From: Anthoceros angustus
Taxonomy: Eukaryota > Plantae > Anthocerotophyta
DNA length: 64,000 nt
Reading direction: 5' to 3'
Assembly (NCBI GenBank): GCA_010909165.1
Contig: MU008166.1
Location: 310,001-374,000, forward strand
Part shown: positions 1 to 64,000 of the stretch, in pieces
How the letters are laid out: every line of letters starts with the position of its first letter
Numbering within the stretch: position 1 is the stretch's first letter
Program-made: the position numbers and the translations under genes
Notes under the pieces: model-generated
Told to the model about the DNA's origin: nothing
Seen by the model: the letters and a program-made list of their open reading frames with translations, nothing else
Database searches by the model: none

Positions 1-279
1 ATATTTTATTTGGTTTTTCATGAAATCTTATGTAGAATGCACGGATCTACCTATGGTTTTAGCTCACAGTTGGATGATAGTGGGATGAGTAATGATGGAT
101 GTTTTGTTATTCCTTTAATACTTTCATTGGTTGGAGCGTACTTCTTTCATTGGGATATTGAGCAGCAGTCTTCAACGAGATTTTGGTGGAAGTTTCCGCC
201 AAAATACAACTTGGAGTTCTTTACACATGCTTGCTTGGCACCTGATGGGGCAAGAACAGTTGGATGCACAATGGAGGAA

Positions 280-1227
280 GAGTGCAGGATGGCCTACTCA
301 AATTTTCAAGCTTTTGGTGGAAGAATTACGTCCTTACATCCAAAAGAAGTCTAATGTGCCACCTTTGCAACTTGAGCTTGAGAGTTGCCATGGTCTTGCA
401 TGTTAGCTTATGGAGCATCTCCTAAAGTTGTCGCTAACACCTATGGAGTTGGACCATCCATCGTGATGAGTATACCAAGTTGATTACTAGCATCCTTAGT
501 AATCCAAGGAAGTTGGCTTCAAAGTTCATCAACATGCCAAGTGGCCAACGACAACTAGCATGTGCGATAAGTTTTTGCATTGGAGTTCCAAATATGGTGG
601 GTGCAATTGATGGTTCGCACATCAAATTGGCCGCTAAGCGCTAACAAGTATACTCCGGCCAGACACGTCGCCATGACATGCATAGCGTCATTCTTCAAGG
701 AGTCGTGACTATAATCAAATCTTTTGGATGTAAGTTGCATTGCTCCGGAGGTGTCCATGACTGTGTTGGAAGAGTAGTGTGTGGGCAAGATTACATCGAC
801 ATGACATCTTGACGAGCCAACGATATTGGTTGGCAACACTAATGTTCGCCTTTTATTGTTGGTGATAGTGCTTATCCAATCATGCCTTTCCTCATGAAGG
901 CATATGATACACCATGCGCACTGCATAAACGAAGGTTCAATAGGAGTCTGCGCAAAGGAAGGGTGAAAATTGAAAATGCATTTGGGAATTTGAAGAACAG
1001 TGGCGATTCGAAGACATAAATGTGGCTCTTCCTTATGTGGGGCAGTAGTAGCTTGCATGGTGTTACATAATTTTGCATCATGCACAAGGAGCCCGATGTG
1101 GCAAATGTGCCGGAAAATCCGGACCCTTATCCCATGCACCATCGCCATTTTATTTGGAGAATGCCATGGAGGCGGCTTCAACGAGTGGGCAACGAACAAA
1201 GACAAGCATTGTTGGAGTTTTGGGTGA
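280..1227 (+). mobile_element. PIF/Harbinger transposase (DDE_Tnp_4/HARBI1-like), frameshifted remnant
   Basis: Motifs across shifting frames: IFKLLVEELRPYIQKK; HTH-like GASPKVVANTYGVG; GVPNMVGAIDGSHIKL (582-629, first D at 609); HSVILQGVV..YNQIF..V.CIAP.GVHD; FIVGDSAYPIMPFLMKAY (D at 864); RFNRSLRKGRVKIENAFGNLK (E at 972); VVACMVLHNF. Several stops and frameshifts. Confidence 0.9.
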
Positions 1228-1414
1228 ATACAAATTGTTGAGGCAAATTGTGATTGTTATTGTATGTTAGAAAGTATGGGAGGCCATCATGCCCAAAGAA
1301 ATAATTATCACCTTTAAATCAAGGTATCACAAAACACAAGAAGTCTCAAATTACATTATTAGAAGGGGCCTATGCTGCCCGAATTGAAACGTCTGCTATT
1401 CCTCCCATGCTACA

Positions 1415-2337
1415 TCACCTGTCATCATCAGAATGAGAAGTAGGCCTGTTCCGTTTTGTTCCAACTTGGGAACTGGCAAACAATTCTGCTATCTTCAACT
1501 GGATTTCGGCTTGCATCTGCTGATGTTGTAAATCATGAAGTACTCTGGCATGGTCCACACTCTGCATGAATTCCAGTCTTTGTCTCTCCAACTCCCGTGC
1601 GTGAAGCAACTTAGCCTCCTCAATCTGCACATAACTTTGGGCAAAAGCTTGCATACCTTGAAAATCGACTTGCCACAAGGATAATTTTCTTGTCTTTCTT
1701 TTCCCACAGCTCGTTGTGCGGACACCCGGCAAGCTTTTCGATCCGGGATAGAGGGGTATCTGGTGTCGTTTCCCCATTATCTGGACAAGAATCTGTTGCT
1801 GCTGAGGACGGAGCGGGAGTTGGCATGGTGTCCTTGCCACCAAGCTTGGCTGGGGAGGTTTGCAGTATCCTGGTGAAGGTCTTCATCTTCAAGGTTGATA
1901 AAATGGAGCAATTGGGTCCTCATTCACGGAAGAAGTGCCATCAACCGCAAAGCTCCCAACATCAACGGACCTGGAATGCCACAAAATTTGGTTGTGCCTA
2001 AGAAGGAGTCCATCGTCAAGAAAGGCCAAGAGCTTGGTGTCCCCACGATGTATGCTTGACCTTCTCTCCTTCGCTTGTATTTCTTCTTGAGCCTCTACCT
2101 TCCTTACATTGCTTCCGAGCAGTCCAGTGCGATGCGGAGAAACCAAACTGCAAATTTCATGCCAATGTTTCACCTCTAGATTGCCTTTGTTCACCTGGAA
2201 ATACTTCTCTTGAAACAAGGCAATCAATCTCTGGTGCCTTCATCTGTCCAAGTCGCCTTTTCCTGACCAACCGGCTGGCTGCAGTGTTCAAGGTGCCCGC
2301 GAGGAAAATCTGCTATGGAACGCGGCAGGTCTGCCAT
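1415..2337 (-). mobile_element. Harbinger ORF1: Myb/SANT (trihelix-type) DNA-binding protein, frameshifted
   Basis: ATG at 2337, then KATWTDEGTR..LIALFQEKYFQVNKGNLEVKHWHEI (Myb_DNA-bind_4-like) and a C-terminal coiled coil QAFAQSYVQIEEAKLLHARELERQRLEF. Convergent with the transposase, the usual two-gene Harbinger layout. Confidence 0.8.
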
Positions 2338-2707
2338 AGCTTTCTAGGGCACAAAGCGGCTTGGTACGGCTAGTTGGAAGATCTTGGGTTGTTCAATGCA
2401 GCACAAAACATCTGGGGTGATCAAAATGCACCCGGGATGGAGCACGGGTTGAGGGCGCGGTGGTATGCAGACACTGCGACTACGAAGTCTGGCCGCAGTC
2501 GCAGTGACAAGCGCAGAGTGGATCCACAACAGCTTAATTTAGGTGAGCCCGGTGAGCAAGGAAGCTGCGCAGTTTCCTGGGCAGGACGAACTGCGCTGTG
2601 GTTTTCTTTATGTGAACAGGCTATGAGACGGCCCAGAAGACCGAGAGGTGCAAGCTGTAAGGTGTCCGGCCCTACCTCAGACCTTGGAAGGGTGAACACC
2701 TCACATG

Positions 2708-2778
2708 GTTTGTAGGGACTTTTGAAGTTTTTAGCCTCTCCACGTTTGTAGGGACTTTTGAAGTTTTTAGCCTCTCCA
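2708..2778. repeat. Tandem duplication, 2 x 35 bp (period 36)
   Basis: GTTTGTAGGGACTTTTGAAGTTTTTAGCCTCTCCA at 2708 and 2744. Confidence 0.95.
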
Positions 2779-3174
2779 GTCTGCAGGTTGCAAGGGCGTC
2801 CAGCCCTGTCTTGCGGGTCGAATGCACGCCAATCACTTTGGACTCCTGGACGAGGGAAGTTACCGTGGAGGGCCCAGTATTCCACTGGTTACTCTTTTAC
2901 AAAAACGGCAGCTGGCCCTAGCTTCCAAAGGTTTCCCAACTCTTCATGATACTAGGTCAGGCTAGGTGCCTCGAGATGGGCTGGCTCCAACCTCCCACTA
3001 CCCACCACCCTAGGATGACCCCGAGGTCCAGAAAGACCGATTCACTCAAGCTGCCGAGACTGGGCGGCAGGCAAGCATTTGGCAAGTAGCTGCCAAAGTC
3101 CAACCTCTCAAGGGTGTAACAAAATCTCGATCTCCAGGGTATTGTGGCATGTTGTGAGAGAGGAGCGTGCTCAT

Positions 3175-4628
3175 TACATCTGCAACCCTTGCCTCTCCTT
3201 GGCTTTGAAGTCAGCATAGGGAACTAAGTGGGATAGGCAAGGTCACCCTGAACTTCCCTCGTCCTGTAAGCGGGTCCACAGGTACACCTGCCCTATCAGA
3301 GACACCATCTTGCACCCCAACTGCACGTAGTAAGGCTTCAGTCACGGTCATTCTGAGCTCAACAGCCAGATCATGTGGATCTGAGTGAAAGTCACCAACA
3401 AGAACAAGGATGTAACCGCCCGGTAGACTTCCAACACCTCTCCAATACAAACAGAACAGAGTTGACGGAACACAAGCAAGGGCGAAGAACACACCTGCAC
3501 GCGAAGCCGGCGAAGCTGGTTAAGCACAAAAGTTGTAGTCGTTGTGCAGCCGCAACACTTCTTGTTCAGCAGGCTTAGCAGCAGACTTCTCCAATTCTAT
3601 GGTATCCAGGCTCTCCCACTCCTAGAGAGACATAAGCTCATCGACAGGATAGGGGTTCACAATAGATGTGGCAGCAGGATATGAGAAGGGATATTCCTAA
3701 CCATCCTTGCATTTGCCTTTGCCAATGCTTCGTCCCTGGTGACCAGCTCAGCAGACTGGATGACATTCTCCATTTCTGCTGTAAAATCTCCTAAAGCGGA
3801 CTTCCTGATCAAGCCCCTGGCACATCGTTCAGTCTGCAAACCAATGATGCACAAAAGTCTCACCATAGTCAGATTACAAGCACAGGGCCAGCCACAGCAA
3901 TCCCGACTTCCAGCTCTCTATAGTACGAAAGAACTGAGAAACGACGAACATGCCCTTAATTTTGAACGCTGACTGCCGAGAGCTCATCATCTCAGGGGTC
4001 ATTGCTGCCTCATTCACTTCATCGGCGTTGGTATGCCTATACAGCACGCCTTTCACTCTTGGCTCCAATCGGAGAACCTAATGCATCACACGGTGAGACA
4101 AAAACTTTCCACCTGCACCTACACGGATGGTCATTACTTTGCACACCAGATTCCTATCGACTACTCCCTCAAACATCCATCCTCTGAAAGAAACCGAGAC
4201 CAACAGCACACCTTTTCTCCAGCAACCGGCATCAGCTTCAGCGTCCCGTCATCCTTGCTGAACACCCCAAGTGCGTGGCTGCAGGGATGCCAGATGGCAG
4301 CTTCACCAGTGCAGTTCGTCCCCACAAAATCTACACTCCCGTTTGCCCTGGCAACCAGCTGATGCTGCAGGTGCTTGAACTTCTGGGGATTCTGAAATGT
4401 AGCCAACTGTGTTACTTCTGAGGATTCTGAAATGTAACCAACTGTGTTAAGGGAGGCAGATCCTCGAATCTACCGCCGGCCATGCTCGCCGTCGCTGGAT
4501 CAAATCCCGTGAGGAAGTAGCCAACAAACGGCCCGGTCTGCCCCTCCACTCTTCACGTCAACCCTCCGCCTCTTCTTTCGGTGACTCTGGCCATCTCGAC
4601 CCTGGCGCTTGCTCCCCGGAGTTTCCAT
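3175..4628 (-). pseudogene. RPA49: RNA polymerase I subunit RPA49/PAF53-like pseudogene
   Basis: ATG at 4628 (METPGSKRQG..RKKRRRV), then GPFVGYFLTGFDP; LVARANGSVDFVGTNCTGEAAIWHPCSHALGVFSKDDGTLKLMPVAGEK; RLEPRVKG; RNIP..PAATSIVNPYPVDEL; GYILVLVGDFHSDPHDLAVELRMT..VTLPIPL. These resemble plant A49-like proteins from memory. Lesions: a 35-bp tandem duplication (4381-4449) creating TAA, an in-frame TAG near 3638, and several frameshifts. Confidence 0.75.
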
Positions 4629-5126
4629 CTCCCCTTAGTCTCTACAAGCCGCTTGCTCTGATTAACCAGTGGAGCTTTGGGAGACGTCAAAAATGCAAAT
4701 TAGGGTTGGGGAAATGGAAAAGGGAACAATCCTGGCCCACCAGGCTGCCAAATACCACCTCACAGTGTCCCATAGCCCGCCTACGTGCATGAAGCTCCTG
4801 CAAGCCTGCTCCCTCAGCCTGACGTGGCGTGCACTCGTTGCCTTGGTGGTTTCAACCAGAATTTTCCGCTAGTTGTTCCTTCCTTGCTGCCCAAAAATCC
4901 AGGCGCTGCGGAGTTGATAGACCGCTGTAGCAGTTTGTCTGACAAAGGCTAGACAGTGCTCGAATTGGACGAAATCTCCTGAAGTTCAAACCTTTGGCGA
5001 AGGCTATGCGGTGGCTGGTGCAGACATGATGGACAGGGCTGTAATTTGTCCAGGACATGCGTAGGTTCACATGCCAAACAGCCTGTCATTTCTTCAGTTT
5101 TCAGCAGCAGCGGTGAGGACGCCATC

Positions 5127-6480
5127 ATGTTCAGCCGGCTTTTCGGGAAGCAAAAAGATGACGGGGGATCTTCCACCCTTGCAACGCTTGACAAGCTCAA
5201 TGAGGTGCGCTCAATTGTTGCTTGCTAACAGCATTTGGTGGAGAAGTTGAGACAGGGAATCAGTGTCCTGCACAGTCGCAGAAGGTTTGCCGGGGCAAGT
5301 TGTGGAGGGTCTGTTCTTGCGGACAGACGTGGATGAAAATGACGGGAAGGATGCAGAGAGGGGTTGTCTTCGCACGATTAGGGAGAATTCGGAAGCGTTT
5401 CATTGGTAGGCACCGACTTCACTCCATTCTGTTGGTGCAGGTTCTCGAGTCGTTGGAGAAGAAGGAACACTTTCTGCAGAAGAAGGTAGCCCTACAAGTT
5501 GAAAAAGCCAGGGAGGCTACCCGAGCTAAGAACAAGAAAGGTGAAGAGCTAGGGCTGCTTCACTGGCTCGAGTTTGTTAGTCGTGTTGCTAATTTTGTCT
5601 CTGACCGTGTTGGGTTTCTCGCATTTAGCTGCCATTCAGTTTCTAAAGAGAAAGAAGATGTATGAAGTGCAAATCGAACAGCTTGGGAATTTTCAATTGC
5701 GGATTCATGACCAGGTAAGACTGCAATGTACCGTCACCATGTGCGAATGAGCGAATAAGCATGTGACTGTATCGTGGCTATGATCTGTTGCACTGGAATG
5801 GCTTTTCTGAGTTGATGGTGTATTTTGCAGTGCTTTAAAAGTCTTGAGTTGGTAATGTCGTAGATGATTTTGCTAGAAGGAGCAAAAGCAACAACTGAAA
5901 CTGTCGATGCACTCCGGACAGCAGCCTCTGCAATGAAAGCTATGCAAAAGGCCACGTATGGACTCCCCCTGCCTGCTGTGTAGCTTTTTTTTTGTACTGT
6001 TCATGCCTGTAGGTAGTTTTGATCTTTGTATTCCTAACACCTGGGAACGGATAATGTGAACAACAAATTTGTGATTGAAGCAGCCTGGTTTGGTGATTGT
6101 AGGAATATGGATGATGTGGACAAGACTATGGATGATATCAGCGAACAGGCAGACAACATGAAGCAGATTCAAGATGCACTAGCAGGTCCCTTGCCTGGGG
6201 CAGAGTATGACGAGGTAGTAGCAAATCTAGCTGCTGCTCGTTTGCCCTACTCCGGACTCAAGACTGAAAGTTTTAGTGTTTTTGGCTGGCATGGCAGGAT
6301 GATTTAGAGGCTGAATTGCTTGAGCTAGAAGGGGCTGATTTGGGGGAGGAGGTTCTGCCCACTCCATTACCAGCTGCACCTGCACCGCAGCTGCCCACGA
6401 AGCTTACTCCACAAACGGGTCAGGCTGACAGCTCAGGAGACGAGGAGCTTGAAGCTTTGCAGAAAGAGATGGCCCTGTAG
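5127..6480 (+). CDS. SNF7: ESCRT-III subunit SNF7/VPS32, 216 aa, 6 exons
   Basis: Exons 5127-5204, 5441-5540, 5629-5714, 5864-5955, 6103-6214, 6298-6480; all GT-AG, 651 nt in frame. MFSRLFGK..TLATLDKLNE/VLESLEKKE..KNKK/AAIQFLKRKKMYE..QLRIHDQ/MILLEGAKATTETVDALRT/..DDVDKTMDDI..QIQDAL/DDLEAELLELE..ELEALQKEMAL*. Confidence 0.97.
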
Positions 6481-8415
6481 GCATGGTGCACTTGATTCTG
6501 AGATGGAAGTACCGGTGGTCGTTTCCTTTTCCGGGCATTCTTGGGGCCAGCACGAGAGTGGACCATCTAGTGCACCCCTGTAACTGTGTGGTTGTGGTCT
6601 TCCGTATCAGCCAAACAAGCTGATTCGGTAGAGGATCACGATGAAACCTGTACAAGATGTAATCTATGGCGTTCCGCGCATGCACGTGATAAGATAGCAG
6701 TTGCCACACAGGTTTCAAGTTGGCAGAGCAAGTTTGAGTTGTGGAAATGCCTTGTGTACATAACTGGGCAATATCTCTGCAATTGCAGGGTCTGTTGTCC
6801 GCTTGTAGCTAGCGTTTTGTAAGATGTATAGCTTGTGACCACCTCGAGCTCTGTTGCGTCTACGCTTTCTTGACGAAATGAAATCTTGTTTGGATCTGGT
6901 GAGGGTGAGCGAGAAGGTACGCTACGTTCTCCTGATGAGCAGCAGCGGGGCATTTCAATGGTCGGTGGCCACTGCAGGGGAGCTGGGAATAACATATGTG
7001 TTTGTCAAGCTGAAGTGTGAGTGGCTGCGGGATCCTGCTAAGGTGTCCTCCTCAGCCTCCTCTGTCGTTATGTGATGCAGGTTCCACTTGGAGTGGAAGG
7101 CAGGTTCGGATCCAACATCTAATAAGAGGCTTCCCCCAATCCTCACCGCTGGGTCGGACACAGATACACACGTTCCCGGAGGTGGTCCCATCCCATGTCA
7201 CTGACGCAGTGCATTCTCCGAGTCTTTACTGACCCGCGTACGCAGATCAGAGAGGGTACATCAGATGTTGGTGGTGCCGCTGTGGCTTCATGCCTCGGAA
7301 TCCTGAACCCATACGGACGCATTGTGGCATGAAAACAACATGACAAGACGGGTCGGCCGGCGCCTGTGAGCCTGTAAGAGTTGCCGTTCATGTTGCAGAG
7401 AGTTGGGGGAATCTCGAGCACTTGGGCACTACAAAATGGGCTGGAAATCAGAAAGCTGCCAGGGGCAGCCGACAAGAGATCTCATGAGAAGTTGACTTGT
7501 ACCCGCACCCACTTTCCATGGCCAGCACTAGTCTAACATGGCTACATCCTTTCTTTTTCTTGTATGTATGTAGGTGAAATCCAAACCCTCTCTCTCTTTC
7601 CCTCTCATGTCATCTGTCTAAGAGAGAAGACAGAAGAGATGGTGGGTATTGTTTAGTAAAACCTTGCTTTCACTCCCCGATGCAGACTGCAGAGGAAGAA
7701 TCTGCATGCGAGTAAAAAATCCGTGCAAAGGAGTCAAGACTAGGAGGAGGGGAGAGAGTGTCGTGTGTTGTATGCATGTACTGTAATAGTTTTGTGCAGC
7801 TTTGTCTTGTTCCCCTGGGAGCTGAAGCACGAACTGGAACTGCAGAGTCGATGTGCAAGGAATCTTCCTCTTCCCCTGACAAGTATCCTTGTTGCCCCCT
7901 CCTGGCATTATGAAGGGAGGATTCTGGAGCACTTTCGGGCACTGTGCAAGAGGGTGGTGAGAACCTGGTGGTGTTGTTGAGAGCGTTGGGATATACCTTG
8001 GGCTGGGAAGGCGGACTGGCCACTGGTGCAGCAGGGCAGACTGGTGCAGGGCCGGAGTGCCGGAGTGCTGGAGTGCTGGAGTGGTGATGCATCCAATGAA
8101 CACCTTTCGGCACCAGAAATCGGCAAACAACAAAGACATGAGCGGGAAGCCATCATTCTGGGTAACGAATACCTCACTTGGCCTTTGCGTTTACTGCATC
8201 CGTGCTCTTTGTTGCTATGCTTGGGAGTCAAACATCCGTCTTATCGCTGCCAAATCCATCATTACTCCCCAAGGACGACAGGCAGGTGATGCATAGGTAC
8301 CGGATGAAAATGATGGCCGCGTCTGTGTCTGTGTCTGCGTCTGTGGTGGTTCGTTAGTTACCAGTGCAGTGCACAACTGTGCGGTGGGCACCAGCGAGCT
8401 GCCGCTGCCTTGCCC

Positions 8416-10156
8416 CTGTGCTGTGCTGTGCTGTGCTGTGCTGTTCTGCTGTGCTGCTGTGCACAGTGCTTCGCTGTGCTGTGGATATCATTGTGAATGT
8501 GGCCGTCTGCACGTTGCGTGTTGCAATAGGATATGGTTTGGTTGCTTTCATCACTGTCTGGCATGTGCGGTTTGTATGCCTCATCACGTACTCACTGATG
8601 CAGTTCTGGATTCGTAGATGCAGAAAGCATGTTCGCTTGTGATCTGATGCAGGCGGGCAGCGCAGGCGCAAGCCCTGCATCATCACCCACCGTCATTCCG
8701 GTGTTGAAGCAAAGCAGCAGGACTTTGTGTGGGAGACGCCTCGTGGGTCATAGTCATCGTCATCGTCATCGTCATCAACCCCCTCCTCCTTCTCCAGTCC
8801 TCCTCCTCTCCTGTAGGGCTCCGAGAAGCGGCAGGAAAGAACCTCGGACTGCTCAATTCTAAAAATAGTTGGCAAGTCTGGAAGTACTATCCCACGTCCT
8901 GCAATCTGGTTGTGTCGGTCTGGTCTGGTCTGGTCTGGCGTGTCCTGTCCTTGGCGCCAGAGCCCCATGCAACGGAAGGATTTGCAGCCTTGCCCTTTCT
9001 TTTTCCCCCATCCGTCTCGAGATTGCAGCATGGCGGTGATATTTGTCAGGGGGAGCGGCTCCCGAGAAGAAGCCCTGGGCCCGAGGCCCTGGGAAGGGAT
9101 ATGGCTACACCGTCCTCCATAGCGCCCACTATCACCCATCTTTCCCTGTTCTTTCCAGGATGGCTTCACTTTGCATTGCCTTGCTTTGCTTTGCTTTGCT
9201 TTGCTTTGCTGCAGCCTGGCCTGGAAGAGTCCTGACTCTGGAGTCTGGCCTGGCCTGGCCTGACCTGCCTGCCTGCCTGCCTGCCCCCGCTCAGAACAGA
9301 ACAGAACAGAATAGAACAGAACAGAACAGAACAGCCCCGGGTCCGGGCCCGATCCTTGTCCGGCAGGCAGGCCTCCAGTGCAATGATGCAGGTAAGGAAC
9401 CCGCAACTTAGCGTTTGTGACTTGTCGTTCTCGGCCCTCCAGCACATCACATCTGTGGAGCAAGGAATCTGTCACCAGTGCACAATGTTTGAGAATTAGG
9501 CTGCACTGTACTTACATGTGCGGGAAAAAGGGGGGGTGTGCTCACATGGTGCACGGATCCTGCTCACAGCTGCAGCTGCAGGCCCAGGCCAGGCCAAGCG
9601 GCAGCCCTAATAATCCCAGCTTCCCGGTGGAGCTAATCTCTCCACTCTCCACCCGTTTGATGTGCACGGCCCTGGCCCATGCCCTTTGACATCTCCTTGC
9701 CTTGCTTCCTCTCTTCCATGTGAGCGGCATCGGGGAATCTGAAGCCATGGGCTCGCCCGAGACAGTGCAGCAACAAAGAGCTAGAAACAAAAGGCGGGGC
9801 ATTATTGTCACATGAATGGCCACCCCACGGCGGCAGTGGTCCTGGAAAGGCAACAGGGAAAGCATATGTACAGCCCTGGCCCAGCCCCCCAGGCCTGTAC
9901 TGGTCAACACGATTGCTTGGCATGGAGCCCTGCCGGGGCCTGTGCCTGTGCCGGTGCCGGGCCCGGGCCCCTCCTCCTCCACCCCCTCCTCTCTGTGCGT
10001 ACAAGGTCCCTATGCTGTGCACGGGATTATATTAGTCTATGATACTTTCGTGAGTTCCATCGTCTTCCTCCTTCTCTTCTTTTTTCTTCTTCTTCTTCCC
10101 TTCCTCCCTCCCTCCTTCTTCCTCTTCTCCTTCTTCTCCGTCTCCTTCTCCTTCTC
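8416..10156. repeat. Cluster of microsatellites and a polypyrimidine tract
   Basis: (CTGTG)n 8416-8440; (CATCGT)n 8755-8776; (GGTCT)n 8918-8938; (TTTGC)n 9181-9209; (CCTG)n 9264-9283; (AGAAC)n 9293-9332; CT/CTT-rich tract ~10062-10156. Confidence 0.9.
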
Positions 10157-11070
10157 GGTAACGAGCCCAGCTGGGCTCGCGGGAAGCAATGAGGGCTCCC
10201 GTCCTGTCCTCCACCAGTCTGTGTACTGTACATGTGCATGCCATGTATGTACATATGTGTATGTAAAGGACTGCCCTCATCACGAGAGGAGAGAGAGCAA
10301 TTGCGTTGCGCGGCATGCGGATTGGTGAGAAGCGGAGGGGGAGCACCAGGAGGTAGCACGCGGGCGATGGGCGATGGGCGATTGGGATGGGTCACCCGTG
10401 CGGCGCATGCATGCATGCTTGGCCCACTGCCAGCTGCCCGACCTCCACGACGACGACATGCGGGTGGGCCGGCTACCCATGCCCCACATCATGCCACTCA
10501 TGTGTGTACTCGCTACTCGCATCGCTCTCATGCGCATCCTTTGCATGCCCCCTAACGGCCACCTCCCTGCTGCCTTCTTCCGTAGCTAACACCTAACAGA
10601 CGTCGCCACCCTGCACCTTAGTACATATCGCCGCTTGCGCTGTCGCTCGGTTATCCGTGGAAAGAAGCTCTAACATGTACTATGCGTCTCGAGACTCGAA
10701 GAGACGCGTCTTACGCGTCTTGTGGTGCAGTTGCAGTAAACAACAACACCTAAACCCTAACCCTAATGGAAGACACAAAGACCCTTGGCAGAAATGTTTC
10801 TTTTGATCACGAATTAACAACACTATTATTATGGTTTTATCCTCTCACATTCTTACGATATTATCGGCTTTACGATGATAAGTCATTGGAGCTACGTACA
10901 TTGATTTAAGAGAAATATGTAGAATGTTCTTCAATCAATAACATCTAACTTACAAATACACCACAACATAGAAGAAAATAATTCATAGACATGCAACTCA
11001 GGACCGAAGCCATACGCCTTTCAGTAGCATGAATCTAGAGCTCACCATCCATTGATGTGGTGTATGATAT

Positions 11071-11361
11071 CTAATATTCCAATACATGGCGTAGAGCTTT
11101 GAAATCAAGACATAGAGCTTCTATATTGCGTGATAGTAAAGCTTGGTCAAGTGCAGCAGCTTGTAACTCGATTTCCAGCCTTTTCTTAACTCGGCTTTTC
11201 TTTTCTTGCTCACTTAACCAGTCTTCCCATCGGCTCTTTGATACCTCGTGTCTCTCTTCATGAGTTTTATGGCATGTGAAATTCATTAATTCCTCCTTAA
11301 TCTCTTCAGGAAATCCATCGCACATCAAATTTATCGCTTCCTTCATAAGTTTTGGATCCAT
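11071..11361 (-). CDS. Orphan small intronless ORF in AT-rich island (96 aa, helical/coiled-coil)
   Basis: MDPKLMKEAINLMCDGFPEEIKEEL..RWEDWLSEQEKKSRVKKRLEIELQAAALDQALLSRNIEALCLDFKALRHVLEY*. Protein-like composition, no family recognised. Confidence 0.4.
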   Translation of the reverse strand: MDPKLMKEAINLMCDGFPEEIKEELMNFTCHKTHEERHEVSKSRWEDWLSEQEKKSRVKKRLEIELQAAALDQALLSRNIEALCLDFKALRHVLEY

Positions 11362-11884
11362 AGCGTCCTCTAATTCAAACACACTTTCCTCGAAAAAAAT
11401 ATCAAACACACTTCTAATATTTAGGGCAAGATAAGACGCCACACTCAAAATACAACATGGTTCGTCATCAACTTATGCTGATTAAATATTAATGTGATGT
11501 GAATTTGAACGGCTTTCCGAATAACTTTCGATGTTTTCGATTCCTCGTATTGGAATTCTTTAAAAATCTTGACAGATGGATAGAAAAATGCGCACAAACT
11601 TGTTGAAAAGGAAATATGAAGAGTTAAAATTTAATGTATTATATAGGTTAAAAGGACATTAATATGAAGCAAAAACGATTTGGTGCCATCACCACCAAAG
11701 AGATACTTTGAATGCCAAACGATTCGTAAAACTATTTTCAGGAAATATGATCCTCAATAATCAAACCTGGGGTACAATAACTTACTGTCAAAAGATTAAA
11801 ACTTTGATTATGATTAGACTTCGTTTGAAAAAGTAAAAACCCTATGATACCGAAAATAAACCAGTGTTCACTAAACTGAACAAA

Positions 11885-12214
11885 ATGTCACGTGAGTTAC
11901 TGCCATATGAAAGTAAAAGTCTTGAAGACCATGTGATTGAATTAGAAGACTTGGAGATTGAGCCAGATGATCACAATGTACAATCATCGAAGGAGGCCGG
12001 ACACGTAGACGTACAACCAAACCACATGAGACGTAGAGGATGGTGTTTGTCTATACTATGTTTAACACTATACTTCAATGAGTACAAAAGCTTTGTCTTC
12101 AACTTCACAATACTACTAGGAGTCCTAGCCGGAAGTATATGGTTGTTATTGTTCCTACTAATGTGCCCCAATGAAAACAAGGAGCTGTGCCCTTTCCAAA
12201 TAAAGAAACAATGA
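11885..12214 (+). CDS. Orphan small intronless ORF, acidic N-terminus and 1-2 hydrophobic segments
   Basis: MSRELLPYESKSLEDHVIELEDLEIEPDD..RRRGWCLSILCLTLYF..FVFNFTILLGVLAGSIWLLLFLLMCP..; divergent from the 11071-11361 ORF. Confidence 0.4.
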   Translation: MSRELLPYESKSLEDHVIELEDLEIEPDDHNVQSSKEAGHVDVQPNHMRRRGWCLSILCLTLYFNEYKSFVFNFTILLGVLAGSIWLLLFLLMCPNENKELCPFQIKKQ

Positions 12215-14272
12215 CCCGAGTTGGGCCATCGGTTTGCTACAAAGTTAAAAACAGCGGAATAACTTAGAGCTTAGAATCGTTTTCAAAAGTTAACAAGCTA
12301 GTGGCGGTGGGAAGGTTCCAAAGCAGCGGCAGCGAGCAAGGCGCAAAATGCACGTAAAAGAAGGGATGCCATTGGCCCATGCACGCATTGCATGCGGTGG
12401 GGCCGATGTTTTCCCAAGTTCCGGCAGTCATTTCCTGGGCGCTACTGGCGTGCGCGGTCGTTGACCTCAGGCCTTAGGCCCCCCCGATAACTAACCACGT
12501 AATGCGTGTAGGTGGGTGGCTCCGGATCTACCATCTACCCTTACCCTTCCGTTCTATATCTAAATTTGAGCGAAATCCGCTTTAGCTTTACGTGCGCAAT
12601 GCGGGCAGCCTAAACTGGGCCGAAACTTGGTACACGGAAGGGAAGAAGCGAAAGATGCTCGGAGTTTGGGCCCCGCCCCTCCCAGTGGGTGGTTGGGTTG
12701 TTGGGGCTTGCGAGAGCGACGTGTATGTTCATGAGCATGCAGAACTGTCCGAATCCCCCTCTTCCCCCTCTTCCCCCTCTTCCCCCTCTCTCTTCTCTCT
12801 CCCTCCCATGCGACTCATGTTGGCGTTGGCTAGTCTCTTTTGCTCATCTCCCAAAACTTCTCCACATATTGTCTCCTTCATGGACAAGTAGTCTAGCAAA
12901 AGTATTTTAATTTTATTTATTTTTTTTGTAATTTAGATCGATTCATTTGTAATTGAGAATTTTGGGTACGCACTCCGCAGTGGTGTTGACTCTGGGTGGG
13001 GGTGTCTTCCAAGATGTCTTTTGGGTTCAATCCCATGTATGCGTATGCGTATGCGTATGCAATGAAATTTTAAGATAGAATTCTCGTGTTGTAAATCGGT
13101 AACCTACGGGGGGGGATACTGGAGGGGGATATTGAGTGATGGAGGCGCCCGCACGCACGCACAGCGGAGGGGTGGGTTGATGGTTGCAGGTCCCATAATG
13201 GTTCATGCGGGCGCTGTGGAAGGTAAAAAAAGCTTTTCACCTTTTACTGCGATGAAGCGGTGGCAACCACCGAAACGCCACGCGGCGGTGCGGGAGAGGG
13301 CCGGGGTGGAATCGGGGGAAAAGCGGCTGGCGATCACGGGCTGCCGGGGCGGGACACCCGTGGAGTCAGAGCGGCGCCCGTGATTGGGGCCGCCACCTAC
13401 CGGCACTGGGTGCTGGGCACTGGGCACTGGGCTGGCAGCAACCGGGACCGGGACCGGGTTCGAACCCGGGGTAGCGGGATGGAGGGGCTTAACGTGACAG
13501 CCTGGTCACGTTGCATGGGAAGGGGACGTGCGGCTTAATTTAGGGGTCATGCCCGCACGCCCCCCTGCTTTAGGGTGCTAATTTGGCAGGCTTTAATCCG
13601 CGGAGTAACGAGTGACGAGTAACGGAACGGGGGACGGGGATCGGGGAGGTCAGGGGTCGGGCGGACGGGGACGGGGACGGGGACGGGGACGGGGACTGTT
13701 TAACTGGTTGGGGCAGTACCTCGTGCGCGGCAGCGGCAGCGGCAGCGGCAGCAGCAGCAGCAGGCAGACTGCACTGTGCAGTTGCAACAGCCCGCACACA
13801 AGAGAGTCCCGAGAAGAAGAGCGAGCCTCGGTCTCGCACACGCTTCCTTCCTCTTTCCCTTCACTTCACAATCCGGTGCTCGGCAGGGATCGGTTCAGGT
13901 CGGGTCGTCACGCTCCGCTGCCGTCGCTCGTCTGCGGGGGCGGGAGAGCTGGTGGGCGGTAGCGGGGAGCCGGAATTTCACGACCCACAAAGCTTCTCGG
14001 CGGTGGGCGATGGATCCGTCCCTTGTCGGGGTGGTGGGCGGCAGCACGTGACGCCGGGCGGCTGTGATCAATGCGGCCAGTGAGCACGTGAGCAGCCAAG
14101 CAGGCTAAGGGAGGAGCGGAGCGGGCGTGGTGGGCGATAGGAATTGCGTCGGGGCGTGAAGGAAAGCGAGGTGGAAGGAAGAAAGGAAGGAAGGAGGGAG
14201 GGAAGTGCGGGATTGGGAGGAGGAGGGTGCGGAATTGGGCGGCCGCGGCTGCGGCTGCAGGGCTGCGGCTTC

Positions 14273-17200
14273 ATGATCAAGCGGGAGCAGAGCATTGCGC
14301 GCGAGATTGCGGAGGCGGGTGCGGGAGGGGAGTCGGAGGACTGCAACACCACGCTCTCGGGGACGGACTCGAGCGCTCACAGTGATGCGGTGCGGCACCG
14401 GGAGCGGGAGCGGGAGCAGCGGCAGGGCTGGAGCTTGGCCGTGCAGCGGGAGCGGCAGCAGCACCAGGCTTGCGGCTCGCAATCCACCATAGCCACGGAT
14501 GGGGATGGAGATGGAGAAGGTGGAGCTGGAGCTGGAGGGGAGGAGGAGGGCGGGATTCGTGGAAAGGGATCATGGGAGATGCAGGTGCAGGTGCAGGCAG
14601 ATGCAGACGCAGACGCAGAGGCAGGCATGAGCATGAGCGCGGTGCAGGTGCAGCAGGTGCTGGCGCCCGGGTCCGGGTCCCGTTCCGGTTCCGGCACCGC
14701 GCCGGCCAAGGTGGTGCAGAGCGCCGTCAGCAGCTTCTCCACGGGGCTTGATCAGGGCCAGGCCGAGAGCTCCAGCACGCCGCGAAGGAGCAGCCGATCC
14801 AGCTCGCTGCACAAGGCAAGGGATCAGCCCGCTGCTTGCAAGCGCAAGAGGAAGTCCACAGGTACGTCCTGTTTGTTTCTGCTGCTGCTGCTCTTCCTGC
14901 TGGCGTTGCAGCATTCGCGATGATGCAGGCTCCTAAAGTCTGTCCTCGCTGTGTGTGTTGGGTGTGGCAGATCAGGAGCAGGCGTCGGCCAATTCCGTAT
15001 CGGCCACGGGTCCCGCGGAGGTCACCGTGCTGGATCGCACTGGCAGCGGCAGCATGAACGACGTGCCGGGCGCGGAGGAGGTGGACAAAGAGTCCGGCAC
15101 GGGCCAGGCTTGTGGGTTGTTGCAGCCGGCTGGAGAAGGAGACGACCTGGTTGCAGCAGCAGCAGCAGGAGTTGGAGGAGGAGGAGGAGGAGGAGGAGGT
15201 GTGGATCCCAGCAATCCCAGCACCGCGTCCAGGTACTCGGCAGCGTCGCAAGATCTCAAGTGCAGGGAGACCATCTTCGTCTCCTCGTCCAATTCCTCCA
15301 ATCCAGTCACAGAGAATGTGGACGCGGAGGCCTGCAAATCCACCTCCGCCGTGGACGCGCTGCATCGTCGTACGGACGCTGGGTTGTGCAAGGATGATCT
15401 CGCTGCCGACGTCCAGGGGTCATCGATGCTGCTGCAGGCTCAGGCGCGGGATCCGGAGCACGGGAGCCAGATGCAGCAGCAGCATCAACAGCATCCCGGG
15501 ATTTCGAAGAGTCAGGGCGATTGCGGAGCCTTCAACGATGCGGCGTGGAGGAGCTCGAGGTCTGATCATGAGGAGCAGGCGGGGAAGTTCCCCATCTTCG
15601 ACACGGGTGCCGCCACCAAGAGGTTCAAGGCGGACGCCAATGTTGCCAAGGGACTGTTTGCATCCAGCGCCGGCAACATCGTTGTTCCTGAAGCCAAGAC
15701 TGTGGAGCAAAGGAGCTCCAGCGCGTCATGGCTGCAGCTGGGCTTGGCTTCGTCGACTCCTGTGAGCAGGCAGCAGGAAGGAATGGAAGGAATGACCACG
15801 TCCAGCAAACACGGCTTGGGCCAGCTCCAGGTGCTAAGCATGGACCAAGATCGCCTGGCTATGGCTGCTGGAGGCCCAGGCCTGGTTGGGCAGCAGGTGT
15901 TGGAGACTTCGCATTTCGGCAGATTCAGACCTGATCATGAGCTGCACGAATCTGACCTTCAGCAGTCACAGCAGCAGCAGCTTCCCTTTCCGACTGTGGC
16001 CACTGTTGGTGCTGTGAGCAGTGATGCCATCCAGATGCAGGCCGGGGACAGGCCTGGCATCATGGCCATGGGAATGAGCCACTTGCATCGTCCCTCGCCC
16101 ATGGGCAAGAATGGGAGCAGCACCTTCTCTGTGGCCGAGCACTCCGCATTCTCAGCTCCTGAAAATCGGCTGGCACTCTCCACTTCTGAGCATCACAAGG
16201 CCATAGGCCACACCCAGAATGGGTCGACTCTGGACATGCGGAAGCCCGAGTTCCAGTCCGGGTACAGGATCTTCCTTGAGGAAAGCAGTGCAGGAAAGGA
16301 TGCTGAATTTGATGGGCAGAGCGCTGGGTTCCGAACTAGTACTGCTGCTGGCCATGGGCATGCTGTGGCTGCGCAGAGTCCGGCATCCGCGGTAGGGGCA
16401 GGGGTGAGCCTTGGGCTGTCCATGTTTTCTTACACTGGAGGAAACACGGACGCTGCACAGGAGTCCAGGAACAGGGACCACTGCCAGCATCTCTTCCTTG
16501 AAAGCACGAGTCGGAACAACGCTCTTCAGAAGTCGAACCAGATGCAGGGTGTGCATGTGCAGCCCAACACGCATCACATGGTTCAAGGGAGGATGTTAGG
16601 TGCGGGCGGGGATCAGCAGATGATCAAGGTCCCGAGAGCCACAGCCGCAGCTCCAGCAACGGGCCCAGGTCAGTCAAGGAGTTCCTGGCTCCAGAATGGG
16701 GCCAAATCGGCATCCCATCCAGCAGGGAGCTCCTCGGCCGGGGGAGGAATGACATTGGACCATGCTCAGACCCAGAACCAGAGCCAGAACCAGCAGCAGC
16801 ACGGCATGATGAGGATGCAAAGTCTAGATCTTGGGGAGCAGCAGAGAATGATCGATCATGCATCGATGCAACCACGACCTGCAGCAGCAGCAGCTGCTGC
16901 TGCTGCTGCTCCGTCCCATGCGTGGCAGCTTGTGGCCATGCAGGGAGCCCAATTCGCAACTCCGGCGAATCTCAACGCCTACAGCAGCATGATGAGCCGG
17001 ATCAACATTCCCGACTCGGCTGGTCTGGCTCAGAGCAGGAGCGGTAGCTGGGAGGAGGCATCGAGACACGGCAGGATACCGATGCCTCAAGCGACTGCAC
17101 CGGATCATGGCTCCGTCATTCCTGATATCAGCAGCAGCCACCTACAAGCGCCCAAGGTGACTCCGAAGCAGGATCAAGGAGCTGACAACTGGCAGATGAT

Positions 17201-18613
17201 GATCAAGAGGGCTCATTCCATGAACGTCGTCGCCCAGTTCCAGGCTCAACAGACAAGCATGCAGCATCAAGAGCCCTCTGCTCCTCGCAGTAACAGCACA
17301 AACGTGGCTGCCAGATCTCTCCCAGCTCCTCCAGCAGCAGCAGCTCCGGGCTCTCTGACGACCATGCAGTTTCTGAGCAATTTGCAGGCCACTGAATCCT
17401 GGATGGCGGTGCAGCGGCCAGCGGCTCCGGGTGCTGTGCAGAATGCGAGCATGCCGTCTCCAAGTCCCTCTATTCCTGCGGGATCTGCTCAGTTTCATGT
17501 TCCTCCCAGTCACATGAGCTTCGCAGGTCCCGGTGGTACCGGCCCTTGGAGCTACAAATTCGTGCCCCACTCCGACTTCAACACTCCTGGGGTACATGTA
17601 CATCATCCAGCTGCGTGGCATAATCAGTTCCAAGCTGCTGTCCAGCAAGATGGGACCGATCAGCCCGCCAGTAGTTTCCAGCATCCCAGCAGAGCCTTGT
17701 CGAATCGGTCTGTTGCACAACGGCTAGCAGCTTCCACCCACGCTGCATCTGGTAAGATTTCAAGTCTTGTGTGTTTCCGAATAGCTTGGGCGGTTCTTCT
17801 TGTTGCAGGCTTCACAGTCTGACTTGTGAATGTGCCTGCAGAGAGATCCAGTCTGGTGGCCAAAAAGCTTGCAGATCGGCTACGCCCTGCAGACCTCTGG
17901 TTTTTGCTTCGACCGGCCCACATCCAGTAAGTGCGAATCAGCAAACCTCGTTGCTGACACTAGAACCATCCTCTGTATTGCTCCCACGCTGCTTCTTACA
18001 CCATCAGCAACTCTGATACAGGCTAGATGACCCTCAGACCGAAACTACCAAGGGAATCTACATGAGGATCAAGTAAGCCAGTTCGACATTTCTCAGATCC
18101 TTCAACATTCTCCTGTGTACAATCTCCACAGCATGGTCTCACCTGCCGCTCATGATATGGACTTCGCAGGGATGGCAAGCTTCCAGTGTCTTATGTGAAG
18201 AGGTACCTTGTCAACAGGCTTGGGCTGCAGAGTGAATCCGAGGTATGTGAGACTTTGATCTGATTGCTGTTCAGCCCCAGATGTTACAGTCACCATTAGA
18301 AGCTAGAACCTGCATTCATGGGCCACACATCGATCTTCTCGGGGTCGTCTATAGAATCTCACATCACGAAGTATGTGTGAACCAGGTCGAGATATCCTGC
18401 AAGGGACAGCCTATTGCATCCAACCTGCCACTACAACATGTGCGAGACTCCGTTTGGTTTTCTCAAACTGGCACAGCAGCAGACAACAGTACTTCCTCGG
18501 ACAGAAGGGCAGCTGAGAGACCTGATAGCTTCAATGAACCGTCTGGGACGTCGTCTTCCAGTGACATGCTCATGGTCCTTACGTACCATCGGCTCCATTT
18601 CTCACAGAGGTAG
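14273..18613 (+). CDS. RING-less RAWUL-domain protein (LAX PANICLE2-like), 1268 aa, long low-complexity N-terminus, 6 exons
   Basis: Exons 14273-14861, 14971-17751, 17842-17926, 18022-18072, 18170-18242, 18386-18613; GT-AG, phases match, 3807 nt. Spliced C-terminus: ADLWFLLRPAHIQLDDPQTETTKGIYMRIKDGKLPVSYVKRYLVNRLGLQSESEVEISCKGQPIASNLPLQHVRDSVW..DMLMVLTYHR, matching the plant RAWUL ubiquitin-like fold. SWLQLGL motif at 15726-15746. Confidence 0.88.
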
Positions 18614-19054
18614 ACTCGTCGTGAGGTCAATTTTGAAAGTACTTGAGATGTGGCCCATGGGTCCATACTCTGAAATTTCACATCAGACAGAAATTAGCAG
18701 GCTTTCAAACGAATAATCAGGGAGATTGGGGAGTGTTAGGGTTTTGGGGATGTACAGATCCAACTTTGCACGTCAAATACCGACAATGATATCCAATAGA
18801 GACATCACATATGTGGTCTTTTTATTGAGTGTCCCACAATCAACGTAGTTGGTCATGACGAGAACGGCCTGGCCCATGGAGTGGGTTTGGCTGTTTAAGA
18901 AAAATAAGCAGAATGCCAATCAAATGACGATAAATAACATCTACTTCTGGACAGGGTACTTCTTAGTTGCACTTAGTGTTGTCGGTAAGAGTCTCATTAT
19001 AAAATGGATAATAGTCTGCTCCAATTATAAAATGGATAATAGTCTGCCCCAACC

Positions 19055-19481
19055 GGGGCATACACTCTAAGTTGTTGATACAATACTTTAGATGAGAGTT
19101 GGCCAGTGGGGCATACACTCTAAGTTGTTGACACAGTACTTTAGATGAGAGTTGGCCAGTGGGGCATACACTCTAAGTTGTTGACATAGTACTTTAGATG
19201 AGAGTTGGCCAGTGGGGCATACACTCTAAGTTGTTGACACAGTACTTTAGATGAGAGTTGGCCAGTGGGGCATACACTCTAAGTTGTTGACATAGTACTT
19301 TAGATGAGAGTTGGCCAGTGGGGCATACACTCTAAGTTGTTGACACAGCACTTTAGATGAGAGTTGGCCAATGGGGCATACACTCTGAGTTGTTGACATA
19401 GTACTTTGGATGAGAGTTGGCCAGTGGGGCATACACTCTAAGTTGTTGACACAATACTTTAGATGCGAGTTAGCTGGCCAA
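19055..19481. repeat. Minisatellite, 8 x 53 bp
   Basis: Unit GGGGCATACACTCTAAGTTGTTGACA(C/T)AGTACTTTAGATGAGAGTTGGCCAGT starting at 19055, 19108, 19161, 19214, 19267, 19320, 19373, 19426. Flanked by a 2 x 24 bp duplication (18996-19047) and a 2 x 55 bp duplication (19486-19595). Confidence 0.97.
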
Positions 19482-19693
19482 CGCAATGGGGCTAGCAATT
19501 TCGATGGAAATCTTCATGTTGAATTCAATGCTTGACCATTATGGGGCTAGCAATTTCGATGCAAGTCTTCACGTTGAATTCAATGCTTGACCATTGTTGC
19601 AATTTAGAGGAAGCTTTCTGGAGGAATTGTTTTCTAAGATATATGAGTACATAATTCTCAACTTGCTAAGAATTTTGATTGCATGCCTATCGT

Positions 19694-20300
19694 TAATTTG
19701 AAGGACATGAGAAAAAGAAGTGGTTCGGGTCATTCACCTCTTCCGTTCGGCACCTCTTGCTGCGACAAGGAGAAGTCCCTCACAAAATATATATAATATT
19801 ATAATTATTATATTATTAAAAGAAGTTGCACATGCTCTAAAAGAAGCTCATATATTTTAACACAAACTACAACATAAATTGTTTTCAGTTTTATTGAGAT
19901 CCATTGAGTTTTATGGAGAGCCCATCCAGTTTTATTAGACTTGTAAAGTACAAGTATATGAGAGAGACGTGTTTCCCTTTGAACTAGAGCATTCTATTAT
20001 TTGTATTTTTGTATTATTTTTGTGAGAAAGAACTTTTGAGTGAGGATCTTTTTATCACTAGAAAGTTCTCAATCAAAATTCCTAGAGCTAAAAAATTTCA
20101 GATGCGGCTTGCCCTGAGTGAATTTTATCCTATTAATTATGTTCTAACAAATATGTATATATATTGATCTACTTTTAATAATATAATAATGATAATATTA
20201 TATATTTTTTGTGAGGGCCTTCTCCATGTCGCAACAAGAGGTGCCGAACAAAGGAGGTGAATGACCCGAACCACTTCTTCTTCTCATGTCCTTCAAATTA
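19694..20300. mobile_element. Foldback/MITE-like non-autonomous element with 129-bp inverted arms
   Basis: 19694-19822 is the reverse complement of 20172-20300 (9 mismatches in 129 nt by manual alignment), around ~350 bp of AT-rich non-coding DNA. Ends TAATTTGAAGG...CCTTCAAATTA; a TA target duplication is possible but cannot be distinguished from the arm. Confidence 0.75.
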
Positions 20301-20899
20301 CTAAGTGAAAGCTAAAACTTTGAGCTACTCCTACCACCTTGGACTGTGGATGTGTTTATGAACTCACAGGTTTAGTTTATGCACGTGTGTTCTTGTAGAA
20401 TCTGTATGCAATTATGCTTTTTACACTTTAATGTAAAGATATGAAAGTTTGTAACTTGATTTATTATTTTTATATTTTACTCATCATATAAAAATATATA
20501 CTTTATAGATAATTTTGAAGAGAAATTTTGTAATCTTAAATCAGAGAAATAGGTAGATATTTGTCGAACTGGAAGATTAAAAAAAAATTTAAAAAATAAT
20601 CTTCAGCTTATTATCTAGATCTTGATATTTATGTTGATATATTTGAAACGAAACACGGATAAAGAACTGATACAATTTGATGAAATGGGGAAAGAAAACT
20701 TTATTATAGAAAAGAGATGGGAAAACCCCATCCACCCTAAAAACAAAAGGGAAAAAACCCAACAAAGGCACCATGCCAAGGAGACTAGCCCCCACAATCA
20801 CTCATTTCAAAACTACCAACCGCCCGAAGAGCTTCGTGGTCAGGGATGTGAAAAGGCCTACTTACCATCGGTGTCAAGAAGTGCATCTCGGCCATTGTG

Positions 20900-21400
20900 G
20901 ATTACATGCGTTAGCCAGCGCCTCTGTGAGCGATGGAAACCCTCTGCCGGAAGAAAGCAACAATACAAGAAAGGGGGAGGCCAACCCCATTCCTGCGGCT
21001 ATGATAAGCCTTGGCGCAGGCCTTGACAAACCTAGAGAAATCCTTGCCCATGGTTCCGTGAGTCTCAATGGCAAGGGGGACAAAGGCGTGAACGTCTTGC
21101 ATAGGAAAGTACTTATGGACCTTGGCCGTCGCGCATCCCTCCGCCGCCCAACCTTGAGGGTTAAGAATAACATATTTGCAAACACTCTCCCGAGTGGGAT
21201 CGATTACCACAACATTAGTAACTGAAACCTGATCCCCGGGTCAAAAATAAATATGCCCTAAGCGAAACCCCGTTGAGCAAGGTGTAAGAGCGCTCCTAAA
21301 TGGAAGGAACTCGCCTTCTCTAACAATAGAGAACATAACGTCCGTAACACACTGCACCCGCGGGACATCGAGCCAAGTGCGTCCAAAATCATTTGATGAA
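20900..21400 (-). mobile_element. 3' fragment of an RLE-type (CRE/NeSL/R2-like) non-LTR retrotransposon: zinc knuckle plus restriction-like endonuclease
   Basis: HLARCP..; VTDVMFSIVREGEF; TNVVVIDPTR; AAEGCATAKVHKY; FVPLAIETHGTMGKDFSRFVKACA; FFRQRVSIA. This is the usual C-terminal motif order of RLE non-LTR elements. Frameshifted, no RT domain seen. Confidence 0.7.
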
Positions 21401-23031
21401 ATACACGTATTGATGCACACTCACCATCAGAGTCCGCTTGGCTACACCCTAATTCCTAAACCTAGCTCCAGCCCTACAGCTGGACTAGTGCGCAAATGAC
21501 TTCCCCAGGTCCTTCTGCCCAGGCATACGACCTCACCACATCTATCCACGATGGCAGCCATCACTGACGGCCATGTGCAGTGAATTGAGGCCTGTCCTGC
21601 TGGAATGTTGTTTGGAAAGATATGCGAGATGACAGCTGCATGTGGTTTGTGGATGACTGTTGCAGAAGTTGCATTGGGCCTTGGCACAAGCCATGAGAGC
21701 GGCATTCGATACGCAAATCTCCCAGCGTCAAGTCCCTTTCTAAGATTTGCTCAGGCAATATCAGTTTCAGACCACTTTCAAATTCTCCTCTTCCTGGCCA
21801 CATTCAGACGAATGCGGTTCCAACAGCTTCCAAGTGAGACACCACTCTTTCCCGTGTAAGCTTTATGTGCTCAGAAACCCGCATGAGCTGCCCACCACAG
21901 GTTGCACAAAGCCCTGTAGACACGCTTCACCAAGATGATCCTGCTCCCACATCCCTCCAAGAGATGCACCAAGGTTGTCCAGCTATACAGCTGCGGCCTC
22001 CATGTAAGCCTCCAACACTTTTCCGATTTCTGAACACCTTGTGCAAGCCATACCCACATTACATTCTTTCCGAATCGATCCTTCATGTAAGCCTCCATCT
22101 GATATCATTGGCTGGCCATCCCTAGTCCTGCTTCAATACGCTATTGAAGCAGTTTTAACAGGTAAATATACTGCTTACCAGTCCTGCTTCGATACCAGTC
22201 TGCCATGGACTTTTCCAACGAGGCAAGAAAGTGCAATATGATTTGGCTCCCTGCAAGTGTGAAACACGTCAAGAGCGAGTCTAACACTGGTTTGAATGCT
22301 GAAGAACTGTAATTGCCTGCCTGATGGTCAGGGTCTGTTCCATTCAATCCGCTTACCAACAACAATGAAAACCATTCCAGGTTTCACGCGCACCCGAGTT
22401 GGTAGACAGCACCGAAAGATCCAGCCACGAATACTTAAAATTAGAAGTACAATGCAGTTTTGTTGATCAGACTTTGAGAAAAGGAGTCATTTACAAGAAT
22501 CATCATCCAGACCCATGTAAGCACATGGGCACTAATTAGAACACCTAGCACTTCACAGAGGTCACGGTAATTAATATGTTGCCAATTGAGAGCCAATGAG
22601 TCCTTTCGTAGTATATCCTGACCTCCAGTGAGTCCTTTCGTATCATATCTTGACCTGTTTGTAACCAGCACTGTAGTTTGTGATCATATTGATGCATACG
22701 CTGAACTTTGGCAGCAATTCCAACAAAGTCTTCTAGAACAAATGAGGAGGTAAAGGACCAAATATGTGGACGGATCACTGGTTTGTGCAAATTTATAGTT
22801 ATATCTGCATTCCCACGATCTAGCTAGCTGTATAGACTGGACGAGCTTAGTCGGGCTAACAGTAATCACGCAGCGCCTTTGCCTATTTCGCATAGAACTC
22901 TGGTTGGAACTTGGAACCTGTTTCTCCGCAATGTGGGAGAATGAGCTGTGCAGTGTCAAAATCGGGCACAGATCTCAGGATCGAGGAAGTATTCAGGTGG
23001 CAGCTTACTTTGGATCCTACATTTGTTGAAT

Positions 23032-23145
23032 GGAACATAAACAAGGAAACACCTAGCCAACGCAGTTGGGGAACATAAACAAGGAAACATCTAGCCAAAC
23101 CAGTTGGGGAACATAAACAAGGAAACTTCTAGCCAAACCAGTTGG
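23032..23145. repeat. Tandem repeat, 3 x 38 bp
   Basis: GGAACATAAACAAGGAAAC(A/T)(C/T)CTAGCCAA..CAGTTGG at 23032, 23070, 23108. Confidence 0.93.
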
Positions 23146-23392
23146 CACTCTTAAGCAAGAGCAAAAGAGCAATGGTTCGAGATTTAACAATTGATTGAAA
23201 GCAGGTAATTGTTTGAAGCTATACAGAGTAGCGCTAATGAGGTTCAGGTATCGTCTGATGTTTCCAGCAGTAGAACTCCAACTATGCTGCAAAGCTCCAG
23301 CCTGCAAGGCCACAGCCTACAACTCCATGATTCATCCATATCTACGCACTCGTCAAGCGGATGGATAAAGTGGCTACTACGCCAATTGGTCC

Positions 23393-24007
23393 TCAGGTGC
23401 TCCATGCAACTTCAACATTGCGGACTTCGGGCTTCTTCTCCTGCACCTTAGGCACTGTGACGGTGAGCACTCCATTCTCCACCTTGGCAGCCACCTGATC
23501 GAGCTTCACCTGATCTTTAGGGAGCCGGAACTTGCGCAAGAATTGGCCGTGCGAGCGCTCCACATGGTGCCACTTGTCTGTTTCCTTCACCTCCTCTTTG
23601 CTTCGCTCTCCGCTTATTTTCAAAACGTTACCATCCTCAACTTCCACCTTCACTTCTTCTCTTTTTAGACCTGCAGGGGCCAAGGACATCATCGCTGCCA
23701 GGACTCACAGCCTCACACGCTCACAACCAGCTGATCCATGAGACAAACCAGAAAATTCGAGGGACAAGCACGGCAAGCGGGTTGCACAAACCACAATCCG
23801 CACAGGGCAGGGTGAGGCGCACATACCAGGGAGGTCCGCCTTGAACACATGCGCCTCCGGTGTCTCCTTCCAGTCGACTTTGGTGCTGGCAACCGCAGAA
23901 GCATCCCTGGCCAGAGAGCGAGCAGGAGTGCTCTCCGCGAGAGCAAAGCTTTCAAAGGGATCCCACAGGCTGTCGCTGCCCCAGCGAGAAAGAGGGAACA
24001 AAGCCAT
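23393..24007 (-). CDS. HSP20: Class CI cytosolic small heat-shock protein (alpha-crystallin domain), 152 aa, 2 exons
   Basis: Exons 24007-23827 and 23670-23393; GT-AG intron of 156 nt in phase 1. [25 protein letters not shown]|[59 protein letters not shown]. Confidence 0.96.
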
Positions 24008-24096
24008 TGATCTATATCTCAGTTCTCAGAAAGAGAATTGTTAAGGTTCAAGAACCGGCTGACAACTTCGATGGGAAGCCATCGCCACACTCTCGC

Positions 24097-24131
24097 TTTT
24101 AAAGGCCCGGCAGACATGTTCCAGAGTATTC
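24097..24131 (-). promoter_or_regulatory. sHSP core promoter: TATA-like TTTAAAA plus proximal heat-shock element
   Basis: TTTAAAA on the minus strand at 24103-24097. TTCcaGAGtaTTC at 24119-24131 is an imperfect 3-unit nGAAn array; GAAgcTTC at 24283-24290 is a further 2-unit site. Confidence 0.6.
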
Positions 24132-24684
24132 TAGCTGAGCATGCATGCAGAGAGGGGCCCGACACGTCCGCTTTCTTCACGCTTGAAAACTGAAACGTCC
24201 ATTTCAACCGAAACCAAAATGTGATAGGTCGACACACTCTAGACCATGGTTTGGGTTAAAATGGATGCATCTAGAAACACGGGAAGCTTCTTTACATTTT
24301 GGAATCATTCTGCAGTTCTGCGGTAATTAAATAGATGAGAATATCCCTTTTTTTGCTTGGTATAAAGTTATCTTATCAATTTGTATCTTAGTATAGTCTT
24401 AAGCTTAAGGTAGACAAGTCTAGATATATATATATATATATTTCATAGTGAACTTGTCATTGATTTAATTCGGAGAACCCCTGTAGATTTCTTTCATAGT
24501 GAACTTGATCATGGATTCTAATTCAAAGAAGCCCGTGCACCTTTCACAACAGGCGGCTCCGTACATAGGGTTTTTATTACAGGCAGCTCCATATACGGGG
24601 CTTTTAATGTGTGCGAGGCTTTTATTACAAAGGTTGTGTACACAGGCTTTTACCACATATGTACAGCTCCATATGCTCCAATTA

Positions 24685-24811
24685 CCTTTTGACAGGAGAA
24701 ACCCCTTTCTATACAGACGCTATTTAAAATGGTTCGCATTAGGGTCCCATTTGAGAGTGCGAACCATTTTAAATAGCGTCTGTATAGAAAGGGGTTTCTC
24801 CTGTCAAAAGG
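24685..24811. repeat. Perfect 54-bp inverted repeat with a 19-nt loop
   Basis: 24685-24738 is the exact reverse complement of 24758-24811. Confidence 0.97.
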
Positions 24812-26305
24812 GGTTTTGGAAAAAATCCCAACCCTATTTCGCCGAAAACTGAAGTTGGTTTGGTTTTTGTTGGGTTTTGTAGGTGTTCATCCATCGGTTT
24901 CGGGCATTCTCGGCTCCGGCACCACTTCCTGTCGAGTCATTTACACCGGCACCTTGTACTCGAGTTCATGGTGATTTAGTCGGTGTGATGAAGGGCTGAC
25001 CTCATTGTTCCATAATTTCGTCATGTCCGTAGTTTCGCATTTGTGTGGTTTTGTATGTTTTGTATACCGGGGCCTAGGCGCGCATAAGTGCGCGCAACAA
25101 CGCTATATGCAAACTTGTGCACATGCAAAAAGAACGAAAATGATCTTCTAATGGGAAACATGTCCTTTGAGGTATGAGGATGTCGGAACTCCGACAAAAT
25201 AACAAGTAGCACATGCGGAGGTTCACCTAGACCGCCTCATATATCTATCCTATGCCCTAATGTGACGAAGAACACCCTATCCCCTTTTTATCCTTAACGG
25301 TGTTTCCGTCTCTTTCAGCGGTGACCTAGTACCGAGTTATCATCAAACATGCTGGGGCCCACAGGTGAACAAGTGCACCAGGGGGCAGAGCCTGGCGCAC
25401 ACACAAGTGCGCGCACCCAAGGTCAAGAAGGGCCTAGGAGCATGAACCTATATGATTCATGCCTCCTAGTGCATTCCTAGACGGTTCATCCAAAGAAAAA
25501 AAGAGCAAAAAGTCAAAAAAATACCAAAAATCTCAAAAAGTCCAATTTTTGAGGCGCGCGCGACTTGCCCTAAAATTTTTGATATTTTTGTGAAGTTTTT
25601 GGTATTTTTTTATATTTTTGTTGTTTTAAAGGGTTCCTTTCGACGTTTTCAACTTTTCTTGTGCACCTCCCTAATGTGGATATGTTCTTGTCTTTACTTA
25701 GCCCTCATTTTTTTTCTAGTAGTTAAAACTTTGAACTAGTAGTGAGAACCTTTTGCATCTTTTGAATCTTGAGACGTTTGGCGTGGGCCCAAATCCAAGT
25801 GCAGACCATGCTACTCTCATTCTCACACTACACGCGGATCAAGAGCATCAGGTCAACGAAGATATCATTGTCCCAATATCTAAGAAACAAAGTCCTGTGA
25901 AATTCCTAGAGCGAGAGTATAGTCTTAGGATTGACTGGTATGAATGAAAGGTTGGTGCACAAAACAGCAAGCCCTAAAACTCTAAACGCTTAGATACGTC
26001 AACACCGCAATGATTGCGGTGTTGAGACTTAGATGAAAGTGCGCGCATAAGTTTGCGCAATTCGTGTCCAGTTTGAAAGAAAAAGCCGAATGAGAATGGG
26101 ACTTTACGTTTTTGCCACGTACTTGCAATCTACAATCTCAAATAACGTGTATCAAAACAATTATTCAAAAGGTTGCGGGTGATATGTCTGCAGAGAAATA
26201 CCAAAAAGGCTGATTATAGTGCAGATTTTTTCAAGTGCAGAAAGGGGTACGGCCACGTCCGTATGCAAAAAGGGGTTTCAGGAGAAACCGCTTTCTACAC
26301 AGACG
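24777..26305. mobile_element. Non-autonomous TIR element, ~1.5 kb, 27-bp TIRs, TAG direct repeat at both flanks
   Basis: Left TIR CGTCTGTATAGAAAGGGGTTTCTCCTG (24777-24803); right TIR CAGGAGAAACCGCTTTCTACACAGACG (26279-26305); 25/27 complementary. TAG at 24774-24776 and 26306-26308. No transposase inside. Confidence 0.65.
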
Positions 26306-26720
26306 TAGTAAATTACTAATCATTACACCGATGGTAGAAAATTTCATTAAAACAACAAGACGCCGAGCGCGCAGAAGTATGGTAGACAGGAGACTCCTGC
26401 GGGCATTGGCAGACAAGGAATTGCTACTGGCTGGCGTCTTATAGGTGAATCAGTTGCAAACCAGGCCACTTTATCTTTGCAAAAGAAGAATGTTTGGAAT
26501 CATAGAAAACAGGGAGCATGTGGACAGCAAAATATCTAAGTATATAAATCCAGCTACCCTTTGTGGGCAGATCTCAAAACACTTCTAATTACTAGATATT
26601 TAAATCATATTTTTATAATTTAATTTATCAGCATCAGTTTCTTAATAAAGTGAAATTTAAAGTACTCAAATTTATAAAAATAAAAAAATAAAAAATAAAT
26701 AAATAAAAAATATTTAAAGA

Positions 26721-27116
26721 TTAACTCAAAAATTGAAACTTTTCATAATGGATAGAACACTTTTCATTGTCTATATAAACACCGGTTCTCAATGCACACT
26801 CTTCATTGATAATCGATCTCATATTATTGATGCATCTTTGACACTCAATTTTATTTTGCACGATGCATAATGCTTGAAAATAGACTTTAGGATAAGTAGT
26901 ATCTTCTGCCATGGTTACACCAGTGTAACCTACACCTACATACATGACAGAAAATTGAGTATAAAAATCTATCTTTGACAATGCTGAAGCAACCGCCTTT
27001 TGATAGTTTGAATTTTGTGCAAAAGTTTCCGCACTACATCTGTGCACAATTTCCCCACGTCCACATCTTAGAATGCACATTATATATGTGAATACAATAA
27101 TATTGATTGACTTCAT
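26721..27116 (-). CDS. Secreted single-domain DUF26/Gnk2 (ginkbilobin-2-like) cysteine-rich protein, 131 aa
   Basis: Signal-like MKSINIIVFTYIMCILRCGRG, then HRCSAETFAQNSNYQKAVASALSKI..KVYFQALCIVQNKIECQRCINN..EECALRTGVYIDNEKCSIHYEKFQF. Six Cys in the DUF26 pattern; intronless and AT-rich. Confidence 0.82.
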   Translation of the reverse strand: MKSINIIVFTYIMCILRCGRGEIVHRCSAETFAQNSNYQKAVASALSKIDFYTQFSVMYVGVGYTGVTMAEDTTYPKVYFQALCIVQNKIECQRCINNMRSIINEECALRTGVYIDNEKCSIHYEKFQFLS

Positions 27117-27727
27117 CTTTAATAGTCTTGAAAAATGTAAGTTGTATGAAAGAAGATGAATACTAATGTTGTAGTATAAATAAAAATGAAACAACACGCC
27201 TTATGAGGATTCATTGCAATTAATATATCCCTTCACTATTGTAGTCACTTGAAGATTCGCAAATTTATCATAGGTACACACATTTCAAAAACAGTTCAAT
27301 AACATGAAGTGTTATGGTTTTAAGATGTATAAAATACTTTCTTATTTATATTGTTTAATAAAAATATGATATTGGTAATATTTTAAAAATACTCCATCTT
27401 TGAAGACCTTATTGTATCACTCCTTACTGGAAGGACCTTAGAATCTTGTTTTATATATCTAGGTATGCATTCACTCATGCAGCAAGATAAGGGATAACTT
27501 GGGCTTAAACACATATCGAGAGATGAGAGTTGAGAGGAGAGGCAATAGAGATGGCTAAGGATGACTAAAGTAAAGTTTTTTTGATGCCGCCCTAAAGGTG
27601 GACATGTCACTAGAATTCCTCCAGCAAGTTGAGAGGGGAGGCAATAGAGATAGATGGCTATGGATGACTCAAATTAGATTTTTTTTATGTCACCCTAGAG
27701 CTGGACATGTCACTAAAATCCGAGGAG

Positions 27728-29127
27728 ATGGCCCCAAAGAAATCTGTGGCAGAGGCGTTTGGGCCTTGGACCTTGGTGGAGTTCAACATCACCACCAAGC
27801 GCTACCCGAACTTTGGTCCATGGCTCTAGGAGGTGGGGGAGTTGGAGCTGCACCGAGAGGTATTCCAAGCAGTATGGACCTTTGACAACGTCACCTTGGT
27901 CTAGGAGTCCGCCCAAAAGCTGTTAGCGGTGGCGAGGAAGGAGGTCCGGTCCAAGAGCATGAGGGAGAACTTGGGACGCTGGATGGTGGAGATGTTCCGG
28001 GAAGTGCACTACCGACCCTTGGAGGAATTGGAGGTCCCATTCCGGAATTCCTCCACTCGAAGGAGAGGTTGGAGCAGGCGAAGGCTCTGCTCCTCAAGCC
28101 GGACACACAGAAGGCGTCCAATGGGTGGTTAATGTCGGACCTGAAGGACTGACAGATTCGAGCAGTGGCGAAGATGTTCGTCCACTGGAACATGCTTACC
28201 AAGGTGGACCACCTTGAGGACAATTTGTTGGTGTTTGTACATGCCATCCTGAAAGGGAAACACGCAGATTGGGGCCGCATAATTTTCATTAGGGTCCAGC
28301 AGGAGGCGAAGAAGCTACGTCAGGAAAGCCTGCCTCCATCGGAATTGTCCCCCTTCATTTTGCATGTGTGAGGACATTTCAACCTCCTGAAGGATGGAGA
28401 GGAGGAGCGTGCACTCCGCCGAGGCTTGACCCTCCTGCCCACGGTGGGAGGAGAGGAGAGTGAGGAGGAAGCGAGTGGAGAAGAGGCGGAGGAGGGCAGC
28501 GGCAGGCGGGAGCTAGGAGAGGACGACTAGGAGGGCGTTCTTGAAGCAATACGCCTGGAGCGCACTCCCTCTCCACCGAGGGAACGCTGGGAAGAGATCC
28601 CTGCCTCCCTACTGCTAACAGCGGAGCCCCACGGGCTCACCACTTTGGCGTCGGCAAAAGAGGTGGCACTGATGGAAGCCAGAGCACCGACTGGGAAGCG
28701 GCGGATGCATTCCATGATGGCCGCCAAGGGGCAGAAGGTGGTGATGGGAATGCCGGGTGGAGTGCCGGAGCCTCTGCCAGTGGACCCCGAGTGGGTAGAG
28801 TCGGAGAGAGTGGTCCGCCAAGCAGAGCGGGATGCGGCCCAAGGTGCCAGAGGTCACTAGCAGCAGCCGCACCCCGAGCCCATCCCCATCGCCCACAGGG
28901 AGGGGAAAGCGCCCGGCCGAGCTCCACGACCCCCTCACTGCCGCTGCATCATAAGAGGAGGTAGGCGGAGAAGGAGGAGGACGCCCGCCAGATTGTCCAG
29001 AAAAGGAGGTTGGAGGTTGGAGAACCAGGTCCGCCTCCTGATGGCGGAGTTGGAGGCTCTTAGGTCGAAGCAGGAAGCGGAGAGAGCAAATGAGTGGTAG
29101 AAGCTCAGGGCGCGGAGGTCTCCCTAA
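27728..29127 (+). pseudogene. Degenerate transposon-associated-like ORF (globular N-part, acidic/low-complexity middle, coiled-coil end)
   Basis: MAPKKSVAEAFGPWTLVEFNITTKRYPNFGPWL*..GWLMSDLKD*..HWNMLTKVDHLEDNLLVFVHAILKGKHADWGRIIF..ELSPFILHV*..ENQVRLLMAELEALRSKQEAERANEW. Multiple in-frame stops; family not recognised. Preceded by a ~100-bp tandem duplication (27525-27720). Confidence 0.45.
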
Positions 29128-29869
29128 GCGCCTCCGAGGACACCACCCATTCGGTGCCGTGAGGCGAGGAGGACGGAAACCATCTTTGTTCGGAGCGGAG
29201 GATGTAGAACCGAGCAGTGCAATGTCGTGGGTTTTCCTTATAGTTTTAGATTCCTGCGGTTTAAGATTCACTGAGTGCTACCCTTAGGTCATGTGCTTTG
29301 CTTAGGACCTGCAGGACCTGCCTTGAGCCCAACTGCTCATTTGGAAGGGTTTGTTCCCTGGTTTTCGCATCCATCAACAGTGTCTGCGCAATATCGGCGG
29401 ATTCCGTTGAAATGGGCTGCTGGGCAAAAGGCAGTAAACTTTCCCATCATCATATTCAAAAAAAAGCATGTCCCAGAAAACCATGTACGTTATTGCGGGT
29501 TTTGAAGAAATTTGGCATCCACTTTTCGACAGGACCGGAAAAGAACGTGGCCAAAAAAATTATTGTCTTTGAATTCATTCCTCCAAAACTTCAGAAAAAG
29601 TGTGGGGACCGGAACTGGTGGATGCGTTTGAACATTTGTCGTACAGGCCGGTCTTATCATGTGTTGTCCTAAAAAAATAAGGTCCATCAGAATAGAGACA
29701 CGGTTTTGGCGATTTGGAACATAATCGCAAATTACATGTTGTACCGTCATTTTGTGTGCCCATACTGCACTTGGTTAAGCCGTTTATGTCCATGGGGAAC
29801 ACACAACCTATCCACTCCTGAGAAGTCGCGGTCAGTGCATACCTTGATCCAGCACTAGTAGGAGTCCAT

Positions 29870-32800
29870 GGTCAATCGAAAACTAACTAATCAACTCCAT
29901 GAACCATGTTCATCAAGTGTTTCAATGTCCTCGCCGGATGCAACATCTTACGCGCCATTATCCATGACGTCCCTTCCTTCCATATGTTCCGAGCTTCCTC
30001 CGCAGGCCAAAAGCGTACATGTTTTTCCGTATTATGGTTCGGTCCTTGCATTTAGTTGCTTCGCTTTTGTTAGAAAACCCGTATGCCAAGATGAATGTGT
30101 GCAGAAGCAATTTGTCGACGTGTTTCCGCAACCTCATGCTCCGTCGTTGAGCGACCCCCACGATCGCCGCGCGTTGGTGGTGATCGTAAAATCATCTCCT
30201 CTAGGTACCTTCAAATGCGTCGGTGCATTTAGTCACCCACCAATGGACTTTAATGAATGGGCGTCACATTGGAAGTCCACAGGAACTTTTGCGAGCCGAA
30301 TGGTCGATTGTCGACATCTGTCTCACAAGGCACCGCAATCATGTGACTGTTTGTATCTCCAACACATCGCCGTTCAAGCTTTCTTGTTCCGCCTTGCGCA
30401 TCATCCGATGCGCTCCAACATACATGTCCGCGGGGCACTTGCGACGATTGGATCTGTAAAATCTCACCTCGGTACAACCAGGCGATGCAACTCTTCATTA
30501 TGTGTTCTATCGTACCATTGCCAAGGGGTCTTCAATTCCTCGGCATGCTCACATGCTATCTTGTCCACGATGGTGATTGCTCACCAATTCCTCCCACCAA
30601 ATATCCTCACTGCGCCCAAATGGGGTCACAGTTTTCCTCTAGTTTCCCACGCATTCTTTGCAAGACTTCTTCGGGATCTCTCCTCTGCAACCGCTTTTTA
30701 CTTGGACCTCCAAATGAACCAAAGCGAGCGGCTTGAATAGGAGTAGATGGGACATTATTCAAAACTCCAAACCCTCGTCCGGTGACCAGTGTTCATCTGG
30801 AATATTGTTTGCCCCTCATCACGATAACAAGTCCGCTCACCTCGCGTTTCTCGGGTTATTTTGAACGATCTTTGAAAAGATATATTGTGCAACTGTTTTC
30901 ACAAACCTGTTTATAGCCAGCCTTCCCATAAGGTATTGGCCACACAAACTTTGAAGTCCGGAACTTCTTTCACCTCCATAATTTTTGGTTTGGGCGTATA
31001 TGCATTCTCCAAAATACCGGTCGGTTTGGGCAACGTAAAGCTTCCTTCGTGCAAGCACTTGAAAACCTCGAAAACATCCGTCAACTGGTCATGAGTGTGC
31101 CCAACCGGAGGAATCCTACTTTTACCTTCTCAAAACCTTAAGCTCTACCAACATATTCGTGTAAGCGAATAGCGTGCATTCTTATTCTCCCGTGCGGTAT
31201 TGTCGAGTTGAAGATAAAGAACCTTTGGTAGTAGTCCTCGTAATTTGAAATGACATCTTTGGATATTGGCTATAGTCGAGTTTGCATCGTTCGGATGTTC
31301 CGTATGCCATGAAGAGTTCCGACACATGGTGTAGTTATAAATCATGCACCCCACAACATGGACGTCGATCAAACCTACATCTGACAGGTCCTTGGGTAAA
31401 CGCGTGAAATGTGGAAGCTGTGTCTTCTGTTGGTCCATCCCGTCGATGGATATCCCGATATACTTTGCCGGATCTCCATAACATTTCACGCGGTGCTTGA
31501 TGCATTTTTCTCTCTCAGACTTCAGTAGCTGCCTGTGCCGCCTCAGATCAGCTTCAAATGCTTCTGCAAAATAATCACCCAAACAACGTTGAGGAATAAA
31601 GCCGCCTGGAAGGAACATAGCAAAATCGAGTCGCGGTGGCCGTGCACTGCAGACGAATAACACACATCCGGAATCATGTTCAAGAGCCTTTGGAGGTGGA
31701 TGCATCGAATTTGTGATGGGCCTATTTTAGGCATTTGAGGTTAAATGAATGATGACCGTGTTCGGTGACCGGCCATCCCCACATTGCCAAAACACAATTT
31801 CACATCAAGCCTCACCTTGTTTTTCTCTGTTTTCTCGCTCTTTATATTTCGTTTGAGGTAATCGCAGTTGTGCACAAGGCAAACCGATTGCTCTTGAATT
31901 TTCACCTTGTGGAAGTCGTAGCCCAAAGTGACAAAAGTAGGAATGAGAAACATCAGATCTTCGGATGCATATGTTGCTTGTATTCTTGAAACACCTCGCC
32001 TTTTGAGTAAGAGTCGGAAGGTGATACACTTCAATGTTTGGCATTCTCTCGGCAATAAGCATAAGCAGTTGGTTCATCCACGCCCAGCTGCGGCATCTTG
32101 ATTCGATCGCCTTCGTACCGCGGAAGGCGGACCACGCAATGTTTCCGATCTCGCTTCTTCACGCTAGACCCGATACAATAACGCGTCAAGGCCTCTCTAC
32201 AACAATACACTTTTCCTCGTCCGACAAGAAAGCAGTCTACCTAACCCTTCCATCGCTCTCATAATCGACATCAAAAGGGATTGTAGGTGCATCTCCGCCT
32301 CGCCGCACATTCTAAGGAACCGATACCTCAAATCTCGAAAGGTTGCCTTCCCTATTGTCCTCAAGCATTGTCTACCACAACAGGTTTTGCGAAAATCACG
32401 GGTAATACGAACCTCTTCACATTTCATCTCAGGCACTTTAGATTGCCGTCTACTTGGGCGTCTACGTGGTGGTCTGCCATGCTCGATAAATGATTCGGAC
32501 CCGGGCTTCAAATTGTATGTACGCCTTTCTGGAGGTGCATGTTCAAATGCACTGTCATCTGAGTCCTCTTCCTCCACATCAGTTCCACCGACGTCTTTGG
32601 GGCCGGCGGTGGAAGCAGTATCTTCTAGATACAACCGCAAACCGAGTTGGCATTCACCCCAGCAGGCGGCCATATCCGAATTAGTGTCGTCCGTGGAGCA
32701 CTTCCGGAGGAGTAGTCTTGCGGATGGCGGGATGTACGGCGAGGCTCTGGCGGAGAAGGACTTCCGTGAATGGAATCCAACATCTTGAAACACCTCGCCT

Positions 32801-33950
32801 TTTGAGTAAGAGTCGGAAGGTGATACACTTCAATGTTTGGCATTCTCTCGGCAATAAGCATAAGCAGTTGGTTCATCAGGCTTTTGACATCTTGATTGAT
32901 CGCCTTCGTACGCGAGACCACGCAATGTTTCCAGCGCTCGCTTCTTCGTGCTAGACCCGATACAATAACGCGTCAAGGCCTCTCTACAACAATACACTTT
33001 TCCTCGTCCAGGCAAAGCGAGTCTACCTAACCCTTCCATCGCTCTCATAATCGACATCAAAAGGGATTGTAGGTGCATCTCCGCTCCTGCACATTCTAAG
33101 GAACCGATACCTCAAATCTCGAAGGTTGCCTTCCCTATTGTCCTCAAGCATTGTCTACCACAAGTTTTGCGAAAATCACGGTGTCTGAACCTCTTCACAT
33201 TTCATCTCGGGCACTTTAGATTGCCGTCTACTTGGGCGTCTACGTGGTGATGCCATGCTCGATAAATGATTCGGACCGGGCTTCAAATTGTATGTACGCC
33301 TTTGGAGGTGGATGTTCAAATGCATCATCGAGTCCTCTTCCTCCACATCAGTTCCACCAGCGTCTTTGAGCCACGGCAGTGGAAGCAGTATCTTCTAGAT
33401 ACCGGCGTGCAAACCGAGTTGGCATTCACCCCAGCAGGCGGCCATATCCGAATTGCGTGTCGTCCGGCGTGGAGCACTTCCGGAGGAGTAGTCTTGCGGA
33501 TGGCGGGATGTACGGCGAGGCTGTCTGGCGGAGAAGGACTTCCGTGAATGGAATCCAACATCTTGAAAGCAGGCGGTGTCTTGGAATGGATGCGGTTATC
33601 GCGTGCGGAAGTGGTGGAGGCCGTGCACCTGCAGTACGAATAACACACATCTGGAATCATGTTCAAGAGCCTTTGGAATGCAATCGATTTCCGGCACGAG
33701 TTTGCACGACGTACCTTCATCTACTTCTCCCTCTTCAACTTGAATACCTTGACTGCCGATAGGCATTTCAAGCTGGGAACCGCGCCGTTGATGCCTCTGA
33801 CCGGAGTGTTGCATATCGGGAGGAATCTCGCGTTACCGATAGCATCCAAGTCCTTTGACTTCAAGAACTCCTTCCTTTGCTTCAACATCGGCAAATTTTC
33901 AAGAGCTACTGTGCATGCGAGGAAGAACGCACTTTGAATCAAGATCAAAG
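29870..33950 (-). mobile_element. Sola-like (DUF7869-type) DDD transposase gene, spliced, partly duplicated and frameshifted (TnpA1)
   Basis: N-terminal CCGRQCL..FRDLRYRF and KVYCCREAL; ERMPNIEVYHLP..FHKVKI..NRFALC. Catalytic core YIGISIDGMDQQKTQLPHF (D ~31444), HPNDANSTI, LPKVLYLQLDNTARENKN (D ~31204), PVGHTHDQ (31102-31091). C-terminal VAVPCETDVDNRPFW.AKV. An ~800-bp segment is duplicated (31986-32790 / 32786-33575). Confidence 0.75.
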
Positions 33951-34329
33951 TCACACCCACAATTATAGACATGTGACATAAGGTGGTACCGGTGGTGTTG
34001 GATGATTTATAATTGCGGTTGCGGTGATGGTGATTCGTGATTCGGTGATGGACCTTGAATGAGAGTGCACCGTCCTTAGAAAATGATGGCATAAGATGAG
34101 GTGGATGCATCGAATTTGTAATGGGCCTATTTTAGGCATTTGAGGTTAAATGAATGATGACCGTGTTCGGTGAACCGTTGCTACTACTTGAGCCGTTTAG
34201 CGTAACTAGCGGTGTTAAGGCTTTATCGTAATCCGTTGATGCGCTTCAAACATCCATATTTCATTTCCACGTAAGCTCGAGCCTCTCCTTTTCATCAAGA
34301 GTTCGAGAGTCCGGATCAATTCTCTTACT

Positions 34330-37300
34330 TCCTCCCGCCAACTTCCCGCATGAGGTTTTGAAGATTGCGGATGGTGATCGCGAGGACGCCACGGAGCAAT
34401 AAGCATGCAGAGATCGACCCCCGCTGCGTTGGAGGCGCCACGCATCGAGCGGCGGAAAAATGCGATGGCGGTGCAAGAGCAGCAGGATCGCCGCAAGGGC
34501 GTCGGATGAGGGGATGCAGATCCCGCGAATGTAACAGAACCCCACCGCTATTATGCAATTGAGAGAATCCTCTCATGGTAGTGTCCGGACGTCCACCTCA
34601 AAGGGTACTCAGCGGAGGATATGAAGACATTGATGGCGGTGAGGAGCACCAACCTCGGTGGAAATGCACGATCATTCCTCATGCTTTTAACTTTGTGGAG
34701 CAGCTTTCGGTGAAAAAGCTCCGATTCTCTTCCGCGGTACAACACAGACAAAGAGTGGAGCGTTGTTGCGGAAGAACCCAAGATCCAGTGCCTTGGATTC
34801 CACTCGGCCTTATGGATTAACGTTACAATGGTATTGAGGGGATTCCTGCAAGAGTCGGATGGATTCTATGCAGCGATGGGCGGAATGGCGAAGATATGCA
34901 CATACGCTTTTGGTCACCAAGAAACCTCATTTGCACATAAACGATGACATCAACACACATCTCCTGCGATAATGGATGCTGCCAAGATAATGCCTCGTCG
35001 TTGTGAGCCAGTTGAAATCGGCCTTGCGTGATTCCAAAAGTGTTCAAGATGTAAGTCGTTGTATGTCATGTATCACTTCCCATTTTCGATTAGGGTTTCG
35101 CATCTTTGGTATACTCATTGTTTTCCTCTTTAAAATGAACAGGGGGGAGAACAATTTTGCCGCGTTCTACTCCGCTACGCCGCTGAAGGGGTGCTGAAGA
35201 ACAGAGGTGTAGTGATCAGACGCGCTGGTGATCGGGCAGGCGAGGCGGTGCGAACGCAATTCGCCGCGCTATCAGGCGGGCCGGTGGGTTGTGTGCAGAC
35301 CGAAACGATGCCCCGGATTATGCAACCGGAGATGGAGGAGGACGAGGTTCCCGGTGGCCAGGCCGAGCCGAGCTCTCCGGAAGAGGAGGAGCGCCTCGCC
35401 TCGGTCCGATCGGAGGCGAGCACAGGCGGCCCATGGCTCGCAACATGTCCAGCCTCGGGGTCTTGAATGAGGCTTTTGAGGAGGAGGTGACCCTCCTCGT
35501 CAGAAGAGGAGGAGCGCCTCGCCTCGTGGTCCGGCGCGGAGGCGAGCACACCAATCAAGCGAAAGAGGAAGAAGAAGGGAATCCAGCTGTCGGTCAGTGA
35601 AGATGAGAAGGCGAATGGCTGGTAAGAATGTCCCCCCGCCTCCGCACCAACCCATGTAAGAATTGAAGCATCTTGTTTTGATTTCCATGCGAGAGCACCA
35701 ATCAAGCGAAGAGGAAGGCAAGATCTCGGTGGTGATGGAGAAGTGGGCGGGCGGAAAAATTAAGGAAGTCGAGGAAGCATGCGAAGAGGAAGCCGTTGCG
35801 GACGACCACGGATGCGAGCAGGAGCTCCTTTCGCGAGGACGCCACGGAGCAATAAGCATGCAGATCGACCCCCGCTGCGTTGGAGGCGCCGCCACGCATC
35901 AGGAAGCAGCGGAAAAATGCAGTGGCGGCTGCAAGAGCAGCAGGATCGTTGCAAGGGCGCGTACCGGATGAGGGGATGCAGATCCCCGCGAATGTGGTAA
36001 CAGGAACCCCACCTGCTATTATGCAATTGAGAGAATCCTCTCATGGTAGTGTCCAGACGTCCACCTCAAAGGGTACTCAACGGAGAGGATATGAAGACAT
36101 TGATGGCCAGCGAGGGAGCACCAACCTCAGTGGAAATGCAGTCACTGCGATTCCTCATGCTTTTAACTTTGTGGAGCAGCGGTGAAAAAGCTCCGTGATT
36201 CTCTTCCGCGGTACAACATGCATAAAGAGTGGAGCGTTGTTGCGAAGAAGAACCCAAGATCCAGTGCCTTGGATTCCACTCGGCCTTATGGATTAACGGT
36301 TACAATGGTATTGAGGGGATTCCTGCAAGAGTCGGATGGATTCTATGTAACAAGGACGAATGGGCGAAGATATGCACATACGCTTTTGGTCACCAAGAAA
36401 CCTCATTTGCACATAAACGATGACATCAACACACATCTCCTCGATAATGGATGCTGCCAAGATAATGCCTCGTCGTTGTGAGCCAGTTGAAATCGGCCTT
36501 GCGTGATTCCAAAAGTGTTCAAGATGTAAGTCGGTTGTATGTCACCATGTATCACTTCCCATTTTCGCTTAGGGTTTCGCCGCATCTTTACTCATTGTTT
36601 TCCTCTTTAAATGAATGGGGAGAACAATTTTGCGCGTTCTACTCGCTACGCCTGAAGGTGAAGAATGCAGGTGTAGTGATCGACGCTACCGGTGATCGGG
36701 CGAGGCGGTGCGAACGCACCGCGCTATCAGCGGGCCGTGGGTTGTGTGTGCATCGAAACGATGCCCCGGATTATGCAACCGGAGATGGAGGAGGACGAGG
36801 TTCCGGGCTGCCGAGCCGAGCTCTCCGGAAGAGGAGGAGCGCCTCGCCTCGTGGTCCGGCGCGGAGGCGAGCTCGACGGCCGCCCATGGCTCGCAACATG
36901 TCCAGCCTCGGGGTCTTGAATCGAGGCTTTTGAGGAGGAGGTGACCCTCCTCGTCCGAAGAGGAAGAAGAAGGGAATCCGCACTGTGAAAGAAGAAGAAG
37001 GGAATCACTGCCCAGTCACCGTGAAGATGAGAAGGCGAATGGCTGGTAAGAATGCCCTGCCCGCCTCCGCACCAACCCATGTAAGAATTGAAGCATCTTG
37101 TTTTGATTTCCATGCGAGAGCACCAATCAAGCGAAAGAGGAAGGCAAGATCTCGTGGTGATGGAGAAGAGGTGGGCGAGGGCGGAAAAATTAAGGAAGTC
37201 GAGGAAGCATGCGAAGAGGAAGCCGTTGCGGACGACCACGATGCCGAACGACGGAGCTCCTTCGCAGGAGGATGACTATCGGAGATGGTTCGCACTCGGG

Positions 37301-37370
37301 CCTACAAGAAGCGGGTGCAAACCACAACATTCGACATTCACATATCATTTTCGTCACGCTTCATTTCTAA
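34330..37370 (+). other. Duplicated, scrambled coding-like region upstream of the ParB module
   Basis: Two imperfect copies (~34330-35470 and ~35750-36950) of a segment reading AIMQLRESSHGSV..HAFNFVEQLSVKKLRDSLPRY..HTLLVTKKPHLHINDDINTHLL..QLKSALRDSKSVQD followed by a GTAAGT donor, then acidic/low-complexity exons. Confidence 0.45.
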
Positions 37371-37375
37371 CGCAG

Positions 37376-40300
37376 ATGCTCGAGATAAGGAAGGTGGATG
37401 AGGCATGGATGAAGTGCCTTGTTCGACGGATGAGGGGATTCCTGCAAGAGTGGAGCGTTGTTGCGAAGAAGAAGGGCGCTCCCACTTTTGTGCATGATTG
37501 ATCCGGCCACGGTGCTTGAAGAAGAAGATGCACCGGAGGAGATCGAGCTCAAAGATTACACCCTAGGGGTCTTTGGGAGGGAACCATTGCTATGCCATGC
37601 GACCATGCGAAATGTATCCGGAAGATAAATTTCAATGGCTTGAGGCCATGTATATGAGCTTGATAGAGGAAGAAATGCGGTGCCGGCGTGATCACAATGT
37701 GTATGCGACAAGAGGAAGAAGCTTGGTTTTATTGAACAAGTCCGCTACATACATGATGAGCTTGAGATTTTGTACCGGACACACCCGATGGAAAACCATG
37801 CGGTGGAAGTTCAATGTGTACAAGTTGGGGATGCCGGAGGAGGCTGGAAACTCAAGGACACGATTATGTAAGATGGTGGGAGGAAGACTGCCGTTGAGGA
37901 TTGCGAGTGCGGGGGTAAATTGTGGAGAACGTGGACACCATTTTCCATGTGGGAGAAGTGCGAACTCCCAGGCGGCGAGGCAGCCTGATCGGGGGCGGCG
38001 GCGGCGAAAGCGGAAGCCCTGACCCAACAGCGGCCGGTCCTCGGCCCCTCGTCCGGCTCCAATGCTCGGAAGGGCATGGAGAGCATTCAAGGAGTCCCGA
38101 AGGACGAAAGGTGAAGAGATGTTGATAGCGTGACCCGAAGGTCATCCAAAGACAAGTGCTTGAAGAAGAAGATGCACCGGAGGAGATCGAGCTCAAAGAT
38201 TACACCCTAGGGGTGCCGAGGGAACTATTGCTATGCCGCCATGCATAATCGTCGAAATGTATCCGGAAGATAAATTTCAATGGCTTGAGGGCCATGTATA
38301 TGCAGCTTGACAGAGGAAGAAATGGGCTGATCACAATGTGTATGCATAAGAGGAAGAAGCTTGGTTTTATTGAACAAGTACGCTACATACATGATGAGCT
38401 TGAGATTTGGCACCGGACACACCCGATGGAAAACCGACTGCGGAAGTTCAATGTGTACAAGTTGGGGATGCCGGAGGAGGCTGGAAAACCCAAGGACACG
38501 ATTATGTAAGATGGTGGATGGAAGACTGCTGAGGATTGCGAGGTGGGTAAATTGTGGGAGAACGTGGACACCATTTTCCATGTGGGAGAAGTGCGAACTC
38601 CAGCAGTGCAGACAATGGGGGACGCGGCGAAGCAAACGGAAGCCACAAGACCCAACTACAACAGCACCGCCCCTTAATCCCTCGTCCGGCTCCAATGCTC
38701 TAAGGGCATGGAGAGCATTCCAAGGAGTCCCAAGGACGAGAAGGTGAAGAGATGTTGATAGTGACCCGTAAGGTCATCCAAGGAAACCGCAGCTAAAAGA
38801 TATGGATACGATGTTGGCAGGAAGAAGATTAACCTTATCGAGCATGCCTTCGAAGGCTATGAAGTGTGCCACCTTGAAGTCGCCAAGCAGTTCCAAAACA
38901 TCTAGGCCAAGGAAGGGACGCTCCCACTTTTGTGCATGATTGATCCGGCACGGTGCTTGAAGAAGAAGATGCACGGAGGAGATCGAGCCCATTACACCCT
39001 AGGGGTCTGGGAGGGAACCATTGCTATGCCGCCATGCAGTATCCCCGGAAGATAAATTTCAATGGCTTGAGGGCCATGTATATGCGAGCTTGACAGAGGA
39101 AGAAATGCGGTCTTTGGCTGATCACAATGTGTGCGACAAGAGGAAGAAGCTTGGTTTTATTGAACAAGTCCGCTACATACATGATGAGCTTGAGATTTGG
39201 CACCGGACACACCCGATGGAAAACCATGCGGTGGAAGTTCAATGTGTACAAGTTGGGGATGCCGGAGGAGGCTGGAAACTCAAGGACACGATTATGTACG
39301 AAGATGGTGGGAGGAAGACTGCCGTTGAGGATTGCGAGTGCGGGGGTAAATTGTGGAGAACGTGGACACCATTTTCCATGTGGGAGAAGTGCGAACTCCC
39401 AGGCGGCGAGGCAGCCTGATCGGGGGCGGCGGCGGCGAAAGCGGAAGCCCTGACCCAACAGCGGCCGGTCCTCGGCCCCTCGTCCGGCTCCAATGCTCGG
39501 AAGGGCATGGAGAGCATTCAAGGAGTCCCGAAGGACGAAAGGTGAAGAGATGTTGATAGCGTGACCCGAAGGTCATCCAAAGACAAGTGCTTGAAGAAAG
39601 AAGATGCACCGGAGGAGATCGAGCTCAAAGATTACACCCTAGGGGTGCCGAGGGAACTATTGCTATGCCGCCATGCATAATCGTCGAAATGTATCCGGAA
39701 GATAAATTTCAATGGCTTGAGGGCCATGTATATGCAGCTTGACAGAGGAAGAAATGGGCTGATCACAATGTGTATGCATAAGAGGAAGAAGCTTGGTTTT
39801 ATTGAACAAGTACGCTACATACATGATGAGCTTGAGATTTGGCACCGGACACACCCGATGGAAAACCGACTGCAGGAAGTTCAATGTGTACAAGTTGCCG
39901 GGATGCCGGAGGAGGCTGGAAAACCCAAGGACACGATTATGTAAGATGGTGGATGGAAGACTGCTGAGGATTGCGAGGTGGGTAAATTGTGGGAGAACGT
40001 GGACACCATTTTCCATGTGGGAGAAGTGCGAACTCCAGCAGTGCAGACAATGGGGGACGCGGCGAAGCAAACGGAAGCCACAAGACCCAACTACAACAGC
40101 ACCGCCCCTTAATCCCTCGTCCGGCTCCAATGCTCTAAGGGCATGGAGAGCATTCCAAGGAGTCCCAAGGACGAGAAGGTGAAGAGATGTTGATAGTGAC
40201 CCGTAAGGTCATCCAAGGAAACCGCAGCTAAAAGATATGGATACGATGTTGGCAGGAAGAAGATTAACCTTATCGAGCATGCCTTCGAAGGCTATGAAGT

Positions 40301-43300
40301 GTGCCACCTTGAAGTCGCCAAGCAGTTCCAAAACATCTAGGCCAAGGAATTGGCGAAGTTTCAAACGACTTTTGCAGTGGTAAGTGAGTGTATTCGTTGG
40401 GAGTCGCGGTCGTGGCGCATTTGCAGATCTTGTGGTGGCCGGCGCCTCTGTTGTTTGTTACCGTAGGCGCAGTGCGCGCGCGCGCGCGCGCGCGCGCGCG
40501 CGCGCGCGCGCCGGTGCGCCGGTGACCGGCGCCCGGCGGTGACGGCCACTAGTCGTCGCCGCGCCTCCAGCACAGGTTGGTGGAGTCGCCGGCGCCACCG
40601 CAATCTGGTGGCCACGCCTCCTTCTGTCAATGAGTTTCGACCACCGTCTGCTTGCGTAAACCGGGAGACATTGAGGATCTGGAAAGCCTTCCAAAACCGT
40701 TTCAGGATTTTGTTTATAGCATGTGTAACTGGAAACGGATGGAAGAAGAGCGAAAACAAATGGCAGACAAGGACATGGATGCAAGGCTGAGCAGTTTCAG
40801 AGTGCCGGGGTCTTCGGACAAAGTGGCATACTAGGTGGTGCATCGCGACATTTTGGACATGAAAGGATTCTTGCCACCGAGGAGGTATACTCTTCTTTTC
40901 TGCGACCTCCCTCGAGGTTTACAGCGGCATGAGAATGACAAGGCTTTCGTTGAAGAAGAATTGAAAGAGCTCATCAGCTCTTTCAACGAGAAGACCACCA
41001 GCGATGTGTTCCGGATAATTCTGATGCATGGGGTGGATGGGGTGATTCAAGCCAGGGAGGCTTTGAGGTCGTGGTGCAGGAAAGGAGTCATTCGGACGGT
41101 ATGGAGAAAACCAACATCCCACCTAACGGTGGTCTTTGTGGAAAGCAGTGGAATATTTGGCGATGGGAGCGCGGTGAGGGCGAGTCCAATGTCGGAAAAG
41201 CTCCTCTTTTCGGCAAAGACATCAAGCAGTCAAGAGTTATCCGACATGGGAAGTGGTGAAGAAGGCGATTTACCACAGGTGATAAGATGGTCGTATCGCC
41301 ATATCGAAACCGTGGGCTTATTAGGCATGTTGGTGAACATGTTCTCCAACGAAGGCATGGATGAAGTGCCTTGTTCGATGATGCGCAGGTCACGAAGGGA
41401 CGCTCCCACTTTTGTGCATGATTGATCCAAAGACATGCTTGAAGAAAGAAGATGCACGGAGGAGATCGAGCCCGGCATTACCCTAGGGGTCTTTGGGAGG
41501 GAACCATTGCTATGCCGCCATGCGAACCTCGAAATGTATCCGGAAGATAAATTTCAATGGCTTGAGGGCCATGTATATGAGCAGAGGAAGAAATGCGGGT
41601 CTTGGCGGTTGATCACAATGTGTATGCGACAAGAGGAAGAAGCTTGGTTTTATTGAACAAGTACGCTATACATGATGAGCTTGAGATTTGGCACCGGACA
41701 CACCCGATGGAAACCCATGCGTGGAAGTTCAATGTGTACAAGTTGGGGATCTTTGGAGGAGGTGGAAACTCAAGGACACGATTATGTACGAAGATGGTGG
41801 GAGGAAGACTCTGAGGATTGAGGATTGCAGGTAAATTGTGGGAGAACGTGGACACCATTTTCCGGATGTGGGAGAAGTGCGAACTCCAGGCAGGCGGGAA
41901 GCAGCCGATCGGGGGCGGCAGGCGGCGAAAGCGGAAGCCACAAGACCCAACTACAACACGGCCGGTCCCTAATCGGCCCCCTCGTCGCTCCAATGCTCGG
42001 AAGGGCATGGAGAGCATTCAAGGAGTCCCGAAGGACGAGAAGGTGAAGATGTTGATAGCGGTGACCGGAAGGTCATCCAAGCTGCAGCTAAAAGATATGG
42101 ATACGATGTTGGCAGGAAGAAGATTAACCTTATCGAGCATGCCTTTGAAGGCTATGAAGTGTGCCACCTTGAAGTCGCCAAAGCAGTTCCCAAACATCTA
42201 GGCCAAGGAATTGGCGGTTTCAAACTTTTGAAAGTGGTAAGTGAGTGTATTCGTTGGGAGTCGGGGTCGGCACCAATCTTGTGGGTGGCCTCCCTGTTGT
42301 GCGTGGCGCAGCGCGCGCGCCGGCCGACCGCGACACCACAAGTGCGCCGGTGGCCGCCCGGCGCGCCGGTGGCGCCTCGCGCTGGCCGGCACTCGCCGTC
42401 GCCGGCGCCGACCGCGACTCCACTGCATTTTCGGTGGAGTGCGCCGGTGACCGCGACACCACAAGTGCGCCGGTGGCCGGCCTCCACGTCAATGAGTTGT
42501 CGACCACCGTCTGCTTGCGTAAACCGGAGACATTGAGGATTTGGAAAGCCAAAACCTTTCCAAGATTTTGTTTATAGCGCGCAATCGAAACGGATGGAAG
42601 AAGAGCGAAAACAAATGGCCGACAAGGACATGGATGCGGTGCGGTTTGAGTGCAGGTCTTGGACAAAGTGGCATATCGGTGGTGCATCGAGACATTTTGG
42701 ATATGAAAGGATTTTTGCCACCGAGGAGGTATACTCTTCTTTTCTGCGACCTCCCTCGAGGTTTACAGTGACATGAGAATGACAAGGCTTTCGTTGAAGA
42801 AGAATTGAAAGAGATCATCGCTCTTTCAACGAGAAGACCACCGATGTGTTAGGATAATTCTTATGCATGGGGTGGATGGGGTGATTCAAGCCGGGAGGCT
42901 TTGAGGTCTTGGTGCGGGAAAGGAGTCATTCAAAGTATGGAGAAAACCAACATCCCACCTAACGGTGGTCTTTGTGGAAAGCAGTGGAATATTTGATGGG
43001 AAGCGCGGTGAGGATGAGTCCAATGAAAGCTCCTCTTTTCCAAAGACATCAACAGTCAAGAGTTATCCGACATGGATGTGGTGAAGAAGGCGATTTACCA
43101 CCTGATAAGATGGTCGTATCGCCATATCGAAACCGTGGGCTTATTAGGCATGTTGGTGAACATGTTCTCCAACGAAGACCCGGATTGTTGGCCTTTGTGC
43201 GGGATCGGGATCATTTTGGTGGCGGGATACAGCGGAAAAGGAACGTTGTGGCCATTGACAAAGGCATACGATGCTCAATGTATATGTCACAACGAGTGAG

Positions 43301-45250
43301 CAGGTTGGAGGCGGTGGGTTCGAAGAAATAACAACAGATAAGTTTTCGGGCCACAGCAAGTTTTGGGCAAAGGAGATCCGTGCACGGAGATCGAGCTCAA
43401 AGATTACACCCTAGGGGTGCCGGAGGGAACATTGCTATGCCGCCATGCCATACCGCAAAATGTATCCGCGGAAGATAAATTTCAATGGCTTGAGGGCCAT
43501 GTATATGCGAGCTTGACAGAGGAAGAAGGGTGCGTTGATCACAATGTGTATGCATAAGAGGAAGAAGCTTGGTTTTATTGAACAAGTACGCTATACATGA
43601 TGAGCTTGAGATTTGGCACCGGACACACCCGATGGAAAACCGATGCGTGGAAGTTCAATGTACAAGTTGCCGGGATGCCGGAGGAGGCTGGAAAACCCAA
43701 GGACACGATTATGTAAGATGGTGGATGGAAGACTGCTGAGGATTGCGAGGTGCAGGGGTAAATTGTGGAGAACGTGGACACCATTTTCCGATGTGGGAGA
43801 AGTGCGAACTCCCAGGTGAACAAAGACAGTGACGACGGGCGCAAAGAAACGGAAGCCACAAGACCCAACTACAACGGCCCTAATCTCGTCCGGCTCCAAT
43901 GCTCAAGGGCATGGAGAGCATTCCAAGGAGTCCCGAAGGACGAGAAGGTGAAGAGATGTTGATAGTGACCCGAAGGTCATCCAAGGAAACCGCAGCTAAA
44001 AGATATGGATATGATGTTGGCAACAGGAAGAAGATTAACCTTATCGAGCATGCCTTCGAAGGCTATGAAGACTTCATCAAGTCGCCAAACGAGGCCAAGG
44101 AACCACAAGTTTCAAACAATGAAAGTGGTAAGTGAGTGTATTCGTTAGAGTGCGCCGGCCACCAAGATTTGCCGACCGCGACTTTGTTGTTTGTTAGTGG
44201 CAGGCGCGCGCGCGCGCGCGCGCGCGCGCGCCGCGAGTGCGCGCCGACCGATCGCTGGCTGACGGTGCGCCGGCCGACCGGCACTCGCTGAGTGCGCCGG
44301 CCGACCGCGACTCCTGCGGCCGCCGGTTCGGTGGAGGCGCCGACCGGCGACACCACAAGTGCGCCGGCCGACCGCGACTCCATCACTGCCAATGAGTTCT
44401 CGACCACCGTCTGCTTGCGTAAACCGGGAGACATTGAGGATTTGAAAGCCCGCCAAAACCTTTCCAAGATTTTGTTTATAGCGCGAATCGGAAACGGATG
44501 GAAGAAGAGCGAAAACAAATGGCCGACAAGGACATGGATGTGGTGAAAGCCAGAGTGCCCGGTCTTGGACAAAGTGGCATATCGTGGTGCATCGAGACAT
44601 TTTGGATATGAAAGGATTTTTGCCACCGAGGAGGTATACTCTTCTTTTCTGCGACCTCCCTCGAGGTTTACACGCATGAGAATGACAAGGCTTTCGTTGA
44701 AGAAGAATTGAAAGAGATCATCAGCTCTTTCAACGAGAAGACCACGAGCGATGTGTTCGGATAATTCTTATGCATGGGGTGGATGGGGTGATTCAAGCCG
44801 GGGAGGCTTTGAGGTCTTGGTGCGGGAAAGGAGTCATTCGGACGGTATGGAGAAAACCAACATCCCACCTAACGGTGGTCTTTGTGGAAAGCAGTGGAAT
44901 ATTTGATGGGAAGCGCGGTGAGGGCGAGTCCAATGTCGGAAAAGCTCCTCTTTTCGGCAAAGACATCAAGCAGTCAAGAGTTATCCGACATGGGAAGTGG
45001 TGAAGAAGGCGATTTACCACAGGTGATAAGATGGTCGTATCGCCATATCGAAACCGTGGGCTTATTAGGCATGTTGGTGAACATGTTCTCCAACGAAGGC
45101 ATGGATTGTTGGCCTTTGTGCGGGATCGGGATCATTTTGGTGGCGGGATACAGCGGAAAAGGAGCGTTGTGGCCATTGACAAAGGCATACGATGCTCAAT
45201 GTATATGTCTAGCAGTGAGCAGGTTGGAGGCGGTGGGTTCGAAGAAATAA
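37376..45250 (+). CDS. ParB/Srx-like domain fused via a probable intron to a beta-class amino (N6A/N4C)-type DNA methyltransferase fold; several partial tandem copies
   Basis: ParB-like consensus from the copies: LEIRKVDEAWMKCLVRRM..PLLCMIDPATVLEEEDAPEEIELKDYTLGVFGGNHCYAAM..FQWLEGHVYASLTEEEMRSLADHNV..RKKLGFIEQVRYIH (GGNH at 37576, ~39010, ~41497). GTAAGT donors at 40380, 42237, 44128. MTase: RYTLLFCDLPRGL (motif IV-like; 40904, 42748, 44653), VFRIILMHG, HIETVGLLGMLVNMFSNEG then WIVGLCAGSGSF.VAGYSGKRNVVAIDK (motif I; ~43190, ~45110, ~46245). Most complete units: ~41435-43330 and ~43390-45250. No copy is free of frameshifts. Confidence 0.72.
40474..40511. repeat. (GC)19 alternating run in the probable ParB-MTase intron
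   Basis: Uninterrupted GCGCGC.. at 40474-40511; the homologous position in another copy has (GC)14 at 44204-44231. Confidence 0.95.
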
Positions 45251-47390
45251 CAACAGATAAGTTTTCGGGCCACAGCAAGTTTTGGGCAAAGGAGATCCGT
45301 GCACGGAGGCATTGAAAATGCAAGTGTATAGCTTGCTTGGAAAGAAGGGTCGAATGAAGGACTCCGAGACCCGGGGACGGCGGTTGAAGACCAAGCGGCA
45401 TTGACAATATGGGATGAAAACGGCACACTACCACCGCACAATGTAGGCTGACGCTTCGCTTTGGTTGAAGGCGATGACTTTGGTGACACGGAAAAGGCGA
45501 GGATTTGGAAAATGTAGAAAGCGGTGCAGTTCAGACTCAATTTGGTTGAAGTAGATGACCCTTTGGGTAGCAGGACTTGTAGATGAGGGGCTCTGTCCGG
45601 TTGACGTATAATTCGTTTTGACCCTTCGTGGAAAATGCGACTTTGATTTGAATGCATATTACGTGTTTTGGACCCATAGTCTTGGCTCTGCCCTTTCCCA
45701 GTAAGTCTCGGAAGGGTCGGGCTTTGAAACAAAAGTGTGCATACATGGAAAAACCTCGATATTACTTACATTGTTCTAAGTGGAACTGCCATTCACATCT
45801 CTTTTAAAAACACGTGTTTTGCTTGATATGAGAAAGGGTGGCAACCTCATTCGCGCAAAAGAGGCTTTCAAGAATCCGCCCGATATTGCGCGAGTCTATT
45901 CATCACGTTTGAGTTTGAGCTTGATTTATGTGAGCTTGCTCTTATTGATTGCATAGAGGGAGCAACAAGCTTGACAAGTTCTTTGCTGGTCTTGACTTAG
46001 CCTCGATCTTGTAAACTTCACTTTTGCTAGCTGTCTTTGTGTGAGCTTGGTGTTTTCTGTGGATTCAGATAGACTCTTGCGGTAGCTCAATTGTGAGGAT
46101 TCTTCACGGGAGGGAGGGAGGGAGAGGGCCTCATGGGCATTCCGACATCTATCCAGTGCGGTTTGGCGGGGGCCATGGGCACATCAACACCTAGTGGTGT
46201 CTTGTCATGTCGCATGTAGTGTATGCTTGTCGTCGTCGTCCTTTGTGCGGGATCGGGATCATTTTGGTGGCCGGATACAACGGAAAGGCGTTGTGGCCAT
46301 TGACAAAGGCATACGATGCTCAATGTATATGTCACAACGAGTGAACGGGTTGGGCGGGCGACGAGTTCAAATAACAACAGATAAGTTTTCGGGCCACAGT
46401 TTTGGGCAAAGGAGATCTGCGGAGGCATTGGCGGAAAATGCAAGTGTATAGCTTGCTTGGAAAGAAGGGTCGAATGAAGGACTCCAGACCCGGGGACCGG
46501 CGGTTGAAGACCAAGCATTGACAATATGGGATGAAAACGGCACACTACCACGCAGACAACAGGCTCCGGCGTTTTACTGCAGTTGAAGGCGATGACTTTG
46601 GTGACACGGAAAAGGCGGGATTTGGAAAATGTAGAAAGCGGTGCAGTTCAGCTCAATTTGGTTGAAGTAGATGACCCTTTGGGTAGCAGGACTTGTAGAT
46701 GAGGGGCTCTGTCCGGTTGACCGGTATAATTCCGTTTTGACCCTTCGTGGAAAATGCCCGACTTTGATTTGAATGCATATTACGTGTTTTGGACCCATAG
46801 TCGCACCCTTTCCCAGTAAGTCTCGGAAGGGTGCGGACGGCCGTACAAACAAAAGTGTGCATACATGGAAAAAACCTCGATATTACTTACATTGTTCTAA
46901 GTGGAACTGCCATTGACACATCTCTTTTAAAAACACGTGTTTTGCTTGATATGAGAAAGGGTGGCAACCTCCGCCCAAAGCGCAAAAGAGGCTTTCAAGA
47001 ATCACCGATATTGCGCGAGTCTTCATCACGTTTAATGTGTTTGAGCTTGATTTATGTGAGCTTGCTCTTATTGATTGCATAGAGGAGCAACAAGCTTGAC
47101 AAGTTCTTTGCTGGTCTTGACTTAGCCTCGATCTTGTAAACTTCACTTATTGCTTGCTGTATCTTTGTTGTGTGAGCTTGGTGTTTTCTGGATTCGAGAT
47201 AGACTCTTGCGGTAGCTCAATTGTGAGGATTCTTCACGGGAGGGAGGGAGGAGAGGGCCTCATGGGCATTCCGACATCTATCCGTGCCTTTGGCGGGGGC
47301 CACGGGCACATCAACACCTAGTGGTGTCTTGTCATGTCGTCATGTTTGCATGTAGTGTATGCTTGTCATGTCGTCGTCCTTTGTGCAGTC
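45110..47390 (+). repeat. Tandem duplication of ~1.13 kb covering the MTase C-terminus and downstream sequence
   Basis: ~45115-46248 and ~46240-47386 are imperfect copies joined at the shared 9-mer CCTTTGTGC (46240-46248). Confidence 0.85.
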
Positions 47391-47480
47391 CGTCATGCAT
47401 GGCCGGGTGGTGATACGGTGACGTCTTGGAGTGTGGGCAGTTTCTTCGGTCGTCGTGTATTCACGCGGTGGAAGTGACAA

Positions 47481-47694
47481 CATTTGTTCATGCTGTCATC
47501 ATGTCACGTTGTGCACTGTAAGCATTTGTTCATGCTGTCATCGTATCACGTTGTGCACCTGTAGGCATCTGTTCATGCTGTCATCGTGTCACGTTGTGCA
47601 CCTGTAGGCATCTGTTCATGCTGTCATCATGTCACGTTGTGCACCTGTAGGCATCTGTTCATGCTGTCATCATCTCACGTTGTGCACCCGTGGG
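47481..47694. repeat. Minisatellite, 5 x 43 bp (first copy 42 bp)
   Basis: CAT(T/C)TGTTCATGCTGTCATC(A/G)T(G/A/C)TCACGTTGTGCACCTGTAGG at 47481, 47523, 47566, 47609, 47652. Confidence 0.95.
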
Positions 47695-48591
47695 CAATTG
47701 TTCCAACATGTGCATAATTTAATGTGCATTCTTGTGAATGCAATCTGCACCTAGCATTGCTCTGATACCATTACGAAATATGGAAATGGTGCAAACCAAT
47801 TGAGTATTTATCAATTACATTATTGTAGATATGCAAGAAAGCATTAGTAAATTGATTGTAGCAACTAGACTTATTCTAGTAGCCAAGAGACATGACCTTT
47901 GGCCTAGCGACGTAACCCTAATGAAAGGGTAAGCTAAATAAATTAAAGCTATATACACACATACACTAGATATAATAACTATAAGTAATAACTCAACACT
48001 CTATCTTCAATATGCACAGCCTTGCAAAGCCTGTACAGTGTGACAACATAGTCTAGTAAACTCAGCACCCAGAAACAGGGTGACAACATAGCAGATCTGG
48101 AAAACGCAGCCCCCGGAGCAATGTGAAAATAGAAACCTCGGGGCACGACAGCTTGCATTAATTCGTTGTCCTCCTCGCAGTACAGAGTGTTCATCCAATC
48201 GGGTTGTGCTCATCTCAAGACTGCAGAATGAACATGATCTATCAGGGCAACGAAACATATATCAGCAAAACGACAGCAGCGTTATAGCACCAGAATTTGG
48301 GTCACAAGTCTTCAGAGCCAAAAACATTTTAGAACGGTGCACTTGCAAAGCTGTATGGTGACAACACATTCTAGTAAACTCGGCACCCGTAAATGTGGTG
48401 ACAACATAGCAGATCGATAAACGCAGCCCAAACAATGTGAAAATAGCATCATCGGGCACGACTTGCATTAATTGCTCTCCGCACGCGACAGTGTTGATCG
48501 AATCGGGTTGTGCTCATCTCAAGACCATGATTGATCATGAACCACCGTAACTACATGCCTCGGTAAGAGTACTCACCTTCCTCGCTTGCTT

Positions 48592-51500
48592 TCATAGACA
48601 TAGGCGTGACTTGTTCTCGGCTTCGGTGGTTAGCCTATACAGCTGGACTTCTCCATCGTGCCCATGTGGTGCCATTGTGAACTTGCATGTCTGAACAATT
48701 TGAGCTGGCAAAATGCATTCCTCCAGATCCCAAGGCAAGCTATACACAGACTCGGGCAAATGCTTTTCCAACATATAGTATTGTCCGACAACCACCTCCT
48801 CCCCAGCCTGGAATTCTCTTTTACTCCAAGGGCAATACCGAGACTCCAGTAACGTGTGCTTGGCCTTAGTGCAAGTCAACAGGTAAAAATCCAGCCCTTC
48901 ATCTGCAGGGTCTGCCAAGACAAGGAAGTTATCTCCAACTTCCAAGATATCTGCCATCTCTGAGACATCATCAACATCATCATCCTCAGCTGCTTCAATT
49001 GTTGGAAGTGCACGATCAGCAATCATCGGTCACGAGGACTTGCTGGTCAACCGCTTGTCGTGTTTGTCCGGGGCCGCCAGGCCCATGAGGTGTGATTCGA
49101 CCGACCTCCAAAAGCCGATGAGGCACCATTTCACACCGAATGGTTGCTCTCCATACACTGCGAAACATGCAAGGCTCCGCATTCGCAATTGCGTGGGGTC
49201 ATGCATGTCACAACCATACAGTGCATTTGCTTGGATCCGTATGGGGTCACAACCAAATTTGTTTGGTTTACCTCTGTCTTTCCAATGAGCCAAAACTTGA
49301 ATCGCATGATCAGCACTTGCATAAGAGCTGGCCGCACGCAGAGATGTTTTCGCAGTACTCCACCACATCTGCAGCATTTTCCATCCCGCCAGAGGGACGA
49401 CTCTGCGGCTCGCAGAGCACGCTTCAAGATGGCACTGCACCATCGTGCTCCCCTTCCGTGCCCACTTCCAAAATAAGACCAAAGCATGTTGCACCCACCG
49501 TGATGCTAGGATACCGAGCAATGAAGTAGCTAGGTCGACACGCTTTGAATTGGCTAGCGCCCCATCCGACCAAAGACCAGTGTTCTCGAGGTTGAGGGAA
49601 TCCGCATCCTGCATCCATCGCCACGCTTTAGCAGTGTTGCACAAATAGAGTGTCATGGACCATGTCATCGCTAATATAAAAGTGATAGTACTTCTCAATT
49701 GATACGCCAGGGTCCTCTGCATCAACAAGGCCATTGCGCTGTAAAAACCAACACCAAAATAGTAACTGGTCGCTCGCCAAGGCATGGATTGAATCTCATT
49801 CGGACCCCAAATGCATAGTTCGAGCAAAATCGAGCATCGAAACCACAACATCCTGTGGGAACCATTCGAGACAATGTCGAACTCTATCCCGCCACACTGG
49901 ATGTAATCATGAAATGTAAACTCCTTCAGCCTTACCTTGGATACTCCACAAACACGGAAGGATGTGTTTCCCTAAACACTAGTTTGATCCTTTTCTTGTC
50001 GTTGCCATCGATCCTTTCCGACTACCGATATTGAAAAGCCACTTAAGAACAGATTTCGAATATCCAAACATGTCTCGAAGGCGGAAGGAAGTGTGTTGAC
50101 ACCACACTGTCACATGTTCCTAGCAAGCATGCGGGGAATGCCAGCATCCTCACCCTTTGCACAAAGAACACGCTCACATAGTGTCCTGACTGAAGCCAAA
50201 CAAGTGGAGGCAGCGTTACAATGAAGCTCTTCTGAGCCAAAAGGATGAGCACACACCAGACAGGAACAATGACACTGGCCACGGGGGTGAACCCTGGAGA
50301 CTGTGCCCGGAGGTTATTGAAGGCATCTTTAAGGAACGCCATTTCCACATGGTACCGACAGCAGCAGAGATTGCGCTCTTGCAAGCTCTTAACAAAGAAC
50401 GGCTTCAACTTCTCGAATGACCGTTGCCCAACTTGTATTTCCGGGTGTTCTTGACAGAAGCGAAGGTAGAACTCCGTCTGCACATGTCACAGAAGAACAC
50501 ACCAATCAGCCTAAGAAACCCTGCTGGTAAAAGCAACACCAAACCCACAATGGAGGCCACATGGAGTCGCAGATCATATGTGAGCATAGGACATTGGGGT
50601 CAAACATGCAAGCTTGGGTCCCAGCTGACGTAACCAGCACAAACATGTAACACACTCAGTTCCAGCTGTCTCTGTTTGGCAGCATAGCAGGGTCACCACT
50701 TAGTTGCCCAATAGGAAGACACCCTACGGTTGTATGAGGAAGGGAAACACAAGCAGGTTAGAAGGACCCAAGACACGTCCTTCAGATCAGCAACAACCTA
50801 GACACAAATCTCGAAACCTAGCAAGCCAAACTTCCACATTACGTCCTTGAGAAGAACAACCTACAATCAACACTTCAAACTCGCAAGTCGATAATTCCAC
50901 ACATACCGTGATATGTCCAAAGTGCGTGATATGTTTGATGAACGCGTGCTATTCGCAACCGCTTGGTATCTTTTGTGTTGGATGAAGGACGGAAGCCGAT
51001 TCCCAAAAGTGGACGATGGTGGCCTTAACATGTGGCGAAAGGATGTCGATCTTGATCTCCTTCCATCACCCAACCAGATCTCGCCACTGCAGGCATGCCC
51101 TCCCCGCCTTGTGCTTAGGGCTCGATGGATCCGCCTCCGACTCCAATGTGGTGGGAAAGCATAGCAACAAGGTGATTGTCTTGGAGATCTTGAGATAAAA
51201 TGACGTTGAGCAGGTGTTCCTTGCTCGCAAATGGTCTCCAACTTGAATCGCCTTCAAGTTTGTGCAAGCCTCACGCACATTCTTCAACAACAATGCTCCT
51301 AGTTGGATCTCTTTTGCATCCTTTGTAGCCCCGGCCTATACAACTTGAGAAGTGGTAGGTGACTAAACACCTCCAAGATGTCTCTACGACTTTCTGCCGT
51401 ATGCGTAAGGCATAAAAGCGATTGGCTAGTGTACGAGCCACTTCTTGTTCGCACCGAGCATTCCCTAATACGAATTGGTGCAAGAGCCGCCGCTCTCTAT

Positions 51501-51940
51501 GCTTCTCGCACACGGCTGTTGATGTTTTGACGCCTCTCCTTCAACTCTCCCGGAAGGAGCATCCTCCCCTACTCTCCTTGGCGCTGGAGGACGTGACTGC
51601 TTAACATCCGCCTCTGTCCACCTCCGTGATGTATCCTCGCCTTCTTCTTCCCACACCACGGACACCGACTTCACGTGAAGCACCTTGGTGTAGTGCTTCA
51701 CTTTGCCGTTCAGCGACGTTTGCTCGCCCATCGACTCCGTTGTTGGGAAGGTGACCGAGCCATAGCACGTCCCAAAACAGCCAAGGGTTTGAGGCACCAC
51801 CTCCAACGCCACGGCACTATCCACCGTATTTGCAAGACACCGCCTCGAGACTATCCACCAACCCGGTAGCGGACCTACTTGCAACTTGTAGCGCCGTCTC
51901 AACTCGATCCGCTCCTTCCACCACGCCCTCCACATGTAGC
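48592..51940 (-). mobile_element. Second DDD transposase, GHG(K)GxHDG-motif type (Sola-related by motif pattern), frameshifted (TnpA2)
   Basis: VKATIVHFWESAS; QTEFYLRFCQEHPEIQVGQRSFEKLKPFFVK..ERNLCCCRYHVEM; LDFA.NYAFGVRNEIQSM (~49780-49835); HDTLFVQH; LWSDG..SQFK (~49545-49575); SYFGSGHG.GEHDG..LKRALR (49441-49475); C-terminal VGDNFLVLADPADEGLDFYLLTC..VVGQYY..CKFTM. Confidence 0.75.
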
Positions 51941-53377
51941 CACGGAGCTTGTCACGATTACCTAGCCTACGAGTTCAAGTTTGAGCTCCGGAGCTTGTCA
52001 CGATTACCTAGCCTACGAGTTCAAGTTGAGCTCTACAAGATTTAGGTCATTTGCGACAAAAGCGGTATGCACGATTCACCTACCGCACTGTAAATGATAT
52101 TCTATGTTGATTATTAAACTCGGAGCATTTCAAGGCACATGGGCCTGCTCGGGCCACGAGTTCGTGAAATGAAGCGGCAAAAGGCCAGCTATGTGGGGAC
52201 ATTGTCCTTAAACAAGTTGAATTTTTAAAGCATATTTTAATATACCATTCTTTATTAAATTTTAATCCTAGATAAAAATAGACATGACTATAACATGTAA
52301 AAAAATCAGACAAGTTGGAAAAGAAATGAATTTTTCATAATTGTAAACATTGCGTGAGGACAAATTAAGAGCGTTTCAACCGTTTCTAACTAAAGTGAGC
52401 ACCCAACCATGCTTATACCCTTTTGCACGTTCGTGGTCCGATTCCCGCCTCGTCGTCGGGGCGGTTTCTATCCGAGACCTCAACGCGATCGTTTTCACTC
52501 CCTAATTACTCTTAAGCGTCCACCGAACAGGCCCGGCGTGGCCAAACGTTTAAGGACTTGTTCATGTCCGTTTCCTACCAGTCCGTCCTATGTCTCTTAT
52601 AGTCCGTCTCTCCTACCACGCTCACTACGCACATTACCAAAAAATAAAGGAGCCTAAACTTTTGCCTTTCATAACCTCATATCAGCTGAGCGTTAAGGAT
52701 GAAAAAGGAAAAGAATCAAACTTTTAAATCATATTTTAAATTTCTAAATAAGATCTCACCGACATTCAATCATTATTTTATTTGATCTATGAGGAGCCAA
52801 AGGTATTTCCAGCTCTGATGTGGCGATCGCAAGCAGCCTGGAATTCAAATGATTTCCTTAGATAGCCATAGCCCAAGTTGGTTGAGATATTTTGTGATAA
52901 GATGGATTTGTGTGGGGGGGAGCTAGCTAGTGAGCTCTATCTCTTTATAAGACGTTGTGAATTCGTGATGAAGGAAAATGTAAATTTTGCATATTTTCCA
53001 TCATCCTAGATATTTTTCACGGATTGTAATTGATAGCCTAATTTGGCTTGCCCTTCTTTCCTTGCACATCAAAGGACCCTGTCATAACGTGTTGATCATA
53101 AACCTGGAACACGAAGTAGTTCATAGCTTAAATGTCTGTAGGCCATAGGGCTTCGTTGGCAACTAACAACTTATCTATGTAAACCCTTAGCTTAACGATG
53201 AGGAGCTTCAGAGCAATTCGTGAAAGTAGTGCTTGAGGAGCTTCAGAGGAATTCGATAGAATAGGGCGGAGCAAAGTGCGGAGAAAATCAATGTAGTAGG
53301 GCCAACACCTATAGTTTTTTGGACCTATACTTTTATTAAACATGAAAGAGAAATTCGTACCTAGGCAGATATTATCG

Positions 53378-53885
53378 AAAACCTAACTAGGAACACAATA
53401 ATCCAAAACCTTACTAGGAACACAATAATCCAAAACCTTACTAGGAACACAATAATCCAAAACCTTACTAGGAACACAATAATCCAAAACCTTACTAGGA
53501 ACACAATAATCCAAAACCTTACTAGGAACACAATAATCCAAAACCTTACTACGAATACACTAATCGAGAGCCTTACTAGGAACATACTACTAGGAAGATA
53601 TTAATTGAGAACCTTACATGACTAAGAAAATAATAGTCCTCTTTCTTGAAACATACTAATATAGAACCTTACTAGGAAGATACTAATTCAAAACGTGACT
53701 AAGAAGACACTGATCGAGAAGCCTACTAGAAAGATACTAATTGAGAATCTTACTTAACTAAGAAAACACTGATCCTCTTTGTAAAAACAAAATAATCGAG
53801 AACCTTACTAGGAAGATACTAATGGCGAACCTTACTTGACTAAGAAGACACCAATCAGAACCTTATAAAAAAGATACTAATATAA
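53378..53885. repeat. 27-bp repeat array: 6 near-perfect copies then degenerate copies
   Basis: AAAACCTTACTAGGAACACAATAATCC at 53378, 53405, 53432, 53459, 53486, 53513; diverged units continue to ~53885. TATATAAAA follows at 53960-53968. Confidence 0.93.
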
Positions 53886-54153
53886 GATCTTTTCTAGTAT
53901 ATAATAAGTCCTAAGGCTTCATGTGTTCATGTACACAATTTTGGGTTCTTTTGTGCATCTATATAAAAGAAGTTCTTGTAGATCAATTTCTAAGAACAAA
54001 AAGACACCAATAGATATCTAGTAATATTATCAACAACGAGAACGGTTAATTCAAGGTATGAGGCGACTTGATGATAGGTTGATGATGGGGCAATAGGATT
54101 CCATGTCAACTTAAAGCATATTATCTCCTGAAAATAATCTTAGCAATAAGAAC

Positions 54154-55984
54154 ATGATCATGACGCAACTTGCTACAGGCCCAACCCAAAATACACCAAC
54201 AATGAATGAAAATGGCAACATCCCAGAAGGTTTGACTATCAATATGTTGAGGGAACTAGGTATCGATATACCACCTTATAGGGTGTCCAAATCAAATAAT
54301 ATTAATAACACAAAGATAAAGTTGACATCAAATAATATTATGAATAGTAATGGGGGCGATAATATTTATAAGAATCATCCACTAACATCTAGAAATATCA
54401 TGAATACTGAGGAAAGATCAATTTTAGGAATGAGCCGACCCGGTGAGATGACAACTCTAAATCCAATGATGCGACAATATGATACCGGTGATAATATTAT
54501 TGACACTGATTGGGGTGCAATGATGAAGCAACCTCATAAGTTGGCAAGTCAGAAGGAAACAACATTAAATCCAATGATGGGCCAACCTGGTGTAATGCTA
54601 ACTCAAAGGATGTCAACATTCAATAATAATGATGGCAATACTATGGGCGAAGGAATGGTTACCGAAGAAAGGGTAATTCCAAGAACGGGCCCACCGTGTA
54701 AGATGACAACTTCGAGTCCAATCATGGGGCAATATGATACCATGTCAACTCCGATTCCAATCATGGAGCAATATGATACCATGTCAACTCCGAGTCTAAT
54801 CATGGGGCAATATGATACCATGTCAACTCCGATTCCAATCATGGGGCAATATGATACCATGTCAACTCGATTCCAATCATGGGGCAATATGATACCATGT
54901 CAACTCCGATTCAATCATGGAGCAATATGATACCATGTCAACTCCGAGTCTAATCATGGGGCAATATGATACCATGTCAACTCCGATTCCAATCATGGGG
55001 CAATATGATACCATGTCAACTCCGATTCCAATCATGGGGCAATATGATACCATGTCAGCTCCAAGCATATTATTGTCTGAAAATAATCTTAGCAATAAGA
55101 ACACAATCATGGCGCAACTTGCTACAGGCCTAACTCCTAACATGCCAACAATGAATAAAAATCCCAACATCCAAGAAGGGTCGACTGTCAATATGTTGAG
55201 GGAACTAGATGTTGCTATACCACCTCATAGGGTGTCGAAATCAAATAATATTAATAACACAAAGATAAAATTGACATCAAATAATATATTGAACACTCAT
55301 CTACCAACATCTAATAATATTATCAATACTGAGAAAAGGTCAACTTTAGAGATGGGCCAACCCGGTGAGATGCCAACTCCGAGTCCAATGATGGGACAAT
55401 ATGATACTAGTGATAATATTATTAATACTGATCAGGGTACAATGACAAGGCAACTAAATACCATGTCAACTAAGAGCAGAACAGTACTTTACGATGATCC
55501 AAACAACCAGGCTTGCGATTATGATGAGCCTCGAGCTTGTTCTCTTCCTATAAACAATTCGAAGGACGAGTCTCTTGGAAGTTGTCTCGTTGGAGAGAAT
55601 TCGAATGAATTTCAAAAAAAAAGCGAAGATCTGAAAGATAAGTTCTATACTGTTGGAGAACTTTCACCTAGCCAATTAAAACATTACGATATGAAATATC
55701 TTGGCCGTATTGAAGAAATTGATAATTGCCTTGATAATAATCAACAAGAAATTTTAAATAGCCAACAAGAGATTTCAGAGAAACATCTTGATAATCAACG
55801 AGAAATTTTAAATGGTCAACAAGAGACTATCGAGAAAACTCTTGATAAACCTTTATCTAAAATTAGGCCGAAAGGGAAAAGAATACCGAAAGATCTAAAA
55901 ACATCATCTTTAGAAGAGAACAGGAAGAAAAGGAGAAAAATTGCTGACGAACATGGCTCATTGTTCGCACCATCGAAAAGATGA
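54154..55984 (+). CDS. Orphan intronless repeat protein (~610 aa if two 1-nt deletions are corrected)
   Basis: Two copies of a ~110-aa module (MxQLATG..NMLREL..IPPxRVSKSNNINNTKIKLTSNNI) separated by 9 x 39-bp units encoding MGQYDTMSTP(I/S)(P/L)I (54721-55063). Units 4 and 5 each lack one C of a CC pair, which explains the break between ORFs 54154-54930 and 54917-55984. Basic RKKRRK near the C-terminus. Confidence 0.6.
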
Positions 55985-57958
55985 ATAACTAGTCCTCCCT
56001 TCAAGAGTGACACGGTAGCTAGAAGTTCATTTCAACTCCGTGGTTGAGCAACCCTCCAGTCGAATCACTATGGGGATGAGGTATCTCCTACCCCCAATTA
56101 CTCTGGCCCTTGGTGGCGTGCCTGTTCTATAGCTCTTTTGGGCCGCCTGATGTATGATGCCTGTTGTCTTGCTTGCAAAAAGGGATGTTGTTGTAGGGTT
56201 GTGAAGCCCTTCGTGGCTGCTTGATATACAATCTTTGTTGCAAGGTTCAAAAGGGCGGCTATAGCTGTAAGGTTGTGAAGGCCTTCAGGGCCACTTGATA
56301 TACGATTTTCAAAAGTTGTAAGGTTCTAAAGCCCTTAGAGGCCGTCTAATATATGATCTTTGATGTAAGGGCCTTTGGAGCCTATAGATTACATGGAATG
56401 TAAATACTTGATCAAATTCTTCAAAAGATAGATGAACGACTCGTTACTTGAGTATTCTTTGCGGTTACCTCTAGGTCCTTTTTCACCAAAAAAGGTATTC
56501 ATTGCATTTGGACCTTGCTAATTTCAAAACAACCATCTATAATTTTCCTTGCACGAATATTTGGCCCTCCCTAGTTGGGACCTATAAATAGGAAAGGTCA
56601 TGCGAAACTTTTTTGAATCTAAGATATTTAGAAACAATAAAGCACGACAGAAACGCCTATTGGGAGTTAAGCGCTTACTTTAACCTTAGTAAGACTGGAG
56701 GTTGCATAGGCAATAACGTTGAGTTTGCATTCGTTTCTAGTCATTCATACCTTGCATATGCTAAGATGCGGATCTCCGAATTCAGCTTTGGGAAAATGGA
56801 CACTTTGTTTGAATCAAACAAGTACATATTCATCGGCATGGGACACGCTAAGAAGGCTGTGACGGCCATTTTAACCACCTAGTTCTTGGTTTCCTACACT
56901 AGACGTTAGGTTTTGGGTTTCACTGTAGTTAGCTGGGGGTTCTTTATTGCTGTCTTATAGCATTTACCCTCATATTACGAGTATTTTAATAATTACCTAG
57001 GATCAATACCTATTTATAGGCTTTTCACCTATTTATCTGCTATTTATCTAATCATCTGCTATTTATCTAATTATCTACCTGGTCAGCTGACATTATCACA
57101 TCAGCACCCAATTGCGAAATAGGTACCTTTGGCTTTCGCGGTTCCAGATGCTTGGTCTCACTAGAGTAGTAATTGTGTGGCTTTAGGATGGGTTTCTTTG
57201 ATAATCTGTAGGATATGCATACCTAGCCAGAAAATTCTCATATCTTGCATAGGGGTTGGTAAGAAGGATTTCAACACACACTTGAAATTGCATAGCAATT
57301 GAGCAAACGTGTAAACGGATGGCCTGCAACCCAAACTGTTCTCTTCTGAAAGATAAGTTCTATACTATTGGAGAACTTTCACCTAGCCAATTAAAACATT
57401 ACGATACGAAATATCTTGGCCGTATTGAAGAAATTAATAATTTCCTTGATAATAATCAACAAGAAATTTTAAATAGCCAACAAGAGATTTCAGAGAAACA
57501 TCTTGATAATCAACGAGAAATTTTAAATGGTCAACAAGAGACTATCGAGAAAACTCTTGATAAACCTTTATCTAAAATTAGGCCGAAAGGAAAAAGAATA
57601 CCGAAAGATCTAAAAACATCATCTTTAGAAGAGAACAGGAAGAAAAGGAGAAAAATTCGTGAACATGGCTCATTGTTCGCACCATCGAAAAGATGAATAA
57701 CTAGTCCTCCCTTCAAGAGTGACACGGTAGCTAGAAGTTTATTTCAACTCCGTGGTTGAGCAACCCTCCAGTCGAATCACTATGGGGATGAGGTATCTCC
57801 TACCCCCAATTACTCTGGCCCTTGGTGGCGTGCCTGTTCTATAGCTCTTTTGGGCCGCCTGATGTATAATGCATGTTGTCTTACCTGCAAAAAAGGATGT
57901 TGTTGTAGAGTTGTGGAGCCTTTCGCGGCTGCTTGGTATACAATCTTTGTTGCAAGGT
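55631..57958 (+). repeat. Direct repeat of ~615 bp (55631-56246 and 57346-57958)
   Basis: Both copies start CTGAAAGATAAGTTCTATACT and end CAATCTTTGTTGCAAGGT. They cover the repeat protein's C-terminus and 3' flank, ~1.1 kb apart. Confidence 0.92.
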
Positions 57959-58298
57959 GGGGTTTCTGGAAGTCCGTGTGCAAAAAGGGGTTATTGGAGA
58001 AACCCCTTTTCTTCCCAGACGCTGTTCGATCCTCGATCTCGTCAATTAGGTGGTTTATCTCCTTCTGCCCCGCCTCCGGCACTTGCACCAGCCGGTTGGT
58101 CTGTTCGAGCTCCTTCGTTAGCTGCTTGACTTCAATCCGTCGCTCCTGGTACAGGGCCTCCCTTCCTCTAGCGGTTTGCTTTAGGGATGCTACCTCATGC
58201 TTTAGCGCCCGCATCTCATCCCACAAGGTCCCTATATACTTGAATTGAGTAGGTTGTTCATGATGGGGTTTATGTACATAGGTGTGGATGAGAAACAT
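57810..58298 (-). CDS. Orphan coiled-coil ORF, 162 aa
   Basis: LWDEMRALKHEVASLKQTARGREALYQERRIEVKQLTKELEQTNRL..EINHLIDEIEDR. Its 3' end runs into the second copy of the 615-bp repeat. Confidence 0.4.
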   Translation of the reverse strand: MFLIHTYVHKPHHEQPTQFKYIGTLWDEMRALKHEVASLKQTARGREALYQERRIEVKQLTKELEQTNRLVQVPEAGQKEINHLIDEIEDRTASGKKRGFSNNPFLHTDFQKPHLATKIVYQAAAKGSTTLQQHPFLQVRQHALYIRRPKRAIEQARHQGPE

Positions 58299-58676
58299 CT
58301 TTAATTACTGATATGTTTTTTCATCCAAATTAGGTCAAAAAATTATTTTTTATTATGAACTTGATCGTGGATTTAATTCAAAGTAGCCCAATAAGGTCTT
58401 CTACAACAAGGGCTGTAGTGCTCTTTCTTACAACAAGAGGTGGATAGCACCCCATCCTAGTGCTTTTTTTTACAATAGGGGATGGGCAACACCCCATCCT
58501 AGCAATGGTCCAACTCAGGACGCCTGGCCTAATGGACCCACATCTACAAATGGGAAGCACCTCAACCCAGCGGTGATCCAACTTAAGGTGCTTGACCGCG
58601 TAGTACAGTGATCTCTATGTAATTCTAAGATATATATTTTAATTATAAAAATAAATAATTTATGACAATATCATGA

Positions 58677-59140
58677 GAATAGGTCCTTAATCCCACGATG
58701 TCACGGATTTGTTCAGCTGTGAAGGACAAGCCATATGCAAGGTACCCAGTATTCCACTAGTTACCTCTTTCATCGGCCCCTCACCTACTTACTTCCGGAA
58801 CAACACGATAAGGCAACAAGCTCCGTGACTTAAAATAGATAAAGCAGTGCATTCGAGTTCCAAATCACACATGAATATCCTGGCCGATGTTGAGCGCAGC
58901 TCTTCCAGCAGCAAAAGCAGCACCATCAAAGTTGGTTCTTTCAAACCCTCATTACGGTAAGACACGGAAAGTGCTTCGGAGTAACGGTCTTGGGATTTTC
59001 CTAAATCCTAATACAGAACAAAAGAAAGAAGACAGAAGACTTCGCAGCGCGCGTCAAAAAGAAGAGATCCGCGATTAAGGGATTAAGGACCTATTCCGCG
59101 AGGGATTAAGGACCTATTCCGCGAGGGATTAAGGACGATT
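58677..59140. repeat. 18-bp inverted repeat pair with a 23-bp tandem expansion on the right
   Basis: GAATAGGTCCTTAATCCC (58677-58694) is the reverse complement of GGGATTAAGGACCTATTC (59079-59096, 59102-59119); unit AGGGATTAAGGACCTATTCCGCG x ~2.6. Confidence 0.85.
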
Positions 59141-59797
59141 CTCTCAAAAAGAGAGATCCGCGAATGTCCCCTTTCGGGACATGGGAGCGGGGAGGGCAGA
59201 ATTTCTTTCTTTCTGTCGTAATTTATACAGTTTTATTATGCCGTTGTAATGGGTTGTAAAATCTGCTGTAAAAGGGTTGAAAAAGACCCCTTATTCTTAC
59301 CATTCTACTAGGTAAGGGTGGCGAGCAACGTTACTATGTCGAGCAGGTCCTTGGTTTGAATTTGGCGAGCTTAGACGATGGTGCCCGCAGTGCGCGTCTG
59401 TTGGGCCTCTGAGCTCAGCAGGGTTGATGCTAGGTAGATATGCACATATATAAGCGTTTCCGGCAAGGATATGCCCTTGGCAGCTTGGATGCTTTGGGCC
59501 GCAGACTCACGGAGCTTTGAAGGTGGCGGTTGTTCAGGGTAAGCAGTGGCCAGTGAAGGTTACAGACCTTCTAAATCTCTGTAACAAGCTGGACAATCCC
59601 CATGGAGTCCGGATGCTGTGCTATTTGCTAGCATTCACCTTCGATTTCAGACTCCTGAGTCTCGAGACCCGGAATGGTGTGTTTGTCCGACTCTAACTAG
59701 ACTATGTATGTAGGCGGTGTCCTTCTCCGATCCTCCGGAATTTTCTTGACGGTGTCCTTCTCCGATCCCCCGGAATTTTCTTGAGGCGGCAGGCAAT

Positions 59798-60718
59798 ATG
59801 GCGTACCGTCAGAAGCGTGAGCAGCCGACGGAGTATGTGCTGGTGCAGGACCAAAGGAAGCGCAAGCGGCCGATGAGGATCAGATCTATGAGTGAGTCTG
59901 CGGTGTTTCAGCAGGCAGGGAAGCCGGAAGACGCACTGCTAGCGAGGGTGCATACTGTGAGGAGCAAGAACGGCAAGGGCCAGGGCCAGGACCGGCAGAG
60001 GCGGAAGGAGCAGGAGCAAGAACCTGGACGGGAGCAGGGGGAGGCAGAGGTGGCGGTGACAGTGCCGTTCAGGTTTTGTGAGGCTGTGGATCTGGACCGG
60101 ATCGTTTTCAAGAACCGGAGCCTGCTGCAGGGAGCGATCGAGGAGTTCGGGCTCATCAAGTTCCTGATGCTGGTGGAGAGGTGGTGGTATTCGCATCACG
60201 AAAAGTTTTTTTCGCATCCGGCGATGGAGTCGGGGGCCTGGGTGGCTGCATGGGAGCAGCTCAAGCCTGTTCAACCGCGGGACGTCGTAATGGGATTCTC
60301 TACGGACGAGGACATTCTGAGCTTAAGCGTGAACAACCCCGCACTGTTCTGGGAAGCGCTGCACCGGCTGGGTATTAGGGCTTTTCTGGACCTTGTCGAC
60401 CTCTGGGGTCGAAGGCATAATCCGGTCGCCGGGGCGAGGAACAGGAGCCGTGAGGCAAAGAACGCTAGGACGGGTCGAAGATATGGCGTAGCCGACGCGC
60501 ACTCCTTGATAACACTTGACCATCTCCAGGAAGAATCGGATGTGGATTATTGCAGATCCGGTTGGATGGTAGCCACCAAACATTATTATATGAATGGGGC
60601 GACCCAGAAGTTCTATTATTCTCCCCAGGGAAAGGTTCTGTATTCAAAACAGCTTGTGCATAACTACGCGCTAATGAAAGCGAGTTCCCGAGGCATGGAG
60701 TCTATATTTCGAGCATAG
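59798..60718 (+). CDS. Intronless 306-aa ORF: NLS-like motif, two internal helical repeats, C-terminal MBD-like domain
   Basis: Clean ATG-to-stop ORF. RKRKRP; repeats NRSLLQGAIEEFGLIKFLMLVERW / NPALFWEALHRLGIRAFLDLVDLW; CRSGWMVATKHYYMNGATQKFYYSPQGKVLYSKQLVHNY follows the MBD pattern GW..YYSP.GK..(R)SK..V..Y. A 2 x 35 bp duplication lies just upstream (59715-59784). Confidence 0.7.
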   Translation: MAYRQKREQPTEYVLVQDQRKRKRPMRIRSMSESAVFQQAGKPEDALLARVHTVRSKNGKGQGQDRQRRKEQEQEPGREQGEAEVAVTVPFRFCEAVDLDRIVFKNRSLLQGAIEEFGLIKFLMLVERWWYSHHEKFFSHPAMESGAWVAAWEQLKPVQPRDVVMGFSTDEDILSLSVNNPALFWEALHRLGIRAFLDLVDLWGRRHNPVAGARNRSREAKNARTGRRYGVADAHSLITLDHLQEESDVDYCRSGWMVATKHYYMNGATQKFYYSPQGKVLYSKQLVHNYALMKASSRGMESIFRA

Positions 60719-61310
60719 ACGCTGATGATCCAGCCAACTAAAATCACTTTCAGCCAGGTGTTGGAACTGCGACACCTGCCACAATCCCAGCTCGATAGAC
60801 AAGTTCACCACAGACGGATTTCCTACCTGTGTAGTGTAATTTGGATTTTACCGCAGCATATGTCTGTCTAAGCGTATTACGTACCTGTGACCATTTACGT
60901 ATTTGGACGGTGGTGGCCGCTCGGTATTGCATCTTTTTATTCCTACCCCAGGCTTTATAGTACCCCTCTTTTCCTGTACTAGGCCTTTGGTTATCTACGC
61001 TGTACAGGACTGACGATCTTGTAATGTTCAAACGGAGGAAATAATTAACTGCAGAAAAATAACAAAGTTACAATGCCATGGTTTGCAGCTACATATGTAC
61101 ATATGGCTCTACAAGATCGAACTGGATGAGATAAATTACAGCCACCACCATCTATTGCAATATTTCCTGACAACTGCCGACTGAACTGAGTGAAACATGC
61201 ATTCGCATTCAACCGCTGTTTGCCGCACCGTTGTGCAGAAAGATTCTAACATATCAGAGGCTAAAAGACGAGCATGGAGACCGTGGGTACCGCGGTATCT
61301 TGTTGGGAAG

Positions 61311-62925
61311 TCAGTACTCATCTCTTCGAACAGTGTCAGTCATCCAGCAGCCTTCGTAAGGACCCTCCTCCTGCGAGGGGCCACAAACTACAACGTGAGT
61401 CTCCAACGTTCCAGCATGATCTTTCAACAGCTTTGCAACATCTTGAAAGGCAGTTCAGGATACCTACCTGCTTTGATAGTGACCATATGAAAATTCCTTT
61501 GGCACCTCCAGCTCCAACAATGGAAATCCGCTGATCATGCACAGAATCCATGTATTACATTCGCAAGGTTCCACAAGGTTTGCACAACCTGAACGACCTT
61601 TAGAATAATGTTCAAGTAGCAAGCCTTGTACCTGCTGAAATCTGTTTGGGCCGATAGTTATTGTGCTCAGAATGTCCGCACTAGTATGTCCGAGCATCAC
61701 CTGCATTCCAGGTCCCCCATAGCAAACATGAAAGCCCAGAACATCTGAACTTCTATTTAAGCATTATTATCCTCTCCTGTACTTCTACATAGCTAACTCC
61801 TGGAAGAGCGAACCGAGTTGGATTTCCCTCACGGAGCTTACTCTGTAAGGTCGGCCTTCAAGCATTTCTGAGAACTGAGACAAGGGTCCTGTGTGAGCTT
61901 TATTCCCTGGTGAAGCGAATTCGTACCTGGAAGCCAGCCACTAGTTTAATGGATCCTCATGCCATGGACAGCTCACAAAGCTACCTCAACTTAGAACAGG
62001 TAATGCATCACTTACACTAACGCTAAGTCCATGTCATGCAAAGCTTTTAACTGAGCTTGGACAACCTGAGACGGCTGGACCTGCCAACGACAAGGCAGGA
62101 TATCAAACATCTGCTCTCAGTCACTTAGTACGCTGAAGCTCAGAACAACTCCAAACCTGCCTTGCGTAATCAGAAAGCAAATGACCAACGGGCAAAAGGC
62201 AAAGACTACCGCTGGGTGTGGCTTCTGGGGAAGTCCTTTCTCACCACCACTGCAATGTCAACACAAAAGCAGTACGTGTTAGCGTCCTAACCAAGGGCAA
62301 TCAAGATGACGCAGCAATTGCACAACAGACTGCGCTGCCCTAACCCATTCTGACTAGGTGAAGTCTGATCAGAGTCGGTTGCTGCAGCAGTGATTGTGGT
62401 ATCCCTCTTCCAACTGGACTGACTTGTCTCCCACGAGCAACAATCAGTCTGCAAAGCTGAACCAGCTGAAAACCCAGAAGTCCTCGAGGATAAGGAATCC
62501 ACACTTTTTACTGTTAGTCTTCTCCTGGGAGGCGCATCTCCAAAGCTGATAAGGCTGCATTTACTTGGTAATCTTCCTTCTGCCTGAGTAATACTAGTCC
62601 TTGACTCCACTCTGCCAGCGAGCAACACTACCGAACCTTTCTGTACAACTTCTGTCAAAGAACCTGTCCGCACAACATGCCCGTGCTTTCCAAGCCTTAC
62701 AGGCGATCGGCCACAGATGACTAGACGGGAGACTAAGCCTACACTAGATGGAGCTACACCTGCCCTTAAACCTTGACTCCAAAACTTCTTCTTGGCTCCC
62801 CTGGTGCAAGAGAGAGACCTGGCTACCATATGTGTGTCGGCACCGCGGACCCTGTCATGCTCTACACATGGTGCACTGCCGAAAAACGACAGAGAGGGTG
62901 CATCCAAGGCCATTACTGGTCGCAT
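61311..62925 (-). CDS. DUF4864-like (NTF2-fold-like) protein, probably plastid-targeted, ~316-320 aa, 7 exons
   Basis: Exons 62925(or 62913)-62345, 62249-62210, 62080-62016, 61926-61842, 61700-61632, 61530-61468, 61370-61311; GT-AG, phases match. Spliced domain: LPQKPHPAVQPSQVVQAQLKALHDMDLALVYEFASPGNKAHTGPLSQFSEMLEGRPYRVMLGH..RFQQRISIVGAGGAKGIFIWSLSKQEEGPYEGCWMTDTV. Ser/Arg-rich N-terminus; start codon uncertain. Confidence 0.8.
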
Positions 62926-64000
62926 GCCACCGCTCCCGCTATGAGGACACCGACGGTAGTTCACAATCAGGAAAAACTGGAGACGACCGCTTCGAATCTC
63001 AAAAGCACTCCAACATCTGTTGATATCACTCAGTAGACCTCCAGGATTCTCCTTCGCAGTCTGCAATCGTCCTGTTTTCCAAGGCGGAGTGTTAGGAAGC
63101 TGATAAAAAACCTTTCTTCCTCTCTTGTGCTTACAGCGCTCTTTGGGGCATACACAGGACCACCTAACAAGGCAGGCACAAAATGCAAAACGCACAAAAC
63201 AAAGCTTTGTCCATAGCCACTTGACACTGCCATGGCGTTGAATCACCGTGAGATGGAAGCCTGACGAAGAGACAATGCGACTACCTTATCAAGACGCGCA
63301 TTCAACTGCAATTCAAACTCGGTAGCAATGACGCACGACCGAGGCCGCAGATCTATGTACTCCAATCCCACTCCTACACCCGAAACAATTAAGGGGAAAA
63401 CAGTTGCCTGCCTCAAAATTGCCGCAGAGGACGCGCTAGGGCGAGCGAACTCACCAGACCAGTCCAGTCAAGACACGGGCCGAGGCGTCCCCAATTCAGC
63501 TCAAATTGAGAGCAGCAGCTGGAAGGCATGCAGGCACGGCAGCGTAGGGACGGAGAAGAAGGAAGTTCGAGGATCCGGCCACCGGCAAATTTCCAGCTTC
63601 CAGCTTCCCGGCCTCGCAGCTTGACGTCCCGTCTTCACGTAGTGCGGAAGCAGCGGAATTGGGAGCCGGGCCGGGCATTTACCTGGCCCTCCGCGGCCTA
63701 GGCTGCGGCAGGCAATTGCGCGAAAGCGAGGCCGCAGAACGGGCGCTGATCCATGGACCGCAGAGCGTCGCAAAGGACAAAGCTCGGCAGCACAAAGAAG
63801 CGGAGAATCGCGACAGATGCCGGGGCAAGCAACGCCGTTGAGTGTGCGGTAAGAAAGGCAAACGGAAGGCGTCGGAAGAATCCTGCTTCCCGCCGTCTCT
63901 CTCCTGCCAGCGGATTGCCCCCCGGGCTAGACGTGCCCTGCACCGCAGCGTGCCACACAGGCAGCCGAAATGCGGTTTAGAGTGGGCGGCCGCGCGGATT

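Follow-up and report, generated by a model that had tools for sequence, protein, structure and literature searches.

The 64,000-nt stretch of the Anthoceros angustus genome that we analysed, hereafter the window, very probably contains a decayed and internally rearranged copy of a two-gene, cut-and-paste DNA transposon of the Sola1 type, extending from ~29.4 to 45.9 kb, or to 47.0 kb if a duplicated end is counted. The minus-strand gene (gene 1) would encode a DUF7869/Sola1 DDD transposase, while gene 2, running divergently on the plus strand, would encode a fusion of a GGNH (probable ParB/Srx) domain with a beta-class methyltransferase of bacterial/phage ancestry. The predicted gene 2 product is ordered as a low-complexity N-terminus, the GGNH domain, a linker and, across an intron with a GTAAGT donor, a SAM-dependent methyltransferase in which motif IV precedes motif I. 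The copy in the window is dead; neither gene is intact.

Architecture of the decayed gene pair

The transposase pseudogene occupies 30072-33568 on the minus strand and consists of a C-terminal piece (30072-30260), a catalytic core (30767-31705) and N-terminal pieces (31916-32080 and 32293-32430). The core, read from 31705 to 30767, carries four in-frame stops, and self-BLAST revealed a local tandem duplication of ~800 bp within the region (31984-32790 and 32783-33568). All of the motifs from which a sequence-only reading of the window had claimed a minus-strand, Sola-like DDD transposase are present (IDGMDQ at 31430-31447, LDNTARENKN at 31178-31207 and GHTH at 31091-31102). The claim is borne out by a match to the PF25273 (DUF7869) profile (E 3.6e-12) and by tblastn with intact DUF7869 proteins, which aligned to the window at ~40% identity over ~240 aa (E 1e-46 to 1e-32). 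The window motifs IDGMDQ, LDNTARENKN and VGHTHDQL parallel MDGANQ, VDNTVAENKN and VGHTHIQIDQ of the Sola1-1_Ec32 element; the Sola1 assignment was made by comparing these motifs by eye and from the shared Pfam family, with no formal alignment to Repbase Sola1. Judged by sequence, the transposase core is homologous to the Sola1 DDD family.

The plus-strand "gene" proved to be a stack of local tandem duplications, in which self-BLAST resolved six ParB-like fragments (~640 bp), three methyltransferase N-parts and three motif-I segments, the copies within the array being 85-97% identical. GC skew is positive over 34-48 kb. The array opens with four tandem GGNH (ParB-like) fragments on the plus strand (37512-38149, 38156-38781, 38953-39580 and 39587-40216; 85-97% identity by self-BLAST); the GGNH motif itself is found at 37576, 39010 and 41496, in a piece that frameshifts have put out of frame with its flanks. 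A predicted intron (40380-40651, plus strand), which begins with a GTAAGT donor at 40380 and contains a (GC)19 microsatellite at 40474-40511, leads from the ParB-like/linker exon to the methyltransferase exon. The sequence-only reading had placed a GTAAGT donor between these two parts, and donors in a conserved context are indeed present at 40380, 42237 and 44128, with an equivalent GTAAGT at the matching codon position (5199) of the homologous contig L005.

The first methyltransferase copy (40652-41425, plus strand; tblastn E 3e-22, alignment A2) has a longest ORF of 196 aa at 40835-41425, with DLPRGL at 40904-40921; it is without motif I, its FSNEG running straight into another ParB-like fragment. 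The second tandem unit (41425-43378, plus strand) is composed of a ParB-like fragment (41425-42080), a methyltransferase N-part (42664-42969, DLPRGL at 42748) with a stop directly after DLPRGLQ, and a motif-I segment (43192-43378, CAGSGS at 43196 and VVAIDK at 43245). The third (43386-45320, plus strand) repeats this arrangement with a ParB-like fragment at 43386-43984, a methyltransferase N-part at 44584-45207 (DLPRGL at 44653) and motif I at 45113-45308 (CAGSGS at 45117, VVAIDK at 45166), and the third motif-I segment follows on the same strand (CAGSGS at 46244, VVAIDK at 46290). No two of FSNE, CAGSGS and VVAIDK share a reading frame in any copy, their offsets being 31 and 49 or 46 nt.

The two genes had also been described as starting within a few hundred bp of each other. 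This does not hold: the transposase-side repeat ends at ~33.6 kb, with its most upstream homologous piece at 32.9 kb, and the first recognisable ParB-like piece lies at 37.5 kb. Between them is a low-complexity, purine-rich sequence (34378-37269, plus strand) that is itself duplicated (34378-35510 with 35831-36964, and 35568-35839 with 36991-37269; 89-92% identity by self-BLAST). Its position, compared with the low-complexity N-terminus of an intact 488-aa ORF in the homologous contig L003, suggests that it is probably what is left of an N-terminal region, acidic or Ser-rich, of the accessory protein; tblastn with L003 detected no direct homology of this sequence to the relatives. Among 10 window ORFs searched against Pfam only the transposase piece was recognised (DUF7869), the methyltransferase and ParB-like fragments giving no match, and 10 other large window ORFs gave no matches.

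Domains of the accessory protein

For the methyltransferase, the 196-aa window ORF matched the homologous proteins P0001-P0007 in phmmer searches (E 3e-10), a value that, like the DUF7869 tblastn values given above, is beyond chance. PF01555 was detected in the same proteins, downstream of the part that aligns to the window (E 3e-12 to 6e-7). One of them, P0005, matched 390 phage records annotated mostly as DNA methylases, and tblastn alignments with phage methylases showed 24-27% identity over >80% of the length. An AlphaFold model of P0001 (pLDDT 69, pTM 0.70) was matched by Foldseek to CcrM, M.MboIIA, M.BceJIV, M.RsrI, the rotifer N4CMT and M.PvuII (E 8e-12 to 3e-8). The profile and structure matches anticipated for the methyltransferase were obtained in the relatives, and by these matches the second domain of gene 2 has a beta-class, bacterial/phage-type methyltransferase fold. 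The order of motifs agrees with this class, as had been claimed: DLPRGL is followed by YRHIET..FSNEG and then by CAGSGS..VVAIDK, that is IV, X, I, in the window copies and in the intact relatives. The SAM-binding motif I reads DGCSGSGS...NVVAVD in the relatives and CAGSGS plus NVVAIDK, in different frames, in the window.

The GGNH domain is probably of the ParB/Srx type, as judged from its sequence. In the relatives the domain is intact and conserved, with an invariant GG-H; the window fragments align to it, and the ParB-like ORF of L003 (aa 302-372) matched the window at 39057-39281 (tblastn, E 6e-9). In four of four diverged intact relatives YVLGGNH is invariant and its flanks are conserved, which fits the GxxR/GGxH-type motif of ParB/Srx. 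The motif and a conserved domain around it agree with the ParB-like domain of the sequence-only reading; a significant profile or structure match did not emerge. No Pfam match to ParB_N, of the PF02195 clan, was obtained in the intact relatives at E values up to 5; DUF6551 matched weakly (E 0.073), and only two PHROG families were matched, both 'ParB-like partition protein' and both weakly (E 0.023 and 0.39). An hmmsearch of PDB sequences with a profile of the GGNH domain returned nothing, and only chance matches resulted from phmmer of the GGNH region against PDB sequences, tblastn of the ParB-like region against phages and NCBIfam searches of the ParB-like region. The homologous-protein search returned one match for the ParB-like ORF and three for P0001, and AlphaFold, given an eight-row alignment of the ParB-like region, produced a model too poor to use (pLDDT 42). 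As leads only, the language-model nearest neighbours of the GGNH query include ParB_N and DUF6551 clusters, and the model of the nearest cluster resembles ParB_N proteins (TM 0.53-0.57). A phage cluster named 'DNA methylase/ParB N-terminal domain' is a structural neighbour of the best Atlas match to the query rather than of the query itself.

Recurrence of the pair and ends of the element

The divergent arrangement of a transposase with a GGNH plus methyltransferase gene recurs in four other contigs. Two of these (L003 and L005) are from SRR33208241 and one (L007) from ERZ1034419, and the fourth (L006) is chromosome CM100794.1 of the liverwort Riccia sorocarpa, in which an annotated 856-aa PF01555 gene adjoins a 1076-aa DUF7869 gene. 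A further contig, L004, holds the same two genes in convergent orientation (tail to tail). The left end of the Riccia element coincides with a 100-N gap that hides the position of its TIR and TSD.

Sola1 elements are characterised by a DDD triad in an RNase H-like fold, terminal inverted repeats and a 4-bp TSD. Local alignment of the left flank with the reverse-complemented right flank of the window gene pair identified a candidate pair of imperfect inverted repeats (26/28 matches), the left one, of 27-40 nt with the core GCGCAATATCGG, at 29373-29412 on the plus strand and the right one at 45866-45903 on the minus strand. In the whole window this 12-mer core occurs once on the plus strand, in the left repeat, and twice on the minus strand, at 45891 and 47016, against a chance expectation of 0.17 matches when one mismatch is tolerated. 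The second right-end copy (~46990-47028) arises from a tandem duplication (45113-46248 with 46240-47386) that also carries the third motif-I segment (46240-46417). No inverted repeats of at least 150 nt were found in the window, and a search for TIRs flanking the gene pair with seeds of 10-14 nt and BLAST yielded no usable candidate apart from (GC)n. At the candidate ends the flanks, ATCC and CACG, differ and form no 4-bp target-site duplication, the true ends being uncertain. The expected recurrence of the divergent pair is seen in L003, L005, L006 and L007; clear shared TIRs and TSDs did not come to light in the window, where the imperfect repeat of 27-40 nt is the only candidate.

The failure to find a convincing shared TIR or TSD around both genes could mean that their adjacency is accidental, a dead transposase having as its neighbour a methyltransferase array with which it has no relation, either an independent repeat or a host gene that was captured. 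The ~4 kb of uncharacterised duplicated sequence that separates the genes would fit such an origin, as would the short high-depth contigs of a low-coverage DNA run, which cover the methyltransferase parts, indicating that these parts are repeated in that genome, and do not cover the ParB-like fragments. However, the two genes are adjacent in five other contigs from four sources, with the same divergent orientation in four of the five, and the significant inverted 12-mer core brackets exactly the transposase and methyltransferase pair, and we consider an accidental neighbourhood very unlikely. Repetition of the family in the genome bears also on the assembly, since copies that are 85-97% identical fall in the range where assemblers can mis-join, and the six- and three-fold tandem structure might then be an artefact, a collapse or mis-join of dispersed copies. 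Against this, lesions peculiar to the array are common to its copies (identical frameshifts near GGNH and near motif I, and the YRHIET variant), as would be expected if a single dead copy had been duplicated locally and in series; none of the contigs is at odds with the assembly, the DNA run being far too shallow to test it. An artefact of this kind seems improbable to us. In the favoured reading of a decayed two-gene transposon, unequal recombination or replication slippage would have multiplied pieces of both genes in tandem after loss of function.

Motif IV, known systems and significance

The catalytic motif IV of amino-methyltransferases is (D/N/S)PP(Y/F/W). This canonical form was found neither in the window nor in the relatives: motif IV reads DLPR in all three window copies and in L001, L002, L003 and L005, and DIPY in L004, L006 and L007. 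Amino-methyltransferase activity is therefore not implied, and the proposal that the element carries non-5mC DNA-modifying cargo is not borne out by this tetrapeptide or by the state of the window copy, a pseudogene stack. It is conceivable, if not the reading we favour, that the accessory protein is not a DNA amino-methyltransferase at all, DLPRG being inactive for N6A/N4C and the protein serving as a SAM- or DNA-binding regulator or methylating a different atom or substrate. L001, L002, L003 and L005 represent four diverged families from another organism that are 34-58% identical, and the persistence of DLPRGL through so much divergence points to selection on the variant; DIPYGF is kept in a sister clade. 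The SAM-side motifs (YQKP, CxGSGS and NVxAVD) are retained in the intact relatives. On the other side, DLPR still contains the motif IV Asp and one Pro, and the whole fold and motif order are those of active beta-class enzymes. A bolder and rather doubtful extension is that, in Sola1 elements of land plants and related lineages, the accessory protein is under purifying selection with its DPPY-like loop changed to DLPRG and its SAM side kept, so that its chemistry or SAM-dependent DNA binding would be one not known for the beta class, and that GGNH may share a ParB-like lineage with the DUF3723 accessory gene of fungal Starships.

In active relatives of the window element, excision and reinsertion would be the work of the transposase. 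Its partner, the accessory protein, would most likely attach to the DNA of the element through the ParB-like domain and act on that DNA through the SAM-binding domain, and might in this way label the element, set the timing of transposition or dampen silencing by the host.

The accessory protein has its fold and IV-X-I order in common with PF01555 enzymes (CcrM, M.MboIIA, M.RsrI and M.PvuII) and with the bdelloid rotifer N4CMT, a domesticated host gene with a chromodomain. It differs from the PF01555 enzymes in its motif IV, DLPR(G) or DIPY(G), its GGNH fusion, its long low-complexity N-terminus and its carriage by a transposon. The closest counterpart of the whole element is Sola1-1_Ec32 of the brown alga Ectocarpus, in which a Sola-1 transposase is accompanied by an opposite-strand gene for a 1104-aa ParB plus N4C/N6A methyltransferase protein, in an element of 21.5 kb with a 282-bp TIR (AACCG...CGGTT) and a 4-bp TSD (Genome Biol 2025, PMC12477816). 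The two elements are alike in this opposite-strand gene pair, in the transposase motifs, in large size and in the frequent pseudogenisation of their transposases (PMC12477816), whereas the window element is hosted by a land plant, has unclear ends and is dead and tandemly rearranged. The element had been put forward as a candidate new system; with the ParB-methyltransferase Sola1 design published for a brown alga in 2025, it is not new in kind.

Related designs are found further afield. Red-algal giant transposons of the Plavaka (CMC/EnSpm) group encode PAG2, a putative N6A methylase, and PAG3, a DNA binder resembling ParB, both proposed to act on the DNA of the element itself (bioRxiv 10.1101/2025.02.11.637652); they differ in transposase superfamily and in their fusions, which join ParB to a 2OG oxygenase in one gene and the methylase to a SET domain in another. 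In phages and prophages, the ParB-methyltransferase genes (ParB-Tls loci) bring together, on mobile DNA, a ParB module and an amino-methyltransferase (Iyer et al. 2016, PMC4738411); unlike the window accessory gene, they are prokaryotic and have canonical motifs. Phage/prophage ParB-methyltransferase genes are the likely ultimate source of the cargo. No ParB_N domain was present in the nine phage/plasmid methylases examined, all of which are stand-alone or HTH-fused.

As a dead, scrambled copy the window element adds little by itself; what has been published is a single family from a brown alga, covered in one paragraph. The presence of the two-gene unit in this genome, on a liverwort chromosome and in several further eukaryotic assemblies shows a design that is old and broadly distributed. 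The conservation of DLPRG poses a question on the role of the enzyme that can be tested, and kinship of GGNH with DUF3723, if true, would indicate a shared self-DNA-handling module in large eukaryotic transposons. By bringing along a DNA-binding and DNA-modifying protein of their own, transposons might tag or shield themselves, a point relevant to how such elements escape from, or make use of, host epigenetic control.

Decay and duplication of the locus

The region studied is eukaryotic repeat DNA with a G+C content of ~50%, and its GC skew is strongly positive from 34 to 48 kb. Every motif quoted in the sequence-only reading was found at the position it had assigned, and its observation of a Sola-like transposase paired with a putative ParB/Srx-methyltransferase fusion is real but over-read. 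The locus is the wreck of two genes and not two genes. Self-comparison of the window revealed serial local tandem duplications across the locus (31984–32790 with 32783–33568, 34378–35510 with 35831–36964, 37471–38914 with 38912–40349, 41480–43389 with 43408–45308 and 45113–46248 with 46240–47386), with further cross-matches linking six units of ~640 bp and three of ~1.1 kb. In a low-coverage DNA sequencing run from this organism, the methyltransferase parts are covered by short contigs of high depth, which shows that its genome holds repeated copies of them. Elsewhere, the longest window ORF (14955–17822, plus strand, 955 aa) lies in a 58–64% G+C stretch with strong GC skew and is without a Pfam match, and the ORF at 59798–60718 (plus strand), a putative degenerate methyl-CpG-binding-domain protein, has no Pfam match at E 0.01.

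On the minus strand, ORF 31145–31705 matches Pfam DUF7869 (E 3.6e-12), and the stretch from 31.6 to 30.8 kb shares ~40% identity with intact DUF7869 proteins (E down to 8e-46); those matching the window include proteins of Riccia sorocarpa, Ceratopteris richardii and Adiantum. The transposase core frame is interrupted by four stops, in the interval from catalytic motif 2 to motif 3 and beyond it. N-terminal pieces with a CCGRQCL-type region, partly duplicated, are located at 32.4–31.9 kb and a C-terminal piece at 30260–30072, all on the minus strand. The paper on Ectocarpus transposons prints the Sola1-1_Ec32 transposase sequence in its supplement, and its authors report Repbase Sola1-1_PPa as the best BLASTP match of that transposase (PMC12477816). 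The Ectocarpus motifs MDGANQ, VDNTVAENKN and VGHTHIQIDQ correspond one-to-one to IDGMDQ, LDNTARENKN and VGHTHDQL of the window. Given this correspondence and the Sola1-1_PPa match, we accept the window protein as a putative Sola1 transposase, the comparison being by motif and shared Pfam family. Sola1-1_PPa is presumably a Physcomitrella patens element, which is our reading of a name that the paper does not explain.

The accessory gene: methyltransferase and ParB-like parts

On the plus strand (METHYLTRANSFERASE), the longest ORF (40835–41425, 196 aa) has eight relatives among 1.8 billion representatives (best E 3e-10), and in full-length relatives PF01555 (N6_N4_Mtase) is present C-terminal to the part aligned with the window. 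The alignment of the methyltransferase relatives shows the order PRxYTL..D(L/I)P(R/Y)G, FHS..D and VW.K blocks, YQKP..L...FS..G, D.C.GSGS and NV.AVD, whereby motif IV precedes X and I, which is the beta-class order. One relative, P0005, matched 390 phage records, mostly annotated DNA methylases, with 24–27% identity over >80% of its length. An AlphaFold model of another, P0001 (residues 1–340; pLDDT 69, pTM 0.70), gave as its top Foldseek PDB matches CcrM, M.MboIIA, M.BceJIV, M1.HpyAVI, M.RsrI, the Adineta vaga N4-cytosine methyltransferase and M.PvuII (probability 1.0, E 8e-12 to 3e-8), matches that confirm the methyltransferase fold claimed earlier.

All three window methyltransferase copies are broken: in every copy FSNE, CAGSGS and VVAIDK lie in three different frames, copies 2 and 3 have a stop after DLPRGLQ, and in copy 1 FSNEG leads directly into a further ParB-like fragment. 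Motif IV reads DLPRGL in 3/3 window copies and also in L001, L002, L003 and L005, relatives representing four mutually diverged families (34–58% identity) in another organism's assembly, while it reads DIPYGF in L004, L007 and the Riccia copy; neither fits (D/N/S)PP(Y/F/W). Since the SAM-side motifs are kept in intact DLPRG proteins, the variant looks selected, not decayed. DNA amino-methylation cannot be inferred from the sequence of the accessory protein.

A GTAAGT follows the linker exon in the same context at 40380, 42237 and 44128, and GTAAGT also stands at the corresponding codon in L005; an intron of the accessory gene is predicted at these donors. Within the predicted intron, (GC)19–21 microsatellites, which have Z-DNA-forming potential, are found in copies 1 and 3 (40474–40511 and 44204–44244), and the (GC)n is missing or shortened in copy 2.

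In alignments, the ~640-bp window units match a domain conserved among the intact relatives, with the pattern ...P.VVM.DP....DFD...KY..YVLGGNH...A......P..........V..GLT..E....A.DHN.....R......I..V.Y.... As GG-H is invariant in the intact relatives, the GGNH picked out by the sequence-only reading is in the true frame, and in the window copies the frame is shifted on either side of it. The case for a ParB-like domain is weak but consistent. PHROG matches were limited to two of 38,880 families, each annotated "ParB-like partition protein", at E values of 0.023 and 0.39, L007 gave a weak DUF6551 match (E 0.073), ParB_N and DUF6551 clusters dominate among the named language-model neighbours, and the Ectocarpus homologue is described as ParB-like (PMC12477816). 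Pfam gave no ParB_N match for the domain, the search of its profile against the PDB was empty, and its structure model was too poor to use. By language-model features the nearest clusters, ahead of ParB_N and DUF6551, were DUF3723 of Ascomycota (score 0.95–0.96; queries, L003 aa 215–400 of ORF 3375–4841 and L006 aa 30–200 of ORF 5975–7147, minus strand). Fungal Starship giant transposons carry DUF3723 as a conserved accessory gene (bioRxiv 10.1101/2021.12.13.472469). The GGNH domain is possibly akin to DUF3723, which is only a lead because hmmscan of the domain returned no DUF3723 match.

The gene pair outside the window

The transposase and accessory gene form one unit outside the window, as the same divergent layout is found in contigs encoding relatives. 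L003 encodes a 619-aa DUF7869 protein (minus strand) divergent from a 488-aa GGNH ORF and a methyltransferase (both plus strand); the pair is also divergent in L005 and in the metagenome contig L007, and in L004 it is tail-to-tail. On a Riccia sorocarpa chromosome (L006), an annotated PF01555 gene (856 aa) stands head-to-head with a DUF7869 gene (1076 aa), and the GGNH, DIPYG and CAGSGT exons are intact. The L003–L007 loci show no nucleotide similarity to the window and thus represent independent lineages.

The Riccia element (positions 4043–15075 of L006, which is CM100794.1 28028937–28053222) is apparently intact, with two genes, and has an Ion_trans/EF-hand gene on either side. Positions 4043 and 15075 carry a perfect inverted repeat of 21 nt (CATCCGCTACTTTAAAGCGGG), a 100-N gap adjoins the left end, and AACCG stands before the right end; Ectocarpus Sola1-1 is reported to have these letters at its termini. 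L005 also has a Peptidase_C48 (Ulp1-like) ORF and a RecQ-type helicase fragment (11918–12892, minus strand, and 15394–15961, plus strand). Genes of both kinds are typical of other plant DNA transposons, and finding them here suggests that the region is dense in transposons or that the element is a larger composite.

Element ends and known systems

No long TIRs were found for the window element. Local alignment identified an imperfect inverted repeat (29373–29412 and 45866–45903) that brackets the gene pair exactly and recurs near 47016 via the last tandem duplication; its 12-mer core occurs in the window at these three sites only, versus 0.17 expected. The 4-mers adjoining the candidate ends do not match each other, so placing the ends at this repeat remains tentative. 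Just past the duplicated right end is a 43-bp tandem repeat (47481–47703; 5.2 copies, 93% matches).

Phage-origin ParB-associated methylases in eukaryotes have been described by Iyer et al. (PMC4738411), and in red algae the Plavaka elements have genes that fuse ParB to a 2OG oxygenase and an N6A-MTase to a SET domain (bioRxiv 10.1101/2025.02.11.637652). Sola1-1_Ec32 is 21.5 kb long with a 282-bp TIR and a 4-bp TSD (PMC12477816, Genome Biology 2025). The proposal of a candidate new system was right about the architecture, but the system is not new, its design having been published as Sola1-1_Ec32. The copy in the window is dead and scrambled by tandem duplications, and it belongs to this already known element type.
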